DNA from: an uncultured Chloroflexia bacterium
GTDB taxonomy: Bacteria; Chloroflexota; UBA6077; JACCZL01
Length of the DNA: 64,000 nucleotides
Assembly (NCBI GenBank): GCA_963765765.1
Contig: CAVXYC010000010.1
Span: forward strand, 1-64,000
Direction of reading: 5' to 3'
Part shown: piece after piece, positions 1 to 64,000 of the stretch
How positions within the stretch are numbered: the stretch's first letter is position 1
Layout: each line of letters begins with the position of its first letter
The notes under the pieces: model-generated
Seen by the model: the letters and a program-made list of their open reading frames with translations, nothing else
The model's database searches: none
Told to the model about the DNA's origin: nothing
Program-made: the position numbers and the translations under genes

Positions 1-614
1 TGTGTAGCGCCTGGTTCGGTTCGTATTGCTCCTTCCTGGTCGAGTACGACCGCGAGGGCCTGCTGATCTGGACGTGCGCTACAACGGCGGCGGCCACGTC
101 TCGGGGCTGCTGCTGGAGAAGCTGGCGAGGCGGCGGCTCGGCTACGACTTCCCGCGCTGGGGCGTCCCGGAGCCGTACCCGCAGCGCCGCGCGGGCCCGA
201 TCGTCGCCCTCACCAACGAGCTAGCCGGCTCGGACGGCGACATCTTCAGCCACACGTTCAAGCGTTGAAGCTCGGGCCGCTGGTCGGCAAGCGGACCTGG
301 GGCGGCGTGATCGGCATCTGGCCGCGCCACACCCTCGCCGACGGCACGTTGACGACGCAGCCGGAGTTCTCGTTCTTCTTCGACGACGTCGGCTGGAGCG
401 TCGAGAACTACGGCACCGATCCCGACGTGGAGGTGGACAACCGTCCGCAAGACTACCTGCGCGGCGTGGACGTGCAGTTAGAGCAGGCGATCCAGATCTG
501 CATGGCGCTGCTCGCCGAGAAGCCGCCGCACACGCCCGAACGCAAGCAGGCCCGCAACCTTGCGCCGCCCCGGCCCTGCCGCCTCGTGCGCGGAAGGCGA
601 CGGGACGGACGTAA
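1..614 (+). CDS. Tricorn protease (S41 family), C-terminal part; 5'-truncated by window, frameshifted
   Basis: DVRYNGGG, TNELAGSDGDIF (catalytic Ser motif), GKRTWGGVIGI, ENYGTDPD across ORFs 26..268 and 265..; stop position approximate. Confidence 0.88.
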
Positions 615-620
615 GAACGG

Positions 621-713
621 CCCCCTCCCCCGAACCCTCCCCCGCTTCGCGGGAGAGGGGAGACGCCCTCGCCCCGACCCTCTCCCACAAGGAGAGGGGG
701 TCAGGGGGAGGGG
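621..713. repeat. REP-like palindromic intergenic element (CCCTCTCCC..GGGAGAGGG type) between convergent genes
   Basis: Imperfect hairpins CCCTCCCCCGC-TTC-GCGGGAGAGGGG and CCCTCTCCCACAAGGAGAGGG; related element at 45378-45472. Confidence 0.7.
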
Positions 714-726
714 CAACCCCGAGAGA

Positions 727-1170
727 TTACTTGACGTCGAGCAGCTCGACCTCGAAGATCAGCGTCGCGTTCGGCGGGATCACGCCGCCGGCGCCGCGCG
801 CGCCGTAGCCGAGGTCCGGCGGGATCGTCAGCTTGCGCTTGCCGCCGACCTTCATGCCGGCGACGCCCTCGTCCCAGCCCTTGATGACCTGGCCGGCGCC
901 GAGCGGGAACGCGAACGGCTCGCCGCGGTCGCGCGAGCTGTCGAACTTCTTGCCGTCGGTGAGCGTGCCCGTGTAGTGGACCGAGACCGTCTGGCCGGCC
1001 TTCGCCTCGGCGCCGGTGCCGACCTTCGTGTCGGTGTACTTGAAGCCTGACGGGGTGGTGACCTCCTGGCCGCCGCCCGATCCGCCACCAGGTGGCGACT
1101 GGCTCTGGGCACAGGCCGTGAGCACCAGGCCCAACACGGCTGCCCCGACCACGATCACAAGTCCGATCAT
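727..1170 (-). CDS. FKBP-type peptidyl-prolyl cis-trans isomerase, probable lipoprotein
   Basis: [50 protein letters not shown]; hydrophobic N-terminus with LTAC lipobox. Confidence 0.95.
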
Positions 1171-1540
1171 GCGCGCTCTCCTTTGTTGTGGCTGCATACG
1201 TCCGGCCACTCCCAGGTTGTCTTCTTGCCACAAAGGATCGCTCGGATACGGTGAATCGTGCCACTCCTGTGACATCGATGTCGGAACCGATCGGATTCCG
1301 GCGTGCATCTGGCCTAGAATATGCGGCAAAGTAAGGCTCACCGGGCGCGCCGGCATGTCACATGACGAGACGTCGGCGCGCCACGCGGCGGCAACGGATA
1401 GCCGCCCCTCTGCTTGCCAATGGCGACAAGCGATCCTCCCAAAGACGGGACATTCGCCAGGTCCGGCTGGGCAGCGGGCGGCGCACGCTTGAAACTGCTT
1501 GGGGCCGGCCAGGTCCACGACGTTCGAGGTGATGGCAACA

Positions 1541-2357
1541 ATGGGGTCGTGTCGATTCGCTGTGACGCTCCTGATCGGGGCACCGGGCGCGGGCAAAGGC
1601 ACCCAGGCACGATTCCTCTGCAGCACGCTGGGGATGCCACACGTGGCGACCGGCGACCTGCTCCGTGACCACCGGCGACGCGGCACCGACCTCGGCGCGA
1701 CGGCCAAGCAGTACATGGACCATGGCGAATTAGTGCCCGATCGGCTTGTCGTCGACATGGTGCTGGAGCGGCTCCAGGAGCCGGATGCGGCCCAGGGCGC
1801 CCTCCTCGATGGCTTCCCGCGCACGGCCGCGCAGGCACAGGCGCTCGACCGGGAGCTCGAGGGGCGGGGGGGCGGCGTGACGACCGCCCTCTTCCTCGAC
1901 GTTCCGACCGGCGTACTCGTGGATCGGCTTGCCCGGTCGCCGCGTCTGCACCGAGTGCCAGGCGACGTACAACATCTACTTCCAGAACCTCGGCGAGCGG
2001 ATGACCTGCTTTGACTGCGACGAACCGCTTGTCCAGCGCCCCGACGACCGCCGCGACGTGGTCGAGCGGCGCGTCGAGGTCTTCACGCGCGAGACGACGG
2101 CCGTTCTCGACCACTATCGCGCACGCGGCCTGCTGCGTCGGATCGACGGCCACCGCCCAATCCAGGAGGTGCGCCAGGATCTTGTGCGGACGGTCCAGGC
2201 CGGCTTGTCGCAGTCGCGATCGGTCGATGCTCGTCCAGCAAGCCCGGCCGCTGATGACCTCGCGGACGCGGGAGACGTCGAGGTCGATCCGCTCTGGCCC
2301 GCGTCGCTCGACTTCCCGCGCGTCCGGGGGCCGCTGGAGCGAACCGCGACCGCCTGA
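1541..2357 (+). CDS. adk: Adenylate kinase with Zn-LID; frameshift near 1930
   Basis: [12 protein letters not shown]-loop, TGDLLR, GELVPD, LDGFPRT, LID CTEC-x16-CFDC, QRPDD. Confidence 0.92.
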
Positions 2358-2479
2358 TACTCCCCCGTCGCGATGCGCCATACTGCCCCCGGCGCACACA
2401 CCGCGCCCGGCGCTCGGGCCTCGCTCCACCGACATGGTGGACGCGGGTCGGCAAGCGACCGCGAGGTGGGGGTACACGG

Positions 2480-3450
2480 ATGCAGATGCGCAAACTGGGA
2501 CGTTCTGACCTCGACGTCAGCGTCCTCTGTTTTGGCGGGAACATCTTCGGCTGGACGACCGACGAGCAGGCCTCGTACACCGTGCTCGACGCTTTCATGG
2601 AGGTCGGCGGCAACTTCGTCGACACGGCAGACGTGTACTCGCGCTGGGTGCCGGGCAACGAGGGCGGCGAGTCCGAGGACGTGCTCGGGCGCTGGATGCA
2701 AGCACGCGGCAACCGAGCCGACGTGGTGATCGCGACCAAGCTCGCCAGCCCGATGAGCGACGACGGCACGAAACAGGGCCTCTCGCGCCGCTACATCATG
2801 GAGGCCGTCGAGGCGTCGCTGCGGCGGCTCCAGACCGACTACATCGACCTGTACCAGTCACACCGCGACGACCCGAACACGTCGATGGAAGAGACGCTCG
2901 GGGCGTACGGCGACCTGATCCAACAGGGCAAGGTGCGCTACATCGGGGCGTCCAACTTCACAGCCGAGCGCCTCGCCGAGTCGCTGGCGGTGAGCAAGCA
3001 GCACAACCTGCCCCGCTACGAGAGCCTGCAGCCGGTCTACAACCTGATGAACCGGGAGGACTACGAGCGCGACCTGGAGCCGCTCTGCCAGAAGGAGGAG
3101 GTCGGCGTCATCCCCTACTCGTCGCTGGCGAGCGGCTTCCTGTCCGGCAAGTACCGCCGGACGCCCCGCTGCCGTCCTCACCGCGCGCGTCGGGCATCCG
3201 TGACCGCTACATGAACGAGCGCGGCTTCGGCATTCTGGCGGCTGTCGAGGAGGTCGCTGGTCGGCTCGGCGCGACGCCGGCCCAGGTTGCCCTAGCCTGG
3301 ATCGCGCGCCGGCCCGGCATGACCGGACCGATCGCGAGCGCCACCACGCCCGAGCAGCTCGACGAGCTTGTGGGTGGCATCGAGCTGGTGCTGGACGACG
3401 AGGCCGTAGCCACGCTTGACAAAGTGAGCGCCTGGAACGGCGAGGCATGA
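2480..3450 (+). CDS. Aldo/keto reductase; frameshift near 3165
   Basis: DTADVY, ATK, SLRRLQTDYIDLYQSH, GKVRYIGASN, YSSLASGFLSGKY, QVALAW. Confidence 0.93.
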
Positions 3451-3526
3451 TCGACTGACCGTCCGCGCGTCGTCCGACCGTGGAGCGTCACACACCGACA
3501 GGATCGTCACAAGGAAGGGGCACATC

Positions 3527-3849
3527 ATGGCCGTCTACATGACGCAGTTCAATTACACCTCTGAGGCCTGGGCGGCGCTGGCCAAGAACCCGACCAATCG
3601 TCGCGAGACCATCGACAAGGTGTTCCAAGCTGTCGGTGGCCGGCTGATCGAGCTGTATTACTGTCTCGGCGAGTACGACGGCGTGCTTCTCGTGGAAGCG
3701 CCTGACGATTCCGCCATCGTGTCCGCGCTGGTCGCTGTGGCGGGTCCGGCCACGCCAGGTCGATCAAGACGACGAAGCTGCTCTCGGCCGACGAGATGGT
3801 GGAGTCGCTGCGGAAGGCCGGCAGCATCTCGTTCTCCGGCCCGAAGTAA
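3527..3849 (+). CDS. GYD domain protein; frameshift near 3750
   Basis: YMTQFNYT...GGRLIELYYCLGEYDGVLLVEAPDD...IKTTKLL. Confidence 0.85.
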
Positions 3850-3870
3850 AACAAAGCTCCCGCATCTACC

Positions 3871-3910
3871 GACGGGCACTCAGGTCTTCCGAGCCGCCTG
3901 GGTGCCCGTT
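3871..3910 (+). terminator. Hairpin after GYD gene
   Basis: GACGGGCACTCAGG...CCTGGGTGCCCGTT inverted repeat; weak U-tract. Confidence 0.45.
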
Positions 3911-3988
3911 CACGTGCCGGCGACACACTGTGGGACGCCGATCCTCAGACCTATAATCTGACGAACCCAACTGCGGTCGAGGTGCGCC

Positions 3989-4222
3989 ATGTCGGCGAGG
4001 CTTGACGAGTTGAAGCGTGAGGCCGCGAAGCTCTCCGATGCCGAGCGCGCTGAACTGGCCCTTGTCCTCGTCGAGTCGCTGGAAACGCCGTCCGACGACG
4101 CCGATGTCGAGAGATCCTGGCAGGCTGAGATCGAGCGCCGGGCTGCTGAGCTGGAGCGCGGACAGGTGAAACCTGTGCCGGGCGACGACGTCTTCGCGCG
4201 AGTGCGTCGCGACCTCGGGTGG
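3989..4222 (+). pseudogene. Addiction-module antitoxin (TIGR02574-like), stop codon lost
   Basis: LSDAERAELALVLVESL...WQAEIERRAAELERGQVKPVPGDDVF; TGG where a TGA overlapping the toxin GTG is expected; TATAAT at 3951. Confidence 0.8.
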
Positions 4223-4515
4223 TCCCTTACGCGTTCCATCCCGAGGCCGAAGCAGAGCTCATTGCCGCATCGCTCTTCTTTGAGACGCGCGGACGAGGAC
4301 TGGGTACGTCGTTCGTCGACGCCGTCGAGCGCTCGGTGGCGTTTATTCGCCAGTATCCAGACGTTGGCACACCGATCAGTCGGTCGCGTCGGCGTGTCCT
4401 CGTGCGGGGGTTCCCCTATTCAGTCGTGTACGCGCCAATCCGAACGGGTTCTAATCCTGGCCGTCACACATCATCGGCAGCGACCAGGATACTGGCGAGA
4501 TCGATCCTCATTCCT
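4219..4515 (+). pseudogene. RelE/ParE-family toxin; frameshift near 4435
   Basis: FHPEAEAEL...GLGTSFVDAVE...RRVLVRGFPYSVVY, then ILAVTHHRQRPGYWRDR in another frame. Confidence 0.85.
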
Positions 4516-4528
4516 TGACGAGGACTTA

Positions 4529-5012
4529 CGGCGTGTTGCAGAACCCGTTGGCGGAGGCATGATGCGCCACCGTTATGTCTCTGCACCCGGTATCCGACGA
4601 CCTGTGGGAAGCAATCGAGCCGCTGCTGCCAAAGGAGCCCTTGAAGCCGAAGGGCGGTCGACCCCGTATCCCCGACCGGGCTGCTCTCGGCGGCATCGTC
4701 TTCGTCTAGCGTACGGGCACGCCGTGGCGTCTGTTGCCCCAGGAACTGGTTTGCGGGAGCGGCTGCTGGCGGCTACTCCGCGACCGGGAGGCAGCCGGCG
4801 TCTGGGTGCGGCCACACGCCACGCTGTTGAACTGGCTCGGCGATGCGGGGGCCATCGACTGGTCGCGCGCGAGTGTGGACAGCATCAGCGGCGGGGCCAA
4901 GCGGGGCGGCGACCTGACCGGTCCGTACCCGATTGATCAGGGCGAGCGCGGCGCCAAGTACCACCTCGCGGTGGACTGTAATGGGATCCCGCTCGCCGTC
5001 CGTCTCTCGGCT
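4529..5012 (+). mobile_element. IS5-family element remnant (left end plus N-terminal transposase, internal stop)
   Basis: End GGCGTGTTGCAGAAC; SDDLWEAIEPLLP, GGRPRIPDRAALGGIVFV*RTG, IDWSRASVDS, KYHLAVDCNGIPLAV. Confidence 0.88.
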
Positions 5013-5124
5013 TCGGCGGCGGTCGGATGTGCTGCTCGGCCTGCTGCACCTCGCCTGCGCACTCGTCTGCTTCAGGTCCCTACCGAATTGACTCGGCCGT
5101 GTGCGTGGGACCGGCCGCTGACGA

Positions 5125-6306
5125 TCAGTGGGCGGACACGGCGGCAGCCGCCTCGGCCTCGGCGTCGTAGTTCCAGATCCAGGCGCGGTCCACAGCTTGG
5201 CTACCGAGCTGCCGGTCACGGGCGTCGAGGTCACTCGAGGCTTCGTAGCGCGTCCGGTTCGCCCGCGACATCGCCTGAACGCCAGCCGTGCGCTCGCGCC
5301 GGACCGACTCGTAGATCCGCAGCGCCTCCGGGACGGATGCGCGGTCCGCCTGCGCCAGGATCGTGGCGAGGGCGATGCCATCCTCGATCGCCTGGTTCGC
5401 GCCCTGACCGGCGTGGGGGAGCATCGGGTGGGCGGCGTCTCCCAGCAGGGTCAGGCGACCTCCGGCTCCACCTGGGCAGCGGCTCACGGTCGTACAGGCC
5501 CCAGCGGAAACACGTCGTGTACCTGGCGAGGACCGCCTCAACCGCGGATCCCAGCCGGCGAACTCGGCAGCGAGCGCGGCCGGATCGCCTGGAGCAGACC
5601 ACGACTCCTTCATGTGCTCGTCTGTCGGGCACGAAGCCGACGTAGTTGATCAGCTGGTTGGCCCGCACGGGGTAGACCATGAAGCGCTTGCCAGCACCCA
5701 GCCAGTTGCGCATCACGCCGGCCGGCCAGCCGACGCTCGCGGCCGGGATGACGCCGCGATACGCCATGGCGCCCGACGGGATCGGTGCCGAAGGTTCGAC
5801 GACATACGGCTGGAGCACGGAGTGGATGCCGTCTGCCCCACGACGACATCGGCTGTGGCCCGTCGCCGTTAGCGAAGATGACGGTGGCTTGCTCGTCATC
5901 CTGCTCGAAGCTGACACAGCGATGGCCGGTCTGAGATAATCCGGCCGGCAGCCGATCCACCAGCATCCCGAGCAGGTCTGCTCGGTGCATGCCATAGAAC
6001 TCGATCTCACTCGCCTGAGGCGCCAGCTGCAAGATGAATGTGCCGTCCGCGCGGCGGAACTGCGCATCGGTCCAACGTGCGCCGTAGCGAACGATCTCGT
6101 CGCCGAAGCCCAGCCGACGCAGTACCCGGAGGCCATTCGGCTGAAGAGCTGACACCCGCGCCGACCTCAGTCAGCGCCGACGCCTGCTCGTAGACCCGGA
6201 CGTCGAGGCCACGCTGGAGCAGGGCGTTGGCGGCGGCGGCACCGCCGATACCCCCACCAATGATCGCCACCCGCAACGCAGCCGAGCCCATAGCGCCGGC
6301 CATCAT
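5125..6306 (-). CDS. FAD-dependent monooxygenase (salicylate hydroxylase-like); several frameshifts
   Basis: IIGGGIGG, EVGAGV, HRADL, GADGIHS, LLGDAAHPMLPHAGQGANQAIEDG. Confidence 0.88.
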
Positions 6307-7293
6307 GGCATGGAGCGACTGCTACGTCAATCACAAGCCGGTCAGGCGAGCACGAGGTGGAGGTTTTGATTCGGGCTCCAAGGACTCGCCCACACTGGAG
6401 GGCGGCGATCACGTCGAGTTATCCGTGGACTCTCGCGGCTTCGTCATGGGTGCCTGACTCGAACGCACCAGAATCGAAGGACAGCCACACAGCGGCACGA
6501 GAGATGGCCTCGGGGGATGGACCTGCCAGAAGGACCTCCGCATCGTCCGCGCGTCCTGCATTAAGAGTGCGGCCGCGTTCTGCGCCAGCCGTCCCAAGCT
6601 AAAGTCAGCGGACCTGTTCTGCCTGGCTGAGCGGATGGAAGCGTGGGTGCTGCGATGAGGCCCTGACCAGCCCATTGAGCCGCAATCCCCTGCCGAGGAC
6701 GTGGCCAGAGGATGGAACGCCGTCCACGACCGCGACCGTGGCGTCCCCCAGCAAGGAGACACCACATCATGACTATTTCCGATTCCGAATTCAACAACTT
6801 CATCAGCGTGCTACCGGAAGACGCGGCCGCGGGTGCGGAGTATGGCGCATCATGAATAGGACGCTGGACGTATGAAACAAAGGGTGCTGCGGGAGGCGTG
6901 ATGGATTTGACCGAGGAGCAGCGGCGGCGGCTGGCCATCGTCGTGCGATATCGGGTTGCCCGGAACCCGGATGGGGGACTGCCATCGAGCGAGCGGAGCG
7001 CATGCACGAGCGCCGGAACATATCGCAACCCCAATGCGAAACCTCGGTTGCTGATGTTTGGTACGAGGACGACGGCAGGGTACAGATGCGGTTCAATCGA
7101 TCAATGACTCCCTCCAAGGGAGAGGGGGTAATCTTCCAGCCTGAAGTACACGAGGTATGGGGACCCGGACCACGAAGATACGCTAGCTCCGGTGAATAAG
7201 TCTCGTCGGACACGGTGGGCTACACGCTCAGGGCCGATGACTAGGCAACTCCGGACAAACGAGGTGGGCCACGCCCAGGGCCCAGTGACTGAC

Positions 7294-7347
7294 TGACCCA
7301 ATTGGTGACCTAACCACGGCGTCCAGGTACGGCCAATACTGACCAAA
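7294..7347. repeat. Integrase arm-type direct repeats, left of att core
   Basis: TGACCCAA (7294), TGACCTAA (7306), TGACCAAA (7340). Confidence 0.5.
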
Positions 7348-7420
7348 GCCGGGGCGAAAGGTGGCCATTTTCAACTCGCTTCTACACGGTATTGGACGCC
7401 CCTGGACGGGCGAGACAGAA

Positions 7421-7475
7421 CTCAAACACCGTTGAGGGCAACCTCATGGGGGTTCGAATCCCCCCTTCGGCACCA
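7421..7475 (+). tRNA. tRNA-Leu(CAA) 3' half only (att-site duplication, not a functional gene)
   Basis: Anticodon loop CTCAAAC, 3' stem ACCGT, variable arm GAGG-GCAA-CCTC, T-arm GGGGG-TTCGAAT-CCCCC, acceptor CTTCGGC-A-CCA; no matching 5' half upstream. Confidence 0.85.
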
Positions 7476-7527
7476 GATTTTACGTTCAGGCTGACCTGTT
7501 GAGTGCCTGTTAGCAGAGTCGCCGCCG

Positions 7528-7630
7528 TGTAGCGGATCTGCTACATATCTGCTACACATAGTCCGTGTGGCGCCCAAAGCAAAAGGCCTGCTCCAGATGC
7601 ACCGATGGCAGGCCTTTGTGTTTGCTACAC
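7528..7630. repeat. Second set of arm-type repeats right of att core, with a hairpin
   Basis: ATCTGCTACA at 7536 and 7547, inverted TGTAGC at 7528, TGCTACAC at 7623; AAAGGCCTGC...GCAGGCCTTT hairpin about 7582-7617. Confidence 0.5.
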
Positions 7631-7817
7631 TCGGACTGTCGACTCGCTGGCTCCGGGTCGGCTCTTTGCCCTGGGGGTGTTTGCAGCACCGCTAGGGCAT
7701 CTTTGGTTGTTAAGGTGGCGCATGGTACGCTCGTCGCCGGCTCGAGTCAAGCTGGCGAGCTAGTAGACCGACACACCCACGTGAACTTTCGGGGCCGAGT
7801 TGGTTCTGCGGCACATC

Positions 7818-7845
7818 TTGACACGCCGGAACCAGAACCTACACT
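7818..7845 (+). promoter_or_regulatory. Sigma70-type promoter
   Basis: TTGACA-16 nt-TACACT upstream of GGAGG RBS. Confidence 0.55.
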
Positions 7846-7879
7846 GGAGATGCGGAAAGGTCGCCCAGGGAGGATGGCC

Positions 7880-8206
7880 ATGCCAGTCTACATGACGCAG
7901 TTTTCGTACACGACGGAGGCCTGGCAAGCGATGGCCCGCAATCCGGTTGACCGCCGGCAGGTGCTGCGGCCCTTGATGGAGGCGGTCGGCGGCCGACTCA
8001 TCGATCTGTACTATGCGTTTGGGGATTACGATGGGGTCGTGCTGTACGAGGCGCCGGACGATGCGGCCGCTTCGGCTGCTGTACTTGCAGTGGTCGTGTC
8101 CGGTACCGCGAAGCCGGTCAAGACGACGAAGCTGCTCACCGTCGAGGAGGCGTTGCCGGCGCTGCGCAAGGCGAGGGAACTATCCTACCAGCGGCCCACT
8201 GCATAA
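7880..8206 (+). CDS. GYD domain protein (second copy)
   Basis: YMTQFSYT...GGRLIDLYYAFGDYDGVVLYEAPDD...VKTTKLL. Confidence 0.88.
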   Translation: MPVYMTQFSYTTEAWQAMARNPVDRRQVLRPLMEAVGGRLIDLYYAFGDYDGVVLYEAPDDAAASAAVLAVVVSGTAKPVKTTKLLTVEEALPALRKARELSYQRPTA

Positions 8207-8305
8207 CCGTTCGGCACCGCAGTGCGGACAACCCACGTCCCTGCCCGCACCGCTCATCGTCGTAACCCCGGTATGATCCTCCGCCCTACCCGTAAGCTCC
8301 ATCCG

Positions 8306-9343
8306 ATGAGGCTGTCTCTGCGCTCCGTTACCCGCCTGATATCCGCCGCCGTACTCCTCGCTGCAACCGGCCATGGCGGCCTCGAAGTCGCTTCTGCGCA
8401 AGGTGCCCCGCTCGACCCACGGGCAATTGCGTTGACCCCGTCCGATGTCGCCCCTGGTTTTGTCGTGAGTCCCGAGGAGACGGCGTTCGGGCCACTGACG
8501 GAGGGCGTCGGTGTGCAGTTCCGAACGGTCATGAATCGAGCCGACATACCTGAACCGTCTGATGGAAGCCCGATGCAGATTCGTCAGACTATCCTACGAT
8601 TCGACCGCCACATCTCCGCCGCAGAGTTCTTGCCTGGATTCGTCGATTACGTGATGCAAGGCCAGGGGGCATATCGCATCGCTCCGGACGGCCCGAATGA
8701 CGCCATGACCGCCAGTTTCGTGCAGACGGTCGAAGGCAATCCGAACGTCGGGTACACCGTCGTTTTCCTTAAGAACGACATGCTGGTAGGCGTGACCGTG
8801 GTGGGCGACCAAAGTTCGACTACCGTTGCGAGTGCTACGGAGCTCGCGAGACGGATTGAAAGCCGCTACGATGCCCTGGTGTCTCCGCCAACGGGAGGGG
8901 TCGCCCAATCGGCACCAACTGCCGTAGCTCCGACTCCGCAACCGTCCGGCACACTGCCGCCCGATCTCGCCGCACGCTGCTCCGATATCGCTGTCCGGGA
9001 GGGGGAGCAGAACCCTGGCCTTGGAGCCTCGGCCAGTAATGTCGTTGAGGTGACCAACGAACTGTGCAGAACCATCGCAGCGGAGTGGGGAGAGGCCGGG
9101 ATCACGTGCGTGGAGACGGCGGTGAGCATCGAGCACGGGATCAAGCGCACCAGCGGGTGTAATGAATCCCGCATCAGTTCTCAGTTCATGTCTCTCGAAC
9201 CTTTCTCGGTAGGACATGACACAGCCGTTCCGGGTACTCGCCCATTGGGCAGTCGCAGAACTGCGCCGGTCCGTCCGCCGATTGAAATCCCTCACGCCTC
9301 GAAGTGGAATGAGCGGGCAACCTTAACGGGAGATCCGCCATAG
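8306..9343 (+). CDS. Hypothetical secreted protein
   Basis: Signal-like N-terminus (..ASA-QG), IALTPSDVAPGF motif, Pro/Thr linker, Cys-containing C-terminal part; 3' end uncertain. Confidence 0.55.
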   Translation: MRLSLRSVTRLISAAVLLAATGHGGLEVASAQGAPLDPRAIALTPSDVAPGFVVSPEETAFGPLTEGVGVQFRTVMNRADIPEPSDGSPMQIRQTILRFDRHISAAEFLPGFVDYVMQGQGAYRIAPDGPNDAMTASFVQTVEGNPNVGYTVVFLKNDMLVGVTVVGDQSSTTVASATELARRIESRYDALVSPPTGGVAQSAPTAVAPTPQPSGTLPPDLAARCSDIAVREGEQNPGLGASASNVVEVTNELCRTIAAEWGEAGITCVETAVSIEHGIKRTSGCNESRISSQFMSLEPFSVGHDTAVPGTRPLGSRRTAPVRPPIEIPHASKWNERATLTGDPP

Positions 9344-9604
9344 AAATTTCGAACTCCCTGTCCGCCTGTCGCCGAAGATGAACCTCGGGTAACGGATAGG
9401 GCCCTGACCTTCCTGACACCCTACCCCTGCCAAGGCGATGCAGGCTCCGCAGATCGCATCTCCGGCAACCTTTTCGTTTCTACCATTCCACCACCCCCTT
9501 ACGTGGGCAGCGGTAGAATCGAATTCCGCTGCCCCCAACGAGTAGTTTGAGGGAAGGGGATCGGTGCCCTGAGAGGCACGGATCCCCTTCCCTCCTATTC
9601 GATT

Positions 9605-10500
9605 TCACCACTGCCCAATTGCATAGGGTGGTGAAGTGGTAGAAAGCGAATCAACGTCCTCGTCGTCGTCGCTTTCACTCAGGGAATAGCGGAACGGGCT
9701 TCCCTTCTTCCCCGTGCCCTCACGCATTACCTTCCTCTAGCTTCGAGACTGGCCACCGCTCCACTCACACGCTGTTGGGGAATGTTCGTGGCCTTACCAA
9801 TCTCGGGTTGCGTCAAGCCGTGACCGTATTGCTTCAGTGCTTCGAGCACTGCATTCTCACGGCTTGCCGCTTCGAGGTCGAGCGGTGACCGATCACTCGG
9901 TATTTGTCTCCAACGAGATAAACGAGAAGTGTTTCGGGTGTGGCCTGAAACCGTCCGATAGCGTCGAGCCGTCGGCGGTTGCCTTTGTCGTGGTCACGTT
10001 TCATCGTGAGCACCACGTCAGCAGCCGCAGGAATAGCCGTGGAGCCACGCAACTCGCCACTGCCTTTGCTGAGACGGTGAAGCACCAGGACTGCCAATCC
10101 TCGGCCGGATGCACGGAGCAGCGGCTCCATTGCTTCGGTCATAAAGCCGCTCTTGTTCTCTTCGTCGCCTCGGACACCGGACCAATAGCCGAACGTGTCC
10201 ACGACCACGCCGGCGATCATCCACTGAGCGAGCTTCACAGCATCGTCAATGATCTCAAGCAAGGGGGCCGCTGCGTGGTGATTGCCGATCGGTCCACGAC
10301 TCGGAAAATGTCATCGAAGGGGTGAGTCCGAATCGTCGGAGCTTCTCGCCCACGGGCCCTGGACCTTCCTCACTCAAGTAGATCACACCCGTCTGTGAGC
10401 ACGGCTGACCGAGGAACGGCTCACCACTGAGCAGCGCCCGCACGAGGGCCATGGTGAGTGTGCCCTTCCCGGCCTTCTCCCCGGGCGCCAAGGACCGTGA
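9605..10500 (-). pseudogene. AAA_25/RecA-type ATPase (RepA-like helicase of integrative elements), fragmented, HTH-like tail
   Basis: Walker A PGEKAGKGT, FLG, VIYLSEE, Walker B VVVDT, VLVLHR, LRGSTAIPAAAD; GLTQPEIGKATNIPQQRVS tail. Confidence 0.75.
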
Positions 10501-10596
10501 CGGCCCCCGAGGCTAGGCGATCTCAAGTGCCGGGCTCCGTCGGAACGGCGACGAACTTACGGGCGTTGATCAGACGCCACCCGGCCCCATTCGATT

Positions 10597-10701
10597 CTAG
10601 CCCGTAGCGATAGCTCGTCCGATCAGTTCGGCCGCCTCGGCGTCGTGCTCGTTTAGCGCATGGGCATAGATGCTAATCGTGATCTGGAGGTTCACATAGC
10701 C
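10597..10701 (-). pseudogene. Tyrosine integrase extreme C-terminus (copy 1)
   Basis: GYVNLQITISIYAHALNEHDAEAAELIGRAIATG* translated by hand. Confidence 0.8.
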
Positions 10702-10722
10702 ATGTCGAGCTTGAGCTATTGA

Positions 10723-10752
10723 TTGACATCCCCCATGCTGCCTTCCTATCTT
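10723..10752 (+). promoter_or_regulatory. Sigma70-type promoter of DoxX gene
   Basis: TTGACA-18 nt-TATCTT, AGGAG RBS. Confidence 0.5.
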
Positions 10753-10782
10753 CGTCCCCAACAATCACATAGGAGAGCGGCA

Positions 10783-11217
10783 ATGCGAGCCTGGGAGAAC
10801 GTGAATCCCGGATGGGGTGTGGCGGCGGTCCGAATCATGGCAGCGATCATCCTCATCGGGGCGGGCTACCTCAAATTCGCCGGCGGGGTCGACAGGTTTG
10901 CCGGCTTCCTGCCCCAGCTCGGCCTCCCAGCGCCGGAGCTGCTGGGCTGGCTTATCCCGATCATGGAAGTGATCGGCGGAGTGCTGATCCTACTCGGCCT
11001 GGGCGTCCGCTGGCTCGGGCTGTACTTCGTCCTCCAGTTCCTCGTGATAACCTTCTACGTAAAGCTGCCCCGCCCCGCCCCGCTCGGGGGCTGGGACAGT
11101 ATGCGCATCGACCTGATGATGCTGGCCGCTGCGGTGATGCTGGTCCTGGCCGGGGCGGGGAAGGCCTCGCTGGACGAAATGCTGGCGAAGCGGCGAGCAG
11201 CATCAGAGCGCTTGTGA
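10783..11217 (+). CDS. DoxX family membrane protein
   Basis: Four hydrophobic segments; VRI..GYLKF, LGLPAP, EVIGGVLILLGL, GAGKASLD. Confidence 0.9.
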   Translation: MRAWENVNPGWGVAAVRIMAAIILIGAGYLKFAGGVDRFAGFLPQLGLPAPELLGWLIPIMEVIGGVLILLGLGVRWLGLYFVLQFLVITFYVKLPRPAPLGGWDSMRIDLMMLAAAVMLVLAGAGKASLDEMLAKRRAASERL

Positions 11218-11245
11218 AGGCCGTGGCGAACGTGAGGCGAGCGAT

Positions 11246-11455
11246 CTAGCGCTCGGCGACAATCCTGCCGATCAACTCGGCAGCTTCGGCGTCGTGCTCG
11301 TTCAACGCATGGGCGTAGATGCTCATGGTGATCTGCGGGCTCGCATGGCCAAGCCGGGCGGACACCGCCGTGAGCGGGAGCCCCTTCCCAAGCAATAGCG
11401 AAGCGTGCAGATGCCGCAAGCCATGAGGCGTGCACCGTGGAACCCCCGCCTGGGC
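11246..11455 (-). pseudogene. Tyrosine integrase C-terminal fragment (copy 2)
   Basis: HGLRHLHASLLL...VSARLGHASPQITMSIYAH (HxxR, LGH, catalytic Y). Confidence 0.9.
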
Positions 11456-11540
11456 GTCGGGGCGCGAAGACAAGTCATCGACATGACTCCGCGATACCAA
11501 CGCTCGATTTAAGCCTCGTTCGCCGCGGCAGTTGCTGGCC

Positions 11541-13403
11541 TCACCTCCATGGCGCGAACGCGTTGTCGACGTGGCGAAGGTGCGGGGATAGCTCCGGGAC
11601 ATGCCGCAGCAATACAGTCGACATGTCGGCGTTATCGATCCACTCGAGCCCTTCCGGCGTGTAGATGCGCGGCGTGTAGTCGACGGTGAAGAATCGGTCG
11701 CTCTTCAAGCGGCGTGATGCCATCAAGATGAAGATGCGGAACGCGGTGTCGCTGAACCCAAACCCGAACGGCTTCGGTTCGGCGAACATACCCAGCATCA
11801 GATCCACGCGCTCGAGGTCGCCGTAGACCCGCTGCAGCTCGTCAGCCCAGACCGGGTTGTCGGTCAGTTCTCCGAAGCTCCGGGCCGGCTTCAGGTGCAT
11901 CAGGCGGCGGAATTGGTTGTAACGCGGTACCCCGATCTCGCGGATACGCAAGACGTCGGTCGCCGCCAGATCCACCAGCTTCCCATCCGGGCGCTCGAAC
12001 TCCTGCAGGAACCGCGGGAAGTTGTGCAGCGTGACCGCACCCGGGTGAGACGTGCCGAAGGAGTAGAACAGGTCCGCCAACGGGACGCGATCCAGCAGCC
12101 CCAGTACGTTCGGCCCGGCGATCTCGCGGAACGTCCGCGCTTCAAGGGGACGATCACCCATAGCCGAGCGAAAGCTGTAGTCGTCCGGAATCAACGGGTG
12201 CATCCGGTAGACGGCGGTGAATTCTTCGGTCAGCGAATACGGCGCAGCGTGGTGGACGGTGGGCGAACGAGGGATGCCGGTCAGGAGGTCCTGACCGGTC
12301 CGGCCAACCAGGCGGGTGAGACGCTCCTGGAGCACCCCCCACCAGTTGGCGCGCAGCGCGAACTGAGTGGTCGGATGGCTGATGATGGCCGGTGTCCATT
12401 CGACGGTGTGGATCTTGGCCAGGACCGCGGCATTGATCAAGCGGGCGCGGTCGAAGAGATCGTCGTCTGACCAGGCCGGGTAGGCGGCGCGGAGCCTATC
12501 GCAGATGGCATTGTGCTCCCGGGCAAAGAGTGTGTGGAACAGCGCCAGCCCGACCCAGAAGCCTGGCTCCTGGCCGGCCTGCTCCAGCCCCGGGCGTGGG
12601 AGCATCCCATTTGGATCGAGTCGAAGCTTGCCCTGCTCGCCCGAGCGAACCTGAGCTTGCATCTGCGCGTTGCTGCCGTACAACTGCGACCCGTCCCACC
12701 AGTGCGTCTCGGTATTGACGTAGGTTGGCGGACCGGCACTACCGCCGGCCGCGTGGGGTCGGCCACGGTGCGTGGGATCAGCATTGGATGCTGCGGCCAC
12801 GGATCGTCCGTCCCCAGTGGCACTCGCCAGGGCTGCTCAATGTCGCCCTTGCCGTGGCTGAACCAGTCGCGCACCATGAACTGCAGCCAGGCGGCCGCCA
12901 GAACGTTCAGCGTCGTGGCCGGCTGGAACTGTTCACGGGTCAGGAGCTCGAGGCTGATCGTGCGCGGATTCGGCTCGAGGATCGCCCGGCTCCCGTTCTG
13001 GCTGGATGTACCGCAAGGGCACGTTGCGTCCGAATCGCGTCCCGGCGCTGCCCATCCGCGGGTCATCGAGGTCGTTAAAGGTCCCGTCTGCCGTGCGGGC
13101 TGTCAGATGCCGGATCCCATCCGTGGTGAGCGGCGGCTGGGCGACGGTCGGCAAGGACGACGTGTCATACAGGTTGCGCCAGCGGTACACCACCCGCAGC
13201 GCGATGATTAACAGGAGTGCCAGCGGGAGTGGCAGCTTGTCCCAGCCGATGGATTGATCGAGCGCCGCGGTTGCTCGGACGAACGGTTCAGACAGGTACG
13301 CGGGTTTTCGAGAGCGAATCTTCAACGCGCCCGCCAGGGCCAGCAGGCCCACGATGGCACTTCCTCGTCTTCCAAACATGCTCCTCATCGCCTTTCTCGC
13401 CAT
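11541..13403 (-). CDS. Animal heme peroxidase superfamily protein, fatty-acid alpha-dioxygenase-like; frameshifts near 13000 and 12750
   Basis: RTADGTFNDL, GTRFGRN, AAWLQFMVRDWFSH, THWWDGSQLYG, REHNAIC, AKIHTVEWTPA, EEFTAVYRMHPL, ASRRLKSDRFFT. Confidence 0.9.
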
Positions 13404-13751
13404 CTCTGATGACCCGTCGTGTACTTAGCAACGCTTCCGGGCGCGGCGGTGCTGCACACCGAGTAGTGGACCCGACCCACGGGCCTTTGTTCCAGCGCGC
13501 CATGATCCCTGGAGGCTTCAGGCATTGATATTCGCCTCAAGGCTACGGGGATACATCTTCCAGTGGGCGAACGGTTCCGCGTCCAGCCGCGCCTGCAGCG
13601 ACGCAAACGTCTGAAGCACCGCGGCGCTGCACGAGGCGAGGGCCAAAACTACCAGACGGCGCTGGCAGAGGGATCGTGGTCCCAGGACCGAGCCCCGGAT
13701 CACGATCTCCAATGGCAACGTTCCACGGACTGTGTCGCAAGCGGGCAGACA

Positions 13752-15817
13752 TTACTGCAGGTCTCGGGTCGTGAAGGCGCGCTTCGGCGGCTCACCGAGA
13801 ATTCGGAACAGCACTGAATTCAGCGTCGCTGGGTCGTTGTCGAAGCCACCGTGGGAGTCGCTGCGGGAGGTCGACCCGTCGCCGCCTTCGATCCCGGCCA
13901 CGACCAGGCTGGGGAGGCCGTCCACCGTCCGACTGAATAGCTCGCGCAGCTCGGCATCCCGAGTGACAAACGACTCCATCCCGAGCAGCGGCGTCTGCTG
14001 TTGCCCCTCGAAGGCGTTCGAGACCAGGTACAGGAGCGACTTGCCGTAGGGACCCACGTCGTCGTCCCGCTCGCCCACGTCGCTGAGGATGTACAGCGTC
14101 GGAACCGGACAGATTCCGTCACCGATTGGCCCGAGGAACGACTTCTTGAACTCGTCGACCCAGATCGCCGGAGCCATCAGCTGTACGCTCCGTAACGGCA
14201 CGCGAAGGTTGCGCAGTTCACTCAGGGAGTAGCTGGCATAAATGCAGCCCGCACTGTGACCGACAATGTGGAGCTCCCAGGCGGCCCGGTCGTTCTCGCC
14301 GAGTCGGCCGATCGCCGCCATGGCCTGGCGCAGAACCAGTTGCATGCCGCCCCTGTCATCCGGGTGCTCCGACGACAGACGGGCGTTCTCCTTCATCTCA
14401 CCCCAGATCGCGCTGCCCGGGCCTGCCACCGTCAGCTCGAGCGTTCGATCGCGCGCCTCCAGGAGTCCCGTCCGGAATTTGTCGAGCCAGTCCCCGGCTC
14501 GCTCGTCCACGTCGGTGAAGAAATCGCGAATCAGGCCGTTCAAGGTCTGAAGGAAATCCGTCTCCCACATGATGTGGAGAGGATAGATCTCATTCGCGAG
14601 GAGCACATCGCGAAAGGCGATGATGCGGTGGGCGACGGCGCGCTCGTCGTTCAAGCCTCCATGGAGGTACAGCAGGACCCGCTTCTTGGCCCAGTTCTTG
14701 CGTCGCCTCGGGAATGTCCCGCGTGAACAACCGCTCGAGATCCATTTCCGTCGTCCAGTAATCGCCGGTGGAGGACAGCTCGCCGTTGTTGCCAACGTCG
14801 ACGACGTAGGGGCGGATCTCGCTGAGCGGGATCACCGGGGTCGCCCGCTGGAGCCCTTCGGTGGAATCGGCCGCATCCTCGCCCTGCTGCCAGAGGTCAA
14901 CCAGTACGGGAACGCCGAGCTGCGCCACCCACACGTCGGTGGTGTGCAGCATGTAGTCCTCGTACGGGAGCAACGCGAAGCCGCCCTGGCCCCAGGCCGT
15001 GCCCCAGGAGTTCTGGATGATGAACCCCTCCCGGGTGTACCCGACGATCGCAATAGCGTGGCCGCTATCCGCCCGGCCCTGGCGTCGAATGACAGGGAGC
15101 TTTAAATCGTGATGATTGCCGTAGGAATCGAGGTACTCGATGGTGCGTGTGAGCGGTCCGGGATTCAGACCAGCCCTCATGGACCATCAATGTCGCGTAC
15201 AGGATGCCCACTTCGGCCAGCGCGGCATGCATGTCCCGGACATCCCGGTGCATAACCCGATAGAACGCCCCACCGGGGATCTTCTGGGCCTCGCCGGCGA
15301 TCTCCGCCGTGAAATGGCCGGGGCCGTGCCGATCATCGGGCCAGGTGTCGCATGTGCAGACCCCGTGGCGCACCCAGCCCTTCATGCCGCCGCGAGCAGA
15401 GGATCCCACGTACCCCTCACCCGGCCACTCATCGTAGCGACGCGCCATCTCGTAAAGCATCCGGGGACTGACTCGCCGCTCGCCAAGGCCCCGCGCCTTG
15501 AGGAGGTAGTTGATGACCGCAGCCAGGGCAAAGCCGGTACACGCGCCTTCCGAGCCCTGGTCAAGGATCTCGGGAACCGAGGAACAGTTCACGAGTTGAT
15601 CGGGTAGTGGGACCAGTCGCGGCTGGTAGAGGAAGTCCCGCGCGTCGACCCGGTCGGGCACAGCGTCAAGCGTGCGTCCTATCCGTTCGGCCGTCGACAA
15701 GATTGGCGTCGGCTCGCGTCGCTCGCTCGCCTCGGGTCGCGTCGTCTTGGGAAATGACTCATCACTGCTCGACGAGCTGAACGACTCCGGTTGCGGTTCT
15801 GGCGGTGTCGCGGTCAT
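13752..15817 (-). CDS. Papain-like C1 cysteine peptidase fused to C-terminal alpha/beta hydrolase; probably one frameshifted gene
   Basis: DQGSEGACTGFA, SPRMLY, GHAIAIVGY, QNSWG; then LYLHGGLN, HIVGHSAG, MAPA, HGGFDND. Confidence 0.82.
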
Positions 15818-16223
15818 CGCTACGTCCTTTCTCTCACTCGAGGCATTAGGCTATTGCAGCACACTAACTCTCTGAGGAAGCATCGCGGATGCCACCCCTC
15901 CCGTCTGAGTGCCGGAGTGTGTCCGTAATGGGATGGCATGTCAATAGGTACAACGGGTGATTTCCGCCTACGCAGGATTACAGGTCACGAGGATTGATAT
16001 CCGTTACAGACGAGTCGCGGGTGACGGTGTTCGATTACGGAGGCTCAAGGCAACATCATGAAGTACTGGCGACGTTTCTGACTGACGTTGAGGAGGGAGT
16101 TAGGACGTGGTGGCAGGCCCAGGGAACGACGGTGATCAATTCCACCGAGTCGAGTGAGCTCGTGGAGCCAGTTCCCTATCACATCCCGACGAGCGGCCGC
16201 CCGCGTCGGGTCCCCGCTCACTA

Positions 16224-16480
16224 GGGCGTGTCGGTAAAGTCATAGTGGGAGCCAGAGCATTGTGACCACAATCAGCCAGGCGGCCCGGTAGTGGCGGGCA
16301 AGCTTGTCGTACCGCGTGGCGATGCCGCGGTCCTGCTTGCAGCGCCCGATCAGCCGTTCGACCACGTTGCCGCGACGGTACAGCGCCCGGTCGAACGGCC
16401 CGTGTCGCGGCTCACTCGCTCACCGCGGCAGCGTGTACCGGCTGCCCCGCCGGCGCAGGACCCGACGGCGCCGGCGTAGA
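16224..16480 (-). mobile_element. IS5-family remnant (transposase C-terminus plus right end)
   Basis: FDRALYRRGNVVERLIGRCKQDRGIATRYDK...MLWL; end GGGCGTGTCGGTAAAG beside CTAG. Confidence 0.85.
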
Positions 16481-16891
16481 TTACCTCGGTCGGCGTGAAA
16501 AAGGCATGATCGCGGGGATCGCCGCGGAGGACGTTATTTCGGGCATAGTCGGCCTGTTCATAAATCCCGGCGGTGATGTGGCCGAGTGTCGCGTGATCTG
16601 AGGTTCTGGTAGCTCCCTAATTGCCGTTGCGCCATCAGCGGGTCAGGAGCAGGCTGCCCGCCATCCCTGGTTCAGAAGCGACGCATCTCGGTCGGATCAC
16701 GAATTTTCCCGGGAATGCATCATGTTCGGATACTTTGGACTTGGCCCAGCTAAGCCGTCAGCGACCAACTTAAGGTTCAGTAGATTGCCGTCGAGCCAAA
16801 CGTAAGCGAAAACCGGCGCTGCTCATCTCGCTCCTGGATGTCTTGCTCAAGCTGCACTTCCCGGCTGAGAACAAGGTAACTACCTGCGCGG

Positions 16892-18101
16892 CTAGCGGCT
16901 TGTAGGAGTCGGCGGTGGTCGCGTGCCGAGCGTTACAGCAACAGTTTGCTGCTGGCCGTCCCTCGAGACCGTGAGGTTGACCGTGTCGCCGGGTGACTTG
17001 TTGCGCTCCAAGTACGTGAGGAGATCCGCCGCCTGGTTGAGCGGCTGGCCATCCACGCCCACAATAATGTCACCACCCACGCCCACCTCGCGACTGCGAA
17101 TCTGGCGCGGTGGACCGGCGGCTCGGATACCGGCTTGTGCCGCACCACTGCCTGGTTCAACCGTCTGCACGATAAGGCCAGAGCTGACATTCAGACCAAG
17201 CTCCTGGGTAATGCTGGTTGTGATGGGAACCGTCGCCACGCCGAGATACGGGTGACCGTAGGTTCCAGTCTGGACGAGGGCAGGGACAATTCGCTTCGCG
17301 GCGTTGATTGGGATCGCGAAATTGATTCCGGCCGTCCCGCCCGAAACACCGAGGCGCGCCAACGTATTAATCCCGATGACTTCACCGTTCGCATTCAGGA
17401 GTGGACCGCCCGAGTTGCCCGGATTGATAGAGGCGTCAGTCTGCACCGCGTCGATCAAGACCCCACCGCCTTCGGGCTCGCTTACTGTTGCCCGCCTTGC
17501 GCTAATGACGCCCGTTGTTACCGTACCCTCCAGACCGAACGGGTTTCCGATGGCGATGGCCAGCTCACCGACTTTGAGCTGATCCGAATCACCCAGAGTT
17601 ACGGTCGAAAGTGAGGAGCCAGAAGGGTTTACACGGATCACGGCGAGGTCAAAAAACGGATCGCGGCCGACGAGCTGAGCGGGCACGGTGGCCCCGGTTG
17701 TAAACGTTACTTCCAGGCGATTGGCATCTTGAACAACATGATTGTTCGTAACGATGTGCCCGTCCTGGTCGATGACGAAGCCTGACCCTGTTCCCTGTTG
17801 CTGGGCGGTACCATCGTCCGGTATTGCTCTGAATCGTGCTGGTCACTGTTACCACGGCTGGCGACGCCATCTCATACACCTGTGACACTGCTGTCGGATT
17901 CGAAGCACCGGCGCTGGTTTGCAACAGCGGCGTCCTGCCTCCAGTGCTTGCCGCCGCTACCGACGGCGCCGTTCCAGCAGACGTCGGCGCCGTCGCGGCA
18001 GTGGATGATGAGGTGTCGGACTTCGGCGCGCAAGCGGCGCAGAGGCTGACTGCCAGCAGAACCGACGCGGATCTCCTTGTCAAAATGTTTGTCTGCACCA
18101 T
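16892..18101 (-). CDS. HtrA/DegP-like serine protease with PDZ domain, lipoprotein-like; frameshift near 17800
   Basis: SPAVV, DLAVI, AIGNPFGL, QTDASINPGNSGGPL, PYLGV, GDII. Confidence 0.93.
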
Positions 18102-18278
18102 GAGCTCCAAATGTCGCGGTGCCCGGCGCGAGGCAAGATCTGAGCCGCTGCATTCCGGAGCGCAGTCACCGGAAGAGCAAAGCCAACGACCGTAAATGAC
18201 CCGTCTGATCCCACCCTGGTATGGGCACGTGCTCTGCGTTGATTGGCATTAGAAATCGGTTTTGAAGCGAGGTGAGCG

Positions 18279-18929
18279 ATGCGTGTGGATTTGGGCGCCA
18301 AGGTAATGACGAGCGATGGCGAAGATGTTGGGCGAGTGAAGCACCTCGTCCTGGATCCGTCCACCACAGAGCTCCGGACCGCCGTGGTGGAGCACGGGGT
18401 TCTTAATAAGGAATCGCGCATGGTGCCAATTGCTTCGATCGCTTCTGCGACCGAAGAGGAGCTCCGGCTTGACCTTACGAAGGACGAGTACGAGCAGCTT
18501 CCGGAATTTTTCCATGGAGACTACACGGCGCCGCCACCGGGATATGCATTGCCGGTGAGTTACCCCGGTGGGGGCCTCCTGTGGCCGCTAGGCTACCCTT
18601 CATCTGCTATTGGAGAGCCTGCTCCGATAGGGAGCGAGGCGTATCAGCGGACCGAGGAGCTCCGCGAACAGAATCTAGACAATGCCGTCATTGATAAAGA
18701 CAGCGACGTCATGAGTCGAGACGGAGAGAAAATCGGCGAGGTCGAACAGTTTGAGATCGATTCGGTGACGGGTAAACCGTCACGCCTCATCGTCCGAAAA
18801 GGGTTCTTGCTAACAGAGTCGCTCGACGTTCCGCTCAGCGCCATTGCGTCAGTGGATGATGGCGCGGTGGTGTTGAATTTGAGCAAAGACGAGGCCCTGC
18901 GGATTGCTACGGCGGCTGGCGATCATTAG
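18279..18929 (+). CDS. PRC-barrel domain protein (two barrels)
   Basis: Repeated V.(T/S).DGE.(V/I)G.V motifs, each followed by V..G.L. Confidence 0.85.
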   Translation: MRVDLGAKVMTSDGEDVGRVKHLVLDPSTTELRTAVVEHGVLNKESRMVPIASIASATEEELRLDLTKDEYEQLPEFFHGDYTAPPPGYALPVSYPGGGLLWPLGYPSSAIGEPAPIGSEAYQRTEELREQNLDNAVIDKDSDVMSRDGEKIGEVEQFEIDSVTGKPSRLIVRKGFLLTESLDVPLSAIASVDDGAVVLNLSKDEALRIATAAGDH

Positions 18930-18938
18930 CTAGCTAGT

Positions 18939-18972
18939 CGACGCGGCGCGCGTCCCAAAGCGCGCCGCGTCG
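18939..18972. terminator. GC-rich hairpin between convergent genes
   Basis: CGACGCGGCGCG...CGCGCCGCGTCG. Confidence 0.55.
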
Positions 18973-18983
18973 TAGCGTTGTCA

Positions 18984-19867
18984 CTATCTCTTTTCCGGTC
19001 CCGTGGCGATCGGTGTGTCGTCCCGATTGCCCCACTCTTCCCATGAGCCGTCATAGATGCGCACGTTTGGATAGCCCAGCATCCGTAGGGTGAGGGCCGT
19101 GTGGGCAGCGCGTACCGCGCCCTGACAGTAGGTGATGATCACTTTGTCAGGCGTGGCACCAAGCTCTTCATAACGTGACCGGAGCGCTGGCGCATCCTTG
19201 AAGGTTCGATCGCCGTCCCAGTTCAGATTTTCTTGCCAGAGCGCCCAGCGTGCCCACGGAACGCGGCCACCGTGTTTGGCACGTGATTCCTCACCAGTGA
19301 ACTCGCTTAATCGTCGAACATCCAGGACCACAACGTTTGAGTCGTCACGAGCCGCGAGAACATCTCCTAGCGATGCAAACGACGCCGACTTCTGGACGAT
19401 CGAACGATAGGTGTCCACGGGCAGGCGAAGGAACCTCCGTAGTCAAGGGCCGTCCTTCGGCCCGCCACTTTACGATGCCCCCTTCAAGAGCTCGTACGTT
19501 CGTGTATCCGTATGCCTCGAGTGTGGCGATCACACGCGAGACGAAGTGTCCGCCTTCATCGTCATAGCCAACGACCATGCTCGAATCGGATATTCCCAAC
19601 GGTTCCAAGCGCCTCGCGGAGATGATCGGGTGACGGCAGCTTGAAGGTGCCTGGACGCGGTGAAGCCGGATCCACGAGCTTCTTGCTCCAGTCCAGGTGG
19701 ACAGCGCCAGGCAAATGCCCCTTGCCGTATTCCGAGAGTCCATCGCGCCCGTCGAAGTAGTAGCGACAGTCAACCAGTACGAGACCTGGATCGTTGAGAT
19801 GGTCGGCGAGCCATTCGGTGCTCACCAGGTATGACGTCTTGTTTAGCTCGCTGTAGGACGATTCCAT
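18984..19867 (-). CDS. Two-domain sulfurtransferase (rhodanese); frameshifts near 19605 and 19375
   Basis: LVSTEWL, GHLPGA, LEGG, LDVR, TYCQGAVRA, YDGSWEEW. Confidence 0.92.
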
Positions 19868-19981
19868 CGAGGGACTCCTTGTTGAAGATCTCCGACGTTA
19901 TCAGGCGCAAACGGCACGCAATCTGCAAATGGACCGTGCAGATTCGTCCAGCGGACGACATTTTCTTGGCGGAGGAGTAGT

Positions 19982-20245
19982 GTGAGCATCATCGTCTGGT
20001 TGATAGTCGGCTTAATTGCCGGTTGGCTCGCGGGAATGGCTATGGGTGGCCGTGGATTTGGGGTGCTGGGCAATATGGTGGTCGGCATCATCGGCGCATT
20101 GATCGGCGGCTTCCTCGCCAGCACGTTTCTGGGGCTGGACGTCTCCGGTTTCAGTCTCCCCAGCATTCTCGTCGCGTTCCTCGGCGCGATCGTCTTCCTG
20201 CTCATTCTTCGGTTGATCCCGGGGTCCCAACCCTTTGAACGATAG
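19982..20245 (+). CDS. GlsB/YeaQ/YmgE stress-response membrane protein
   Basis: IIVWLIVGLIAGWLA...GIIGALIGG...AFLGAIV. Confidence 0.92.
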   Translation: MSIIVWLIVGLIAGWLAGMAMGGRGFGVLGNMVVGIIGALIGGFLASTFLGLDVSGFSLPSILVAFLGAIVFLLILRLIPGSQPFER

Positions 20246-20271
20246 CGCTCACTGACGCACGTGAACGAAAG

Positions 20272-20299
20272 AAAACAGCGCCCTCAGGGCGCTGTTTTC
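20272..20299. terminator. Bidirectional intrinsic terminator
   Basis: AAAACAGCGCCC-TCA-GGGCGCTGTTTT between convergent genes. Confidence 0.8.
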
Positions 20300-20309
20300 G
20301 TGTTTGCGG

Positions 20310-20729
20310 TTAACGAGAGCGGGTGAGTCGGCCGACGGGATACATGTGCTGAATCTCGATGTCGATCACAACGCGCTGCTCCTGTAGTTGCGCCGCCTCG
20401 AACTCTTGCCAATTCGGATGAGGCTCGCCGCGGATCCCCTCGTAGATCCGTTTGAGCGTCGGGATGGGGTCTTCATCGACGATCGTCGCGGTTCCATCTA
20501 CCACCAGATAATCAGCAAAAGTTTCGCCCTGGATGGCCACAGTCACGCGCGGATCGCGACGAATGTTGGTGACTTTGACATTCGGTCCGCGGGTCGACAT
20601 TTTGATGCGCCCATCGTCATCCAGCAGATATGCCATGTTGGACATCTGCGGACGACCGTCCCGCTTCAAAGTGGCGAGCACGCCACGATGACTCCCTGCG
20701 ATGAACGCTTGGACCGGATCCTGATTCAT
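20310..20729 (-). CDS. PPOX-class (probably F420-dependent) oxidoreductase
   Basis: GVLATLKRDGRPQMS, KVTNIRRDPRV, EQRVV. Confidence 0.9.
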   Translation of the reverse strand: MNQDPVQAFIAGSHRGVLATLKRDGRPQMSNMAYLLDDDGRIKMSTRGPNVKVTNIRRDPRVTVAIQGETFADYLVVDGTATIVDEDPIPTLKRIYEGIRGEPHPNWQEFEAAQLQEQRVVIDIEIQHMYPVGRLTRSR

Positions 20730-20918
20730 AAAAATCTCCCGTTTGTGGGGATGTGAGTAACGACCATGAAGCCGAAAGCGGTGCGTAGCTGATGGCATGT
20801 CCGGTGTGGCTCGTCACGTTGGCGGAAGGGTACCACGAGCCGTCGAAGCATCGGCTCCCATGCCTGCCGCACGGTATGATCCGCCCCTGTAGCCATTGCC
20901 GAATCGAGGAGTTGTGGA

Positions 20919-22711
20919 GTGAGCGCAGTCAATATCGAACCGTATCTCCGAGCTCGAGCAGCGGCCGGTCCGTCATTCCGTAGCGACGGTGCCAGAATGG
21001 CCTACCGTTCAAACGAGAGTGGCGTTACTCAGCTCTGGGAGCTGGACCTCCAATCCCGAACGGCCAGTCAGCGAACTGATGGCGATCGCGTGATGTTTGC
21101 CGAGTACTCGCCCGCCGGCGACGCACTCGTCTACGGGACAGACAGCGGTGGAAACGAGCGTTGCCAGCTCCATTTTCGTGCGTCTGATGAGGCCGCGGTT
21201 CTCCCGCTCACGAACAATCCAGAAGTGATCTACAACTGGGGTGGCTGGAGTCCGGACGGACGCGCAATAGCCTACTCCGCCAACGAGCGTGACCAGGCGT
21301 ATCTTCGACGTCTATGTCAGAACCGTTCCAGAAGGTCAGCCCACGCGAGTACTCCAGCACGATGGCAACAACTACGTGGTTGCCTGGTCGCCAGATGGCA
21401 GCTCGTTGATCGTCAGTCGGCCGACGAGTCTGGTGAACAACGATCTCTATCTGATTCGGCTAGACGGTAATGAGCCTCGCCATCTCACTCCACACGATGG
21501 TGATGCTCGGTTCAGCGCCGTGTACTGGCGTCCAGGAATGGATGAGCTTATTCTGACGACGGATCTGGAGCGAGGACGTCATGCGCCTGGTGACGATGGA
21601 TATCGCTACTGGCTCCATGCGCATTCTGGCTGAGCCGGAGTGGGGCGTCGAGGCCGCCCGCCTTTCGCTCGATGGCCGATTGTTGGCATGGCGAACCAAC
21701 GAGGATGGCTATTCCCACTTGCGGATCAGGGACCTGGAGATGTCAAGAGGACCGCACGTACCCATCGATTCCCACGAGGTGTTTTGAGCGAGACCTGCTG
21801 GTCGCCTGACGGACGGCGGTATGCGTTGAGTTTGAGCATTCACAATCAGAACTCGGATGTCTGGCTGCTTGATGTGCAGAGTGGTGACGTCGACAGGCTC
21901 ACTGAAAGCTCCATCGCCGGACTCGATCCGTCGTCCTTTGTTACGCCGGAGCTTGTGCACTACCCCAGCTTCGATGGTTTGGAGGTGCCGGCGTTCTTGT
22001 ACCGACCCCGTGGAGTGGAAGGGCCTCTGCCAGTGATCGTCTCGGTCCATGGCGGACCGGAGTCTCAGGAGCGTCCAGGCTTCAATGCCGTGTTCCAGTA
22101 CTTCGTGGCGCGTGGATTCGCCGTTCTGGCGCCCAATGTTCGCGGCAGCACTGGATACGGACGCGCGTACACGCATCTGGATGACGTCGAAGCGTCGCAT
22201 GGATTCCGTGGCGGACCTGCGTGCGGCGTGGGAATGGCTCGTCGCCAGCGGCGTGGGGCACAAGGAATCCATTGCTATTATGGGCGGCAGCTATGGCGGA
22301 TTCATGGTCCTCGCCGCGTTGGTCAACCAACCAGACCTGTGGGCGGCCGGCGTGGACATTGTCGGCATTGCCAACTTCGTAACGTTTCTGGAGAACACGG
22401 GCGCCTACAGACGCAAGCTGCGAGAGTCAGAGTACGGCAGCCTCGAGGACAATCGCGAATTCTTGGAGCGAATCTCACCCATTCATGGCATCGACCGCAT
22501 CAGCGCGCCGCTGATGGTTATCCACGGCGCCAACGATCCGCGCGTGCCCGTCGGTGAAGCAGAGCAGATTGTCAGTGGTTTGCGTGAGCGCGGCGCGCCG
22601 GTTAATTACATGCGATTCGAAGATGAGGGCCACGGTCTCGTGAAGTTGCAGAATCGTCTCATTGCTTACCCGGCGATCGCGGAGTTTCTTGAAAGCGTGC
22701 TAACCGATTAG
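20919..22711 (+). CDS. S9 family (prolyl oligopeptidase-like) peptidase; several frameshifts
   Basis: Beta-propeller WSPDG repeats, HGGPE, PNVRGSTGYG, GGSYGG, GANDPRV, DEGHG. Confidence 0.93.
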
Positions 22712-22752
22712 GGACGGGTCCACCGAAGGAGGCTGAACCTCGCCGTCCTCCC

Positions 22753-24485
22753 TCACTCCAACCCGCTGGCCCACGCGGAGACGTACTGGTTGACGCCGCC
22801 GGTCAGCATTCCCGTGTCGGCGTTGATCATAATCCCATTTGGGCGGGCAAATTGCGAAGCGGTGAAGAGCTCATCGCGGACCTCCACCGTGTGGCCGCGC
22901 CCGCGTAGCGCTGCCACAACATCTGGGTCGATGCGACTATCCGCGTAAAGCGTCTCTGACTCGCAATGGACTCGTGGAAAAGTCACGGCCTCCTGGATGC
23001 CCATGCCAAAGTCCACCACGTTTACGATGGACTGCATAACCCCGCTCATGATCTTACGTCCGCCTGGCGCGCCAATGGCGAACCAGGGCACCTCATCTTT
23101 GAATACCAATGTTGGTGAGGGAGCGATGAGCGTTCGTTTGCCCGGCGCAATTGAGTTGACATGTCCAGGAACGGGGTCGAACCAGGTCATTCCATTGTTG
23201 AGAAGGATGCCTGTTCCTTCCACAACCACACCGCAGCCAAATCCCGCGCCCAGCGTTGATGTCAGCGCCACCATGTTCCGCTGCTCGTCGATCACGGTGA
23301 TGTGGGTGGTGCAGGTAGCGTCGGCACCCACTGACCGTTGGACGTCAACGGAACCGTTCACGCCGGCCTGAAACGCCCACGGATCACCAGCCTTGATGTT
23401 AGGCGTCGCCTGATCTCGATCGATCTGGTCCGCCAGCGCCCGCGCATAGTCCTTAGACATCAAGCCATCCCAGGGAACTTGAGTGAATTCCGGATCGGCA
23501 AGATGCGCGAAACGGTCCAGGAATGCTCTCCGCTGAGCTTCAGCAAGAAGGTGGTAGGCGTCCGCTGAGCCTGGCCGAAGGCTGAAGAGGTCGAAGTTCT
23601 CGATGATATTCAGGGCTTGATAGGCGGTCATGCAGCCCGCAGTTTGTGGCACGCCCACGAGCCTCGAGCCTCGATAAGTAGTCTGCGAGTCCGCCGTCTT
23701 GAAATCGAGGCTGGTAGGCGGCCAGATCACTCTCCTGAATGATGCCACCCTGCGCCTGCAGGAATGCGGCGATGGTGCGGGCTATGTCACCGCGGTAGTA
23801 CGCATCTACACCGCCGTCAGCGATAGTCCGAAGTGAGCGCGCGAGATCGGGCTGCCTGAACAGATCCGACGGCTCGCCACCCACAAACGGTCGATAGGGC
23901 GTTCCATCGGGATGAAAGTAGATCGCCGTAGTGCTCGGAAACGGGCGCAGTCGAGCGGCAGCGAACGCGGTCGTGCTGGCGATATACCAATCAAGATCCA
24001 CGCCATCGGCGGCCAACTTATTGCCGGTTCAAGAATTCGTTGCCGTGGCAACGAACCGAATCTCTCGAGCGCCATAAGCAACGCGGCAGGAGTCCCGGGT
24101 ACGCACGGCGAGCGATAGCCCGTGTTGTGCTCGTCGTCGCGAGTTGCGGGCCAACCATACATACCTGCCACCGCGTCAGAGTCAAGAAGCTCGAACATAT
24201 CAGCTCTGGCGTTAGACGGGGCGGTTGTGCTGCCATCGATTGTCCAGGTCCGGCCTGCTCTCGGCATTGTAAGCCGACCATGCAACAGACGCCGCCGAGC
24301 CCGCTCATGAACGGCTCGACGACACCGATGCTGAAAGCCGTGGCTACAGCGGCGTCGACGGCATTGCCTCCATCTCGAAGGACGTCTGCGCCTGCCCGCG
24401 CAGCGAGTGGATGCATCGCCGTAACCATGCCGCGTCGTGCGGTGGCTTCTCGCTTCGCCACGATCCATGCTGATTCCGTGGGCAT
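22753..24485 (-). CDS. ggt: Gamma-glutamyltransferase family protein; frameshifted
   Basis: GGNAVDAAVA, VVEPFMSGLGG, VPGT, QPDLARSL, TTHITVID, LLNNGM, PGKR, GAPGG. Confidence 0.92.
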
Positions 24486-24606
24486 GAGTGTGCTGTTTTT
24501 GCACTGAGTGCTTGGTGTGCTAAGGCACGCTGACTGCCCAATCTTAGGACACGCGCGGTATACTTGGCGGCACCTTATTCCCGTTAATATTGGAAGGCAC
24601 CAGGCC

Positions 24607-25143
24607 ATGACTGCACCTGATCGCGATACGCTTGCTCGAAATCTTGTGGACGCCGCGTATCTCCGCGGACATTTCGTCCTGCGGTCGGGAAAGACCAGCA
24701 ATTATTACTTCGATAAGTATCTTTTCGAGACGCGCCCTGACTTGCTGGGCGGTGTCGCCGATCTTATGGCGCAGATGCTGCCTCCAGACGTCGATCGGCT
24801 TGCAGGTCCTGAGCTTGGCGCGGTGGCGCTGGCCGCGGCGGTATCGCTCGCTTCAGGCGTACCGTTCGTCATCGTTCGCAAAGGCCAGAAAGATTACGGA
24901 ACCAATAAAGCGATCGAGGGCGTCATCAACCCGGGTGAGCGAGTTGTGCTGCTAGAGGACGTGCTGACCACGGCTGGCGAAGCGCTTCGAAGTGCCGAAG
25001 TGCTCAAAGAAGCAGGTGTCAAGGTGGTCGGCATCATTGGCGTCGTGGATCGAGAAGAGGGCGCCGAAGCCAATGCCACGGCCGCCGGGTACCCTCTGTC
25101 GTCCGTCTTTCGACGGTCCGAGTTGGAGAGCTATCTCACATAG
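24607..25143 (+). CDS. pyrE: Orotate phosphoribosyltransferase
   Basis: GHFVLRSGKTSNYYFDK, VRK..KDYGT, VLLEDVLTTAG, VVDR. Confidence 0.93.
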   Translation: MTAPDRDTLARNLVDAAYLRGHFVLRSGKTSNYYFDKYLFETRPDLLGGVADLMAQMLPPDVDRLAGPELGAVALAAAVSLASGVPFVIVRKGQKDYGTNKAIEGVINPGERVVLLEDVLTTAGEALRSAEVLKEAGVKVVGIIGVVDREEGAEANATAAGYPLSSVFRRSELESYLT

Positions 25144-25168
25144 TCCCGCGCGACAGAGTTGAGGGGGA

Positions 25169-27204
<2,036 letters not shown>

Positions 27205-27533
27205 TTAGCACTCCATCGTGCAAGCTGTGGGCCAAGAATATTTGGTCGTTAAGCATTTCGCACCCCATTGTGCAAGCTGCGCGCCAAGACTAGTGTCGGT
27301 TGGGTCGCAAGTCAATCGGCTCCTGCCGTTGAACGCGGCCATTCTATTGAGTGTGCCTTGACTGTGACGGATTATTGGCGAGGCATCGTTGTGACGGGGT
27401 TAACTCAAGGTTGATTTGGTCTCCCACTGATTGGTGTGACAAATCCTCTGGATTTGCCTTGCATTCATTCCAAACGTGCAACCGCTCAGGGATGGATGCC
27501 GTTCTATGAGGAGACAACGATTGACGGATTATC

Positions 27534-27986
27534 GTGAAGACTCGTATGCTCCGCGCCGTGTTTGCGTTCGCGATCAAGGATGATCGTTTCTGGCGGATTG
27601 CGCCCCTTGCTGGTGCAATGCTTCTGGCCTTAGTGGCGTCAGGTCCTGCCTATGCTCAATCACGTTCCCCACGCGTGACGATCATTGAGTTGGACTCAGA
27701 ACCCGTAACAGAGACATGGCGCTACCAGCCCGCCACCCTCACGGTGTTCGCGGACACCAAGGTTACCTGGCTCAATACCGGACGCGGATACCACACCGTG
27801 ACTTCACCCGAGGGCCTTTTCGACTCCGGCTTCCTCGAGAGCGGCTCGGAGTGGTCCTATACATTCGCGACACCCGGTGTCTACAATTATTTCTGTGTGC
27901 CTTATCCGTGGATGAAGGGCACCGTCATAGTTCGCGAACCGCACCGGACCCCCCGGTCCGAATTAGCCATCGATTTCACCCGATAA
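27534..27986 (+). CDS. Cupredoxin (plastocyanin/amicyanin-like) domain protein, secreted
   Basis: YQPATLTV, VTWLN, HTVTS, FDSG, PGVYNYFCVPYPWMKGTVIV. Confidence 0.88.
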   Translation: MKTRMLRAVFAFAIKDDRFWRIAPLAGAMLLALVASGPAYAQSRSPRVTIIELDSEPVTETWRYQPATLTVFADTKVTWLNTGRGYHTVTSPEGLFDSGFLESGSEWSYTFATPGVYNYFCVPYPWMKGTVIVREPHRTPRSELAIDFTR

Positions 27987-28255
27987 TCGGGCTCACAAAC
28001 GCCCTTCCTTGGCGGTCCGTGAAGCCTGCGCCGCGTGAGCAATCACGATGGCGACCGAGGCAGGGTCAGAGGCATTCATTCTCGGTGATGAAACGCTTTG
28101 GGCGAACGGTAGGTTGCTTTTCGGGCGTATCCAGCACCGGAAGCATTCGGGAAATTCCTTGACGATCTGAAATCGGGTCCAGAAAATGTGGTTACTCACG
28201 CCAAGCCCGCGGCGCAGTCGAGCGCCTTTGACGGGTTGTGCGAAAGGACAGCCGC

Positions 28256-29464
28256 ATGCGATTGGGCCCACTGTTCATCGGATTCATGGCGCTACTTACG
28301 GCGTGCTCGTCCCCCGCCCCATCTCCTACTGCGGCCCCTAAGGTCACGGAGGCTACAAAGCCGGCCGCCGCCGCGGCCTCACCGGCAGCCTCCCCCACGG
28401 TCAGTGCATCGCCCGCGGCCGCGCCCGTAGCTTCCCCGGTGGCCTCACCTGCAACCAGCAGCGGCCCATCGGCAGTCCCGGTTCGCGAGTTCAACGAGTC
28501 GGCGGTGGCTGACTTCTATCGCGGTAAGACGTTCACAATTGTCGTGAGCTCGAGTGCGGGCGGCGGATACGACTTGTATGCGCGCTCGCTAGCCAGGCAC
28601 ATTGGCCGGTTCATTCCAGGGAACCCCACCGTGATCGTCCAGAACATGCCCGGCGCGGGTGGAATCGTGGCCGCAAACACGGTGTTTACGGGCACGCAGG
28701 ATGGCACGACCATCGCCGCATTCTCGCGCGGCTTGCCGGCCGAAGAGCTCTTCGGCACTGAAGGCGTTCGTTTCCGGGCGAATGAATACAAGTGGCTCGG
28801 AAGCATGAACGATGAAGTCAGTGTCTGCGCGGCCCGGGGCGATTCACCGGTTAAGAAATTCGAAGACATGTACACCACGGAGCTGCTCGTTGGTGGTACG
28901 GGCGCGGGTGCCGATACTGATTACTTTCCACAAGTTCTGAATGCGCTTCTCGGTACGCGTTTTCGCATTGCCTCCGGCTATCCAGGTGGGAACGAGATCA
29001 ATCTCGGCGTTGAGCGAGGAGAGCTCCAGGGGCGCTGTGGCTGGTCATACTCATCCGTCGTCAGCACGCGTGCTGAGTGGTTCAAGCAGCCGCCGTTCAT
29101 GCATTTGCTCGTTCAGATGGCGCTCAAGAAGCACGCAGACATTCCAGATGTCCCGCTCGTTGTCGACTTCGCAAAGACTGATGAACAGCGTCAGCTCCTA
29201 AGAGTCGTATTCTCGCGACAAACCATGGGGCGCCCATTCGCGATTCCTCCTCAAGTGCCGCCGGATCGTGTGGCCGCTCTGCGCACGGCGTTCGACAAGA
29301 CAATGCGCGATCCTGAATTTCTCGCCGAAGCTGATAAAGCAAAGCTCGAAGTCAATAATCCAGTGACCGGCGAAGAGGTGCAGGCAGATCGTTGCTGAAG
29401 TATTCGAGTTCCGCCAGACCTCGCCAAGAAGCTGGCGGATATCCAGGTGGAGGGCGGATCTTAG
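28256..29464 (+). CDS. Tripartite tricarboxylate transporter substrate-binding lipoprotein (TctC/Bug); frameshift near 29385
   Basis: LTAC lipobox, FYRGKT, AGGGYDLYAR, NMPGAGG, GYPGG, ERGE. Confidence 0.92.
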
Positions 29465-29492
29465 TCTCCTCACACTGAATTCCTGCCCCGCG

Positions 29493-29614
29493 GGACCGCC
29501 GACATCCTGTCGGCCTGGCCCCCTCGAAAGGCCGCCGACAGACGCATTGCGTCCGGATGTGACAGTGTCCGCCGGCGGCCCTCAGGGGCCGGGCCGACAG
29601 GATGTCGGCGGTCC
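29493..29614. repeat. REP-like long inverted repeat
   Basis: GGACCGCCGACATCCTGTCGGCC ... GGCCGACAGGATGTCGGCGGTCC. Confidence 0.8.
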
Positions 29615-29683
29615 TATTGAATGCGCCGAGGTCAAATCTGGACGCTGCTGGTTACGGTGGTAGCATCTTGAAGTGACAGCGTA

Positions 29684-29759
29684 CTGCTGAGTAGCAGACG
29701 CGAGTCAGACGGACTGGAATTACTTAAGGGACCGCTTGGATCCATCGTGACCGAGACGG
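29684..29759 (+). ncRNA. pan-motif-like cis-regulatory RNA (two stems, each with a bulged A)
   Basis: CTGCTGA/TCAG[A]CGG (29684-29712) and CCGCTTGG/CCGAG[A]CGG (29732-29759) in the 5' UTR of a pantothenate operon. Confidence 0.7.
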
Positions 29760-29782
29760 AACGGAATGGCCGACTTACATAG

Positions 29783-29816
29783 CGCCTGGCGGCTACGCTT
29801 GCCGAGGCGTTTTATT
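29783..29816 (+). terminator. Leader terminator (attenuator) before coaX
   Basis: CGCCTGGCGGC-TAC-GCTTGCCGAGGCG followed by TTTTATT. Confidence 0.65.
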
Positions 29817-29836
29817 GTGCCATCGGGACTACCCAG

Positions 29837-30607
29837 GTGTTGATTGCGTTCGACGTAAGCAACACCCGGGTGGGCGTCGGCCTCTTCGACGGTGAGCGGC
29901 TAACTCAGTCGTTCAGCATGTCAACAGACCTGCGTCGAACTCCGGATGAATACAGTGCACTCCTGGGAGCGATGCTCTCAGAGCGACGGGTTTCGTCAAG
30001 CTGCATTTCCTCCGCTGTCATCGGATCGGTGGTCCCGCCGGTCACCGATGCCTTTGCTCAGCTTTGTTCACGTAGTCTTGACGTTCAGGCACTTTGCGTC
30101 GGTGCCGGCACCCGTACCGGGATCCGTATCGCGACTCACAACCCGCGTGAGCTTGGAACAGATCGAGTCGTGAACGCGGTAGCGGCGCACAGGCTCTATG
30201 GCGGACCGTCCATCGTTGTCGACTTCAGCACCGCAACCTCATTCGATGTTGTGGGTGTCGATGGCACTTACATGGGCAGTGTGATAGCACCTGGTCTGAC
30301 ACTCTCCGCCGAGGCGTTGTTTGAGCACACGTCCCGCCTCCCTCGGGTGGATCTGATGATGCCGCGTGTCGTCGTGGGAAAGGACACTACGTCCGCTCTG
30401 CAGTCTGGCCTGGTCTTTGGACACATCGCAATGGTTCGCGGAATGATCGGACGGATTCGGGCGGAGACCGGCCTCGAAGGATCAGTGATTGCGACCGGTG
30501 AGTTCGCGACGCTCGTTGCCGGAGAAGCACCCGAGATCAGTCATCTCGAGCCTGATCTCACCCTCATCGGTCTGCGCCTCATTTATGAGCTCAATCATGA
30601 CCGGTAG
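29837..30607 (+). CDS. coaX: Type III pantothenate kinase
   Basis: DVSNT, SVVP, ELGTDR, VVDFSTATSFD, IAPG, ATG. Confidence 0.95.
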   Translation: MLIAFDVSNTRVGVGLFDGERLTQSFSMSTDLRRTPDEYSALLGAMLSERRVSSSCISSAVIGSVVPPVTDAFAQLCSRSLDVQALCVGAGTRTGIRIATHNPRELGTDRVVNAVAAHRLYGGPSIVVDFSTATSFDVVGVDGTYMGSVIAPGLTLSAEALFEHTSRLPRVDLMMPRVVVGKDTTSALQSGLVFGHIAMVRGMIGRIRAETGLEGSVIATGEFATLVAGEAPEISHLEPDLTLIGLRLIYELNHDR

Positions 30608-31496
30608 TCCGTCGGTGCGGATCGGGATTCTGGGCATGGGGCGTATGGGCTCATTTCTAGCTCGTGCGCTAGCCCGATCCGGGCAGGATGTGACCGCCGT
30701 TTGGTCGCGCGATTTCGATCACGCGGAGGATGTCGCCCAATCGATTCCACGCTGCCGCCCAACCGTCATTCCCCAGAGCGCGGTTGACAACGCGGACCTG
30801 ATATTCATCACCACTCCGGATGCCGTGATTGAGCCGTTCGCTTGCTCTTTGGCCTGGTGGCGCGGGCAATCGGTCGTCCACTGCAGTGGGGCGTTGGATC
30901 GGCAGGTTCTATCCACGGCTGCCGAGGTAGGTGCAGACACCGGCTGCTTCCACCCCCTGCAATCGATCACCGAGGCGAGCGCACCAGACGCCCTGAAGGA
31001 TGTAGCCATCGCCATCGAGGCCCAGCGTCTCATGAAGGACCGGCTTGCCGACATCGCGCGATCCCTGGGTGCCCGACCAGTTACGTTGGAGCCGGGTAGC
31101 AGGGCTCGCTATCACGCTGGAGCGACCATGGCCAGCAACTATCTCGTGACCCTGGCGAGCTGCGCTTCGGAGCTCCTGCAATCCGCGGGACTTTCACGTG
31201 CTGACGCGATCGACGGGCTGGTCTCGCTCATGCGCGGCTCGCTGGAGAACGTCGCATCTCTCAGCCCTGCGAACGCGCTCACTGGTCCTATCGTCCGAGG
31301 CGACATTGTCACGGTCCAGCGACACCTCAAGGCACTGGCCAGTAATCCTGAGATCGCAGATATCTATCGATGTCTTGGCCGACAAACCGTCGCACTTGCT
31401 GAGGAGAGCGGGCGACTCGATCTCGAGCGGTCCAGACGACTTTTCCAAATACTCGGCGAATACCATTCGCATGAAAGGACGGCGCCATGCGCCTGA
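30597..31496 (+). CDS. Rossmann-like/DUF2520 protein, probable PanG-type ketopantoate reductase
   Basis: GMGRMG, TTPD, HCSG, FHPLQS, YHAGATMASN, LTGPIVRGD; lies between coaX and panB. Confidence 0.88.
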   Translation: MTGSPSVRIGILGMGRMGSFLARALARSGQDVTAVWSRDFDHAEDVAQSIPRCRPTVIPQSAVDNADLIFITTPDAVIEPFACSLAWWRGQSVVHCSGALDRQVLSTAAEVGADTGCFHPLQSITEASAPDALKDVAIAIEAQRLMKDRLADIARSLGARPVTLEPGSRARYHAGATMASNYLVTLASCASELLQSAGLSRADAIDGLVSLMRGSLENVASLSPANALTGPIVRGDIVTVQRHLKALASNPEIADIYRCLGRQTVALAEESGRLDLERSRRLFQILGEYHSHERTAPCA

Positions 31497-32341
31497 CGAC
31501 AACCAAGCTCAAAGACATGAAGCGCGATGGCGAGCGGATTGCCATGCTGACCGCGTACGACTACCCGACCGCGAGTGTTCTCGACGAGGCAGGAGCCCAT
31601 GTGCTCCTCGTCGGCGATAGTCTCGGGGTCGTTGTGTATGGCTACGAGACGACACTTCAGGTGACCCTGGAAGACATCCTGCGCCACACCGGCGCCGTGG
31701 TGCGCGGAAGCAAGTCAGCTCTAGTCGTGGCCGACATGCCGTTCCTTACATACCAGGTCACGATAGAAGAAGCTGTTCGCAACGCCGGCCGTCTCCTCCA
31801 GGAGGGTGGCGCCCACGCGGTAAAGCTGGAAGGTGGCGTGACGATGGCGCCAACGATTCGGCGACTCGTCGATCTAGGCATACCGGTCATGGCGCATATT
31901 GGGCTCACGCCTCAGTCCGTCAATCAGCTCGGGGGATATCGTGTGCAAGGTCGGACACCCGAGATCGCGGCCAAGCTGCTCATGGATGCGCAAGCTGTCC
32001 AGGAAGCAGGCGCATTTGCCGTGGTGGTAGAGTGCGTGCCGGCGCCACTGTCGGCGCTCATCAGCCGTAAGCTCGATATCCCCACGATCGGAATTGGCGC
32101 CGGGGCCGGCTGTGACGGCCAGGTGCAGGTTATTCATGACATGCTCGGGCTGTTCAATGATTTCATTCCCCGCCACGCTAAGCGATATGCGGAGCTGCGC
32201 GACGTGGTTCGCGACGCGGCGAAGCAGTACATTGCCGACGTTCAGTCCGGCGCATTTCCCACGGACGCTCAAAGCTTCACCATGAACGAATCGATCCTGG
32301 ACGAGCTTCGGTCCGACGAGCAGATCCGCGCGCCAGCCTGA
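31487..32341 (+). CDS. panB: 3-methyl-2-oxobutanoate hydroxymethyltransferase
   Basis: MLTAYD, LVGDSLG, DMPF, VKLEGG, HIGLTPQ, TIGIGAG..CDGQV. Confidence 0.98.
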   Translation: MRLTTTKLKDMKRDGERIAMLTAYDYPTASVLDEAGAHVLLVGDSLGVVVYGYETTLQVTLEDILRHTGAVVRGSKSALVVADMPFLTYQVTIEEAVRNAGRLLQEGGAHAVKLEGGVTMAPTIRRLVDLGIPVMAHIGLTPQSVNQLGGYRVQGRTPEIAAKLLMDAQAVQEAGAFAVVVECVPAPLSALISRKLDIPTIGIGAGAGCDGQVQVIHDMLGLFNDFIPRHAKRYAELRDVVRDAAKQYIADVQSGAFPTDAQSFTMNESILDELRSDEQIRAPA

Positions 32342-32343
32342 TC

Positions 32344-33228
32344 ATGCGCATCGTCACGACGCTATCCGAGGCGCGTCGGTGCCTGGAGGCACTGCCGCGG
32401 CCTCATGGGCTCGTGCCTACGATGGGCTACTTGCATGAGGGACATCTCAGTCTAGTTCGCCGCGCCCGAGCCGAAAACGCGGTCGCAGCGGCAACGATCT
32501 TCGTGAACCCTACCCAGTTTGGCCCGAATGAAGACCTCTCCACATACCCGCGTGATATGCCGCGCGATCTTGCGCTGCTCGAGACTGAGGGTGTGCAAAT
32601 CGTGTTTACCCCCTCGGTCGAGGAGATGTATCCGCCGGGAGGAGAGACAGTAGTCTCTGTTGGAGCTCTCAGCCGCAAGCTCGAGGGAGTGGCGCGTCCA
32701 GGGCATTTCGATGGCGTGGTAACCGTCGTGACAAAGCTCTTTCACGTCATGGCGCCAGATCGTGCCTATTTCGGTCAGAAGGATGCGCAGCAGACAGTTG
32801 TTATCAGGCGCATGGTACGGGACCTCCGGTTTCCGGTTGAGATCGTTGTTTGCCCGACCGTTCGGGAGTCAGACGGCCTGGCATTGAGTAGCCGAAACGC
32901 GTACCTCGACACCCAGGAGCGCGGGGCTGCATTGGTGCTCTCCCACGCGCTCGTGCGGGCTCAAATGCTCCACGCGAAGGGTGAGCACAGCGCCGAGCGC
33001 ATTCGATTGGAGATGCTCTCGATTCTGCGAGACGAGCCGCTTGCAGACGTGGACTATGTGAGCGTGGCCGATCCCGAAACATTGGATGAGCAGCTTTGTT
33101 CCGGAGCCGGCTCGCTGGTCTCGCTCGCAGTGCGGATCGGTCGGACGCGTTTGATCGACAATGTTGTGCTGGGTGTGACTCCCGATCTCATCGATGACGT
33201 CCGCACAATCGCCTACCGCACGCGCTAG
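32344..33228 (+). CDS. panC: Pantoate-beta-alanine ligase
   Basis: VPTMGYLHEGH, FVNPTQF, RPGHFDGV, FGQKDAQQ, LALSSRN, RLIDN. Confidence 0.98.
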   Translation: MRIVTTLSEARRCLEALPRPHGLVPTMGYLHEGHLSLVRRARAENAVAAATIFVNPTQFGPNEDLSTYPRDMPRDLALLETEGVQIVFTPSVEEMYPPGGETVVSVGALSRKLEGVARPGHFDGVVTVVTKLFHVMAPDRAYFGQKDAQQTVVIRRMVRDLRFPVEIVVCPTVRESDGLALSSRNAYLDTQERGAALVLSHALVRAQMLHAKGEHSAERIRLEMLSILRDEPLADVDYVSVADPETLDEQLCSGAGSLVSLAVRIGRTRLIDNVVLGVTPDLIDDVRTIAYRTR

Positions 33229-33317
33229 AATACCCGCAATGCTTCATGGCGCTGACGGGCTGGAATTCGGCTCTCCAGCGCCTTGTACGCGAATGTCGGA
33301 CCGATGGTGGAGGAGTC

Positions 33318-34676
33318 ATGCTGAATCGATCAGACAATGAGCTGATGTGCCGCGTTGGGCCCAAGACACCGATGGGGAATGTGCTCAGGCAATATTGGCA
33401 CCCCATTCTTTTGCAGTCTGAGCTGGCCGAGAACGACGGTGCGCCTTTACGTGTGCGCCTGCTGGGTGAGGATCTCGTGGCGTTCCGGGACACCAACGGT
33501 GATGTTGGCCTAGTTGCCGAGAATTGCCCCCACCGTGGTGCATCGCTGTTTTTTGGGCGCAATGAGGAAGAGGGACTTCGGTGCGTGTACCATGGCTGGA
33601 AGTTCGAGACTTCTGGCGCGTGCGTGGACATGCCCAATGAGCCACCGGAGAGTAACTTCAAGCAGAAGGTAAAGGTCACTGCATACCGCACACGAGAGCG
33701 CGGCGGAGTGATCTGGGCTTATATGGGGACGCGCGAGACGCCTCCGGAGCTGCCGTCGCTGGAGTGGAACCTGGTTCCGGCCGAGCAGGTTTACGTCTCC
33801 AAGCGATACTCGGAATGCAATTGGGTTCAGGGCGTCGAGGGCGGCGTCGACTCCAGTCACTCCGGGTTTTTGCACAGTCCACTGAGCTCGCACCGAGTCA
33901 AGGAAGAGAGCGAGCACGAGAACAACGCGGAGCTACGGACCGACGGCGGATCGCGCGGCATGATCTACAAGGCCAAGGATAAGCATCCGCACTTCGAGGT
34001 CGTGGACACGGAGTACGGGGTCTTGGTTGGTGCTCGTCGCCGCGCCGAAGAAGACTCCTGGTATTGGCGGATCACGCAGTTTCTTATGCCCTACTTCTCA
34101 ATGATTCCTTCGTACGGTGAGAGTCCAAAGATTAGCGGCCACGCCTGGGTGCCGATCGACGACAACACCACGATGGCCTGGACGGCGACCTGGCATCCAA
34201 CGCGCCCCCTCACGGAAAAGGAAGTCGAGCGCATGCACTATGGATGGGGTCTCCATCTTGGTGTGGACACGCTCGACACTCCAATCCCCGGCAAGCCAGG
34301 AAGCGAGTGGCGGCCCAAAGCAAACGCTTCGAACGACTATCTCATCGATTGGGATGCACAGCGTACGAAGGTCTTCTCAGGTCTGCCCGGTACGGCCATG
34401 CAGGATCAAGCCCTTCAGGAGACGATGGGTGCGATTTACGAGCGCTGGCACGAGCATCTCGGGACCAGCGACACGGGGATCATCCAGATGCGTCGACGCT
34501 GGCTGGCGGCAGTTCGCGAGCTCGAGGCGAATGGGACCGTGCCGACCGGTGTAGACGCTCCCGAGTCGTACCTCGTTCGGTCCGCCGGCGTGGTGCTGCC
34601 ACGAAACGTTCAATGGGTGGAAGCATCCCGCGAGTTTGTTACTGCCACGCCGGGCGTGCATCACGCATCGGCCTAG
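33318..34676 (+). CDS. Rieske non-heme iron oxygenase alpha subunit 1 (phthalate 4,5-dioxygenase/LigXa-like)
   Basis: CPHRG...CVYHGW; EGGVDSSHSGFLH; QDQALQE; EHLGTSD. Confidence 0.95.
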   Translation: MLNRSDNELMCRVGPKTPMGNVLRQYWHPILLQSELAENDGAPLRVRLLGEDLVAFRDTNGDVGLVAENCPHRGASLFFGRNEEEGLRCVYHGWKFETSGACVDMPNEPPESNFKQKVKVTAYRTRERGGVIWAYMGTRETPPELPSLEWNLVPAEQVYVSKRYSECNWVQGVEGGVDSSHSGFLHSPLSSHRVKEESEHENNAELRTDGGSRGMIYKAKDKHPHFEVVDTEYGVLVGARRRAEEDSWYWRITQFLMPYFSMIPSYGESPKISGHAWVPIDDNTTMAWTATWHPTRPLTEKEVERMHYGWGLHLGVDTLDTPIPGKPGSEWRPKANASNDYLIDWDAQRTKVFSGLPGTAMQDQALQETMGAIYERWHEHLGTSDTGIIQMRRRWLAAVRELEANGTVPTGVDAPESYLVRSAGVVLPRNVQWVEASREFVTATPGVHHASA

Positions 34677-34800
34677 CAACAACGTCATGGTCCCATTTGT
34701 CCCATCCGTTCGATTTATCTTTGACGTAGAGGGACGGACGAGACAAATGGGACCCATAGAATTCCGCGTTAAGAGCGGGCATGGCGGAGATACATAGAAC

Positions 34801-35124
34801 ATGTTGACGTTGATGGTGAAGCTCTCAGTCAAGCCTGAGAAGGTGGATGAATTCCTGGCTGCGCTCGAGGTGAATGGCCGCTCGGCCGTTCGTGACGAGC
34901 CCGGTTGCTATCGTTTTGACGTGAGCCGCGGAATCGACAATCCGTCGATCATCTACCTCTACGAGGTCTATGCCGACGAGGGAGCCCTCGATGCCCATCG
35001 CGAGGCGCCGCATTTCATCAAGTGGCGCGATACCGTGAAGGACTGGTATTCGGCTGATGCCGAGCGGACGCTCGCGACCACGGTTGTACCGACCGACGCG
35101 GAGTGGAGATCGGGCAAGAGCTAG
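34801..35124 (+). CDS. ABM-family (putative quinol monooxygenase/LsrG-like) protein
   Basis: EPGCYRFDV, LYEVY, AHREAPHF. Confidence 0.9.
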   Translation: MLTLMVKLSVKPEKVDEFLAALEVNGRSAVRDEPGCYRFDVSRGIDNPSIIYLYEVYADEGALDAHREAPHFIKWRDTVKDWYSADAERTLATTVVPTDAEWRSGKS

Positions 35125-35204
35125 CAAGTCTGGGACTGCGGGCAGGACGATCGCGGTCCCAGCACTTATCATCCTTTTAGGATCCCGCGACAGGTGATGC
35201 AGAC

Positions 35205-35753
35205 ATGACCGTGCCCCCAACTGGAGAGATCGCAACCTTAGCTGGTGGTTGCTTCTGGTGCCTCGAAGCCGTCTATGACGAGCTCAAGGGCGTCGTCGAC
35301 GTCACTTCTGGATACGCCGGCGGGCAGGTTGTGAATCCTACGTACCAGCAGGTCTGTGGTGGTGACACAGGGCATGCCGAAGTCGTCCGCATCGCGTTCG
35401 ATCCAGCCAAGATCTCGTTCCGCGAAATCCTGGAGGTCTTTTTCACAATCCACGACCCCACGACGCTGAATCGTCAGGGCGCGGATGTGGGTACGCAGTA
35501 TCGATCAGCGATCTTCTATCACTCCGATGAACAAAAGCGCGTGGCGGAAGAAGTCATCGCGGAGATCGCATCGTCAGGTATCTGGAAAAACCCCATCGTC
35601 ACCGAGGTCACCCCAGTGCCTGAGTTCTATTCCGCGGAGGACTATCACCAGGAGTACTTCGCCCGGAATCCGAACCAGGGATACTGCCAGGTTGTAGTAG
35701 CGCCGAAGGTCGCCAAGTTTCGATCGAAGTTCCTCGCGAAGCTTCGCGGGTAA
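35205..35753 (+). CDS. msrA: Peptide-methionine (S)-S-oxide reductase
   Basis: GGCFWC, TGHAE, HDPTTLNRQG, QYRS, AEDYHQEY. Confidence 0.97.
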   Translation: MTVPPTGEIATLAGGCFWCLEAVYDELKGVVDVTSGYAGGQVVNPTYQQVCGGDTGHAEVVRIAFDPAKISFREILEVFFTIHDPTTLNRQGADVGTQYRSAIFYHSDEQKRVAEEVIAEIASSGIWKNPIVTEVTPVPEFYSAEDYHQEYFARNPNQGYCQVVVAPKVAKFRSKFLAKLRG

Positions 35754-35894
35754 CATCGCCCGAGCGCGCCCTTCGTTCCAGAAAATCCTACCCTCGAGAT
35801 CATGGATCGAGTACACCGGTAGAGCCTGAGCGGTAATTGGTCGATTCAGGCGAGAGTCTGTCGGTACACTCTCGCCAGCTTACGGAGGGTGCGC

Positions 35895-37637
35895 ATGGCT
35901 TCGGCTGCTCCAACTGTCGCCAATCGCGGTTTACTCGAGCGCGGACGAGGGATCTCGATCAGCGGATTGGGACTTGTGTTCGCGCTGCTGCTCGCTCTGG
36001 TGGCGTTTGTGGTCCTCTACCCGATTTTGCTGCTCGTCGTGAATAGCTTCCAGGTCGGTGTCTTCGGTCGAGAGACGACCTGGGGTCTGGACAACTGGCG
36101 CACCGCGCTGAGCGAACCCAAGTTTCGCGAGGCCATTTTTAACACGCTTGGCCTGACCGCCATCCGCCAGTTCCTTGCGTTCGGTTTCGGCGTCTGCCTG
36201 GCCTGGCTCTTTGCTCGGACGAACCTCCCTGGCAAGAGCATCCTCGAGTTTGGATTCTGGGTGGCGTTCTTTTTGCCGACCCTCACGGTCACGCTAGGCT
36301 GGATCCTGGTATTCGATGGCGAGCGTGGATTGGCCAACAGAGCGCTCATGAACTTGCCCTTCGTTCAAGGCCCCGTGTTCGACATCTACTCGTGGTGGGG
36401 AATCATCTTTGTTCACCTCGTCACGGGTACTCTGGCATCAAAAGTCATTCTGCTTACCCCGGCGTTCCGAAATCTCGACTCATCGCTGGAGGAGGCGTCG
36501 ATTGCGTCCGGCGCCAGCACGTTGAGCACACTCTTCCGCATCGTCGTCCCGGTCATGGCTCCTGCGCTGATGATCGTGATGCTGCTCGGAACGATACGAT
36601 CGCTCGAGTCGTTCGAAGTAGAGTTGATTCTTGGAGCTCCGCAGCACATCGACGTCTACAGCACCCTCATCTACCGTCAGGTTCAACAGCAGCCGCCGCT
36701 TTATGGAAACGCCACCGTCCTGAGTCTGGTGGTACTAGCTCTCATTCTGCCCTTCGTGCTTGCTCAGCAATGGATGACCAACAAGCGCAGTCACGCGACG
36801 GTGTCGGGGAAGTACGCGGCACGATTGCAGAACCTTGGCAAATGGCGATGGCCGCTCTTCTATATGGTCCTGACTGTGGTGATCATTGTGGACGTGGTAC
36901 CCATAGTCTTCATCATCATGAGCACATTCATGAAGCTCTTCGGCTTCTTTACGGTGTCAGACCCATGGACGCTGAGACACTGGCAAGAAGCGCTACGCGA
37001 TCCCAATCTACTCTCCGCCTTTAGGAACACCCTGATCCTCGGAATAGGCGCGGCGGCGCTAGCCATGTTCCTTTATATGCTTATTGCCTACATGTCAGTC
37101 CGGACTCGCTTTCGCGGGCGTGGCGCACTCGACTTCCTCACCTGGCTCCCTACAACACTCCCCGGTATCGTGATCAGCCTGGGCTTTCTCTGGCTGTTCC
37201 TCGGAACCCCGGTGTTTCGACCGATGTATGGGACGTTGTGGATCCTTATCATTGCGGTGACGCTGAGCAGCATGACAGTGGGTGTTCAGATCATCAAGTC
37301 TAATATGGTGCAGCTTGGCGCGGAGCTTGAAGAGGCCTCCTGGGCGAGTGGTGGATCGTGGTGGTATACGCTCCGCCGCGTTGTCATTCCACTGGTGGCT
37401 CCCGTGGTGGCGGTTGTAGGCGTACTTACATTTGCAACGGCCGCGCGGGCGACGAGTGTCGTCGCGTTGCTATCGAGTCGCAATATCCAGCCGCTGTCTA
37501 TGTTGCAGCTCGATCACATGTCGGATGGCGCGTTCGAGCGTGCGTCGGTGATCGGCGTGCTGATCCTTTTCCTCACCACTGGCGTAGCGCTGATTGGTCG
37601 ATACATTGGATCGAAGTCAGGGATCACCGCACGCTAA
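35895..37637 (+). CDS. ABC transporter permease, FbpB-type (duplicated domain)
   Basis: Two EAA loops (LEEASIASGA, LEEASWASGG); about 12 hydrophobic segments. Confidence 0.93.
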   Translation: MASAAPTVANRGLLERGRGISISGLGLVFALLLALVAFVVLYPILLLVVNSFQVGVFGRETTWGLDNWRTALSEPKFREAIFNTLGLTAIRQFLAFGFGVCLAWLFARTNLPGKSILEFGFWVAFFLPTLTVTLGWILVFDGERGLANRALMNLPFVQGPVFDIYSWWGIIFVHLVTGTLASKVILLTPAFRNLDSSLEEASIASGASTLSTLFRIVVPVMAPALMIVMLLGTIRSLESFEVELILGAPQHIDVYSTLIYRQVQQQPPLYGNATVLSLVVLALILPFVLAQQWMTNKRSHATVSGKYAARLQNLGKWRWPLFYMVLTVVIIVDVVPIVFIIMSTFMKLFGFFTVSDPWTLRHWQEALRDPNLLSAFRNTLILGIGAAALAMFLYMLIAYMSVRTRFRGRGALDFLTWLPTTLPGIVISLGFLWLFLGTPVFRPMYGTLWILIIAVTLSSMTVGVQIIKSNMVQLGAELEEASWASGGSWWYTLRRVVIPLVAPVVAVVGVLTFATAARATSVVALLSSRNIQPLSMLQLDHMSDGAFERASVIGVLILFLTTGVALIGRYIGSKSGITAR

Positions 37638-37673
37638 GAGCGCACCAATTTTCAAAAGCCAGGAGCACTTGAA

Positions 37674-38465
37674 ATGAGCTCAGGAGTGGACTTCCGGTTA
37701 GATGGCAGAGTTGCCATCATCACGGGCGGTAGCACGGGGATTGGCCTCGGGATTGCTGAAGCGATGGCGCAGGCCGGTGCGAGCGTTGTCATCGCCGCTC
37801 GACGGCCGGAGGTGGTTGACGAGGCTTGTCAAGCGATTGCATCGCAGGGTGGAACTGCCGTTGGTATCCCAACCGATGTCTCGGACTCCGAGCAAGTGCA
37901 CCGTCTCGTCGCGAATACTCGTGAGAAGCTCGGTCGCATCGATATCCTTGTGAACAATGCTGGCGGTACGTTTGGGCCAACGTTCAAGCGGGGCCCGCTG
38001 CTAGAGATGGAAGATGCCGATTTCGAAGAGTGTTGGGCTGTGAACGTCAAGAGCGCGTTTATGTGCTCCAAAGCCGCCGTTCCGCACATGATGGAAGGCG
38101 GTAACGGTTCGATCATCAACATCTCGTCTGTCAGCGGTCGAGAGAATACCGCGCCGATGGTGGGTTTTTCAGCGTATGGGTCGGCCAAATCGGCGCTGAT
38201 CGGCCTGACGCGCGGGATGTCTGTGGAGTGGGCGCCAGCAATTCGAGCGAACGTGATCGCGGCAGGCATGATAGACACGCCGCGAGTGACGGCAAGTCGG
38301 GCCGGCGATGACATGAGCGCGTGGTTGCAGACTATCGCCATGGGTCGGGCCGGACTGCCAGTTGATGTTGCTGGGGCGGCCGTGTTCCTGGCTTCGGATG
38401 CCGCGAGCTGGATGACCGGATCATGTATCGATATTCACGGTGGATTGAAAAGGTCGGTGAGCTAG
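37674..38465 (+). CDS. SDR family oxidoreductase
   Basis: TGGSTGIG, NNAG, YGSAK. Confidence 0.95.
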   Translation: MSSGVDFRLDGRVAIITGGSTGIGLGIAEAMAQAGASVVIAARRPEVVDEACQAIASQGGTAVGIPTDVSDSEQVHRLVANTREKLGRIDILVNNAGGTFGPTFKRGPLLEMEDADFEECWAVNVKSAFMCSKAAVPHMMEGGNGSIINISSVSGRENTAPMVGFSAYGSAKSALIGLTRGMSVEWAPAIRANVIAAGMIDTPRVTASRAGDDMSAWLQTIAMGRAGLPVDVAGAAVFLASDAASWMTGSCIDIHGGLKRSVS

Positions 38466-38529
38466 AGTCAGCAGCTCGGCTCGCCAATGTGCCGATGACT
38501 GAGAAAGCGTAGGGAAAGGAGCATTGAGC

Positions 38530-39752
38530 ATGAATCGACGTGGATTGAATGCAGTGTTCGCATCAATGGCCGCAAGCCTGATGGTGGCCGCGTGCGGCCC
38601 CGCGGCGACGCCAGCGTCTTCGCCGGCAAAATCGGAAGCCGCCAAGACTGAAGCCCCGGCAGCGAAGGCCGAGGCTCCTGCCGCCAAAACAGAGGCCGGC
38701 AAGCCCGCTGCTCAGGCACCGGCGTCAAGTGCAGACTGGCAGACCGAATGGCAGAACGTTGTAGAAGCTGCCAAAAAAGAAAAGCTGGTCATCGTCTCCC
38801 ATCCGGGCAGCGACTACCAGGCGCTCATGGAGAGCTTCAAGAAGGACTTTCCGGGTATCGAAGTCGAGCACTCCGGGCAGCGGCCGAGCGACATTTCGCC
38901 CAAGATCATCACCGAGCAGCAGAACGGCGTGTTTAACTGGGACGTCATGGCAGCGACAACGAGCAACATGAACAACGTGCTGCTGCCGGCAAACGCGTTT
39001 CAGGACATCGAGCCGTTTTTTGTACGCCGTGATGTGATGGACGACAACGTTTGGGGCGGCGGCAAATTCGAGATGTACACCTCGAATGATCAGAAGTCGA
39101 TTCTGGTCCACAACGCTTGGCTAGCAAGCCGCGTCTACGTCAACCGCGAGAAGGTGGGCGCGGACAAGCTCAATTCCATTGATGATCTACTCAAGCCGGA
39201 GTTTCAGGGACAGATTGTGGTGGACGATTGCACCGTTCCGCGCATGGTATGGGCGCCCTGGTGGGCATCTGGCAAACGAAGGGCGAGGATTTCGTACGCA
39301 CGTTACTCTCGCAGCAAAAGCCCGTGTTCCAGGATACCGTCCGTATCACGACGGAGTGGGTCGCGACCTCGCGCTATCCTATCGGCATCGGCGTTGATTC
39401 GCCGGAGCTTCGAAAGCTCCAGTCCAATGGCATAGGTACGCAGGTCGAGGTGCTGAACTTCCAGGGCGGGAACATCTCTACCCAGGGTGCCGCGGTGTTC
39501 AAGAACGCACCTCACCCGAATGCGGCCAAAGTCTTTCTGAACTGGCTGTGGTCCAAAGAAGGACAGACGGCCTTCGTTGACGCCTTCAAAGCCAGTGAGT
39601 CACCCAATAGTCGCCGGCTGGACGTGCCGGTCGTTGCCCCGGACGTCGTTCCAGATTACAAGAACTTCGGCCAGTACGTCTCGTGGTCCATGGACAATGG
39701 TCGACCAATCGTCGACCAGGTCTCCAAGCTTTGCAAGGAGATGCGTGGCTAA
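38530..39752 (+). CDS. ABC substrate-binding lipoprotein (AfuA/FbpA-like fold); frameshift near 39240
   Basis: VAAC lipobox, AK(T/A)EA linker repeats, W..VVEAAKKE, APHPNAAKVFLNWLWSKEGQ. Confidence 0.9.
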
Positions 39753-39783
39753 TGCTCAGGGGTTCTGTGTTGAGGATGATCCT

Positions 39784-41076
39784 ATGTTGACGCGCGCCGA
39801 CAACGAGCTTCTGACTCAGACACACGCGGAAGCTCCGATGGGTGCATTCCTGCGGCGGTACTGGATTCCGGCACTTCTTCCCGAAGAGCTGCCGGAGCCG
39901 GATTGCCCGCCGGTGCGCCTGAAGCTTCTCGGAGAAAACCTCGTTGCGTTTAGAGATACCGCTGGGCGCATAGGCGTCGTCGGCGAGAACTGTCCTCACC
40001 GCGGTGCTTCCATGTTCTTCGGTCGCAACGAAGAGTCGGGCCTCCGCTGCGTCTATCACGGCTGGAAGTTCGATGCCACTGGCACCTGCGTCGATATGCC
40101 CAATGAGCCTCCCGAAAGCAATTTTAAGCACAAGGTGCGCATTACTGCGTATCCCGCGCAGGAGCTTGGCGGCGTGATCTGGATTTACATGGGGCCGCCA
40201 GAACTGCAGCCCGATGTTCCAGCCCTGGAATGGGCTCTGGTTCCAGAATCACATCGATACCACACGAAGCGTATACAGGCGTGCAATTGGGCTCAGGCGC
40301 AGGAGGGTGGAATAGACTCGAGTCATATTTCCTTCCTGCATCGCGATCAGGGGCCTGGTACGGCCAATCTCACACGCCGTCAGGTAGGTGGTACGGCACT
40401 CTCGCTGCGAGATTCAGCTCCACACTTCGAGATCGTCGGCGCACCGTACGGACTGCTGATTGGCGCTCGCCGGAACGCCGATGAGGACCATTACTACTGG
40501 CGTATTACCCAATGGATAGCGCCGTGGTACACGATGATCCCACCCTTTGGAGACAATCCCATTGGTGGGCACGCGTGGGTGCCGATTGACGACGAAACGT
40601 GCCTCACCTGGAGCTTCCAGTGGCATCCGGCGCGTCCGCTGAGCGAGGAAGAATTGAAACCTATGCGGGCGGGGTTGGGCATCCACATGGAGCTGATACC
40701 GGGAACATATGACCCGGTTCGCAATAGGGCGAATGACTACTTGATCGATCGCGATGCACAGAAGAGCGGTGCGTCATTCACTGGGATCCGAGGCATTTCC
40801 GCGCAGGACAACGCTATGCAGGAAAGCATGGGCAAAGTGTTCGACCGCACAAAGGAGCATCTGGGATCATCCGACACCGCGATCATCCAGGTACGGCGGT
40901 TTTTGATCAGCAATGCTCGGAAGGTGAGTGAAGGAGGAGCCCCGCCCGGTCTCAGTGCCGATCAGCAAAGAGTACGATCGGTATCGATAGTTATCCCGAA
41001 GTCAGTAACGGCCTGGCCGGAGGCGGCCAAGGACGCGCTGGTCGCTAGCCCCGATAATTTCTTCGTATCAGCCTAA
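39784..41076 (+). CDS. Rieske oxygenase alpha subunit 2
   Basis: CPHRG...CVYHGW; EGGIDSSHISFLH; QDNAMQE. Confidence 0.95.
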   Translation: MLTRADNELLTQTHAEAPMGAFLRRYWIPALLPEELPEPDCPPVRLKLLGENLVAFRDTAGRIGVVGENCPHRGASMFFGRNEESGLRCVYHGWKFDATGTCVDMPNEPPESNFKHKVRITAYPAQELGGVIWIYMGPPELQPDVPALEWALVPESHRYHTKRIQACNWAQAQEGGIDSSHISFLHRDQGPGTANLTRRQVGGTALSLRDSAPHFEIVGAPYGLLIGARRNADEDHYYWRITQWIAPWYTMIPPFGDNPIGGHAWVPIDDETCLTWSFQWHPARPLSEEELKPMRAGLGIHMELIPGTYDPVRNRANDYLIDRDAQKSGASFTGIRGISAQDNAMQESMGKVFDRTKEHLGSSDTAIIQVRRFLISNARKVSEGGAPPGLSADQQRVRSVSIVIPKSVTAWPEAAKDALVASPDNFFVSA

Positions 41077-41168
41077 TGCGTTACGCTGGACGGGGCAGAA
41101 TTCCCATGGGGTTCGGTCCCGGCGGTATTTCCCGATTTACATGCTGAACTGTCAAAGGAGATAGCTCC

Positions 41169-42314
41169 ATGGCGATTTCGAGCCCCGCCGCATCAGCGGC
41201 GAGCACTGCGCAGAGATCGAGTGACGTGGTCCTCGAGCTTGATACGGTCACCAAGTTTTACGGGACCGTGAAGGCTGTTGATGCTATTAGCATCAACGTC
41301 AACAAGGGCGAAGTGCTTACGCTGCTCGGACCATCGGGCTGCGGAAAAACGACGACGCTCCGAATGGTGATTGGCCTGGAGCGTGTCTCCGGCGGAGAGA
41401 TCCGTTACCGCGATCGCGTCATGGATTCCGGGAATGGTCGATCATATGTGCCCACCCACAAGCGCAACATGGGCATGGTGTTTCAGAGTTACGCCATTTG
41501 GCCACACATGACGGTGTTCGAGAATGTAGCCTATCCCCTTCGGGTACGCCGCACGCCGAACAACGTGGTGTCTGAAAAGGTCGAGCGGGCGCTGGATCAG
41601 GTCGGTCTCGGAGGCCTAGGCGGCCGCGGTGCCACCCAGCTCTCCGGTGGTCAGCAGCAGCGCGTCGCGCTTGCCCGAAGCCTTGTCTTCGAGCCGGAGC
41701 TACTCCTACTCGATGAGCCGTTCAGCAATCTGGACGCCAAGCTACGCGAGCAGATGCGCGGCGAGCTCAAGATCCTCCAGCGACGCCTGGGCATCACGGT
41801 CCTCTTCGTCACTCACGATCAGATTGAGGCGCTGAGTCTTTCCGACCGGATCGCGGTGATGAACCTGGGCAACATTGAACAGCTCGGTCGACCCCTGGAG
41901 CTCTACAACGCGCCCAAAAGCGCCATGGTTCGAGACTTTCTCGGAAGAACGCTCATACTCGATGGTGAGGTGGCGGAGCGTCGCGGAGAGACCGTGGTGG
42001 TGAGACTGAACCAGGGCGGCGTGATCGAATCGAACAATGCGTCTGAGGATCTGGGTGTCGGTACTCCATGTCAGGTGGCTGTGCGCCCGGAGAAGGTCGC
42101 CGTTCGGCCTGACCTGGCCGCTGGCGGCACGAATCGAATCAAAGGCATCCTGGAGGCCCTGCTCTTCATTGGCGATCGTTACGAGGCACGCGTGAGCATG
42201 GGTGGCAGCAACGAAGATGTCACTGTGTACATGGAAGCCGGAGCCAACTGGCAGGAAGGCCAGGAGGTGAGCCTGGAGTTCCCGGCAAACGAGCTCCGTG
42301 TCTGGCCGGTCTAG
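41169..42314 (+). CDS. ABC transporter ATP-binding protein (FbpC/PotA-like, TOBE domain)
   Basis: GPSGCGKT, FQSYA, LSGGQQQR, LLLDEP, VTHD. Confidence 0.96.
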   Translation: MAISSPAASAASTAQRSSDVVLELDTVTKFYGTVKAVDAISINVNKGEVLTLLGPSGCGKTTTLRMVIGLERVSGGEIRYRDRVMDSGNGRSYVPTHKRNMGMVFQSYAIWPHMTVFENVAYPLRVRRTPNNVVSEKVERALDQVGLGGLGGRGATQLSGGQQQRVALARSLVFEPELLLLDEPFSNLDAKLREQMRGELKILQRRLGITVLFVTHDQIEALSLSDRIAVMNLGNIEQLGRPLELYNAPKSAMVRDFLGRTLILDGEVAERRGETVVVRLNQGGVIESNNASEDLGVGTPCQVAVRPEKVAVRPDLAAGGTNRIKGILEALLFIGDRYEARVSMGGSNEDVTVYMEAGANWQEGQEVSLEFPANELRVWPV

Positions 42315-42403
42315 AGACCAGTTGCCCGGATTCCGGCCCTGACCTAAACTACATTTATGCGGGCCCAGAGCCCGCCCTCACCGTTGAATTGGAGGCGGCG
42401 AAC

Positions 42404-42724
42404 ATGAGCATGAGCCCCGAAGAGTACCTGGCGATTCCCTACGTGCTCGTCATGGAGTCCGTCGAGAAAGACGATGGCGACTGGATTCGCCGCGCAGAGT
42501 ATCCGGAGCTTCCGGGCTGCGTCGCGGAGGCGTTCTCGCCGCTGGATGCCATTGACCAGCTGGAGGAGAAGCGGGTGCGCTTCATCATGGAGCGGTTGGA
42601 ACGCGGCGAGCCGATTCCCGTACCGCGCGCACCTCTACGGGCAGGCGTAGAAGGCCCAGATCCCGACAAGCTCGGATTCGCCAAGTGGCTCGTGGATCAA
42701 GACCGCATCTCGGATAAACGCTAA
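42404..42724 (+). CDS. HicB-like fold protein, orphan
   Basis: EYLAIPY...AEYPELPGCVA...A...L...LERGEPIPVP; GGAGG RBS. Confidence 0.8.
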   Translation: MSMSPEEYLAIPYVLVMESVEKDDGDWIRRAEYPELPGCVAEAFSPLDAIDQLEEKRVRFIMERLERGEPIPVPRAPLRAGVEGPDPDKLGFAKWLVDQDRISDKR

Positions 42725-42748
42725 CAGGTGACATCCCGCGCTAGCGTG

Positions 42749-42785
42749 AGCGGACCGTTCTCTCGAGGGAACGGTCCGCTTTTCC
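42749..42785 (+). terminator. Intrinsic terminator-like hairpin
   Basis: AGCGGACCGTTCTCTCGAGGGAACGGTCCGCT followed by TTT. Confidence 0.7.
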
Positions 42786-42810
42786 ATTTGTTGAAAGTGA
42801 GAAATTTGCC

Positions 42811-43623
42811 GTGACGATTGACATGTCAAATATCAGTGAGAAATGGGTGGAGCTCAGCCACGGAAAGACCCGCTATCTGGAGTCGGGCTCGGGCGAGCCA
42901 ACCATCTTTCTGCACGGTGTTGGCTACGTCCAGGCCGCGCACACCTGGCGACCCAATCTTGGTCCCATCGGGCAGAAGACAAGAGCAATCGCCGTTGATT
43001 GCCTTGGGTGGGGGCTCGGCGATCGCCTCGATATGGAGTACTCGTTCGCCTACATCGTGGATTTCGTACGCGAGTTTCAAGATGCACTGGGCATCGAGCG
43101 CTCGAACATCGTGGGCCACTCAATGGGTGGCTGGTTAGCTTCGCTGTTTGCATATGAGAGTCCGAACCGAGTCAACAAGCTGGTGCTGGTTGGAAGTGGG
43201 GGGACACGGACCCGGACGATTCCGTCCATGACCGAGTTTCAACCGCCATCCGAGGAGCAGGTGAGGGATAGCCTCAAGAACCAATTCCATCTCTCCAATG
43301 AATGGGTCGATGCACTCCTTCCCGAGTGCTGGGCCGTGACGGACGTACCGAATGCGCTGGATGTCTACCGAAAGATCCTGAAGCACATGAACAATCAGGC
43401 GACACGCGATAAGTATGGGACCGTTCGGCGACTACCGAAAGTGACGGCGCCCACGCTGGTTGTCTGGGGCGCCAATGACGAGGTCAATGCGCTCGAGATG
43501 GGTCAGCTCACGGCCGAGCTCGTTCCGAATTCGAAGCTGGTTGTCTTGGAGAATACCGGGCACTTTGCGCCAACGCAGCGTATCGACGAGTTCAACAGCG
43601 CGGTACTAAACTTTTTGTCATAA
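42811..43623 (+). CDS. Alpha/beta hydrolase (resembles meta-cleavage-product hydrolases)
   Basis: FLHG, GHSMGG, WGAND, TGHF. Confidence 0.92.
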   Translation: MTIDMSNISEKWVELSHGKTRYLESGSGEPTIFLHGVGYVQAAHTWRPNLGPIGQKTRAIAVDCLGWGLGDRLDMEYSFAYIVDFVREFQDALGIERSNIVGHSMGGWLASLFAYESPNRVNKLVLVGSGGTRTRTIPSMTEFQPPSEEQVRDSLKNQFHLSNEWVDALLPECWAVTDVPNALDVYRKILKHMNNQATRDKYGTVRRLPKVTAPTLVVWGANDEVNALEMGQLTAELVPNSKLVVLENTGHFAPTQRIDEFNSAVLNFLS

Positions 43624-43659
43624 CTTTGCGAGGCTAGGGAAAGAATGGACGGCGCCCGC

Positions 43660-43753
43660 GGTTTGTAGTGCGGAATTTATTCCGCCGTGCACACTTGAAC
43701 GCACCGAGCAGATATCGCAAGAGGACGGCGGAATAAATTCCGCACTGTAAACC
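43660..43753. repeat. GTAG-type REP doublet
   Basis: GTAGTGCGGAATTTATTCCGCCGT ... ACGGCGGAATAAATTCCGCACT. Confidence 0.8.
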
Positions 43754-43789
43754 GGTGGCCATGCTTCCGTCAGCATAAGAGGAGCAACC

Positions 43790-45109
43790 ATGCTCACGCG
43801 TGAAGAGAATGATCTATTAACGCGAATCGGTCCCGGTACCCCGATGGGGGACATGATGAGGCGCTACTGGCTTCCGGCCGCGCTTTCAAGCGAGATCGCT
43901 GAGCCAGACGGAACACCGAAGCGAGTTCGTTTGCTCGGCGAGAACCTGGTTGCGTTTCGAGATTCATCCGGGCCAGCCGGCGTTATGGACGAGCTCTGTC
44001 CGCATCGTGGCGCATCGTTGGTTCTCGCGCGAAACGAGAACAACGCGCTCCAGTGCCTCTATCACGGCTGGAGAATTGCCGCGGACGGTGAAATCCTGGA
44101 GACTCCGTGCGAGCCAGAAGATAGCGACTTCAAAGATCGGATTCGCCATGTAGCATTCCCGGTCCGAGAGTTTGGTGGCATGGTCTGGGTCTACATGGGC
44201 CCTCCCGGGACAGTGCCCGAGGAGCCGCGATTTGCCTGGACGGAGCTGCCTCCAGAAAACGTCTCGCTCATCAAGATGCGTATCGAGTGCAACTGGGCTC
44301 AAGGCCTGGAGGGGGTTATCGATTCCGCTCATTCAAACTTTCTGCATTCGAGTGAGATCGTTCCCTCGGCCGCCGCGTCGTCGCTCGGCGGCGCGTCTAT
44401 CTTTCGCAATTCGGACGAGACGCGGCAGCTCGATCGGCCTTCGAATGATGGACGCCCTCGTATGGAGACGCAGGACACTTCGTACGGCTTTCGCTACGCG
44501 GCGATTCGGAAACCTATGCGGGATGCCGATAAGAACAAGTACATCCGCGTGAGCTTGTTCGCAGCGCCGTTCTACGGTTTCTTCCCGACGCCTGATGGCT
44601 TTGGCGCGATGCAGGCCTTTGTGCCGGTGGATGACGAGACGACTCATTTCTACTTCGCCCAGTATTCGCTTAGCGGTCCGGTAGATAAGGAAAACTATGC
44701 CTACCGATCGGGTGCCAGAATGGGCATTGACCTGGACGAAGACTTCCGCAAGATCCGCACGGTGGAGAACAACTTCCTGCAGGATCGTGAGCTGATGAAG
44801 AGCGGCAAGAGCTTCTCCGGCATTTTTGGCGTGAACGTCCAGGACATGGCCGTTCAGGAGAGCATGGGCAAAATCTACGATCGTACGCGTGAGCACCTTG
44901 GCGTCAGCGATGTCGCGGTGATTCGCTTCCGACGCATCATGCTGGACGCGGCTCGAAAATTTGCCGAGAGTGGCCAGACCCCGCCGTCGCTACAGGGTGG
45001 CGTGCCTTACGGGCAGCTCCGAGCTCAGGAGAAGATCATCCCAATTCAGGACTCCTGGTTGCCGGTCGGCGCGTTCGCCGGCGAGCTGACCGAGGTCGGT
45101 GGTCGCTGA
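43790..45109 (+). CDS. Rieske oxygenase alpha subunit 3
   Basis: CPHRG...CLYHGW; EGVIDSAHSNFLH; QDMAVQE; EHLGVSD. Confidence 0.95.
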   Translation: MLTREENDLLTRIGPGTPMGDMMRRYWLPAALSSEIAEPDGTPKRVRLLGENLVAFRDSSGPAGVMDELCPHRGASLVLARNENNALQCLYHGWRIAADGEILETPCEPEDSDFKDRIRHVAFPVREFGGMVWVYMGPPGTVPEEPRFAWTELPPENVSLIKMRIECNWAQGLEGVIDSAHSNFLHSSEIVPSAAASSLGGASIFRNSDETRQLDRPSNDGRPRMETQDTSYGFRYAAIRKPMRDADKNKYIRVSLFAAPFYGFFPTPDGFGAMQAFVPVDDETTHFYFAQYSLSGPVDKENYAYRSGARMGIDLDEDFRKIRTVENNFLQDRELMKSGKSFSGIFGVNVQDMAVQESMGKIYDRTREHLGVSDVAVIRFRRIMLDAARKFAESGQTPPSLQGGVPYGQLRAQEKIIPIQDSWLPVGAFAGELTEVGGR

Positions 45110-45114
45110 GCGGC

Positions 45115-45360
45115 ATGTCGAAAGCCGAGAGCGCCGCTGTTCCCTCAATCGCAGAACTACTCGACCGCACGCGCGAGCTTATCGTCGATGCGTGGGACCG
45201 AAACGAGCGGCCCGAGTATCTACTGGTGAATCCTTCGGTGTACGAGGCAGTGCTGGCAGCCAAAGCGCGCGAGTACCACTTCGGCCGTCCGATACGGCTA
45301 CTGGGCCTTCTGGTGGTGAGCTCGCCGGATGTGGCGGTCGATTCCGCGCAGGTGGCGTAG
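45115..45360 (+). CDS. Small protein resembling an isolated HK97 capsid A-domain (family 4 encapsulin/DUF1884-like)
   Basis: Starts 5 nt after the Rieske stop; helix, PEYLLVNPSVYEAV, then GRPIRLLGLLVVSSPDV; fold assignment by eye only. Confidence 0.55.
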   Translation: MSKAESAAVPSIAELLDRTRELIVDAWDRNERPEYLLVNPSVYEAVLAAKAREYHFGRPIRLLGLLVVSSPDVAVDSAQVA

Positions 45361-45377
45361 GATCGCCTCGATTTCAA

Positions 45378-45472
45378 CTCCCTAACCGACTCCCTTGCCC
45401 TTTGGGAGAGGGTTGGGGCGAGGGGCCCGAGATGGGGAAATGCATCTACCCTCTCCAAAAGGGCGAGGGAGC
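45378..45472. repeat. REP-like element (GGGAGAGGG/CCCTCTCC type)
   Basis: TCCCTTGCCCTTTGGGAGAGGGT ... ACCCTCTCCAAAAGGGCGAGGGA. Confidence 0.7.
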
Positions 45473-45490
45473 CGGCTAGGAGTTTGCATC

Positions 45491-46252
45491 ATGCGTCTAC
45501 AAGGCAAAGTCATCATCGTCACCGGCGGCGGCAAAGGACTTGGACGGGTCTATTCAAAGGGCCTTGTGGCAGAGGGCGCAACAGTTGTCATTGCTGAGAT
45601 CGATGCGAAGGCCTCAGCCCGCACGGCCGACGAGATCAAGTCAGATGGCGGCAACGTGCGTTCAATCCCAACGGACGTCTCGAGCCTCGAGAGTGTTCGG
45701 GCACTGGTCGATCAAACCGTGAGCGAATTCGACCGCATCGATGTCCTGGTGAACAACGCTGCGCTCTTTGCGGACCTTCCAAGCCGTCCGTGGCAGGAGA
45801 TCACACCCGATGAATGGGACCAGGTGATGTCGGTCAATATGCGCGGCGTCTTCCTGTGCTGCCAGGCGGTCATCCCCGTGATGGCGCGCAACGGCGGCGG
45901 CAGCATTGTAAACGTGTCCTCCAGCACCATCATCAATGGCGGTCGCGGCTCCATCCACTACACCGCCTCAAAAGCGGGCGTGATGGGCATCACCCGATCG
46001 TTTGCCAGGCAAGTCGGCGACCTCGGCGTGCGGGTCAATACCCTCGCGCCCGGCGGCACCGCCAGCGACACCCTCATGGCAGCGCATGACAACGATCCCT
46101 CATTTTTCGATCGAAACGTGCCCTTGCGGAGCATCAAGCGCTGGGAGCAGCCTGAAGATTTGTTGGGCACGATCATCTTCCTCGCCTCAGACGACAGTGC
46201 CTTCCTGACAGGCCAGATGATCGTGGTGGACGGCGGCAAGGACTTCCACTAA
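45491..46252 (+). CDS. SDR family oxidoreductase
   Basis: TGGGKGLG, NNAA, YTASK, RVNTLAPG, VVDGG. Confidence 0.95.
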   Translation: MRLQGKVIIVTGGGKGLGRVYSKGLVAEGATVVIAEIDAKASARTADEIKSDGGNVRSIPTDVSSLESVRALVDQTVSEFDRIDVLVNNAALFADLPSRPWQEITPDEWDQVMSVNMRGVFLCCQAVIPVMARNGGGSIVNVSSSTIINGGRGSIHYTASKAGVMGITRSFARQVGDLGVRVNTLAPGGTASDTLMAAHDNDPSFFDRNVPLRSIKRWEQPEDLLGTIIFLASDDSAFLTGQMIVVDGGKDFH

Positions 46253-46709
46253 GTCCCCAAGAGGCGCCCGCTTCGCCGTTGACGGGATAGTAGATAGAGC
46301 CATCCGAAATGTCACCCATCCCCTTCGGGCCTTCTACGCGCACCTTGGAAAGCGGGAGCTGCTGCGACTTTCTTCCGGCTGGGGCTACCAGATATTTAAA
46401 TGCATCGGAATTCGCCGCTGAACCGAGACGCCTTGCAGGTCGGCGAAGTGCGCCCGGGAATGGTTCGGATGCGGGCCGAGGGAAATAATCCGTCGGGAAC
46501 TCCCGCCGCTATTGCAAAGCTCCAAGCGACCCAGCGAAAGCGTGCTGTGGCTCGGACGGAATGGGAGCTATCTCATCCAGAGGAGCAGCACTCGGCAGAA
46601 GAGTTCGGGCGAGAGCCAATCACCAACTACCCCTCTGCGGTCGGTTCAGCGGTAAAGCCACCCTTGACGCCGCGTAGTCCTCAAGACAAGTTACAAGCAG
46701 CTTGACACC

Positions 46710-46968
46710 CTAGCTACTGCGGACACGGTCCGGACAGGTGTCCGCAACGGACTTGTGGTTCGCCAGCTTGGAACGAAGCCAGCGGAACATCCTGGTGGAA
46801 TCATCGTCCGTGTGTCCCGCAGCCCGATACTCCGCTCGGAGTCTGTCTAAGATGGGAGCCGCGGCCAATCGTAGTTCTCCGACAGCCTCGTCCGACGGAC
46901 GACGCTCAACGGTGCCAAGCGCCACCCGGAATTGCTCGATCTGTTCGTATCTGACCTGGTTGTTCATC
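46710..46968 (-). CDS. Hypothetical protein
   Basis: Helical, protein-like ORF (..ILDRLRAEYRAAGHTDDDSTRMFRWLRS); no family recognised. Confidence 0.4.
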
Positions 46969-47428
46969 ATAAACCTGCTCAGAGTCACCATCGAACAGCG
47001 CGGGCCGGCCGGCGCTGTTCGATGGTGAGCGTGGATCAATGTCGTGGTGACGAGCCGGTCGCCCTGCTACGACCACGAGAGTGGCTACCTCTTCGTCTCT
47101 TGGGCGGATCTACTCGCCGGTAGAAGTCGTTCGGTCGACTTGTCGTGCCATTATACATAGGTTCCCCGTGTAGATATACATGCTCGTGAGTGCACCGCCT
47201 TCGTTGCATGACTACTGCGGCACACCGGCGAAGCGGCTGACTCCGCGGCATGAGCGCGTGCCGATTGCGGGAGCGATCTGAGCGATAGCAGCTCGATAGC
47301 GAGCCACCGGGGCTCGACTCTTTCAATGCAGCCAGCGAGCAGGACCAGGGGACGGTGGCTCCCTTTGCGATCCGAAGCGGCGGAGAGCGCATCCGCCTGG
47401 ATAACCGACTGAGACTGGACCGGGCGTG

Positions 47429-48103
47429 TTAGTCGAACAGTCCCAATCGCGCCGCCCGAGCCACCGCTTCCAGGCGGGAATGCGCGTCGAGTTTCGCCAG
47501 CACCGCCGCGATGTGTGTCTGAATGGTGGTTCGACCCAGCACCAGCCGGTCGGCGATCCTCTGGTTATCACATCCTTCCGCCACGAGACGGAGGACCTCG
47601 ATCTCGCGGGCAGTCAGACGTTCCGCGAGCTCTTTGTCCGCATCCCGCCGCCGCCGATCACGAAGGGCCGCGGTGACGCGCGTCATGACCGCGGGAGGCA
47701 TGAGTACTTCCCCTCGTGCCGCCTGGCGCACCGCTTCCACCACCGTATGCAACCCGGATTGCTTGAGCAGCACGCCGCTCGCCCCGGCTTCGACCGCATC
47801 CAGGAGGACCTGGTCCGAATCGTCTCGGGTCAGCATCACCACCCGGATGTCCGGAAATTCTGTCGTCACGGCAAACGCCACCGCGACACCCGTCATATCT
47901 GGAAGGTGGTGCTCCATGAGAATGAGGTCCGGGCGCATCGAACCGACGACTGCGAGAGCGTCGGCGCCGGTCAGGGCGATACCCCCGAGGTCGATGTCAG
48001 AGTCGGGCCCCCACATCGTCGCGAGGAGGTCCGCCAGAACGACATCGTCGTCCACGATCATGACGCACGTGCGCTGATGACTGGTCAAATTTGGCTCTTT
48101 CAT
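47429..48103 (-). CDS. NarL/LuxR-family response regulator (atypical receiver)
   Basis: IVDDD, PDLILME, VMLT, LLK, LTAREIEVL, NQRIA, SRLEAV. Confidence 0.93.
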   Translation of the reverse strand: MKEPNLTSHQRTCVMIVDDDVVLADLLATMWGPDSDIDLGGIALTGADALAVVGSMRPDLILMEHHLPDMTGVAVAFAVTTEFPDIRVVMLTRDDSDQVLLDAVEAGASGVLLKQSGLHTVVEAVRQAARGEVLMPPAVMTRVTAALRDRRRRDADKELAERLTAREIEVLRLVAEGCDNQRIADRLVLGRTTIQTHIAAVLAKLDAHSRLEAVARAARLGLFD

Positions 48104-48765
48104 TGGGGAACGAGCTGATGGGGATCAACGGAAGCGGTCGGTGGATGGGGCACCGTGTTCGAGCTGGGTCTCGGCCCGGAGGCGACCACCATGAAGCGCG
48201 GCGACCTGGCGGACACCGGTAGGAGTAGCCCAATTGCCATCGGAGATCATTCGGAACTGGGGGAGTCGCTGCGTCCGGCTCAGCGCTCGGCGGGCGTTGA
48301 CCACGCCTGAGCAGCCAATTGCGCCGCCAGAAGGGGTCTGCCACCAATGGACTCGATGTGGCTTGGGATCTATCTGCGAGAGAAATGCGGCGGCATTCTA
48401 CAGAAAGATTCACTCCTAACAACGACCCATTCTTAGATACTACACTCCGAGAGCCGTCTTGGGAACGTGTATATGGACATAACCCCGGACGTTCTAGGGT
48501 CTGATCGGTGTTCCAAGTTGCACCGGTCGCTGTCTAAGCCGGAGGCTCTCTCCGCGGAGCGTCACGCTGAAACGGCTACCCGGGTCCTCACCATCACTCG
48601 CCGCGCTGAGGTACCGCGGCTCGTCTCGACCACCGCCCAGCCCTCGCTCGCGGGCGAGCTCAAGCGAGGCCCGCTTCCGCAGCGTGCGGATCGGGCAGCA
48701 GGCGGCCTTGACCGCTTTCGGAGCGTGGCGCGGGACGGTTCAAGCGAAGGAGCGAGTGCTAGCGC

Positions 48766-48891
48766 TCAGATGCGTCGCGTGACTTGCGAAACACGACCGC
48801 GGTTCATTCGCCAGATTCGGAAATTCAGCGCGAACGCGAAGCTCACCCAGGCAAAGTAGGGCGCAAAGAGCCAGGTAGCGACACGCCAGGC
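48766..48891 (-). pseudogene. TspO/MBR family C-terminal fragment
   Basis: ATWLFAPYFAWVSFAFALNFRIWRMN translated by hand; no N-terminal part upstream. Confidence 0.75.
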
Positions 48892-48965
48892 GGCCGAGCT
48901 CATCCAGTAGGCGCTTGGGCCCATCAGCGCCTAGTACGGGGCCGGGAATGAGATATCCGGGCATC

Positions 48966-49072
48966 ATTCGTTCCGATAACCCCCAATTATCGGAACGAAT
49001 CCGTGGCGAATTTCAACTGTAGGTTTTTTCGCTTGGTTCCAGATAATGGCTCATTACATGATTATCGGAACC
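48966..49072. other. Paired dif/res-like recombination-site palindromes
   Basis: ATTCGTTCCGATAA-7 nt-TTATCGGAACGAAT and GGTTCCAGATAA-15 nt-TTATCGGAACC. Confidence 0.55.
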
Positions 49073-49091
49073 CCCTACGTGAAAGCTTCTG

Positions 49092-49116
49092 TCACGTCAT
49101 ATCATCACGTCATATC
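49092..49116. repeat. 12-bp direct repeat (arm-type-like)
   Basis: TCACGTCATATC at 49092 and 49105. Confidence 0.6.
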
Positions 49117-49272
49117 GCGTCCTAGTTGACCACTTAGCTGACTCCATCGCGGATGCCTGTGAAGTACGATTGATGGACTTGCCGCTTACCGCGGAGCGAA
49201 TTCGAGCCGGACTGGCGGAAAGATCTGGAGCTCTCGCCGGAGTGGAGCGACGGTGAGACTCGGAGGTTCACG

Positions 49273-50211
49273 ATGAATGGTCTGATCGATTGGCACTCAC
49301 ACCACACCGCGCCAGAATACGCCGAGCATTGCATTTCACTCGGTCTCGGGTCACCCGGAGTAGATCCCGAAGATTCGACGGATTTCGTGGGTCGACGAGC
49401 GGCCATGGATGCTGCTGGCGTCGACCTTCAGCTTGTCAGTCAAACGGCCAGGGCGGGCGTCGATGCGCTCAGCGTCGAGGACGAGATGGCGCTCATCCGT
49501 ACTTCCAACGACGCCATCGCGGAGCGTATCGCCACGGCCCCTGATCGATTCATAGGCTCGGTCGCGGTGTCATTCCGAGACGTACCCGGATCAATCGCGG
49601 AGATCGACCGACTGCAGACTCGTGGCTTCCGCGCGGTCTTGATCTATCCACAGGTAGCGGGGCAGTTCCTGGCCGATCGCCCGGAATCACAGCCGCTCTT
49701 TGCCAGAATCGCCGAGCTGGGACTGCCCATCTTCATGCATGGTGGCGGCACCCGCGGCGCCTCGCCTGACATGGCGCATCTCGAAGATGAAGGCATGGGT
49801 GTGGCCGCCAGCATCTACGCCGACGCAGCCGTCACAGAATCCGTTGTCCGCCTCATCGCCGCCGGCACGTTCGACCGACATCCCAATCTCCGCATTGTCA
49901 TCCGCAGCGCTGGTGGTGGACTCCCACTGCTGCTCAAGAAGATGAGCTGGCGACACAAGGGGGAAGGCGAGTCCAAGAAGTACTCCGAGATGTTCCTGGA
50001 GCACTTCTTGATCGACTGCGCCAGCGTCAATGCACGCACGCTCGAGTTCTTCATCGATACGCTCGGCGAGCGAAGCGTTGTATTCGGCTCCGACTATTGC
50101 GGCGGGCTCGGCCCTCTGAGTCGCGCCATGCCAGTCATCAACGATCAATCCAGCCCCGAGCGCTATCGCACCATACTCAACCGGAATTCGCGCGAGCTGT
50201 TAGGCATCTAG
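49273..50211 (+). CDS. Amidohydrolase_2 family protein
   Basis: IDWHSH, MDAAGVD, PDRF, LPIFMH, FDRHPNLRIV, FGSDY. Confidence 0.9.
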   Translation: MNGLIDWHSHHTAPEYAEHCISLGLGSPGVDPEDSTDFVGRRAAMDAAGVDLQLVSQTARAGVDALSVEDEMALIRTSNDAIAERIATAPDRFIGSVAVSFRDVPGSIAEIDRLQTRGFRAVLIYPQVAGQFLADRPESQPLFARIAELGLPIFMHGGGTRGASPDMAHLEDEGMGVAASIYADAAVTESVVRLIAAGTFDRHPNLRIVIRSAGGGLPLLLKKMSWRHKGEGESKKYSEMFLEHFLIDCASVNARTLEFFIDTLGERSVVFGSDYCGGLGPLSRAMPVINDQSSPERYRTILNRNSRELLGI

Positions 50212-50240
50212 TCGCCCCAACGCGAAATCGGACCAATCCC

Positions 50241-50349
50241 CTGTAGCGCGGCGGTCTTGTGCCCCGCGCCGACGAACGCCATAGCCTCGAACACCGATAT
50301 TTGCCACGGATGTCGTCCGGGCGCGGGGCACAAGACCGCCGCGCTACAG
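50241..50349. repeat. GTAG-type REP doublet
   Basis: CTGTAGCGCGGCGGTCTTGTGCCCCGCGCC ... GGCGCGGGGCACAAGACCGCCGCGCTACAG. Confidence 0.85.
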
Positions 50350-50399
50350 AGGACACTAGATGTCCTTCATTCCGACTGTGCTTCGGTGGGACGTAGTCT

Positions 50400-50428
50400 T
50401 TGACTCATCGTTGGCAAAGCATCAGAAT
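50400..50428 (+). promoter_or_regulatory. Sigma70-type promoter
   Basis: TTGACT-17 nt-CAGAAT, GGAGG RBS downstream. Confidence 0.5.
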
Positions 50429-50460
50429 GCAGCGGGCAGGCAGGAATCTCGGAGGATGCT

Positions 50461-51901
50461 TTGACTACGCGCGAGTGTGACGTTCTGGTGATTGGCTACG
50501 GCGGCGCTGGGGCGTCAGCCGCCATCGAGGCGCACGATGTCGGCGCGGACGTCCTGGTGGTCGAGCGCGCTGCCGAGGGCGGTGGGAACACGCGCGATTC
50601 TGGTGGCAGCCTGCGAACGATCGTGGATGAGAAGCTCGCGGCCGACCACTTTGAGGCAGTTACCTATGGTTCCACTCCCCGCGACGTCATTGACGTCTTC
50701 GTACGGGGAATCGAGCCCATGCTCCAATGGCTTGTTGCGAATGGCGCCGAGCTGAGCTCCTGGGTTGGTATTGGTGGATTTCCGAGTCGGCGTCGAGACA
50801 CCGCGTATCCCGGCATTCCAGGTAGCGAGGGTTTGGGGCATCGCATGCGCGTCAAGCCGAAGGGCGATGAGGCTGGAGGCGGCCAGGCACTCTGGGACGT
50901 ACTCGATGACGCTGTAAGATCGCGCGGGATTCCCGTGCTGCACGAGGTGCGGGCCAGACGTCTCGTGCGTGATTCGGATGCACGCATCACGGGAGCGCGA
51001 CTGGAGACAGATGGTGGCCCCATGGAGGTGGTGGCGCGACGTGGAATCGTCCTGGCCTGCGGCGGTTACAGCTATTCCCCGGAGATGCAGAAGCAGTTCA
51101 TTGGAATGGAGCTTCCCGCGTTCGGGCCGCCCGGTCGAAAACGCCGGCGACGGCGTCAAGATGGCGCAGGACATCGGAGCCGATCTCTGGCACATGAACG
51201 CCGCCGCGGCCGTGTTTGGCTACATCGTCCCCGGACGTGAGGCTGCTTACCAGCATCGGATGCCCTCTCCCGGCTACATCTACGTGGATCATCATGGCGC
51301 TCGATTCGTTGATGAGGCTGGGCTGGATAACCACGCAATGGGAAAGATGCTGCTTCAGTTCGATCCCACGCGGGGCGAGTATCCGCGCATCCCAAGCTAC
51401 ATCGTGTTTGATGAAACGACGCGCCTTTCAGGGCCGGTGTGCCACATTCGCGGTGGCTATAACCGCCGCTTCGGCTGGAGCGCGGATAACTCAGAGGAGA
51501 TCGAGCGCGGCTGGATTCAGCGCGCCGAGACGGTTGCCGAGCTAGCTGAGCAAATCGGCCTTGACGGTGCAGTTCTGACGGCCACGGTGGAGAGATACAA
51601 CGAGCATTGCCGCGAGGGTGTCGATGCGGATTTCGGTCGTTCGGATGGCCTGGAAGAGCTGAAGTCGGCTCCTTTCTACGCAATCAAGGCCGAGCCATGC
51701 CTGCTAAACACCCAGGGTGGTCCACGACGAGATGCTCGAGCGCGAGTCTTGGATGTGTTCGGCGAACCAATTTCGGGGCTGTACGCGGCCGGTGAGCTGG
51801 GCTCTATCTGGAGCACGTTGTATCCCGGCTCTGGGAACATCAGTGAGGCGCTCGTCTTCGGACGTATTGCCGGCCGGGAGGCTGCGCAGCGGACCGATTA
51901 G
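50461..51901 (+). CDS. FAD-binding flavoprotein (fumarate reductase/3-ketosteroid dehydrogenase-like); frameshift near 51140
   Basis: VIGYGGAG, GGNT..SGG, LACGG, NAGDG, RFVDE, NTQGG, GLYAAGE, FGRIAG. Confidence 0.9.
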
Positions 51902-52075
51902 CGATCATCCTGGAGTGGCACGTTGGCACTACAATGGCCAGTGCGAATCGTCCATTTTCCGACTCAACACCTGACTTACTTTTCCTAAACGGGAGCTACG
52001 CGGAGGATTGCGGCGCACCCCGCTCTCGCTCGGATCGGCTGTTGAGCATGCTCGCATAACCGGAGGCACCTAGAC

Positions 52076-53230
52076 GTGGATTTCAGCTTTACGCCAGAGC
52101 AAGAGAGCATCCGACAGCTTGCGCGCGAATTTGCACGGGACCGTATCGCGCCGCTCGTCCAGACGTATGACCGCGAGGAGCGACTTCCTAAGGAGCTGGT
52201 CCAGGAAGCTGGCAAGCTCGGGCTCACTGGCGGTGTCGTGCCAGTTGAGTACGGCGGAGCTGGGCTCGACTACGTCACCATGACGATGGTCGTGGAAGAG
52301 ATCTCCAAGGTTTGCCACGTCATGGGCACGCTGGTCAGCTTTCCCAGCGGTCTGGCCGGTTCAGGACTGTTGCTCTATGGCTCGGAAGAGCAGAAGCAGC
52401 AATACCTCGCTCCGTTAGCCCGAGGCGAGATCATGGCCGGCGCCGGCGTGACCGAACCTGGATCGGGCACCGATGTCGCGGGGATGAAAACACGCGTCCG
52501 CAAAGAAGGCGGGGATTACATCCTCAGCGGCTCCAAGATGTGGATCTCCAACTTGCTCGATTCGAGCTGGTTCATCACATTCGCTCAGATGGACCCGGCC
52601 CTGAAGCATCGTGGGATATCGGCGTTCATCGTGCCGGCAGATGCACCAGGAGTTGAGGTACACCCGGTCAAGAACAAGACTGGCTTCCGTCCGTTGGCCA
52701 CGGGTGAGCTGGTGTTGAACGACGTTCGTCTCCCAAAGGAGCAGCTCGTAGGACAGGAAGGCGACGGGTTCAAGGTGGCCATGTGCGCCGTGGAGAATGG
52801 GCGCCTCGGTGTGGCAGCACGAGCGGTGGGTGTGCTCCAGGCTAGTCTTGACGAGTCCCTCAACTATGCGCGACAGCGCGAGACGTTTGGCCAGCCGATC
52901 GGGAAATATCAACTGGTCCAATCGCACATAACTGACATAGCCCTGGCGCTCGAAACATCGAGACTGCTCACCTACAAGCTCGCCTGGATCAAGGATCAGG
53001 GCAACGTTCGCGCGCGGCTCGCATCCTCAATGGCCAAGCTCCATGCTAGCGACCAGCTCATGCAAGCCACACTCAAGGCGGCGCAGATATTCGGTGCCTA
53101 CGCATGCTCGGATGAGTTCCCGGTAAGCCGCTATTTCCGAGATGCGAAATTCTTCCAGGTGGTCGAAGGCACCTCCGAGCTGCATCGCGTTCTCATCGCG
53201 GAGCACCTACTCGGGTACCGCAGCGAGTAG
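52076..53230 (+). CDS. Acyl-CoA dehydrogenase
   Basis: VPVEYGGAG, TEPGSGTD, GSKMWISN, RETFGQPI, SMAK, RYFRD, EGTSE. Confidence 0.96.
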   Translation: MDFSFTPEQESIRQLAREFARDRIAPLVQTYDREERLPKELVQEAGKLGLTGGVVPVEYGGAGLDYVTMTMVVEEISKVCHVMGTLVSFPSGLAGSGLLLYGSEEQKQQYLAPLARGEIMAGAGVTEPGSGTDVAGMKTRVRKEGGDYILSGSKMWISNLLDSSWFITFAQMDPALKHRGISAFIVPADAPGVEVHPVKNKTGFRPLATGELVLNDVRLPKEQLVGQEGDGFKVAMCAVENGRLGVAARAVGVLQASLDESLNYARQRETFGQPIGKYQLVQSHITDIALALETSRLLTYKLAWIKDQGNVRARLASSMAKLHASDQLMQATLKAAQIFGAYACSDEFPVSRYFRDAKFFQVVEGTSELHRVLIAEHLLGYRSE

Positions 53231-53261
53231 CTGTCTATTGGCATCTGGACGAAGTATAGCA

Positions 53262-55413
53262 ATGGCCGTAGCTTCTCTCCAGCCGCTGCTTGCCCCGCGA
53301 TCGATCGCACTCGTCGGTGCGTCCGCCGATCATACGAAGCTCAGCGGGCTCCCACTCTTCTTTCTGCAAAAGCATGGCTACGCCGGCTCGCTCTATCCGA
53401 TTAACCCGCGCTCGAGCGAAGTGAATGGCCTACGTTGTTACTCCAGCCTGCGCGACATTCACGCGTCGATAGATCTCGCATTCCTTCTCGTAGGCGCGGA
53501 GCGGGTGCTCGATGTCATCGACGAGTGCATTGAGGCAGGTGTCCAAAGCGCCATAGTCGCGGCTTCTGGCTTCGCTGAAGTCGGTGGGGAGGGCGCGGTC
53601 ATGCAAGCGGCTCTTGTCGAGCGCATCCGCGGTTCAAGCCTGCGCGTGCTCGGTCCAAACTGCATGGGCCTGGTAAACGTGCACGCCCGAGTCGCCGCCA
53701 GTTTCAGTCAGTCACTGCACGTTGATCGGCTGATACCTGGGAACCTTGCATTCTTCAGTCAGAGTGGCGCCATTGGCGGTTCAACGCTAGACATGGCCCA
53801 TTCGCGCGGCATAGGTCTCTCCCACTGGGTCTCCACGGGTAACCAGGCCGATATCGACGTTGTCGAGTGCGCGTTGGCCGTCATCGACGATCCCGAAGTC
53901 AAAGTCATCGGCCTGTATCTGGAGAGCCTTCTCGATCCGGGCTCCTACATTCATCTGCTTGAGAAGGCACGTGAGCTCCAGAAAGCCGTTGTCGTGCTCA
54001 AGAGCGGCCAGTCGGACGCTGGGGCGCAGGCAGCGATCTCGCACACGGCCGCGATCGTGGGAGATGCCGCGGTGTTCCAGGCGGTCTCCCGCCAGTTTGG
54101 AGCGGTGTTAGCTCAAGATCTCGAGGAGCTCCTGGATCGTGCCTCCGGCTTTCTTACAGGCCGCACGGCCCACGGGATACGCGTTGGTGTGGTGAGCTCA
54201 TCCGGCGGTGTCGGAGTTATTCTCGCGGATGAGATCGAACGGCAGGGCTTGTCCGTGGCCCAGCTTACGCCGCGGACCCGCGAGCGCCTTGCCAGAGTCG
54301 TTCCGGAATACGGCTCGACGAACAATCCAGTGGATGCAACGGCAACGCTCGTAGCCAGGATGATTGGCGGAGAGCATGGACTCTGGACTGAATGCTTCTC
54401 CGCTCTCGCAGATGATCCAAACGTCGATCAGCTTATCGTTGGACTGACGATGATCACGGGCCAGGCTGGCGCAACGCTGGCCGACGAGGTCATTGCCACC
54501 CTCGATCGCACTGAGAAGCCGATCGTAGTTTCATGGCTTGGAGCCAATTTGTGTCGTGATGCATTCCAACGGCTCCGCTCAGCGGGCGTGCCGATGTTTT
54601 CGAGCACCGCCCGCGCAGTCCGAGTCGCGGCCTCGCTCGCGGAACGGCTTCGGCCCATGGACCGTAAACCGGCAAATCTAGTCATCGGAGCTTCGATTGG
54701 TGAAGACTCAGACCGGTCGGTGTTCACAGAATGGCAGTCACAGGAGCTTTTGAAAGCCTACGGAATTCGATGCCCGACGGCATATCTGGTGGTTGATTCG
54801 ACCTCGATTGCTACGCTCCCGATGGCGGCCGGGGCTCGGTATGCCGTGAAGGTACAGTCCCCAGATATCGTGCACAAGTCTGGCGCCGGCGCGGTGATGC
54901 TAGCCGTGGACCCTGACGATATCGATGAAACTATCCGGACTGTGCTGCACAATGCGAAATCCAGTGTGCCTGACGCTCGGATAGACGGCGTCATGGTGCA
55001 AGAGATGGTCCCAAAGGGCCTTGAGATCCTGGTGAGCGTCGTACGGGATCCGTGGTTCGGCCCCATGCTCACAGCTCGGGATCGGTGGTACCTTGACCGA
55101 GCTCCTGAACGACGTTGCCCTACGCCTTTTGCCGGTGAATCCAGAAGAGGTGCGCTCAATGCTGACCGAGCTGCGCGGTGCTGCCCTTCTGGAAGGCTCG
55201 CGCGGCGGGGTCCCCCGAGATACGGAAGCATTGATCGATGCAGTCTGTCGGATTGCTGCGCTGGCTCAGTCCCTCGGTGACCGACTGGAGGAGCTCGAGA
55301 TCAACCCGCTGATCGTCTTGCCGCGCGGAGAGGGGACGGTGGCCGCGGATTGTCTTATTCGACTGAGGCCCGCTTCGCCCGGCAATCTGAGCGAAAAGGA
55401 CTCTGAGACGTAG
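53262..55413 (+). CDS. Acetate-CoA ligase family (ADP-forming acyl-CoA synthetase); frameshift near 55080
   Basis: PRSIALVGAS, GPNCMG, SQSG, SHTAA (phospho-His), SGG.G, NPVD, HKS, LEINPL. Confidence 0.93.
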
Positions 55414-55570
55414 GTCGATGCTGATCGGGCGGGGGTCGATCACTGACCGGCTGCTATTTGTGTCCGGGATTGGGTCTCTATTGCGCGATCTGCGAACCGC
55501 TGGCGGGACGGCACGCCTTAAGAAGTATCAGGCTGATTCCTGCTGCACAAATTAGCTCTTCCACTGCAGT

Positions 55571-55663
55571 GTCCTTGTCACCTGGAGCGCAGCGAAGGAT
55601 CTTCCCCGCCGAATTCAGGCGCCGGTGGGGAAATCCTTCGCTGCGCTCCAGGATGACAAGGAC
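55571..55663. repeat. TGTCA/TGACA-type REP doublet between convergent genes
   Basis: GTCCTTGTCACCTGGAGCGCAGCGAAGGAT ... ATCCTTCGCTGCGCTCCAGGATGACAAGGAC. Confidence 0.85.
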
Positions 55664-55755
55664 GTCTAAGAGAATGGCGTGTCCGCTAACAGCCTGTTCG
55701 CATTAGAGAGACGAAGCATCTCTACTTCAGGCACAGAATGAGCGATCGGGCCTCG

Positions 55756-56127
55756 CTACTTCTCTTCACCAATCAGCGTCCCACACCTGCGGCAGATCCA
55801 GCGGGTGGCGCCTTTGCTCGCTCGCTTCAGCGTGAGGACCAATATCACTCCGCCAAACGTGAGCAGCCCTGTACCAGTGCTTAGAGACGAGAGGATGTCG
55901 CGTCCGCCTGGAGCATTTACGGTTGCACCTGGGTCAATCAGCGCGCCCGTCGGATCGATGGCGACGGTGACCAGCATGACGCTACCGAGAATGAGAAAGA
56001 ACAGCGCGAACGGGGTTGTCATTGGCGGCGGCGGGTCACTGGGATAGGGAGGCAGCTTTGATCCGCAGCGTGGACATCCGAAGAACCCTGTACCCAGCTT
56101 GAAGAGTGCTGTCAGAGTCATCGACAT
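55756..56127 (-). CDS. Membrane protein with split CxxC...CxxC zinc site (LITAF-like architecture)
   Basis: CPRC, two hydrophobic segments, WICRRCGTLIG. Confidence 0.6.
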   Translation of the reverse strand: MSMTLTALFKLGTGFFGCPRCGSKLPPYPSDPPPPMTTPFALFFLILGSVMLVTVAIDPTGALIDPGATVNAPGGRDILSSLSTGTGLLTFGGVILVLTLKRASKGATRWICRRCGTLIGEEK

Positions 56128-56213
56128 GTCAGGCTCCGCATGGGCTCTTGGCCTGAACCGCTCGCGGCGCGAGAGTGGCAAAGTCGGGCCCGCACAGCAC
56201 CAAGTGATGCCGC

Positions 56214-58317
56214 TCATCGAATGGAAATTGGCTCGAGCATTACACGATCGTCGGCGCGATCCTGCGAGAGCGATACCCGGGCACGTTGGAGCGACGTAGG
56301 TTCGTACACACCTATCGTTGGTGTGAGGCGTGCTCCGTCCTTGTCTTGGGGAATCGGCATCGTGACGCGTCGGACGAGCAGGTCTCCATTGCGCCAGGCG
56401 GTAGACGGCAAACCCAGCCCATCTGATTGCGCGACAATCGATCCATCCTGATCAAGGAGATGAAAAAAGACTGAGTAATCTTGAGCTCCACTCGTGGGCG
56501 AGTATCCAGTGAAGGTCCAGTAGGTGGTAAGCGCAAGCGTCTCACCCGGCTCCAGTCGCTGTGGGGAATCGTAGGACACAAGCTGCAGTCCGGGTTCAAA
56601 GCTGGCTTGAATAGATCGTCGACCGAGTGATTGGTCACGCAACGCCCGTGCTGGCACCTGTACAAGGCGAGTCGCATCACGAGTCCCCGGCGTGGGCACT
56701 TCCAGCAGGCGTTCGGGGTTGCGAATTGTACGCGGCAGCTCGACGCCTGGAAGCTGCAGCGTAAGCCCCGGTTTCTCCAGCGGAAGCACCACCGTACCTT
56801 CGAACGGAAAGCGGGCGGTGATCCTGGGCCCAAGCATGTAATCGAGCGCCATGCGCCGCCGGTCCACGTACAGCTCATAGGGATCGCTGAGACTGGTGTA
56901 GACCGTCACCGTGTTGATCTCCCGTTGCGTGCTCGTCGATCCAATCGCCGATGAAAGCTCTCGCCAGTAGCTGAGCGGAGTGCCGAACAAATCGCCAATT
57001 CCAGAAGCGCGAGTGAGCTGCTGCTGGTCATTCAGCCGCGTCTGCCGCTCCACCGCGCTGACCTGGTCAGTTGGAAGGGATGCCTCCACCCTCACTCCCT
57101 GCAGGAGGGCGCTGAAGAGCACCTGATGCACCACCCCGATTGCGATGAGACATGCGAAGGCGACAATCCCGAGCAGCCGGTGCAGTCTGAACGCAGCACT
57201 GAACGGCAGCGCCGCCAGGAGAAAACATGACGGCACTACCGCCGTCATGTAGTGAATGTAGACCGGGCGAGACTGAAGCATGGCTGCCCCGAGCGGCGCC
57301 GCCAACCAGATGATGGCCAGGGCGTAGCCTTTCCATCCGGGCGCTCTCCCAATACACAGTGCCACCGCCAGGACAAGTCCCACGACCATCGCAATGATCA
57401 GAGCCATGCTAGTGATGTTTTGCGCGAGACCGAGCGAACGGAACGCTTCGGCTCCCTCAGTGAGCTTTGCCTGAAGCTCGGAGCCCCCGACGAACCACCC
57501 GAGCAGACGCGGAGCGTCCATCGGCGTATTCGGAGTCACTGGCGCAATCGCGGCTGGCGCGCCAGTAGACTGGTGCCGCACCTACGAGCGTGCTCTGGAC
57601 CGAGTCCTTGAGCTCCCAGAGATGGATCGCGAACGGCGCATTGATCGCAGCCACGATCACGACGCCCGGAATGATCGAGATTCCCCACGAGCGTACGAAT
57701 CCTAGAACTGTGAGCACGGCCGGTAGCACGAGCACGGCGCCCAGCAGGTGCGTCTGCATCTGGAGCCCGAGTGCCAGAAAGAAGAGCAGGCTCCAGCGTC
57801 GCTCACCATACTGCACCACGCGGGTAGCACTTAGGAGCATGAGGCTGGTCAGCACCGGCTGAGCGTTCACCCAGGGCTGACGCCCAAAGTAGATGGCCCA
57901 GGGACTACACGCGTAGAGCAACGCGGTTCCGAACCCAAGCGCGCTGCCCCCCACTGAGCGACCCCAGAAGTAGGCCAGAAGCACCGAGACTGTGTTAACC
58001 GCACCGAGGAGCCAGGTGCGAGCTATCGTCGGGTCAGATACCGCCTCGACAACGGCGTAGACGTAGAGCATCAGCGCGGGGTCTGGCAGTAACCATGAGG
58101 TGACCTCGTTGGCAACCGGACGAGCACCCAGCGCAATGGCGCGTGCGCGCAACGCCTCCAGGGCCTCGTCATACCCAAAGGGGACGAGCTCCGGTGCAAT
58201 GAACCGAGGCAGAGCCGCGATAAACACAAGAAGCGCCACGCCGATCGACTCGGCGACAAGCCACCCAAACTGAGCGGACTTGGGACTTCTAGCTGAGAGC
58301 TCCTCTGCCCCTACCAC
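56214..58317 (-). CDS. GT39/ArnT-like membrane glycosyltransferase with C-terminal extracytoplasmic domain; frameshift near 57580
   Basis: FGYDEA motif, SPWAIYFGRQPW, QTH, multiple TM segments; C-terminal YSVFFHLLDQDG..AQSD..W..GD. Confidence 0.8.
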
Positions 58318-58362
58318 TGATCAATCGGACGGGCGCCGTACTGATCGCTGACTGACACTGAG

Positions 58363-58755
58363 TTAGTCACTCCGACCAAATTGCCCCTGGACTTTACCGT
58401 CGGCGAATGTTCGAGTCACGTTCGTGGACCCGTAAATCCAGAGTATCTTCAACGGGCCATTGCCAACATTGACAAATCGATGAGGGATTCCAGACGGAAT
58501 GTACGTGGTATCGAATGCCTTGACGCGATGCCGCTCGCCATTCACCTCGCACTCGGCCTCGCCCTCGAGCGTGGTGATCGATTCTTCGGTGTTGTGGCTA
58601 TGCATCTCCAGCGACCCACCCGGCGGAAAGACTGTGATACCCGTCGAGAAGCTCTGGGCGTCAGTTTTCGTGCCTGTGAGCGGAATGCTCACGATCCCGT
58701 TTCCTCGGTCAACAGTCGCTTGCTCTTCAATATGGAGAATGTGCGCATCAGGCAT
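58363..58755 (-). CDS. Cupin domain protein
   Basis: HSHNTEE...G, YIPSGIPHRFVN. Confidence 0.92.
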   Translation of the reverse strand: MPDAHILHIEEQATVDRGNGIVSIPLTGTKTDAQSFSTGITVFPPGGSLEMHSHNTEESITTLEGEAECEVNGERHRVKAFDTTYIPSGIPHRFVNVGNGPLKILWIYGSTNVTRTFADGKVQGQFGRSD

Positions 58756-58788
58756 GTCAGTCCAAACTCCTCGTGGGAATCGATTTGT

Positions 58789-59259
58789 CTAGGTCGCGTT
58801 TTCTGAGACCTTAAGACTGGCCTCACCGATAAACCGGTAGCTTACGGCACCATCGGCCCAGAGAGTTCGGCGGAAGATACCGGTCCCGCCGAGAGTTGAG
58901 CAGCGTCCGTTCGCCTGCACCACCTCCCAGGTGCCGTCATCGCTTGAGTCTAACCGCAAGCGGAGGATGACAGCTCCATCGGAGCCGATCTGAGCCCGCT
59001 CTTCCGCGCCATCGGATTTGAGCTGAAATGGCCCTACCAGACAGCTCACGGTCGTCTCGCTGGAGTTGACGCCGTCCCATGGAACGAATACCTCGACTGT
59101 TTCACCCGTAATGGATCCATCCAGCCCACGGTTACCCATGATGGCGAAGCGAACATCGCCTCCGTCAGGTTGCGCGAAGGCGGCGGGAGCGAACCAGGCT
59201 GGAAGCAACAGCAGTGGCGAGACTGCGCGTCGGAGTATGCGGGTGACATCTATGTTCAT
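58789..59259 (-). CDS. Hypothetical secreted beta-rich protein
   Basis: Signal peptide ending AFA-Q; GTWEVV..G...L.GTG motif. Confidence 0.6.
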   Translation of the reverse strand: MNIDVTRILRRAVSPLLLLPAWFAPAAFAQPDGGDVRFAIMGNRGLDGSITGETVEVFVPWDGVNSSETTVSCLVGPFQLKSDGAEERAQIGSDGAVILRLRLDSSDDGTWEVVQANGRCSTLGGTGIFRRTLWADGAVSYRFIGEASLKVSENAT

Positions 59260-59292
59260 CTCATTCGCAGTGAGATTCTGCTTTGTGCGAGA

Positions 59293-60036
59293 TTACTCAA
59301 GTGCGTACTGACCCCTTGGCCCGATCATACCGGGCGCCTGAAAGAACAACATCTCCGCGGCCAGGTCTCCCCGCGGCATGAAAGTGACCCAACCCGTCAC
59401 TGTCTCTTTGGGAGCAAGATTGCCGGATTGCAAAGCCGGCTCCACTGTCGTGCTGGCGGTTGAACGCAGCTCGTTCCCGCCCGAGTCACGCAATCGGAAA
59501 TGGAGATAGCTATATGCCACGGGGCGGTTGGCATTGTTCGTAATTTCCATCTGGTAGGCTACGAACCGGTTCCCCTGAGTCGGTTGAACCAGAGGATAGA
59601 CGGATTTCGCCGGATCACGCGCCTCGAGCAGCGTGACCGTGTAATCGCCCAGGCGTACTGGTTCGCCAGGCTTTGCGGCAGAGGGCGTCGGCGTGGCCGT
59701 TATTCCCCGATTGGGGATAGGCGTGATCTCGCTCACTACGAAGGGCGCAGGAGTTGGTGTGCCACTAACGGCTACCACGGAAGGCGAAGCTGCCGGTTTC
59801 GCAGCGCCTCCGCTGCCCGTTCCTGGGCTCGCTGCGGGCTTGCTGGATCCGCCTTCAACGGTGGTAGCGCTCCCGGGTGATGTCGACGTCGCTGAAAAGG
59901 CAATCGCAATGCCGAGCAGGAGAAGCGCCACGGCAGGGAGCCCAAACCGCACTCTGCGGGGAAGAGCGCTAAAGCGATTCCAGGCACGACGCGGGGCTGA
60001 CTGATCGGACGGGGGATATGGGTTTAGGGGTACCAT
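59293..60036 (-). CDS. DUF4352-like membrane-anchored protein
   Basis: TM segment, Pro/Ala/Thr linker, GNRFVA, FRLRDSGG, L.SGNLAPKETVTGWVTF. Confidence 0.8.
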   Translation of the reverse strand: MVPLNPYPPSDQSAPRRAWNRFSALPRRVRFGLPAVALLLLGIAIAFSATSTSPGSATTVEGGSSKPAASPGTGSGGAAKPAASPSVVAVSGTPTPAPFVVSEITPIPNRGITATPTPSAAKPGEPVRLGDYTVTLLEARDPAKSVYPLVQPTQGNRFVAYQMEITNNANRPVAYSYLHFRLRDSGGNELRSTASTTVEPALQSGNLAPKETVTGWVTFMPRGDLAAEMLFFQAPGMIGPRGQYALE

Positions 60037-60179
60037 CAGTGATGTAACGGCCACGTCATGCTGTCGGGGACAGCATATCCAGGCCTTGTGTGACGTGGAG
60101 TCCGGGTTTCCGTGCTACACGATTGTGCATTGAAGACGCGTCGCGGCGCCATCGTTTGCTCGCTAACAGGTGATTGCCA

Positions 60180-60833
60180 ATGTCTGAAGAGCATCGACTC
60201 CTTCCCTTGTTTCCGCTGAATGTGGTCCTGTTCCCGGGCATGGTGCTTCCGCTCCATATATTTGAGGAGCGATACAAGCTCATGATGGGTACCTGTATGG
60301 TGGGTGATCAGCTTTTTGGCGTATCGCTCATCCGGGAGGGCGAGGAAGTCGGCGCACCGGCCGTCCCGTTCGATATGGGCACCATTGCCAGGATCACTCG
60401 GCTCCAGAGGCTGCCCGACGGTCGCATGAACCTGCTGGCGACGGGGGAGCAGCGATTCAGACTTCTGGAAGCTCCACGGGCAACGCCTTACCTGGTGGCG
60501 CAAGTGGAGACTATTCCACCGGTGTCAGCCGATCTGCCCGAGGACCTTGCCGCGTCAGCTCGAGATGAGCTCGCACAGTACTTTGCGCTGATGGGGCGTG
60601 ACGTCCCAGATCTCGACGCACCAGGCGATTTTCCAGCCGAGGCGCTCAGCTACCAAGTGGCGTCGGCGCTAAAGATCGATGCGGCAGGACGGCAGGAGTT
60701 GCTTGAGATTGATGATCCCATTGCAAGGCTTCAGGCGGGATTGAAGATACTACGGCAAGAACGTCAGTTCTTGAAGATACTTGCTGAATCGGGCGGCGGC
60801 CCTGATTCGATCGGACCCTTCTCCAAGAATTGA
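60180..60833 (+). CDS. LON peptidase substrate-binding domain protein
   Basis: LPLFPLNVVLFPG..LPLHIFEERY, GTIARI, DGR, G..RF, QELLE. Confidence 0.93.
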   Translation: MSEEHRLLPLFPLNVVLFPGMVLPLHIFEERYKLMMGTCMVGDQLFGVSLIREGEEVGAPAVPFDMGTIARITRLQRLPDGRMNLLATGEQRFRLLEAPRATPYLVAQVETIPPVSADLPEDLAASARDELAQYFALMGRDVPDLDAPGDFPAEALSYQVASALKIDAAGRQELLEIDDPIARLQAGLKILRQERQFLKILAESGGGPDSIGPFSKN

Positions 60834-61768
60834 GTCAGTCCGAGCGTACCCTCCTTGTCTATCGCCCAGGAGCGCTGGGCGATACGCTCGTCTCTCTTCC
60901 CGCTCTTGCAGCAGCCCAAGCGCGTTTCGCCGCGACAAGAACGATATTTGCCGCCTCCTCCGTGGCCGCGCCGCTGCTCAGCGAGAATCAAATTGCCGAT
61001 GTCGTTCTCTCGGCTGATGACCTGCGTTTGCTCCATCTTCTCTCGGGGAACGTAGAAGCACTTACAACCGCGCTCGGTCCTGTTGATATCGCGGTACTGT
61101 GGGGAGGAGAAGCGCTGAAGGTTGCGGCCGCGGCGCTCCGGGAGCGTGGCATTGAGGTGATTCACACGCCGTCGCGCCCGCCAGAGGCCTCTGATCTTCA
61201 TATATCCGACTACCTTGTGAGGACCATCGATGAAGATGCTCCTGGTGCAGGCACTTCGGATCGCCTTCGTCCTCCCTCGGCCGATGAGAGCTGGCTCGCT
61301 GAGCATTTTGGCAACATCGTCTCGCGGCCAACGTTTACGATGCATCCCGGAAGCGGCTCGTCGCGGAAGAACTGGAGCCCTGGCTCGTTCGCGTCGCTAG
61401 CCAATCTGGCGCGGAAGCGCATGGGCGTCCAGTGCGCAATTGTCTCGGGTCCAGCGGATGCGGGCATACTCGAGGAGATCCTTCCCGCGCTCGATGAGCC
61501 TCCCGCGGTTATTGCACGCGACTGGTCACTCGGCCAGGTAGCGGCATTGCTTCACCATTCGTCGATGTACCTGGGGAACGACTCCGGAATCTCGCATCTT
61601 GCAGGGGCGCTCGGTGTTCCGGGGATTGCTCTTTTCGGTCCCACTCGCCCGGAAGTCTGGGCTCCACGGGGAGATTGGATCCGCGCCGTAGGCCGGCCGT
61701 CAGTGCGCGAGCATCAGCCTGAGGACGTGTTCGAGGCGCTGCGGGCTGTCGCGCTCAGCTCCGCGTGA
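60830..61768 (+). CDS. Glycosyltransferase family 9 (heptosyltransferase-like)
   Basis: RPGALGD, HPGSGS..KNW, GPAD, GNDSGISHLAGALG, LFGPT. Confidence 0.92.
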   Translation: MSQSERTLLVYRPGALGDTLVSLPALAAAQARFAATRTIFAASSVAAPLLSENQIADVVLSADDLRLLHLLSGNVEALTTALGPVDIAVLWGGEALKVAAAALRERGIEVIHTPSRPPEASDLHISDYLVRTIDEDAPGAGTSDRLRPPSADESWLAEHFGNIVSRPTFTMHPGSGSSRKNWSPGSFASLANLARKRMGVQCAIVSGPADAGILEEILPALDEPPAVIARDWSLGQVAALLHHSSMYLGNDSGISHLAGALGVPGIALFGPTRPEVWAPRGDWIRAVGRPSVREHQPEDVFEALRAVALSSA

Positions 61769-61923
61769 GCTAGTTCCCTACAGCGAACGTCTCGAGTTCG
61801 CCGGCTCCCTTCGCCGCGGCGCCATCGATGTTTGGCGTGGTGATACGTTCGCTTGCCACCCGCCGACGCTGCAGAAAAGCAACTAGGATCGAAACCAGGC
61901 CGTCCCATGCACGGGAGTTATTA

Positions 61924-62211
61924 ATGGATTGGCCCAAATTAGACGCGCTCGGCGCGGAGTTGAATGCTAGATTGCAACGCGGCGGGCTTCAGGGACTGCA
62001 GCCGGTGACGCTCGAGGGCGGACATGTCATAGAAGCGGAGCTCATGGCGCGGATCGTCCTCGCCGATATCGAGCATATCGAAGAGTGGGATCGTAGGCAC
62101 CCGACGAATCCGACCGGTGAGACGCGGTTGCGGACAGTGGGAACGGAAGCTCGGCAGTTACTCGGACTGCACCGGGACGACCGAGATGCTGCCGCGGACC
62201 AATTTCGCTAA
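61924..62211 (+). CDS. Hypothetical protein
   Basis: GGGAG RBS; protein-like ORF; no family recognised. Confidence 0.45.
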   Translation: MDWPKLDALGAELNARLQRGGLQGLQPVTLEGGHVIEAELMARIVLADIEHIEEWDRRHPTNPTGETRLRTVGTEARQLLGLHRDDRDAAADQFR

Positions 62212-62379
62212 TTCCTACCAACTTTCTCGGAAATTCCTGGGGCCATCAACCTTACCGTCTGCTATCCTGAGAATCGGCGGAGTTGCTGGGTCTCAAGCCT
62301 GCCACCGGGGTATCGCGCCTGGCGTGCGTCCTGGTCCGCCGATCACGAAATCCGCTGGCCTGCGAGGAGAAGTGGCGCG

Positions 62380-62622
62380 ATGGGGAGCGACTCCGATCCG
62401 ACCCCGAATCCCGGTGACCAGGGTCGAGGCATGCTTACTCGGCTCCAGGAAAACATTGCCGCACTTGTGGCCCAGGGCCTCTCGAATCGCGAGATTGCCG
62501 AGCGTCTATCCTTGACGCCCGAAACCGCGTCCGACGAGATAGCGCACATTTTCCGGGCGTTAGGACTCACCTCTCGCTTACAGATTGCTCTCTGGGCACT
62601 CGAGCACGGATCGCACCACTAG
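62380..62622 (+). CDS. Stand-alone LuxR-type HTH protein
   Basis: LTRLQENIAALVAQGLSNREIAERLSL...IFRALGLTSRLQIALWA. Confidence 0.85.
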   Translation: MGSDSDPTPNPGDQGRGMLTRLQENIAALVAQGLSNREIAERLSLTPETASDEIAHIFRALGLTSRLQIALWALEHGSHH

Positions 62623-62995
62623 TCGTGGTCGAGGCGGACTATATGATGCTGCTCTTTGCAGAGCGTGTCGCGGAAGGCAATCTAGCGGTTCTTGTACGCC
62701 AACTGCGTCGCTGGGTCCCGACAGCGCTCCGTAGCGTCAGCTGATATGCTGGACAGTTGCTCATTGCGCTGAATCGGTTGCTCAGTAGCCCTGTGACCTT
62801 GATCCGGATGGTTCGGCTCCAACACCAACAATCCGATTCTTCAGCGCGAAACGGGCGGCCAATCGTCGTGGTACAGTTTCCGAGATATTCTCGTCAGCCC
62901 TCGGTGGGATCAGGCTCCAGTCGTCACTATGATCATTGGCTGTTCCAGTTGTGTTGATGACGACGCTGCCTATCTTGGATGCAGTTAGGGGCGTC

Positions 62996-64000
62996 ATGCC
63001 GCGCGCGATCCCGACACGCCGCCTTCACCGACCCACCGCAGTCCCGGTGGACTCGGACGGCGGGCACGAGCCTCCGACACGTCAACGCAATGATCCCGAT
63101 AGTGCGGCGACCGCTCTCCCAGTTGTAATCGGCCAGGAGCTGCTTTCGGCCATCTGGGATTCGGCGACCGACGCGATCGCGGTCTCCGATGCGTATGGCA
63201 GAGTGTTAATGGCCAACCCGGCGTATTGTGCGCTGTACGGCTATGGGCTCGATGATGTGATCGGCCGGAGTTTCGCGCTGATCTTCCGTTCGGAGGACCG
63301 AAGCAGGGCTGAGGCGGGCTACCGGGCCACGTTTCACGGTCCTGTCCCGTCTGGCACGGTTGAATCGGCCGTCCAACTCGCCGATGGCTCCGAGCGCACC
63401 GTGGAGGCGCGCTTCCATTTCCTCACCGATGCGGGCGTGCGCACCGCGATGGTGTCCCTCGTCCGGGACATCACTGATCGCAAGCGTTTGGAGCAGAATG
63501 AGCGTGAGTTCCTGGCTATGGTAGCCCACGCGCTGCGGAATCCGCTGGCATCGATTGGCGGCTACACGCAGCGTATGCGACGGACCCGTGAGTACTCGGA
63601 GCACTCGATGGAGGCCGTACTGCGGCAGACGGCGGACCTCAATCGGTTGGTCGGCGACCTGGTCGATGTTGCCGCCCTCGAAGCGGGACATCTACGGCTC
63701 GAACGGCAGGCAGTCCGCCCGGATGAGCTCGCCAAGGCGGTCGCTCGGCAGGCTCAGGCGGGGACCGATCGTCATCGAATCCGCGTGCGGATAGATGGAC
63801 CCATCGACATCGCCATGTGGGACCCCGTGCGCATCGGTCAAGTGTTGGACAATCTGCTCGCTAACGCCATCAAGTATTCGCCTGAGGGCGGCGAGATCCT
63901 AGTCTCGCTGCGCGCCGATGGAAGGTCCGTGCGCCTGTCCGTGAGCGATGCCGGGATCGGAATCTCGGCGCCGCGCCTCCCGCGTCTCTTCGAACGGTTC
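62996..64000 (+). CDS. PAS-domain sensor histidine kinase, 3'-truncated by window (absent from ORF track; start uncertain)
   Basis: PAS (DAIAVSD..G.V..ANPA...RDITDRK), H-box AHALRNPL, NLLANAIKYSP, VSDAGIGI, LFERF. Confidence 0.92.
   Translation, partial: MPRAIPTRRLHRPTAVPVDSDGGHEPPTRQRNDPDSAATALPVVIGQELLSAIWDSATDAIAVSDAYGRVLMANPAYCALYGYGLDDVIGRSFALIFRSEDRSRAEAGYRATFHGPVPSGTVESAVQLADGSERTVEARFHFLTDAGVRTAMVSLVRDITDRKRLEQNEREFLAMVAHALRNPLASIGGYTQRMRRTREYSEHSMEAVLRQTADLNRLVGDLVDVAALEAGHLRLERQAVRPDELAKAVARQAQAGTDRHRIRVRIDGPIDIAMWDPVRIGQVLDNLLANAIKYSPEGGEILVSLRADGRSVRLSVSDAGIGISAPRLPRLFERF

Follow-up and report, generated by a model that had tools for sequence, protein, structure and literature searches.

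A co-oriented run of genes in an uncultured Chloroflexota genome brings together three Rieske oxygenases, transporter, dehydrogenase and hydrolase genes, and two small proteins, and raises the question of whether it encodes one dedicated oxygenase machine or an ordinary catabolic locus. An earlier note on the window (the whole 64,000-nt stretch of DNA analysed) favoured the former, with a HicB-fold and a phage capsid A-domain-like protein placed where beta subunits or ferredoxins would be expected. The neighbourhood is that of an ordinary-looking aromatic-degradation locus, and its one unusual part is a gene for an 81-aa protein that resembles a capsid A-domain (Table 1). The reading favoured here, to which about an even chance is given, is that of a catabolic neighbourhood with a conserved block of Rieske-3, the 81-aa gene and the short-chain dehydrogenase SDR-2, in which the A-domain remnant is likely a small structural partner of an enzyme.

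All 13 genes listed for the cluster were recovered by ORF and domain searches in the order claimed and on the + strand, as were the amidohydrolase, flavoprotein, acyl-CoA dehydrogenase and CoA ligase genes placed downstream (Pfam), which together span 49273..55280 (+). The Rieske-1 ORF is open from 33246, with a likely start at 33318 based on alignment to Rieske-3, while that of Rieske-2 is open from 39577, with a likely ATG start at 39784 that is preceded by GAGGA. The top NCBIfam matches of the fused permease (PhnU2) and the alpha/beta hydrolase (HsaD and BphD) fall under their cut-offs, and the first frame of the solute-binding protein gene has only a weak NCBIfam match to phnS2. Several genes of the neighbourhood are frame-split, including the solute-binding protein and flavoprotein genes (two frames each); thus, parts of it may be non-functional or assembly error-prone. 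Because the co-oriented run directly continues a pantothenate operon, shared orientation by itself carries little meaning. The core of the REP-like repeat found within the run recurs at 622-643 and 665-686 (chance expectation 0).

Table 1. Features of the Rieske oxygenase neighbourhood, with positions in the window and supporting evidence.
Feature	Position	Strand	Evidence or detail
Rieske-1, alpha-only Rieske oxygenase	33318..34676	+	Pfam Rieske 1.4e-18, LigXa_C 1.8e-36
ABM-family small monooxygenase-like protein	34801..35124	+	Pfam ABM 2e-20
MsrA, peptide methionine sulfoxide reductase	35205..35753	+	Pfam PMSR 5.2e-70; TIGR00401 219.9 bits vs cut-off 108.1
Fused double ABC permease	35889..37637	+	BPD_transp_1, two stretches
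SDR-1, short-chain dehydrogenase	37674..38465	+	adh_short_C2 4.7e-62
Solute-binding protein gene, two frames (38524-39435, 39228-39752)	38524..39752	+	second frame SBP_bac_11 C-terminal part 7.1e-7
Rieske-2	39784..41076	+	LigXa_C 1e-44, Rieske 9.1e-18
ABC transporter ATPase with TOBE domain	41169..42314	+	ABC_tran 1.1e-33, TOBE_2 1e-9
HicB-N-domain-fold protein, orphan, 106 aa	42404..42724	+	AF2 model, Foldseek, Atlas neighbours
Terminator-like hairpin, T-rich tail	42748..42781	+	15 pairs, 9 G-C
Alpha/beta-fold hydrolase (C-C hydrolase or esterase type)	42811..43623	+	Abhydrolase_1 3.8e-23
Rieske-3, phthalate-dioxygenase-type oxygenase	43790..45109	+	LigXa_C 2.9e-80
81-aa HK97 A-domain-like protein	45115..45360	+	homologues, dN/dS, AF2, Foldseek, hhalign
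REP-like repeat, intergenic, between 81-aa gene and SDR-2	45361..45490	.	repeat core 45404-45425
SDR-2, probable dihydrodiol-type dehydrogenase	45491..46252	+	adh_short_C2 2.8e-57
Amidohydro_2	49273..50211	+	Pfam
FAD_binding_2 flavoprotein, two frames	50461..51901	+	Pfam
Acyl-CoA dehydrogenase	52076..53230	+	Pfam
ADP-forming CoA ligase	53142..55280	+	Pfam

The three Rieske proteins are alpha-only paralogues of the phthalate-dioxygenase/LigXa type, and the CxH..CxxH ligands, HxxxxH iron motif and LigXa_C-type domain are intact in all of them. Rieske-1 shares 49% identity with Rieske-2 and 39% with Rieske-3, and Rieske-2 and Rieske-3 share 41%; closeness to characterised enzymes is established for Rieske-3, with which alone Rieske-1 and Rieske-2 were compared in this respect. 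By PDB sequence comparison, the closest solved relatives of Rieske-3 are PDO_KF1 (7fjl/7v25/7v28, E 1.5e-114 over residues 1-405) and RO_CH34, and the match to 7fhr has an E of 9.1e-83. The 'phthalate 4,5-dioxygenase' name carried by Rieske-3 homologues is an automatic source label. In the accessible part of PMC8649396, PDO_KF1 and RO_CH34 belong to two-component systems and form alpha3alpha3 or alpha3 assemblies, with neither a beta subunit nor a ferredoxin. Like these enzymes (PDO_KF1/PDR and RO_CH34), Rieske-3 is alpha-only, joins a Rieske domain to a LigXa_C-type catalytic domain and is followed by a dehydrogenase gene. Unlike the PDO_KF1/PDR system, it has no PDR-type reductase gene nearby, and an extra gene, that of the 81-aa protein, sits behind the oxygenase gene. 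No flavin-reductase or ferredoxin domain was detected by Pfam among window ORFs of at least about 60 aa; with no reductase gene among the ORFs scanned, the oxygenase system is incomplete here. The three paralogous oxygenases would presumably be served by reductases encoded elsewhere.

The A-domain-like gene reported behind Rieske-3 exists, but not as the ORF first assigned to it. That ORF (45099-45479, 126 aa) was rejected as Arg-rich, off-frame and reading through the REP-like repeat, and the true gene is the 81-aa ORF of Table 1. It has a coding-type GC content by codon position (0.73/0.43/0.72) and a dN/dS of 0.16 against its counterpart in a second locus, L001. The close homologues form 19 clusters of full-length, stand-alone proteins of 70-112 aa, and 28 columns are invariant in an alignment of 20 sequences of the family. 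At E<=0.001, the wider family counts 100 representative clusters: 97 have lengths of 52-126 aa, and the remaining three are long repetitive proteins. The 81-aa ORF is a genuine gene under purifying selection. Neither its product nor the HicB-like protein reaches a Pfam or NCBIfam cut-off.

The capsid A-domain-like fold proposed for the 81-aa protein is probable from AF2, Foldseek and hhalign. The AF2 model (pLDDT 87.3) recovers HK97-fold capsids or encapsulins in 36 of 42 Foldseek PDB rows among the matches listed; as for the HicB-like protein, these matches are mutually consistent, yet all are weaker than E 0.001. In hhalign, the family aligns with 11 HK97-type capsid proteins over 71 columns (E 5.1e-5) with a probability of 67%, which is below 90%. 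The matched region corresponds to HK97 gp5 250-327, which presumably falls within the A-domain, and brings N-P, K50/K289 and G64/G310 into register. Unrelated profiles used as controls gave E values of 0.31 and 0.13, none of 100 column shuffles reached the score (maximum 15.7 vs 35.3), and the reversed profile scored 9.6. Weak Pfam matches were noted for 4 of 103 family members, to four different HK97-clan families, and weak NCBIfam matches to family 4A/4C encapsulins for 4 of 103, with encap_f4c the only model matched by more than one member; HMMER profile searches with the family found no capsid among PDB sequences. Similarly to HK97-type MCPs (Phage_capsid PF05065, clan CL0373), with which its profile aligns over the whole folded length, the family has 'NP..w..i.l.K' and 'wG.PVV' motifs. 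By contrast, the protein lacks the N-arm, E-loop and P-domain of these MCPs and has no phage genes nearby. At about one fifth of the length of an HK97-type MCP, it cannot form a shell as capsid proteins do. The 81-aa protein apparently descends from a phage capsid protein and would be a stand-alone remnant of its HK97-type axial (A) domain.

The 81-aa protein resembles the Family 4 'A-domain' encapsulins (Pfam PF08967, ENCP4/DUF1884; NCBIfam encap_f4a/b/c; structure 2PK8 of P. furiosus PF0899) yet misses their family models. Like the Family 4 proteins (about 80-100 aa), it is small and stand-alone, and it may likewise correspond to an HK97 A-domain only. Its gene also immediately follows an enzyme gene within a conserved operon, an arrangement observed in the window and, of the 2 of 19 homologue clusters that could be assessed, directly in L001 and by a shared contig size in the other. 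Its top two-sided structural match is likewise 2PK8 (Foldseek TM 0.60/0.53, rmsd 2.6). The window protein has no match to the Family 4 models at E<=10 (Pfam) or E<=1 (NCBIfam); among 103 family members, one matches ENCP4 (E 0.065), three match encap_f4c (best E 0.0022) and one matches encap_f4a (E 0.0024, 18.3 bits vs a cut-off of 90), so that the best relatives reach about 18 bits or less against the 90-bit cut-off. The protein is also shorter than those of Family 4 and differs in host (Chloroflexota, as opposed to hyperthermophilic Euryarchaeota or Rhodothermus-type Bacteroidota) and in neighbouring enzyme (a Rieske oxygenase and flanking SDR, as opposed to hydrogenase, OsmC, GAPDH or DeoC). 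The accessible portions of PMC8346489 and PMC11664910 present a structural or stabilising role of Family 4 A-domain proteins as a proposal only.

Direct comparison of neighbourhoods draws on one other locus, L001, in which Rieske-3, the 81-aa protein and SDR-2 are 83%, 75% and 82% identical to their window counterparts. These three genes are all that L001 retains of the cluster; the flanks differ on both sides and no counterpart of the hydrolase was found there, which speaks against the 13-plus genes forming one system, as had been suggested. The linkage of the A-domain-like gene to a Rieske gene, by contrast, is tight and conserved, with 5 nt between the Rieske-3 stop and the 81-aa start in both loci, whereas the spacer to SDR-2 is 27 nt in L001 vs 130 REP-bearing nt in the window. 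A second 81-aa/Rieske-3 pair (P0017 and P0246) is probably linked as well, since both come from the same source with a contig size of 3813. What is conserved as a functional unit is the block made up of the Rieske-3, 81-aa protein and SDR-2 genes.

The block could also be read as an accident of one lineage, in which a conserved phage-derived gene is merely co-transcribed with Rieske-3 and its product acts elsewhere (e.g., in a phage-related or regulatory role). BFVD and Atlas place the protein near small uncharacterised phage proteins, which are its top BFVD matches, and one of the closest Atlas clusters is 49% viral; thus, a role apart from the oxygenase is possible. In addition, the close Rieske-3 clade is far smaller than the wider family of 100 clusters, most of whose members therefore probably lie beside different genes. 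This reading keeps some weight but is considered unlikely, as the 5-nt coupling persists together with both neighbours (protein identity about 75-83%) where the flanks have changed, a Pfam scan of ORFs found no phage genes in the 64-kb window, and tblastn of three family members against 50,697 phage records gave no match.

Partnership of the 81-aa protein with the downstream SDR-2, and not with Rieske-3, is doubtful. SDR-2 is an equally conserved neighbour, and a complex of an A-domain protein with the Rossmann-fold enzyme GAPDH in P. furiosus, which would offer a Family 4B parallel, is cited in the accessible part of PMC8346489. In the Family 4 operons described in that same part, however, the enzyme gene lies upstream of the A-domain gene, and the long REP-bearing spacer separates the window gene from SDR-2, as opposed to the 5 nt that separate it from Rieske-3.

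The second small protein has the HicB fold claimed for it. Its AF2 model (pLDDT 88.6) has HicB or TTHA0281 at Foldseek ranks 1-10 (probability 0.99-1.0, E 0.01-0.06) and its Atlas neighbours bear HicB_lk_antitox or UPF0150, with the Pfam HicB_lk_antitox model itself matching at E 0.097 and 13.3 bits vs a cut-off of 27. The protein thus shares the HicB N-terminal fold with HicB antitoxins and stand-alone UPF0150 proteins (TTHA0281, 2DSY). HicB antitoxins carry a C-terminal DNA-binding domain of the RHH or HTH type. By contrast, Pfam detected no such domain in the window protein, in which only a Pro-rich linker and one helix, conserved and C-terminal (residues 87-98; 'LGFARWLV'), come after the fold. 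No HicA toxin gene is adjacent either, as the flanks are the ABC ATPase and hydrolase genes, with intervals of 89 and 86 nt that leave no room for another gene. A role beside the oxygenases finds no footing: the gene has its own Shine-Dalgarno site (GGAGG, 8 nt upstream), is followed just 3' of its stop by the hairpin with the longest stem of 14 terminator-like sites in 33000-49500 (where the overall count of such sites is no higher than in shuffles), and was not found in L001. Its homologues form 329 clusters, vs 6 Rieske-3 clusters at >=75% identity among the matches listed, and the two sets (120 vs 120 listed) have no contig size in common. Of the two small proteins cast as oxygenase partners, the A-domain-like one is Rieske-linked, and no such link is supported for the HicB-like one. 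The HicB-fold gene would be an unrelated orphan UPF0150/HicB-N-domain gene that closes the upstream transcription unit.

The whole run is very unlikely to be a single undescribed oxygenase system in which the two small proteins take the place of beta subunits or ferredoxins and serve as scaffolds or assembly partners. Such a system would fit the co-oriented and dense packing of the genes, the membership of both small proteins in conserved families that lack curated annotation, and the absence of a ferredoxin or reductase gene from the window ORFs scanned. It is countered by the direct exit of the run from the pantothenate operon, the reduction of the cluster to three genes in L001, and the HicB-like gene, which is followed by the strongest terminator-like hairpin, is missing from L001 and belongs to a family far larger than the Rieske-3 clade with no shared contig size among the 120 clusters listed for each. 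The premise of a vacant subunit position is likewise unsupported, as the closest solved relatives of Rieske-3 use neither a beta subunit nor a ferredoxin, at least as far as the accessible part of PMC8649396 describes them. That the small ORF is non-functional, as a decaying prophage capsid fragment or a chance ORF, is close to refuted, for while it is short, lacks a curated family and lies in a window with many frameshifted genes, it has full-length stand-alone homologues in 19 clusters, a low dN/dS, coding-type GC and a confident AF2 model, with neither space for the remaining parts of a capsid gene nor any sign of them.

The preferred reading is therefore not of one dedicated multi-part machine but of a neighbourhood that would serve the catabolism of an aromatic substrate, probably an aryl-carboxylate of the phthalate-like class. 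The substrate would be taken up by the ABC importer, and its products may be handled by the SDRs, the hydrolase and the Amidohydro_2 enzyme. The 81-aa protein would be co-produced with Rieske-3, probably through translational coupling. By analogy with the Family 4 'A-domain encapsulins', it is most likely a small structural partner of a neighbouring enzyme, one that may bind Rieske-3 and stabilise or organise the oxygenase oligomer.

The 81-aa protein is encoded between Rieske-3, one of three paralogous alpha-only Rieske oxygenases of the cluster, and SDR2, the second SDR, and these genes form a conserved three-gene block, with purifying selection on the small gene. A locus scan with a close alignment of the 81-aa protein returned one locus, L001, on a 6.1-kb contig from a different Chloroflexota MAG. 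It has three matching genes in the order of the window: an ortholog of Rieske-3 at 83% identity, the small gene at 75%, separated from the ortholog by 5 nt, and an SDR at 82% identity to SDR2. The block is set there among other genes: its 5' neighbour is unrelated to the hydrolase of the window, and its 3' neighbours are a dienelactone hydrolase and a molybdopterin enzyme. For the small gene, comparison of the window with L001 gives a dN/dS of 0.16, dS being close to saturation. The 81-aa family and Rieske-3 clusters share two longest-contig sizes: 6108, confirmed as L001, and 3813, common to the small-protein cluster P0017 and the Rieske-3 cluster P0246 (82%) from the same source. By this check of neighbours, the small gene is tied to Rieske-3.

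The reading frame of the small gene is supported by its GC profile and homologues. The longest ORF at the site, of 126 aa, was rejected as Arg/Gly-rich, spanning a REP repeat and having no homologues; the true gene has a GC content by codon position of 0.73/0.43/0.72. A word-indexed search gave 19 homologues of 70-112 aa from 23 candidates, and 28 columns of the resulting 20-sequence alignment, RLLGLLVVSS among them, are invariant. An exhaustive profile search at E<=0.001 extended the family to 100 representative clusters, 12 of which reach <=1e-10; 97 are 52-126 aa, and the other three are long repetitive proteins that look spurious. Further copies of this family, or of that of the HicB-fold protein, are absent from the window. 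The REP-like element is a G-rich palindromic repeat (core GGGAGAGGGTTGGGG.GAGGG) with three occurrences where 0 are expected by chance, and the copy between the small gene and SDR2 creates the false ORF. P0130, a HicB-like homologue from elsewhere, ends in a similar translation, 'GRGGWGVRG'.

The 81-aa protein resembles the A-domain of HK97-type capsid proteins. Its AlphaFold model (pLDDT 87.3) runs helix, strand, helix, strands, and 36 of the 42 PDB matches listed by Foldseek are HK97-fold capsids or encapsulin shells (five are unrelated); none reaches E 0.001, the best being 0.036. The best two-sided TM in the list, 0.60/0.53, belongs to 2pk8 (rmsd 2.6 Å, 62 columns). In BFVD, too, the best matches are weak; they fall on uncharacterised small proteins of phages and on major capsid proteins. 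When a capsid profile built from HK97 gp5 and ten HK97-type capsid proteins of a phage collection is compared with the 103-sequence profile of the small family, the two align over 71 columns (Prob 67%, E 5.1e-5), with residues 11-81 of the small protein against gp5 250-327 and N-P, K50/K289 and G64/G310 in register. Unrelated control profiles gave E 0.31 and 0.13; the real score of 35.3 compares with 10.5 +/- 1.9 (maximum 15.7) for 100 column shuffles and 9.6 for the reversed profile. Sub-threshold Pfam matches to Phage_capsid_4, Phage_capsid, Major_capside and ENCP4 occur in 4/103 members, among 13 weakly matched families. In PHROGs, 1/103 members has a match (E 0.008). HMMER searches of PDB sequences with the family alignments A2 and A1 and with P0239 found no capsid, and tblastn gave no match in phages (window protein, P0155 and P0204) or plasmids (window protein, P0199 and P0167). 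Designed PPR repeat proteins, also matched by HMMER among PDB sequences, were judged spurious, sharing only a short LDEA..G..PD motif. From these profile and model comparisons, descent from the HK97 A-domain, or at least close structural likeness to it, is probable.

The Family 4 encapsulins are among the closest described systems. Where PMC8346489 and PMC11664910 treat this group, Euryarchaeota and a few Bacteroidota are the only reported sources of such enzyme-paired truncated capsid-fold proteins, whose function is untested, and 2PK8 is the sole solved 'Family 4 A-domain encapsulin'; the Family 4 text of the 2024 review still restricts the group to Euryarchaeota and Bacteroidota (PMC11664910). 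Below threshold, NCBIfam encap_f4c matches 3/103 members and encap_f4a 1/103, encap_f4c being the only one of 17 weakly matched families with more than one member. The 81-aa protein lies outside Family 4 as now modelled. The only PDB match of the close-family profile is 1ZTD, an uncharacterised 133-aa protein of Pyrococcus furiosus, the source organism of 2PK8 as well; the match (profile positions 17-73 against chain 71-128) is not significant at E 0.24. In searches of the literature outside subscription journals, a 2021 survey is the sole work found on 'A-domain encapsulin' or 'DUF1884', and no title found is relevant to an encapsulin-Rieske pairing.

The neighbouring oxygenase is of the phthalate-dioxygenase type. 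All three Rieske proteins carry the CxH..CxxH and HxxxxH motifs, with pairwise identities of 39-49%. Among PDB chains, Rieske-3 matches 7fjl/7v25/7v28 (E 1.5e-114) and 7fhr (E 9.1e-83); in the portions of the source of these structures that describe the assemblies, PDO_KF1 is an alpha3alpha3 hexamer and RO_CH34 a homotrimer, each served by a single reductase without a ferredoxin (PMC8649396). The proposal that the small genes stand in place of beta subunits or ferredoxins therefore fails for the Rieske-3 type. No reductase gene is present among the window ORFs scanned. Rieske-3 has more than 7000 homologues, and their identity drops from 75% to 64% past the sixth listed cluster; thus, the 81-aa gene seems to be the companion of a narrow Rieske-3 clade only.

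Going by family knowledge, Rieske-3 would dihydroxylate an aryl carboxylate, SDR2 would re-aromatise the dihydrodiol, and decarboxylation of the product may fall to the Amidohydro_2 enzyme. The 81-aa protein would be co-translated with Rieske-3 and would bind a neighbouring enzyme, giving it structural support or stability, by analogy with the role that is proposed, and unproven, for Family 4 proteins where PMC8346489 discusses them. The neighbour bound might instead be SDR2, which shares the conserved block and is set apart from the small gene in the window by the REP-like copy. The 81-aa protein might also act elsewhere. A complex prediction with Rieske-3 (score 0.05, mark 0.32) speaks neither for nor against binding.

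The HicB-fold protein, of 106 aa, is ordinary. It falls below every curated Pfam and NCBIfam cut-off (HicB_lk_antitox E 0.097) and has 329 homologue clusters from 333 candidates, the best 120 at 53-91% identity; several of those listed belong to MAGs of Chloroflexota or Dehalococcoidia, and some bear the source label 'HicB family nuclease'. Its AlphaFold model (pLDDT 88.6) has three strands and a long helix, after which a Pro-rich linker leads to a conserved helix at the C-terminus. The top ten Foldseek matches are all HicB antitoxins or TTHA0281 (E 0.01-0.06, prob 0.99-1.0), with no match at E 0.001 or better; Atlas agrees with this likeness, and a HMMER search of PDB sequences with the family alignment A4 found nothing significant. 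The gene has GGAGG 8 nt 5' of its ATG, a terminator-like hairpin on its 3' side that is the longest of the region, and no space beside it for a HicA gene. A DNA-binding domain is absent, its place being taken across A4 by an invariant PVPRPPL linker and a C-terminal 'LGFARWLV' helix, which look like a putative docking peptide for some partner. A family profile search found no copy in L001, and the HicB-like and Rieske-3 clusters (120 listed each) share no longest-contig size. The gene looks like a bystander: the case against a tie to the oxygenases is indirect, and no observation favours one. P0015 of the 81-aa family and the HicB-like P0044 come from the same source, each with a longest contig of 574 bases; they may lie on one contig, which would make the two small genes directly adjacent there, and chance is an equal explanation. 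Another size match between the two families (981) is from different sources and so due to chance.

The single oxygenase system that the earlier note drew over the whole cluster, with both small proteins in it, is very unlikely. Its gene order is real and all on the plus strand by ORF listing and domain scans, but co-orientation alone defines no system, since a pantothenate operon on the same strand leads directly up to Rieske-1, only 18 nt lying between the end of panC and the long Rieske-1 ORF. The cluster overall is an ordinary catabolic neighbourhood, and homologue names indicate Chloroflexota. It is divided from a second catabolic run by an islet whose four small ORFs have no Pfam or NCBIfam match. 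At least seven window genes are broken over two frames or pieces, which suggests an indel-prone assembly or widespread pseudogenes in the genome. One of these belongs to the animal haem peroxidase family, which is uncommon in bacteria.

Features of the window, in order of position
Feature	Position	Strand	Remarks
REP-like repeat, two copies	622-643 and 665-686	minus	
Aldo/keto reductase	2480-3450		split
GYD-domain proteins (two); ORF carrying the addiction-module domain 'Unstab_antitox'	3527-3961, 3989-4936, 7565-8206		
Animal-haem-peroxidase homologue	11541-13403	minus	split, two pieces; E 1.5e-84
S9 peptidase	21640-22711		split
Gamma-glutamyltranspeptidase	22753-24701		split
GDE_N glycosidase	26670-27204		split
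Pantothenate/CoA operon	29837-33228	plus	coaX, DUF2520 reductase-like, panB, panC; 5' of Rieske-1
Rieske-1	33318/33246-34676	plus	Rieske [2Fe-2S] and LigXa_C-type catalytic domain
ABM protein, MsrA, fused double ABC permease, SDR, solute-binding protein, ABC ATPase		plus	among the Rieske genes
Solute-binding protein gene	38524-39752		split, two frames
Rieske-2	39784-41076	plus	domains as Rieske-1
HicB-fold gene	42404-42724	plus	106 aa
Terminator-like hairpin	42748-42781		15 pairs
Alpha/beta hydrolase		plus	rest of run, with the 106-aa protein, small ORF and second SDR
Rieske-3	43790-45109	plus	domains as Rieske-1
Rejected ORF	45099-45479		126 aa
81-aa gene (small ORF)	45115-45360	plus	A-domain-like
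REP-like repeat	45361-45490		
SDR2 (second SDR)	45491-46252	plus	
Islet between two catabolic runs	46400-48859		four ORFs of 101-130 aa and a response regulator
LuxR-type response regulator	47429-48103	minus	inside islet
Amidohydro_2 enzyme, then flavoprotein, acyl-CoA dehydrogenase, ADP-forming CoA ligase			3' of islet
FAD flavoprotein gene	50461-51901		split, two frames

Taken jointly, the observations allow a tentative and rather doubtful reading, in which stand-alone HK97 A-domain proteins would make up a widespread bacterial family that has gone unannotated, numbering at least 100 clusters (50% identity), and the 81-aa protein would be the first of them to be seen. If so, the 'Family 4 encapsulin' idea would extend beyond hyperthermophilic archaea. 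A distinct bacterial family of mini A-domains, with a member sandwiched between oxygenase and dehydrogenase genes in a mesophile-type genome, would make the function of such proteins easier to study. Rieske oxygenases are prized in bioremediation and biocatalysis but are often unstable, and a small protein that stabilises them naturally, if real, would be of practical interest. For this Chloroflexota lineage, the same reading would mean that a Rieske oxygenase of the phthalate-dioxygenase type has recruited the protein as its own small subunit or chaperone, an accessory component of a kind not described for these enzymes.
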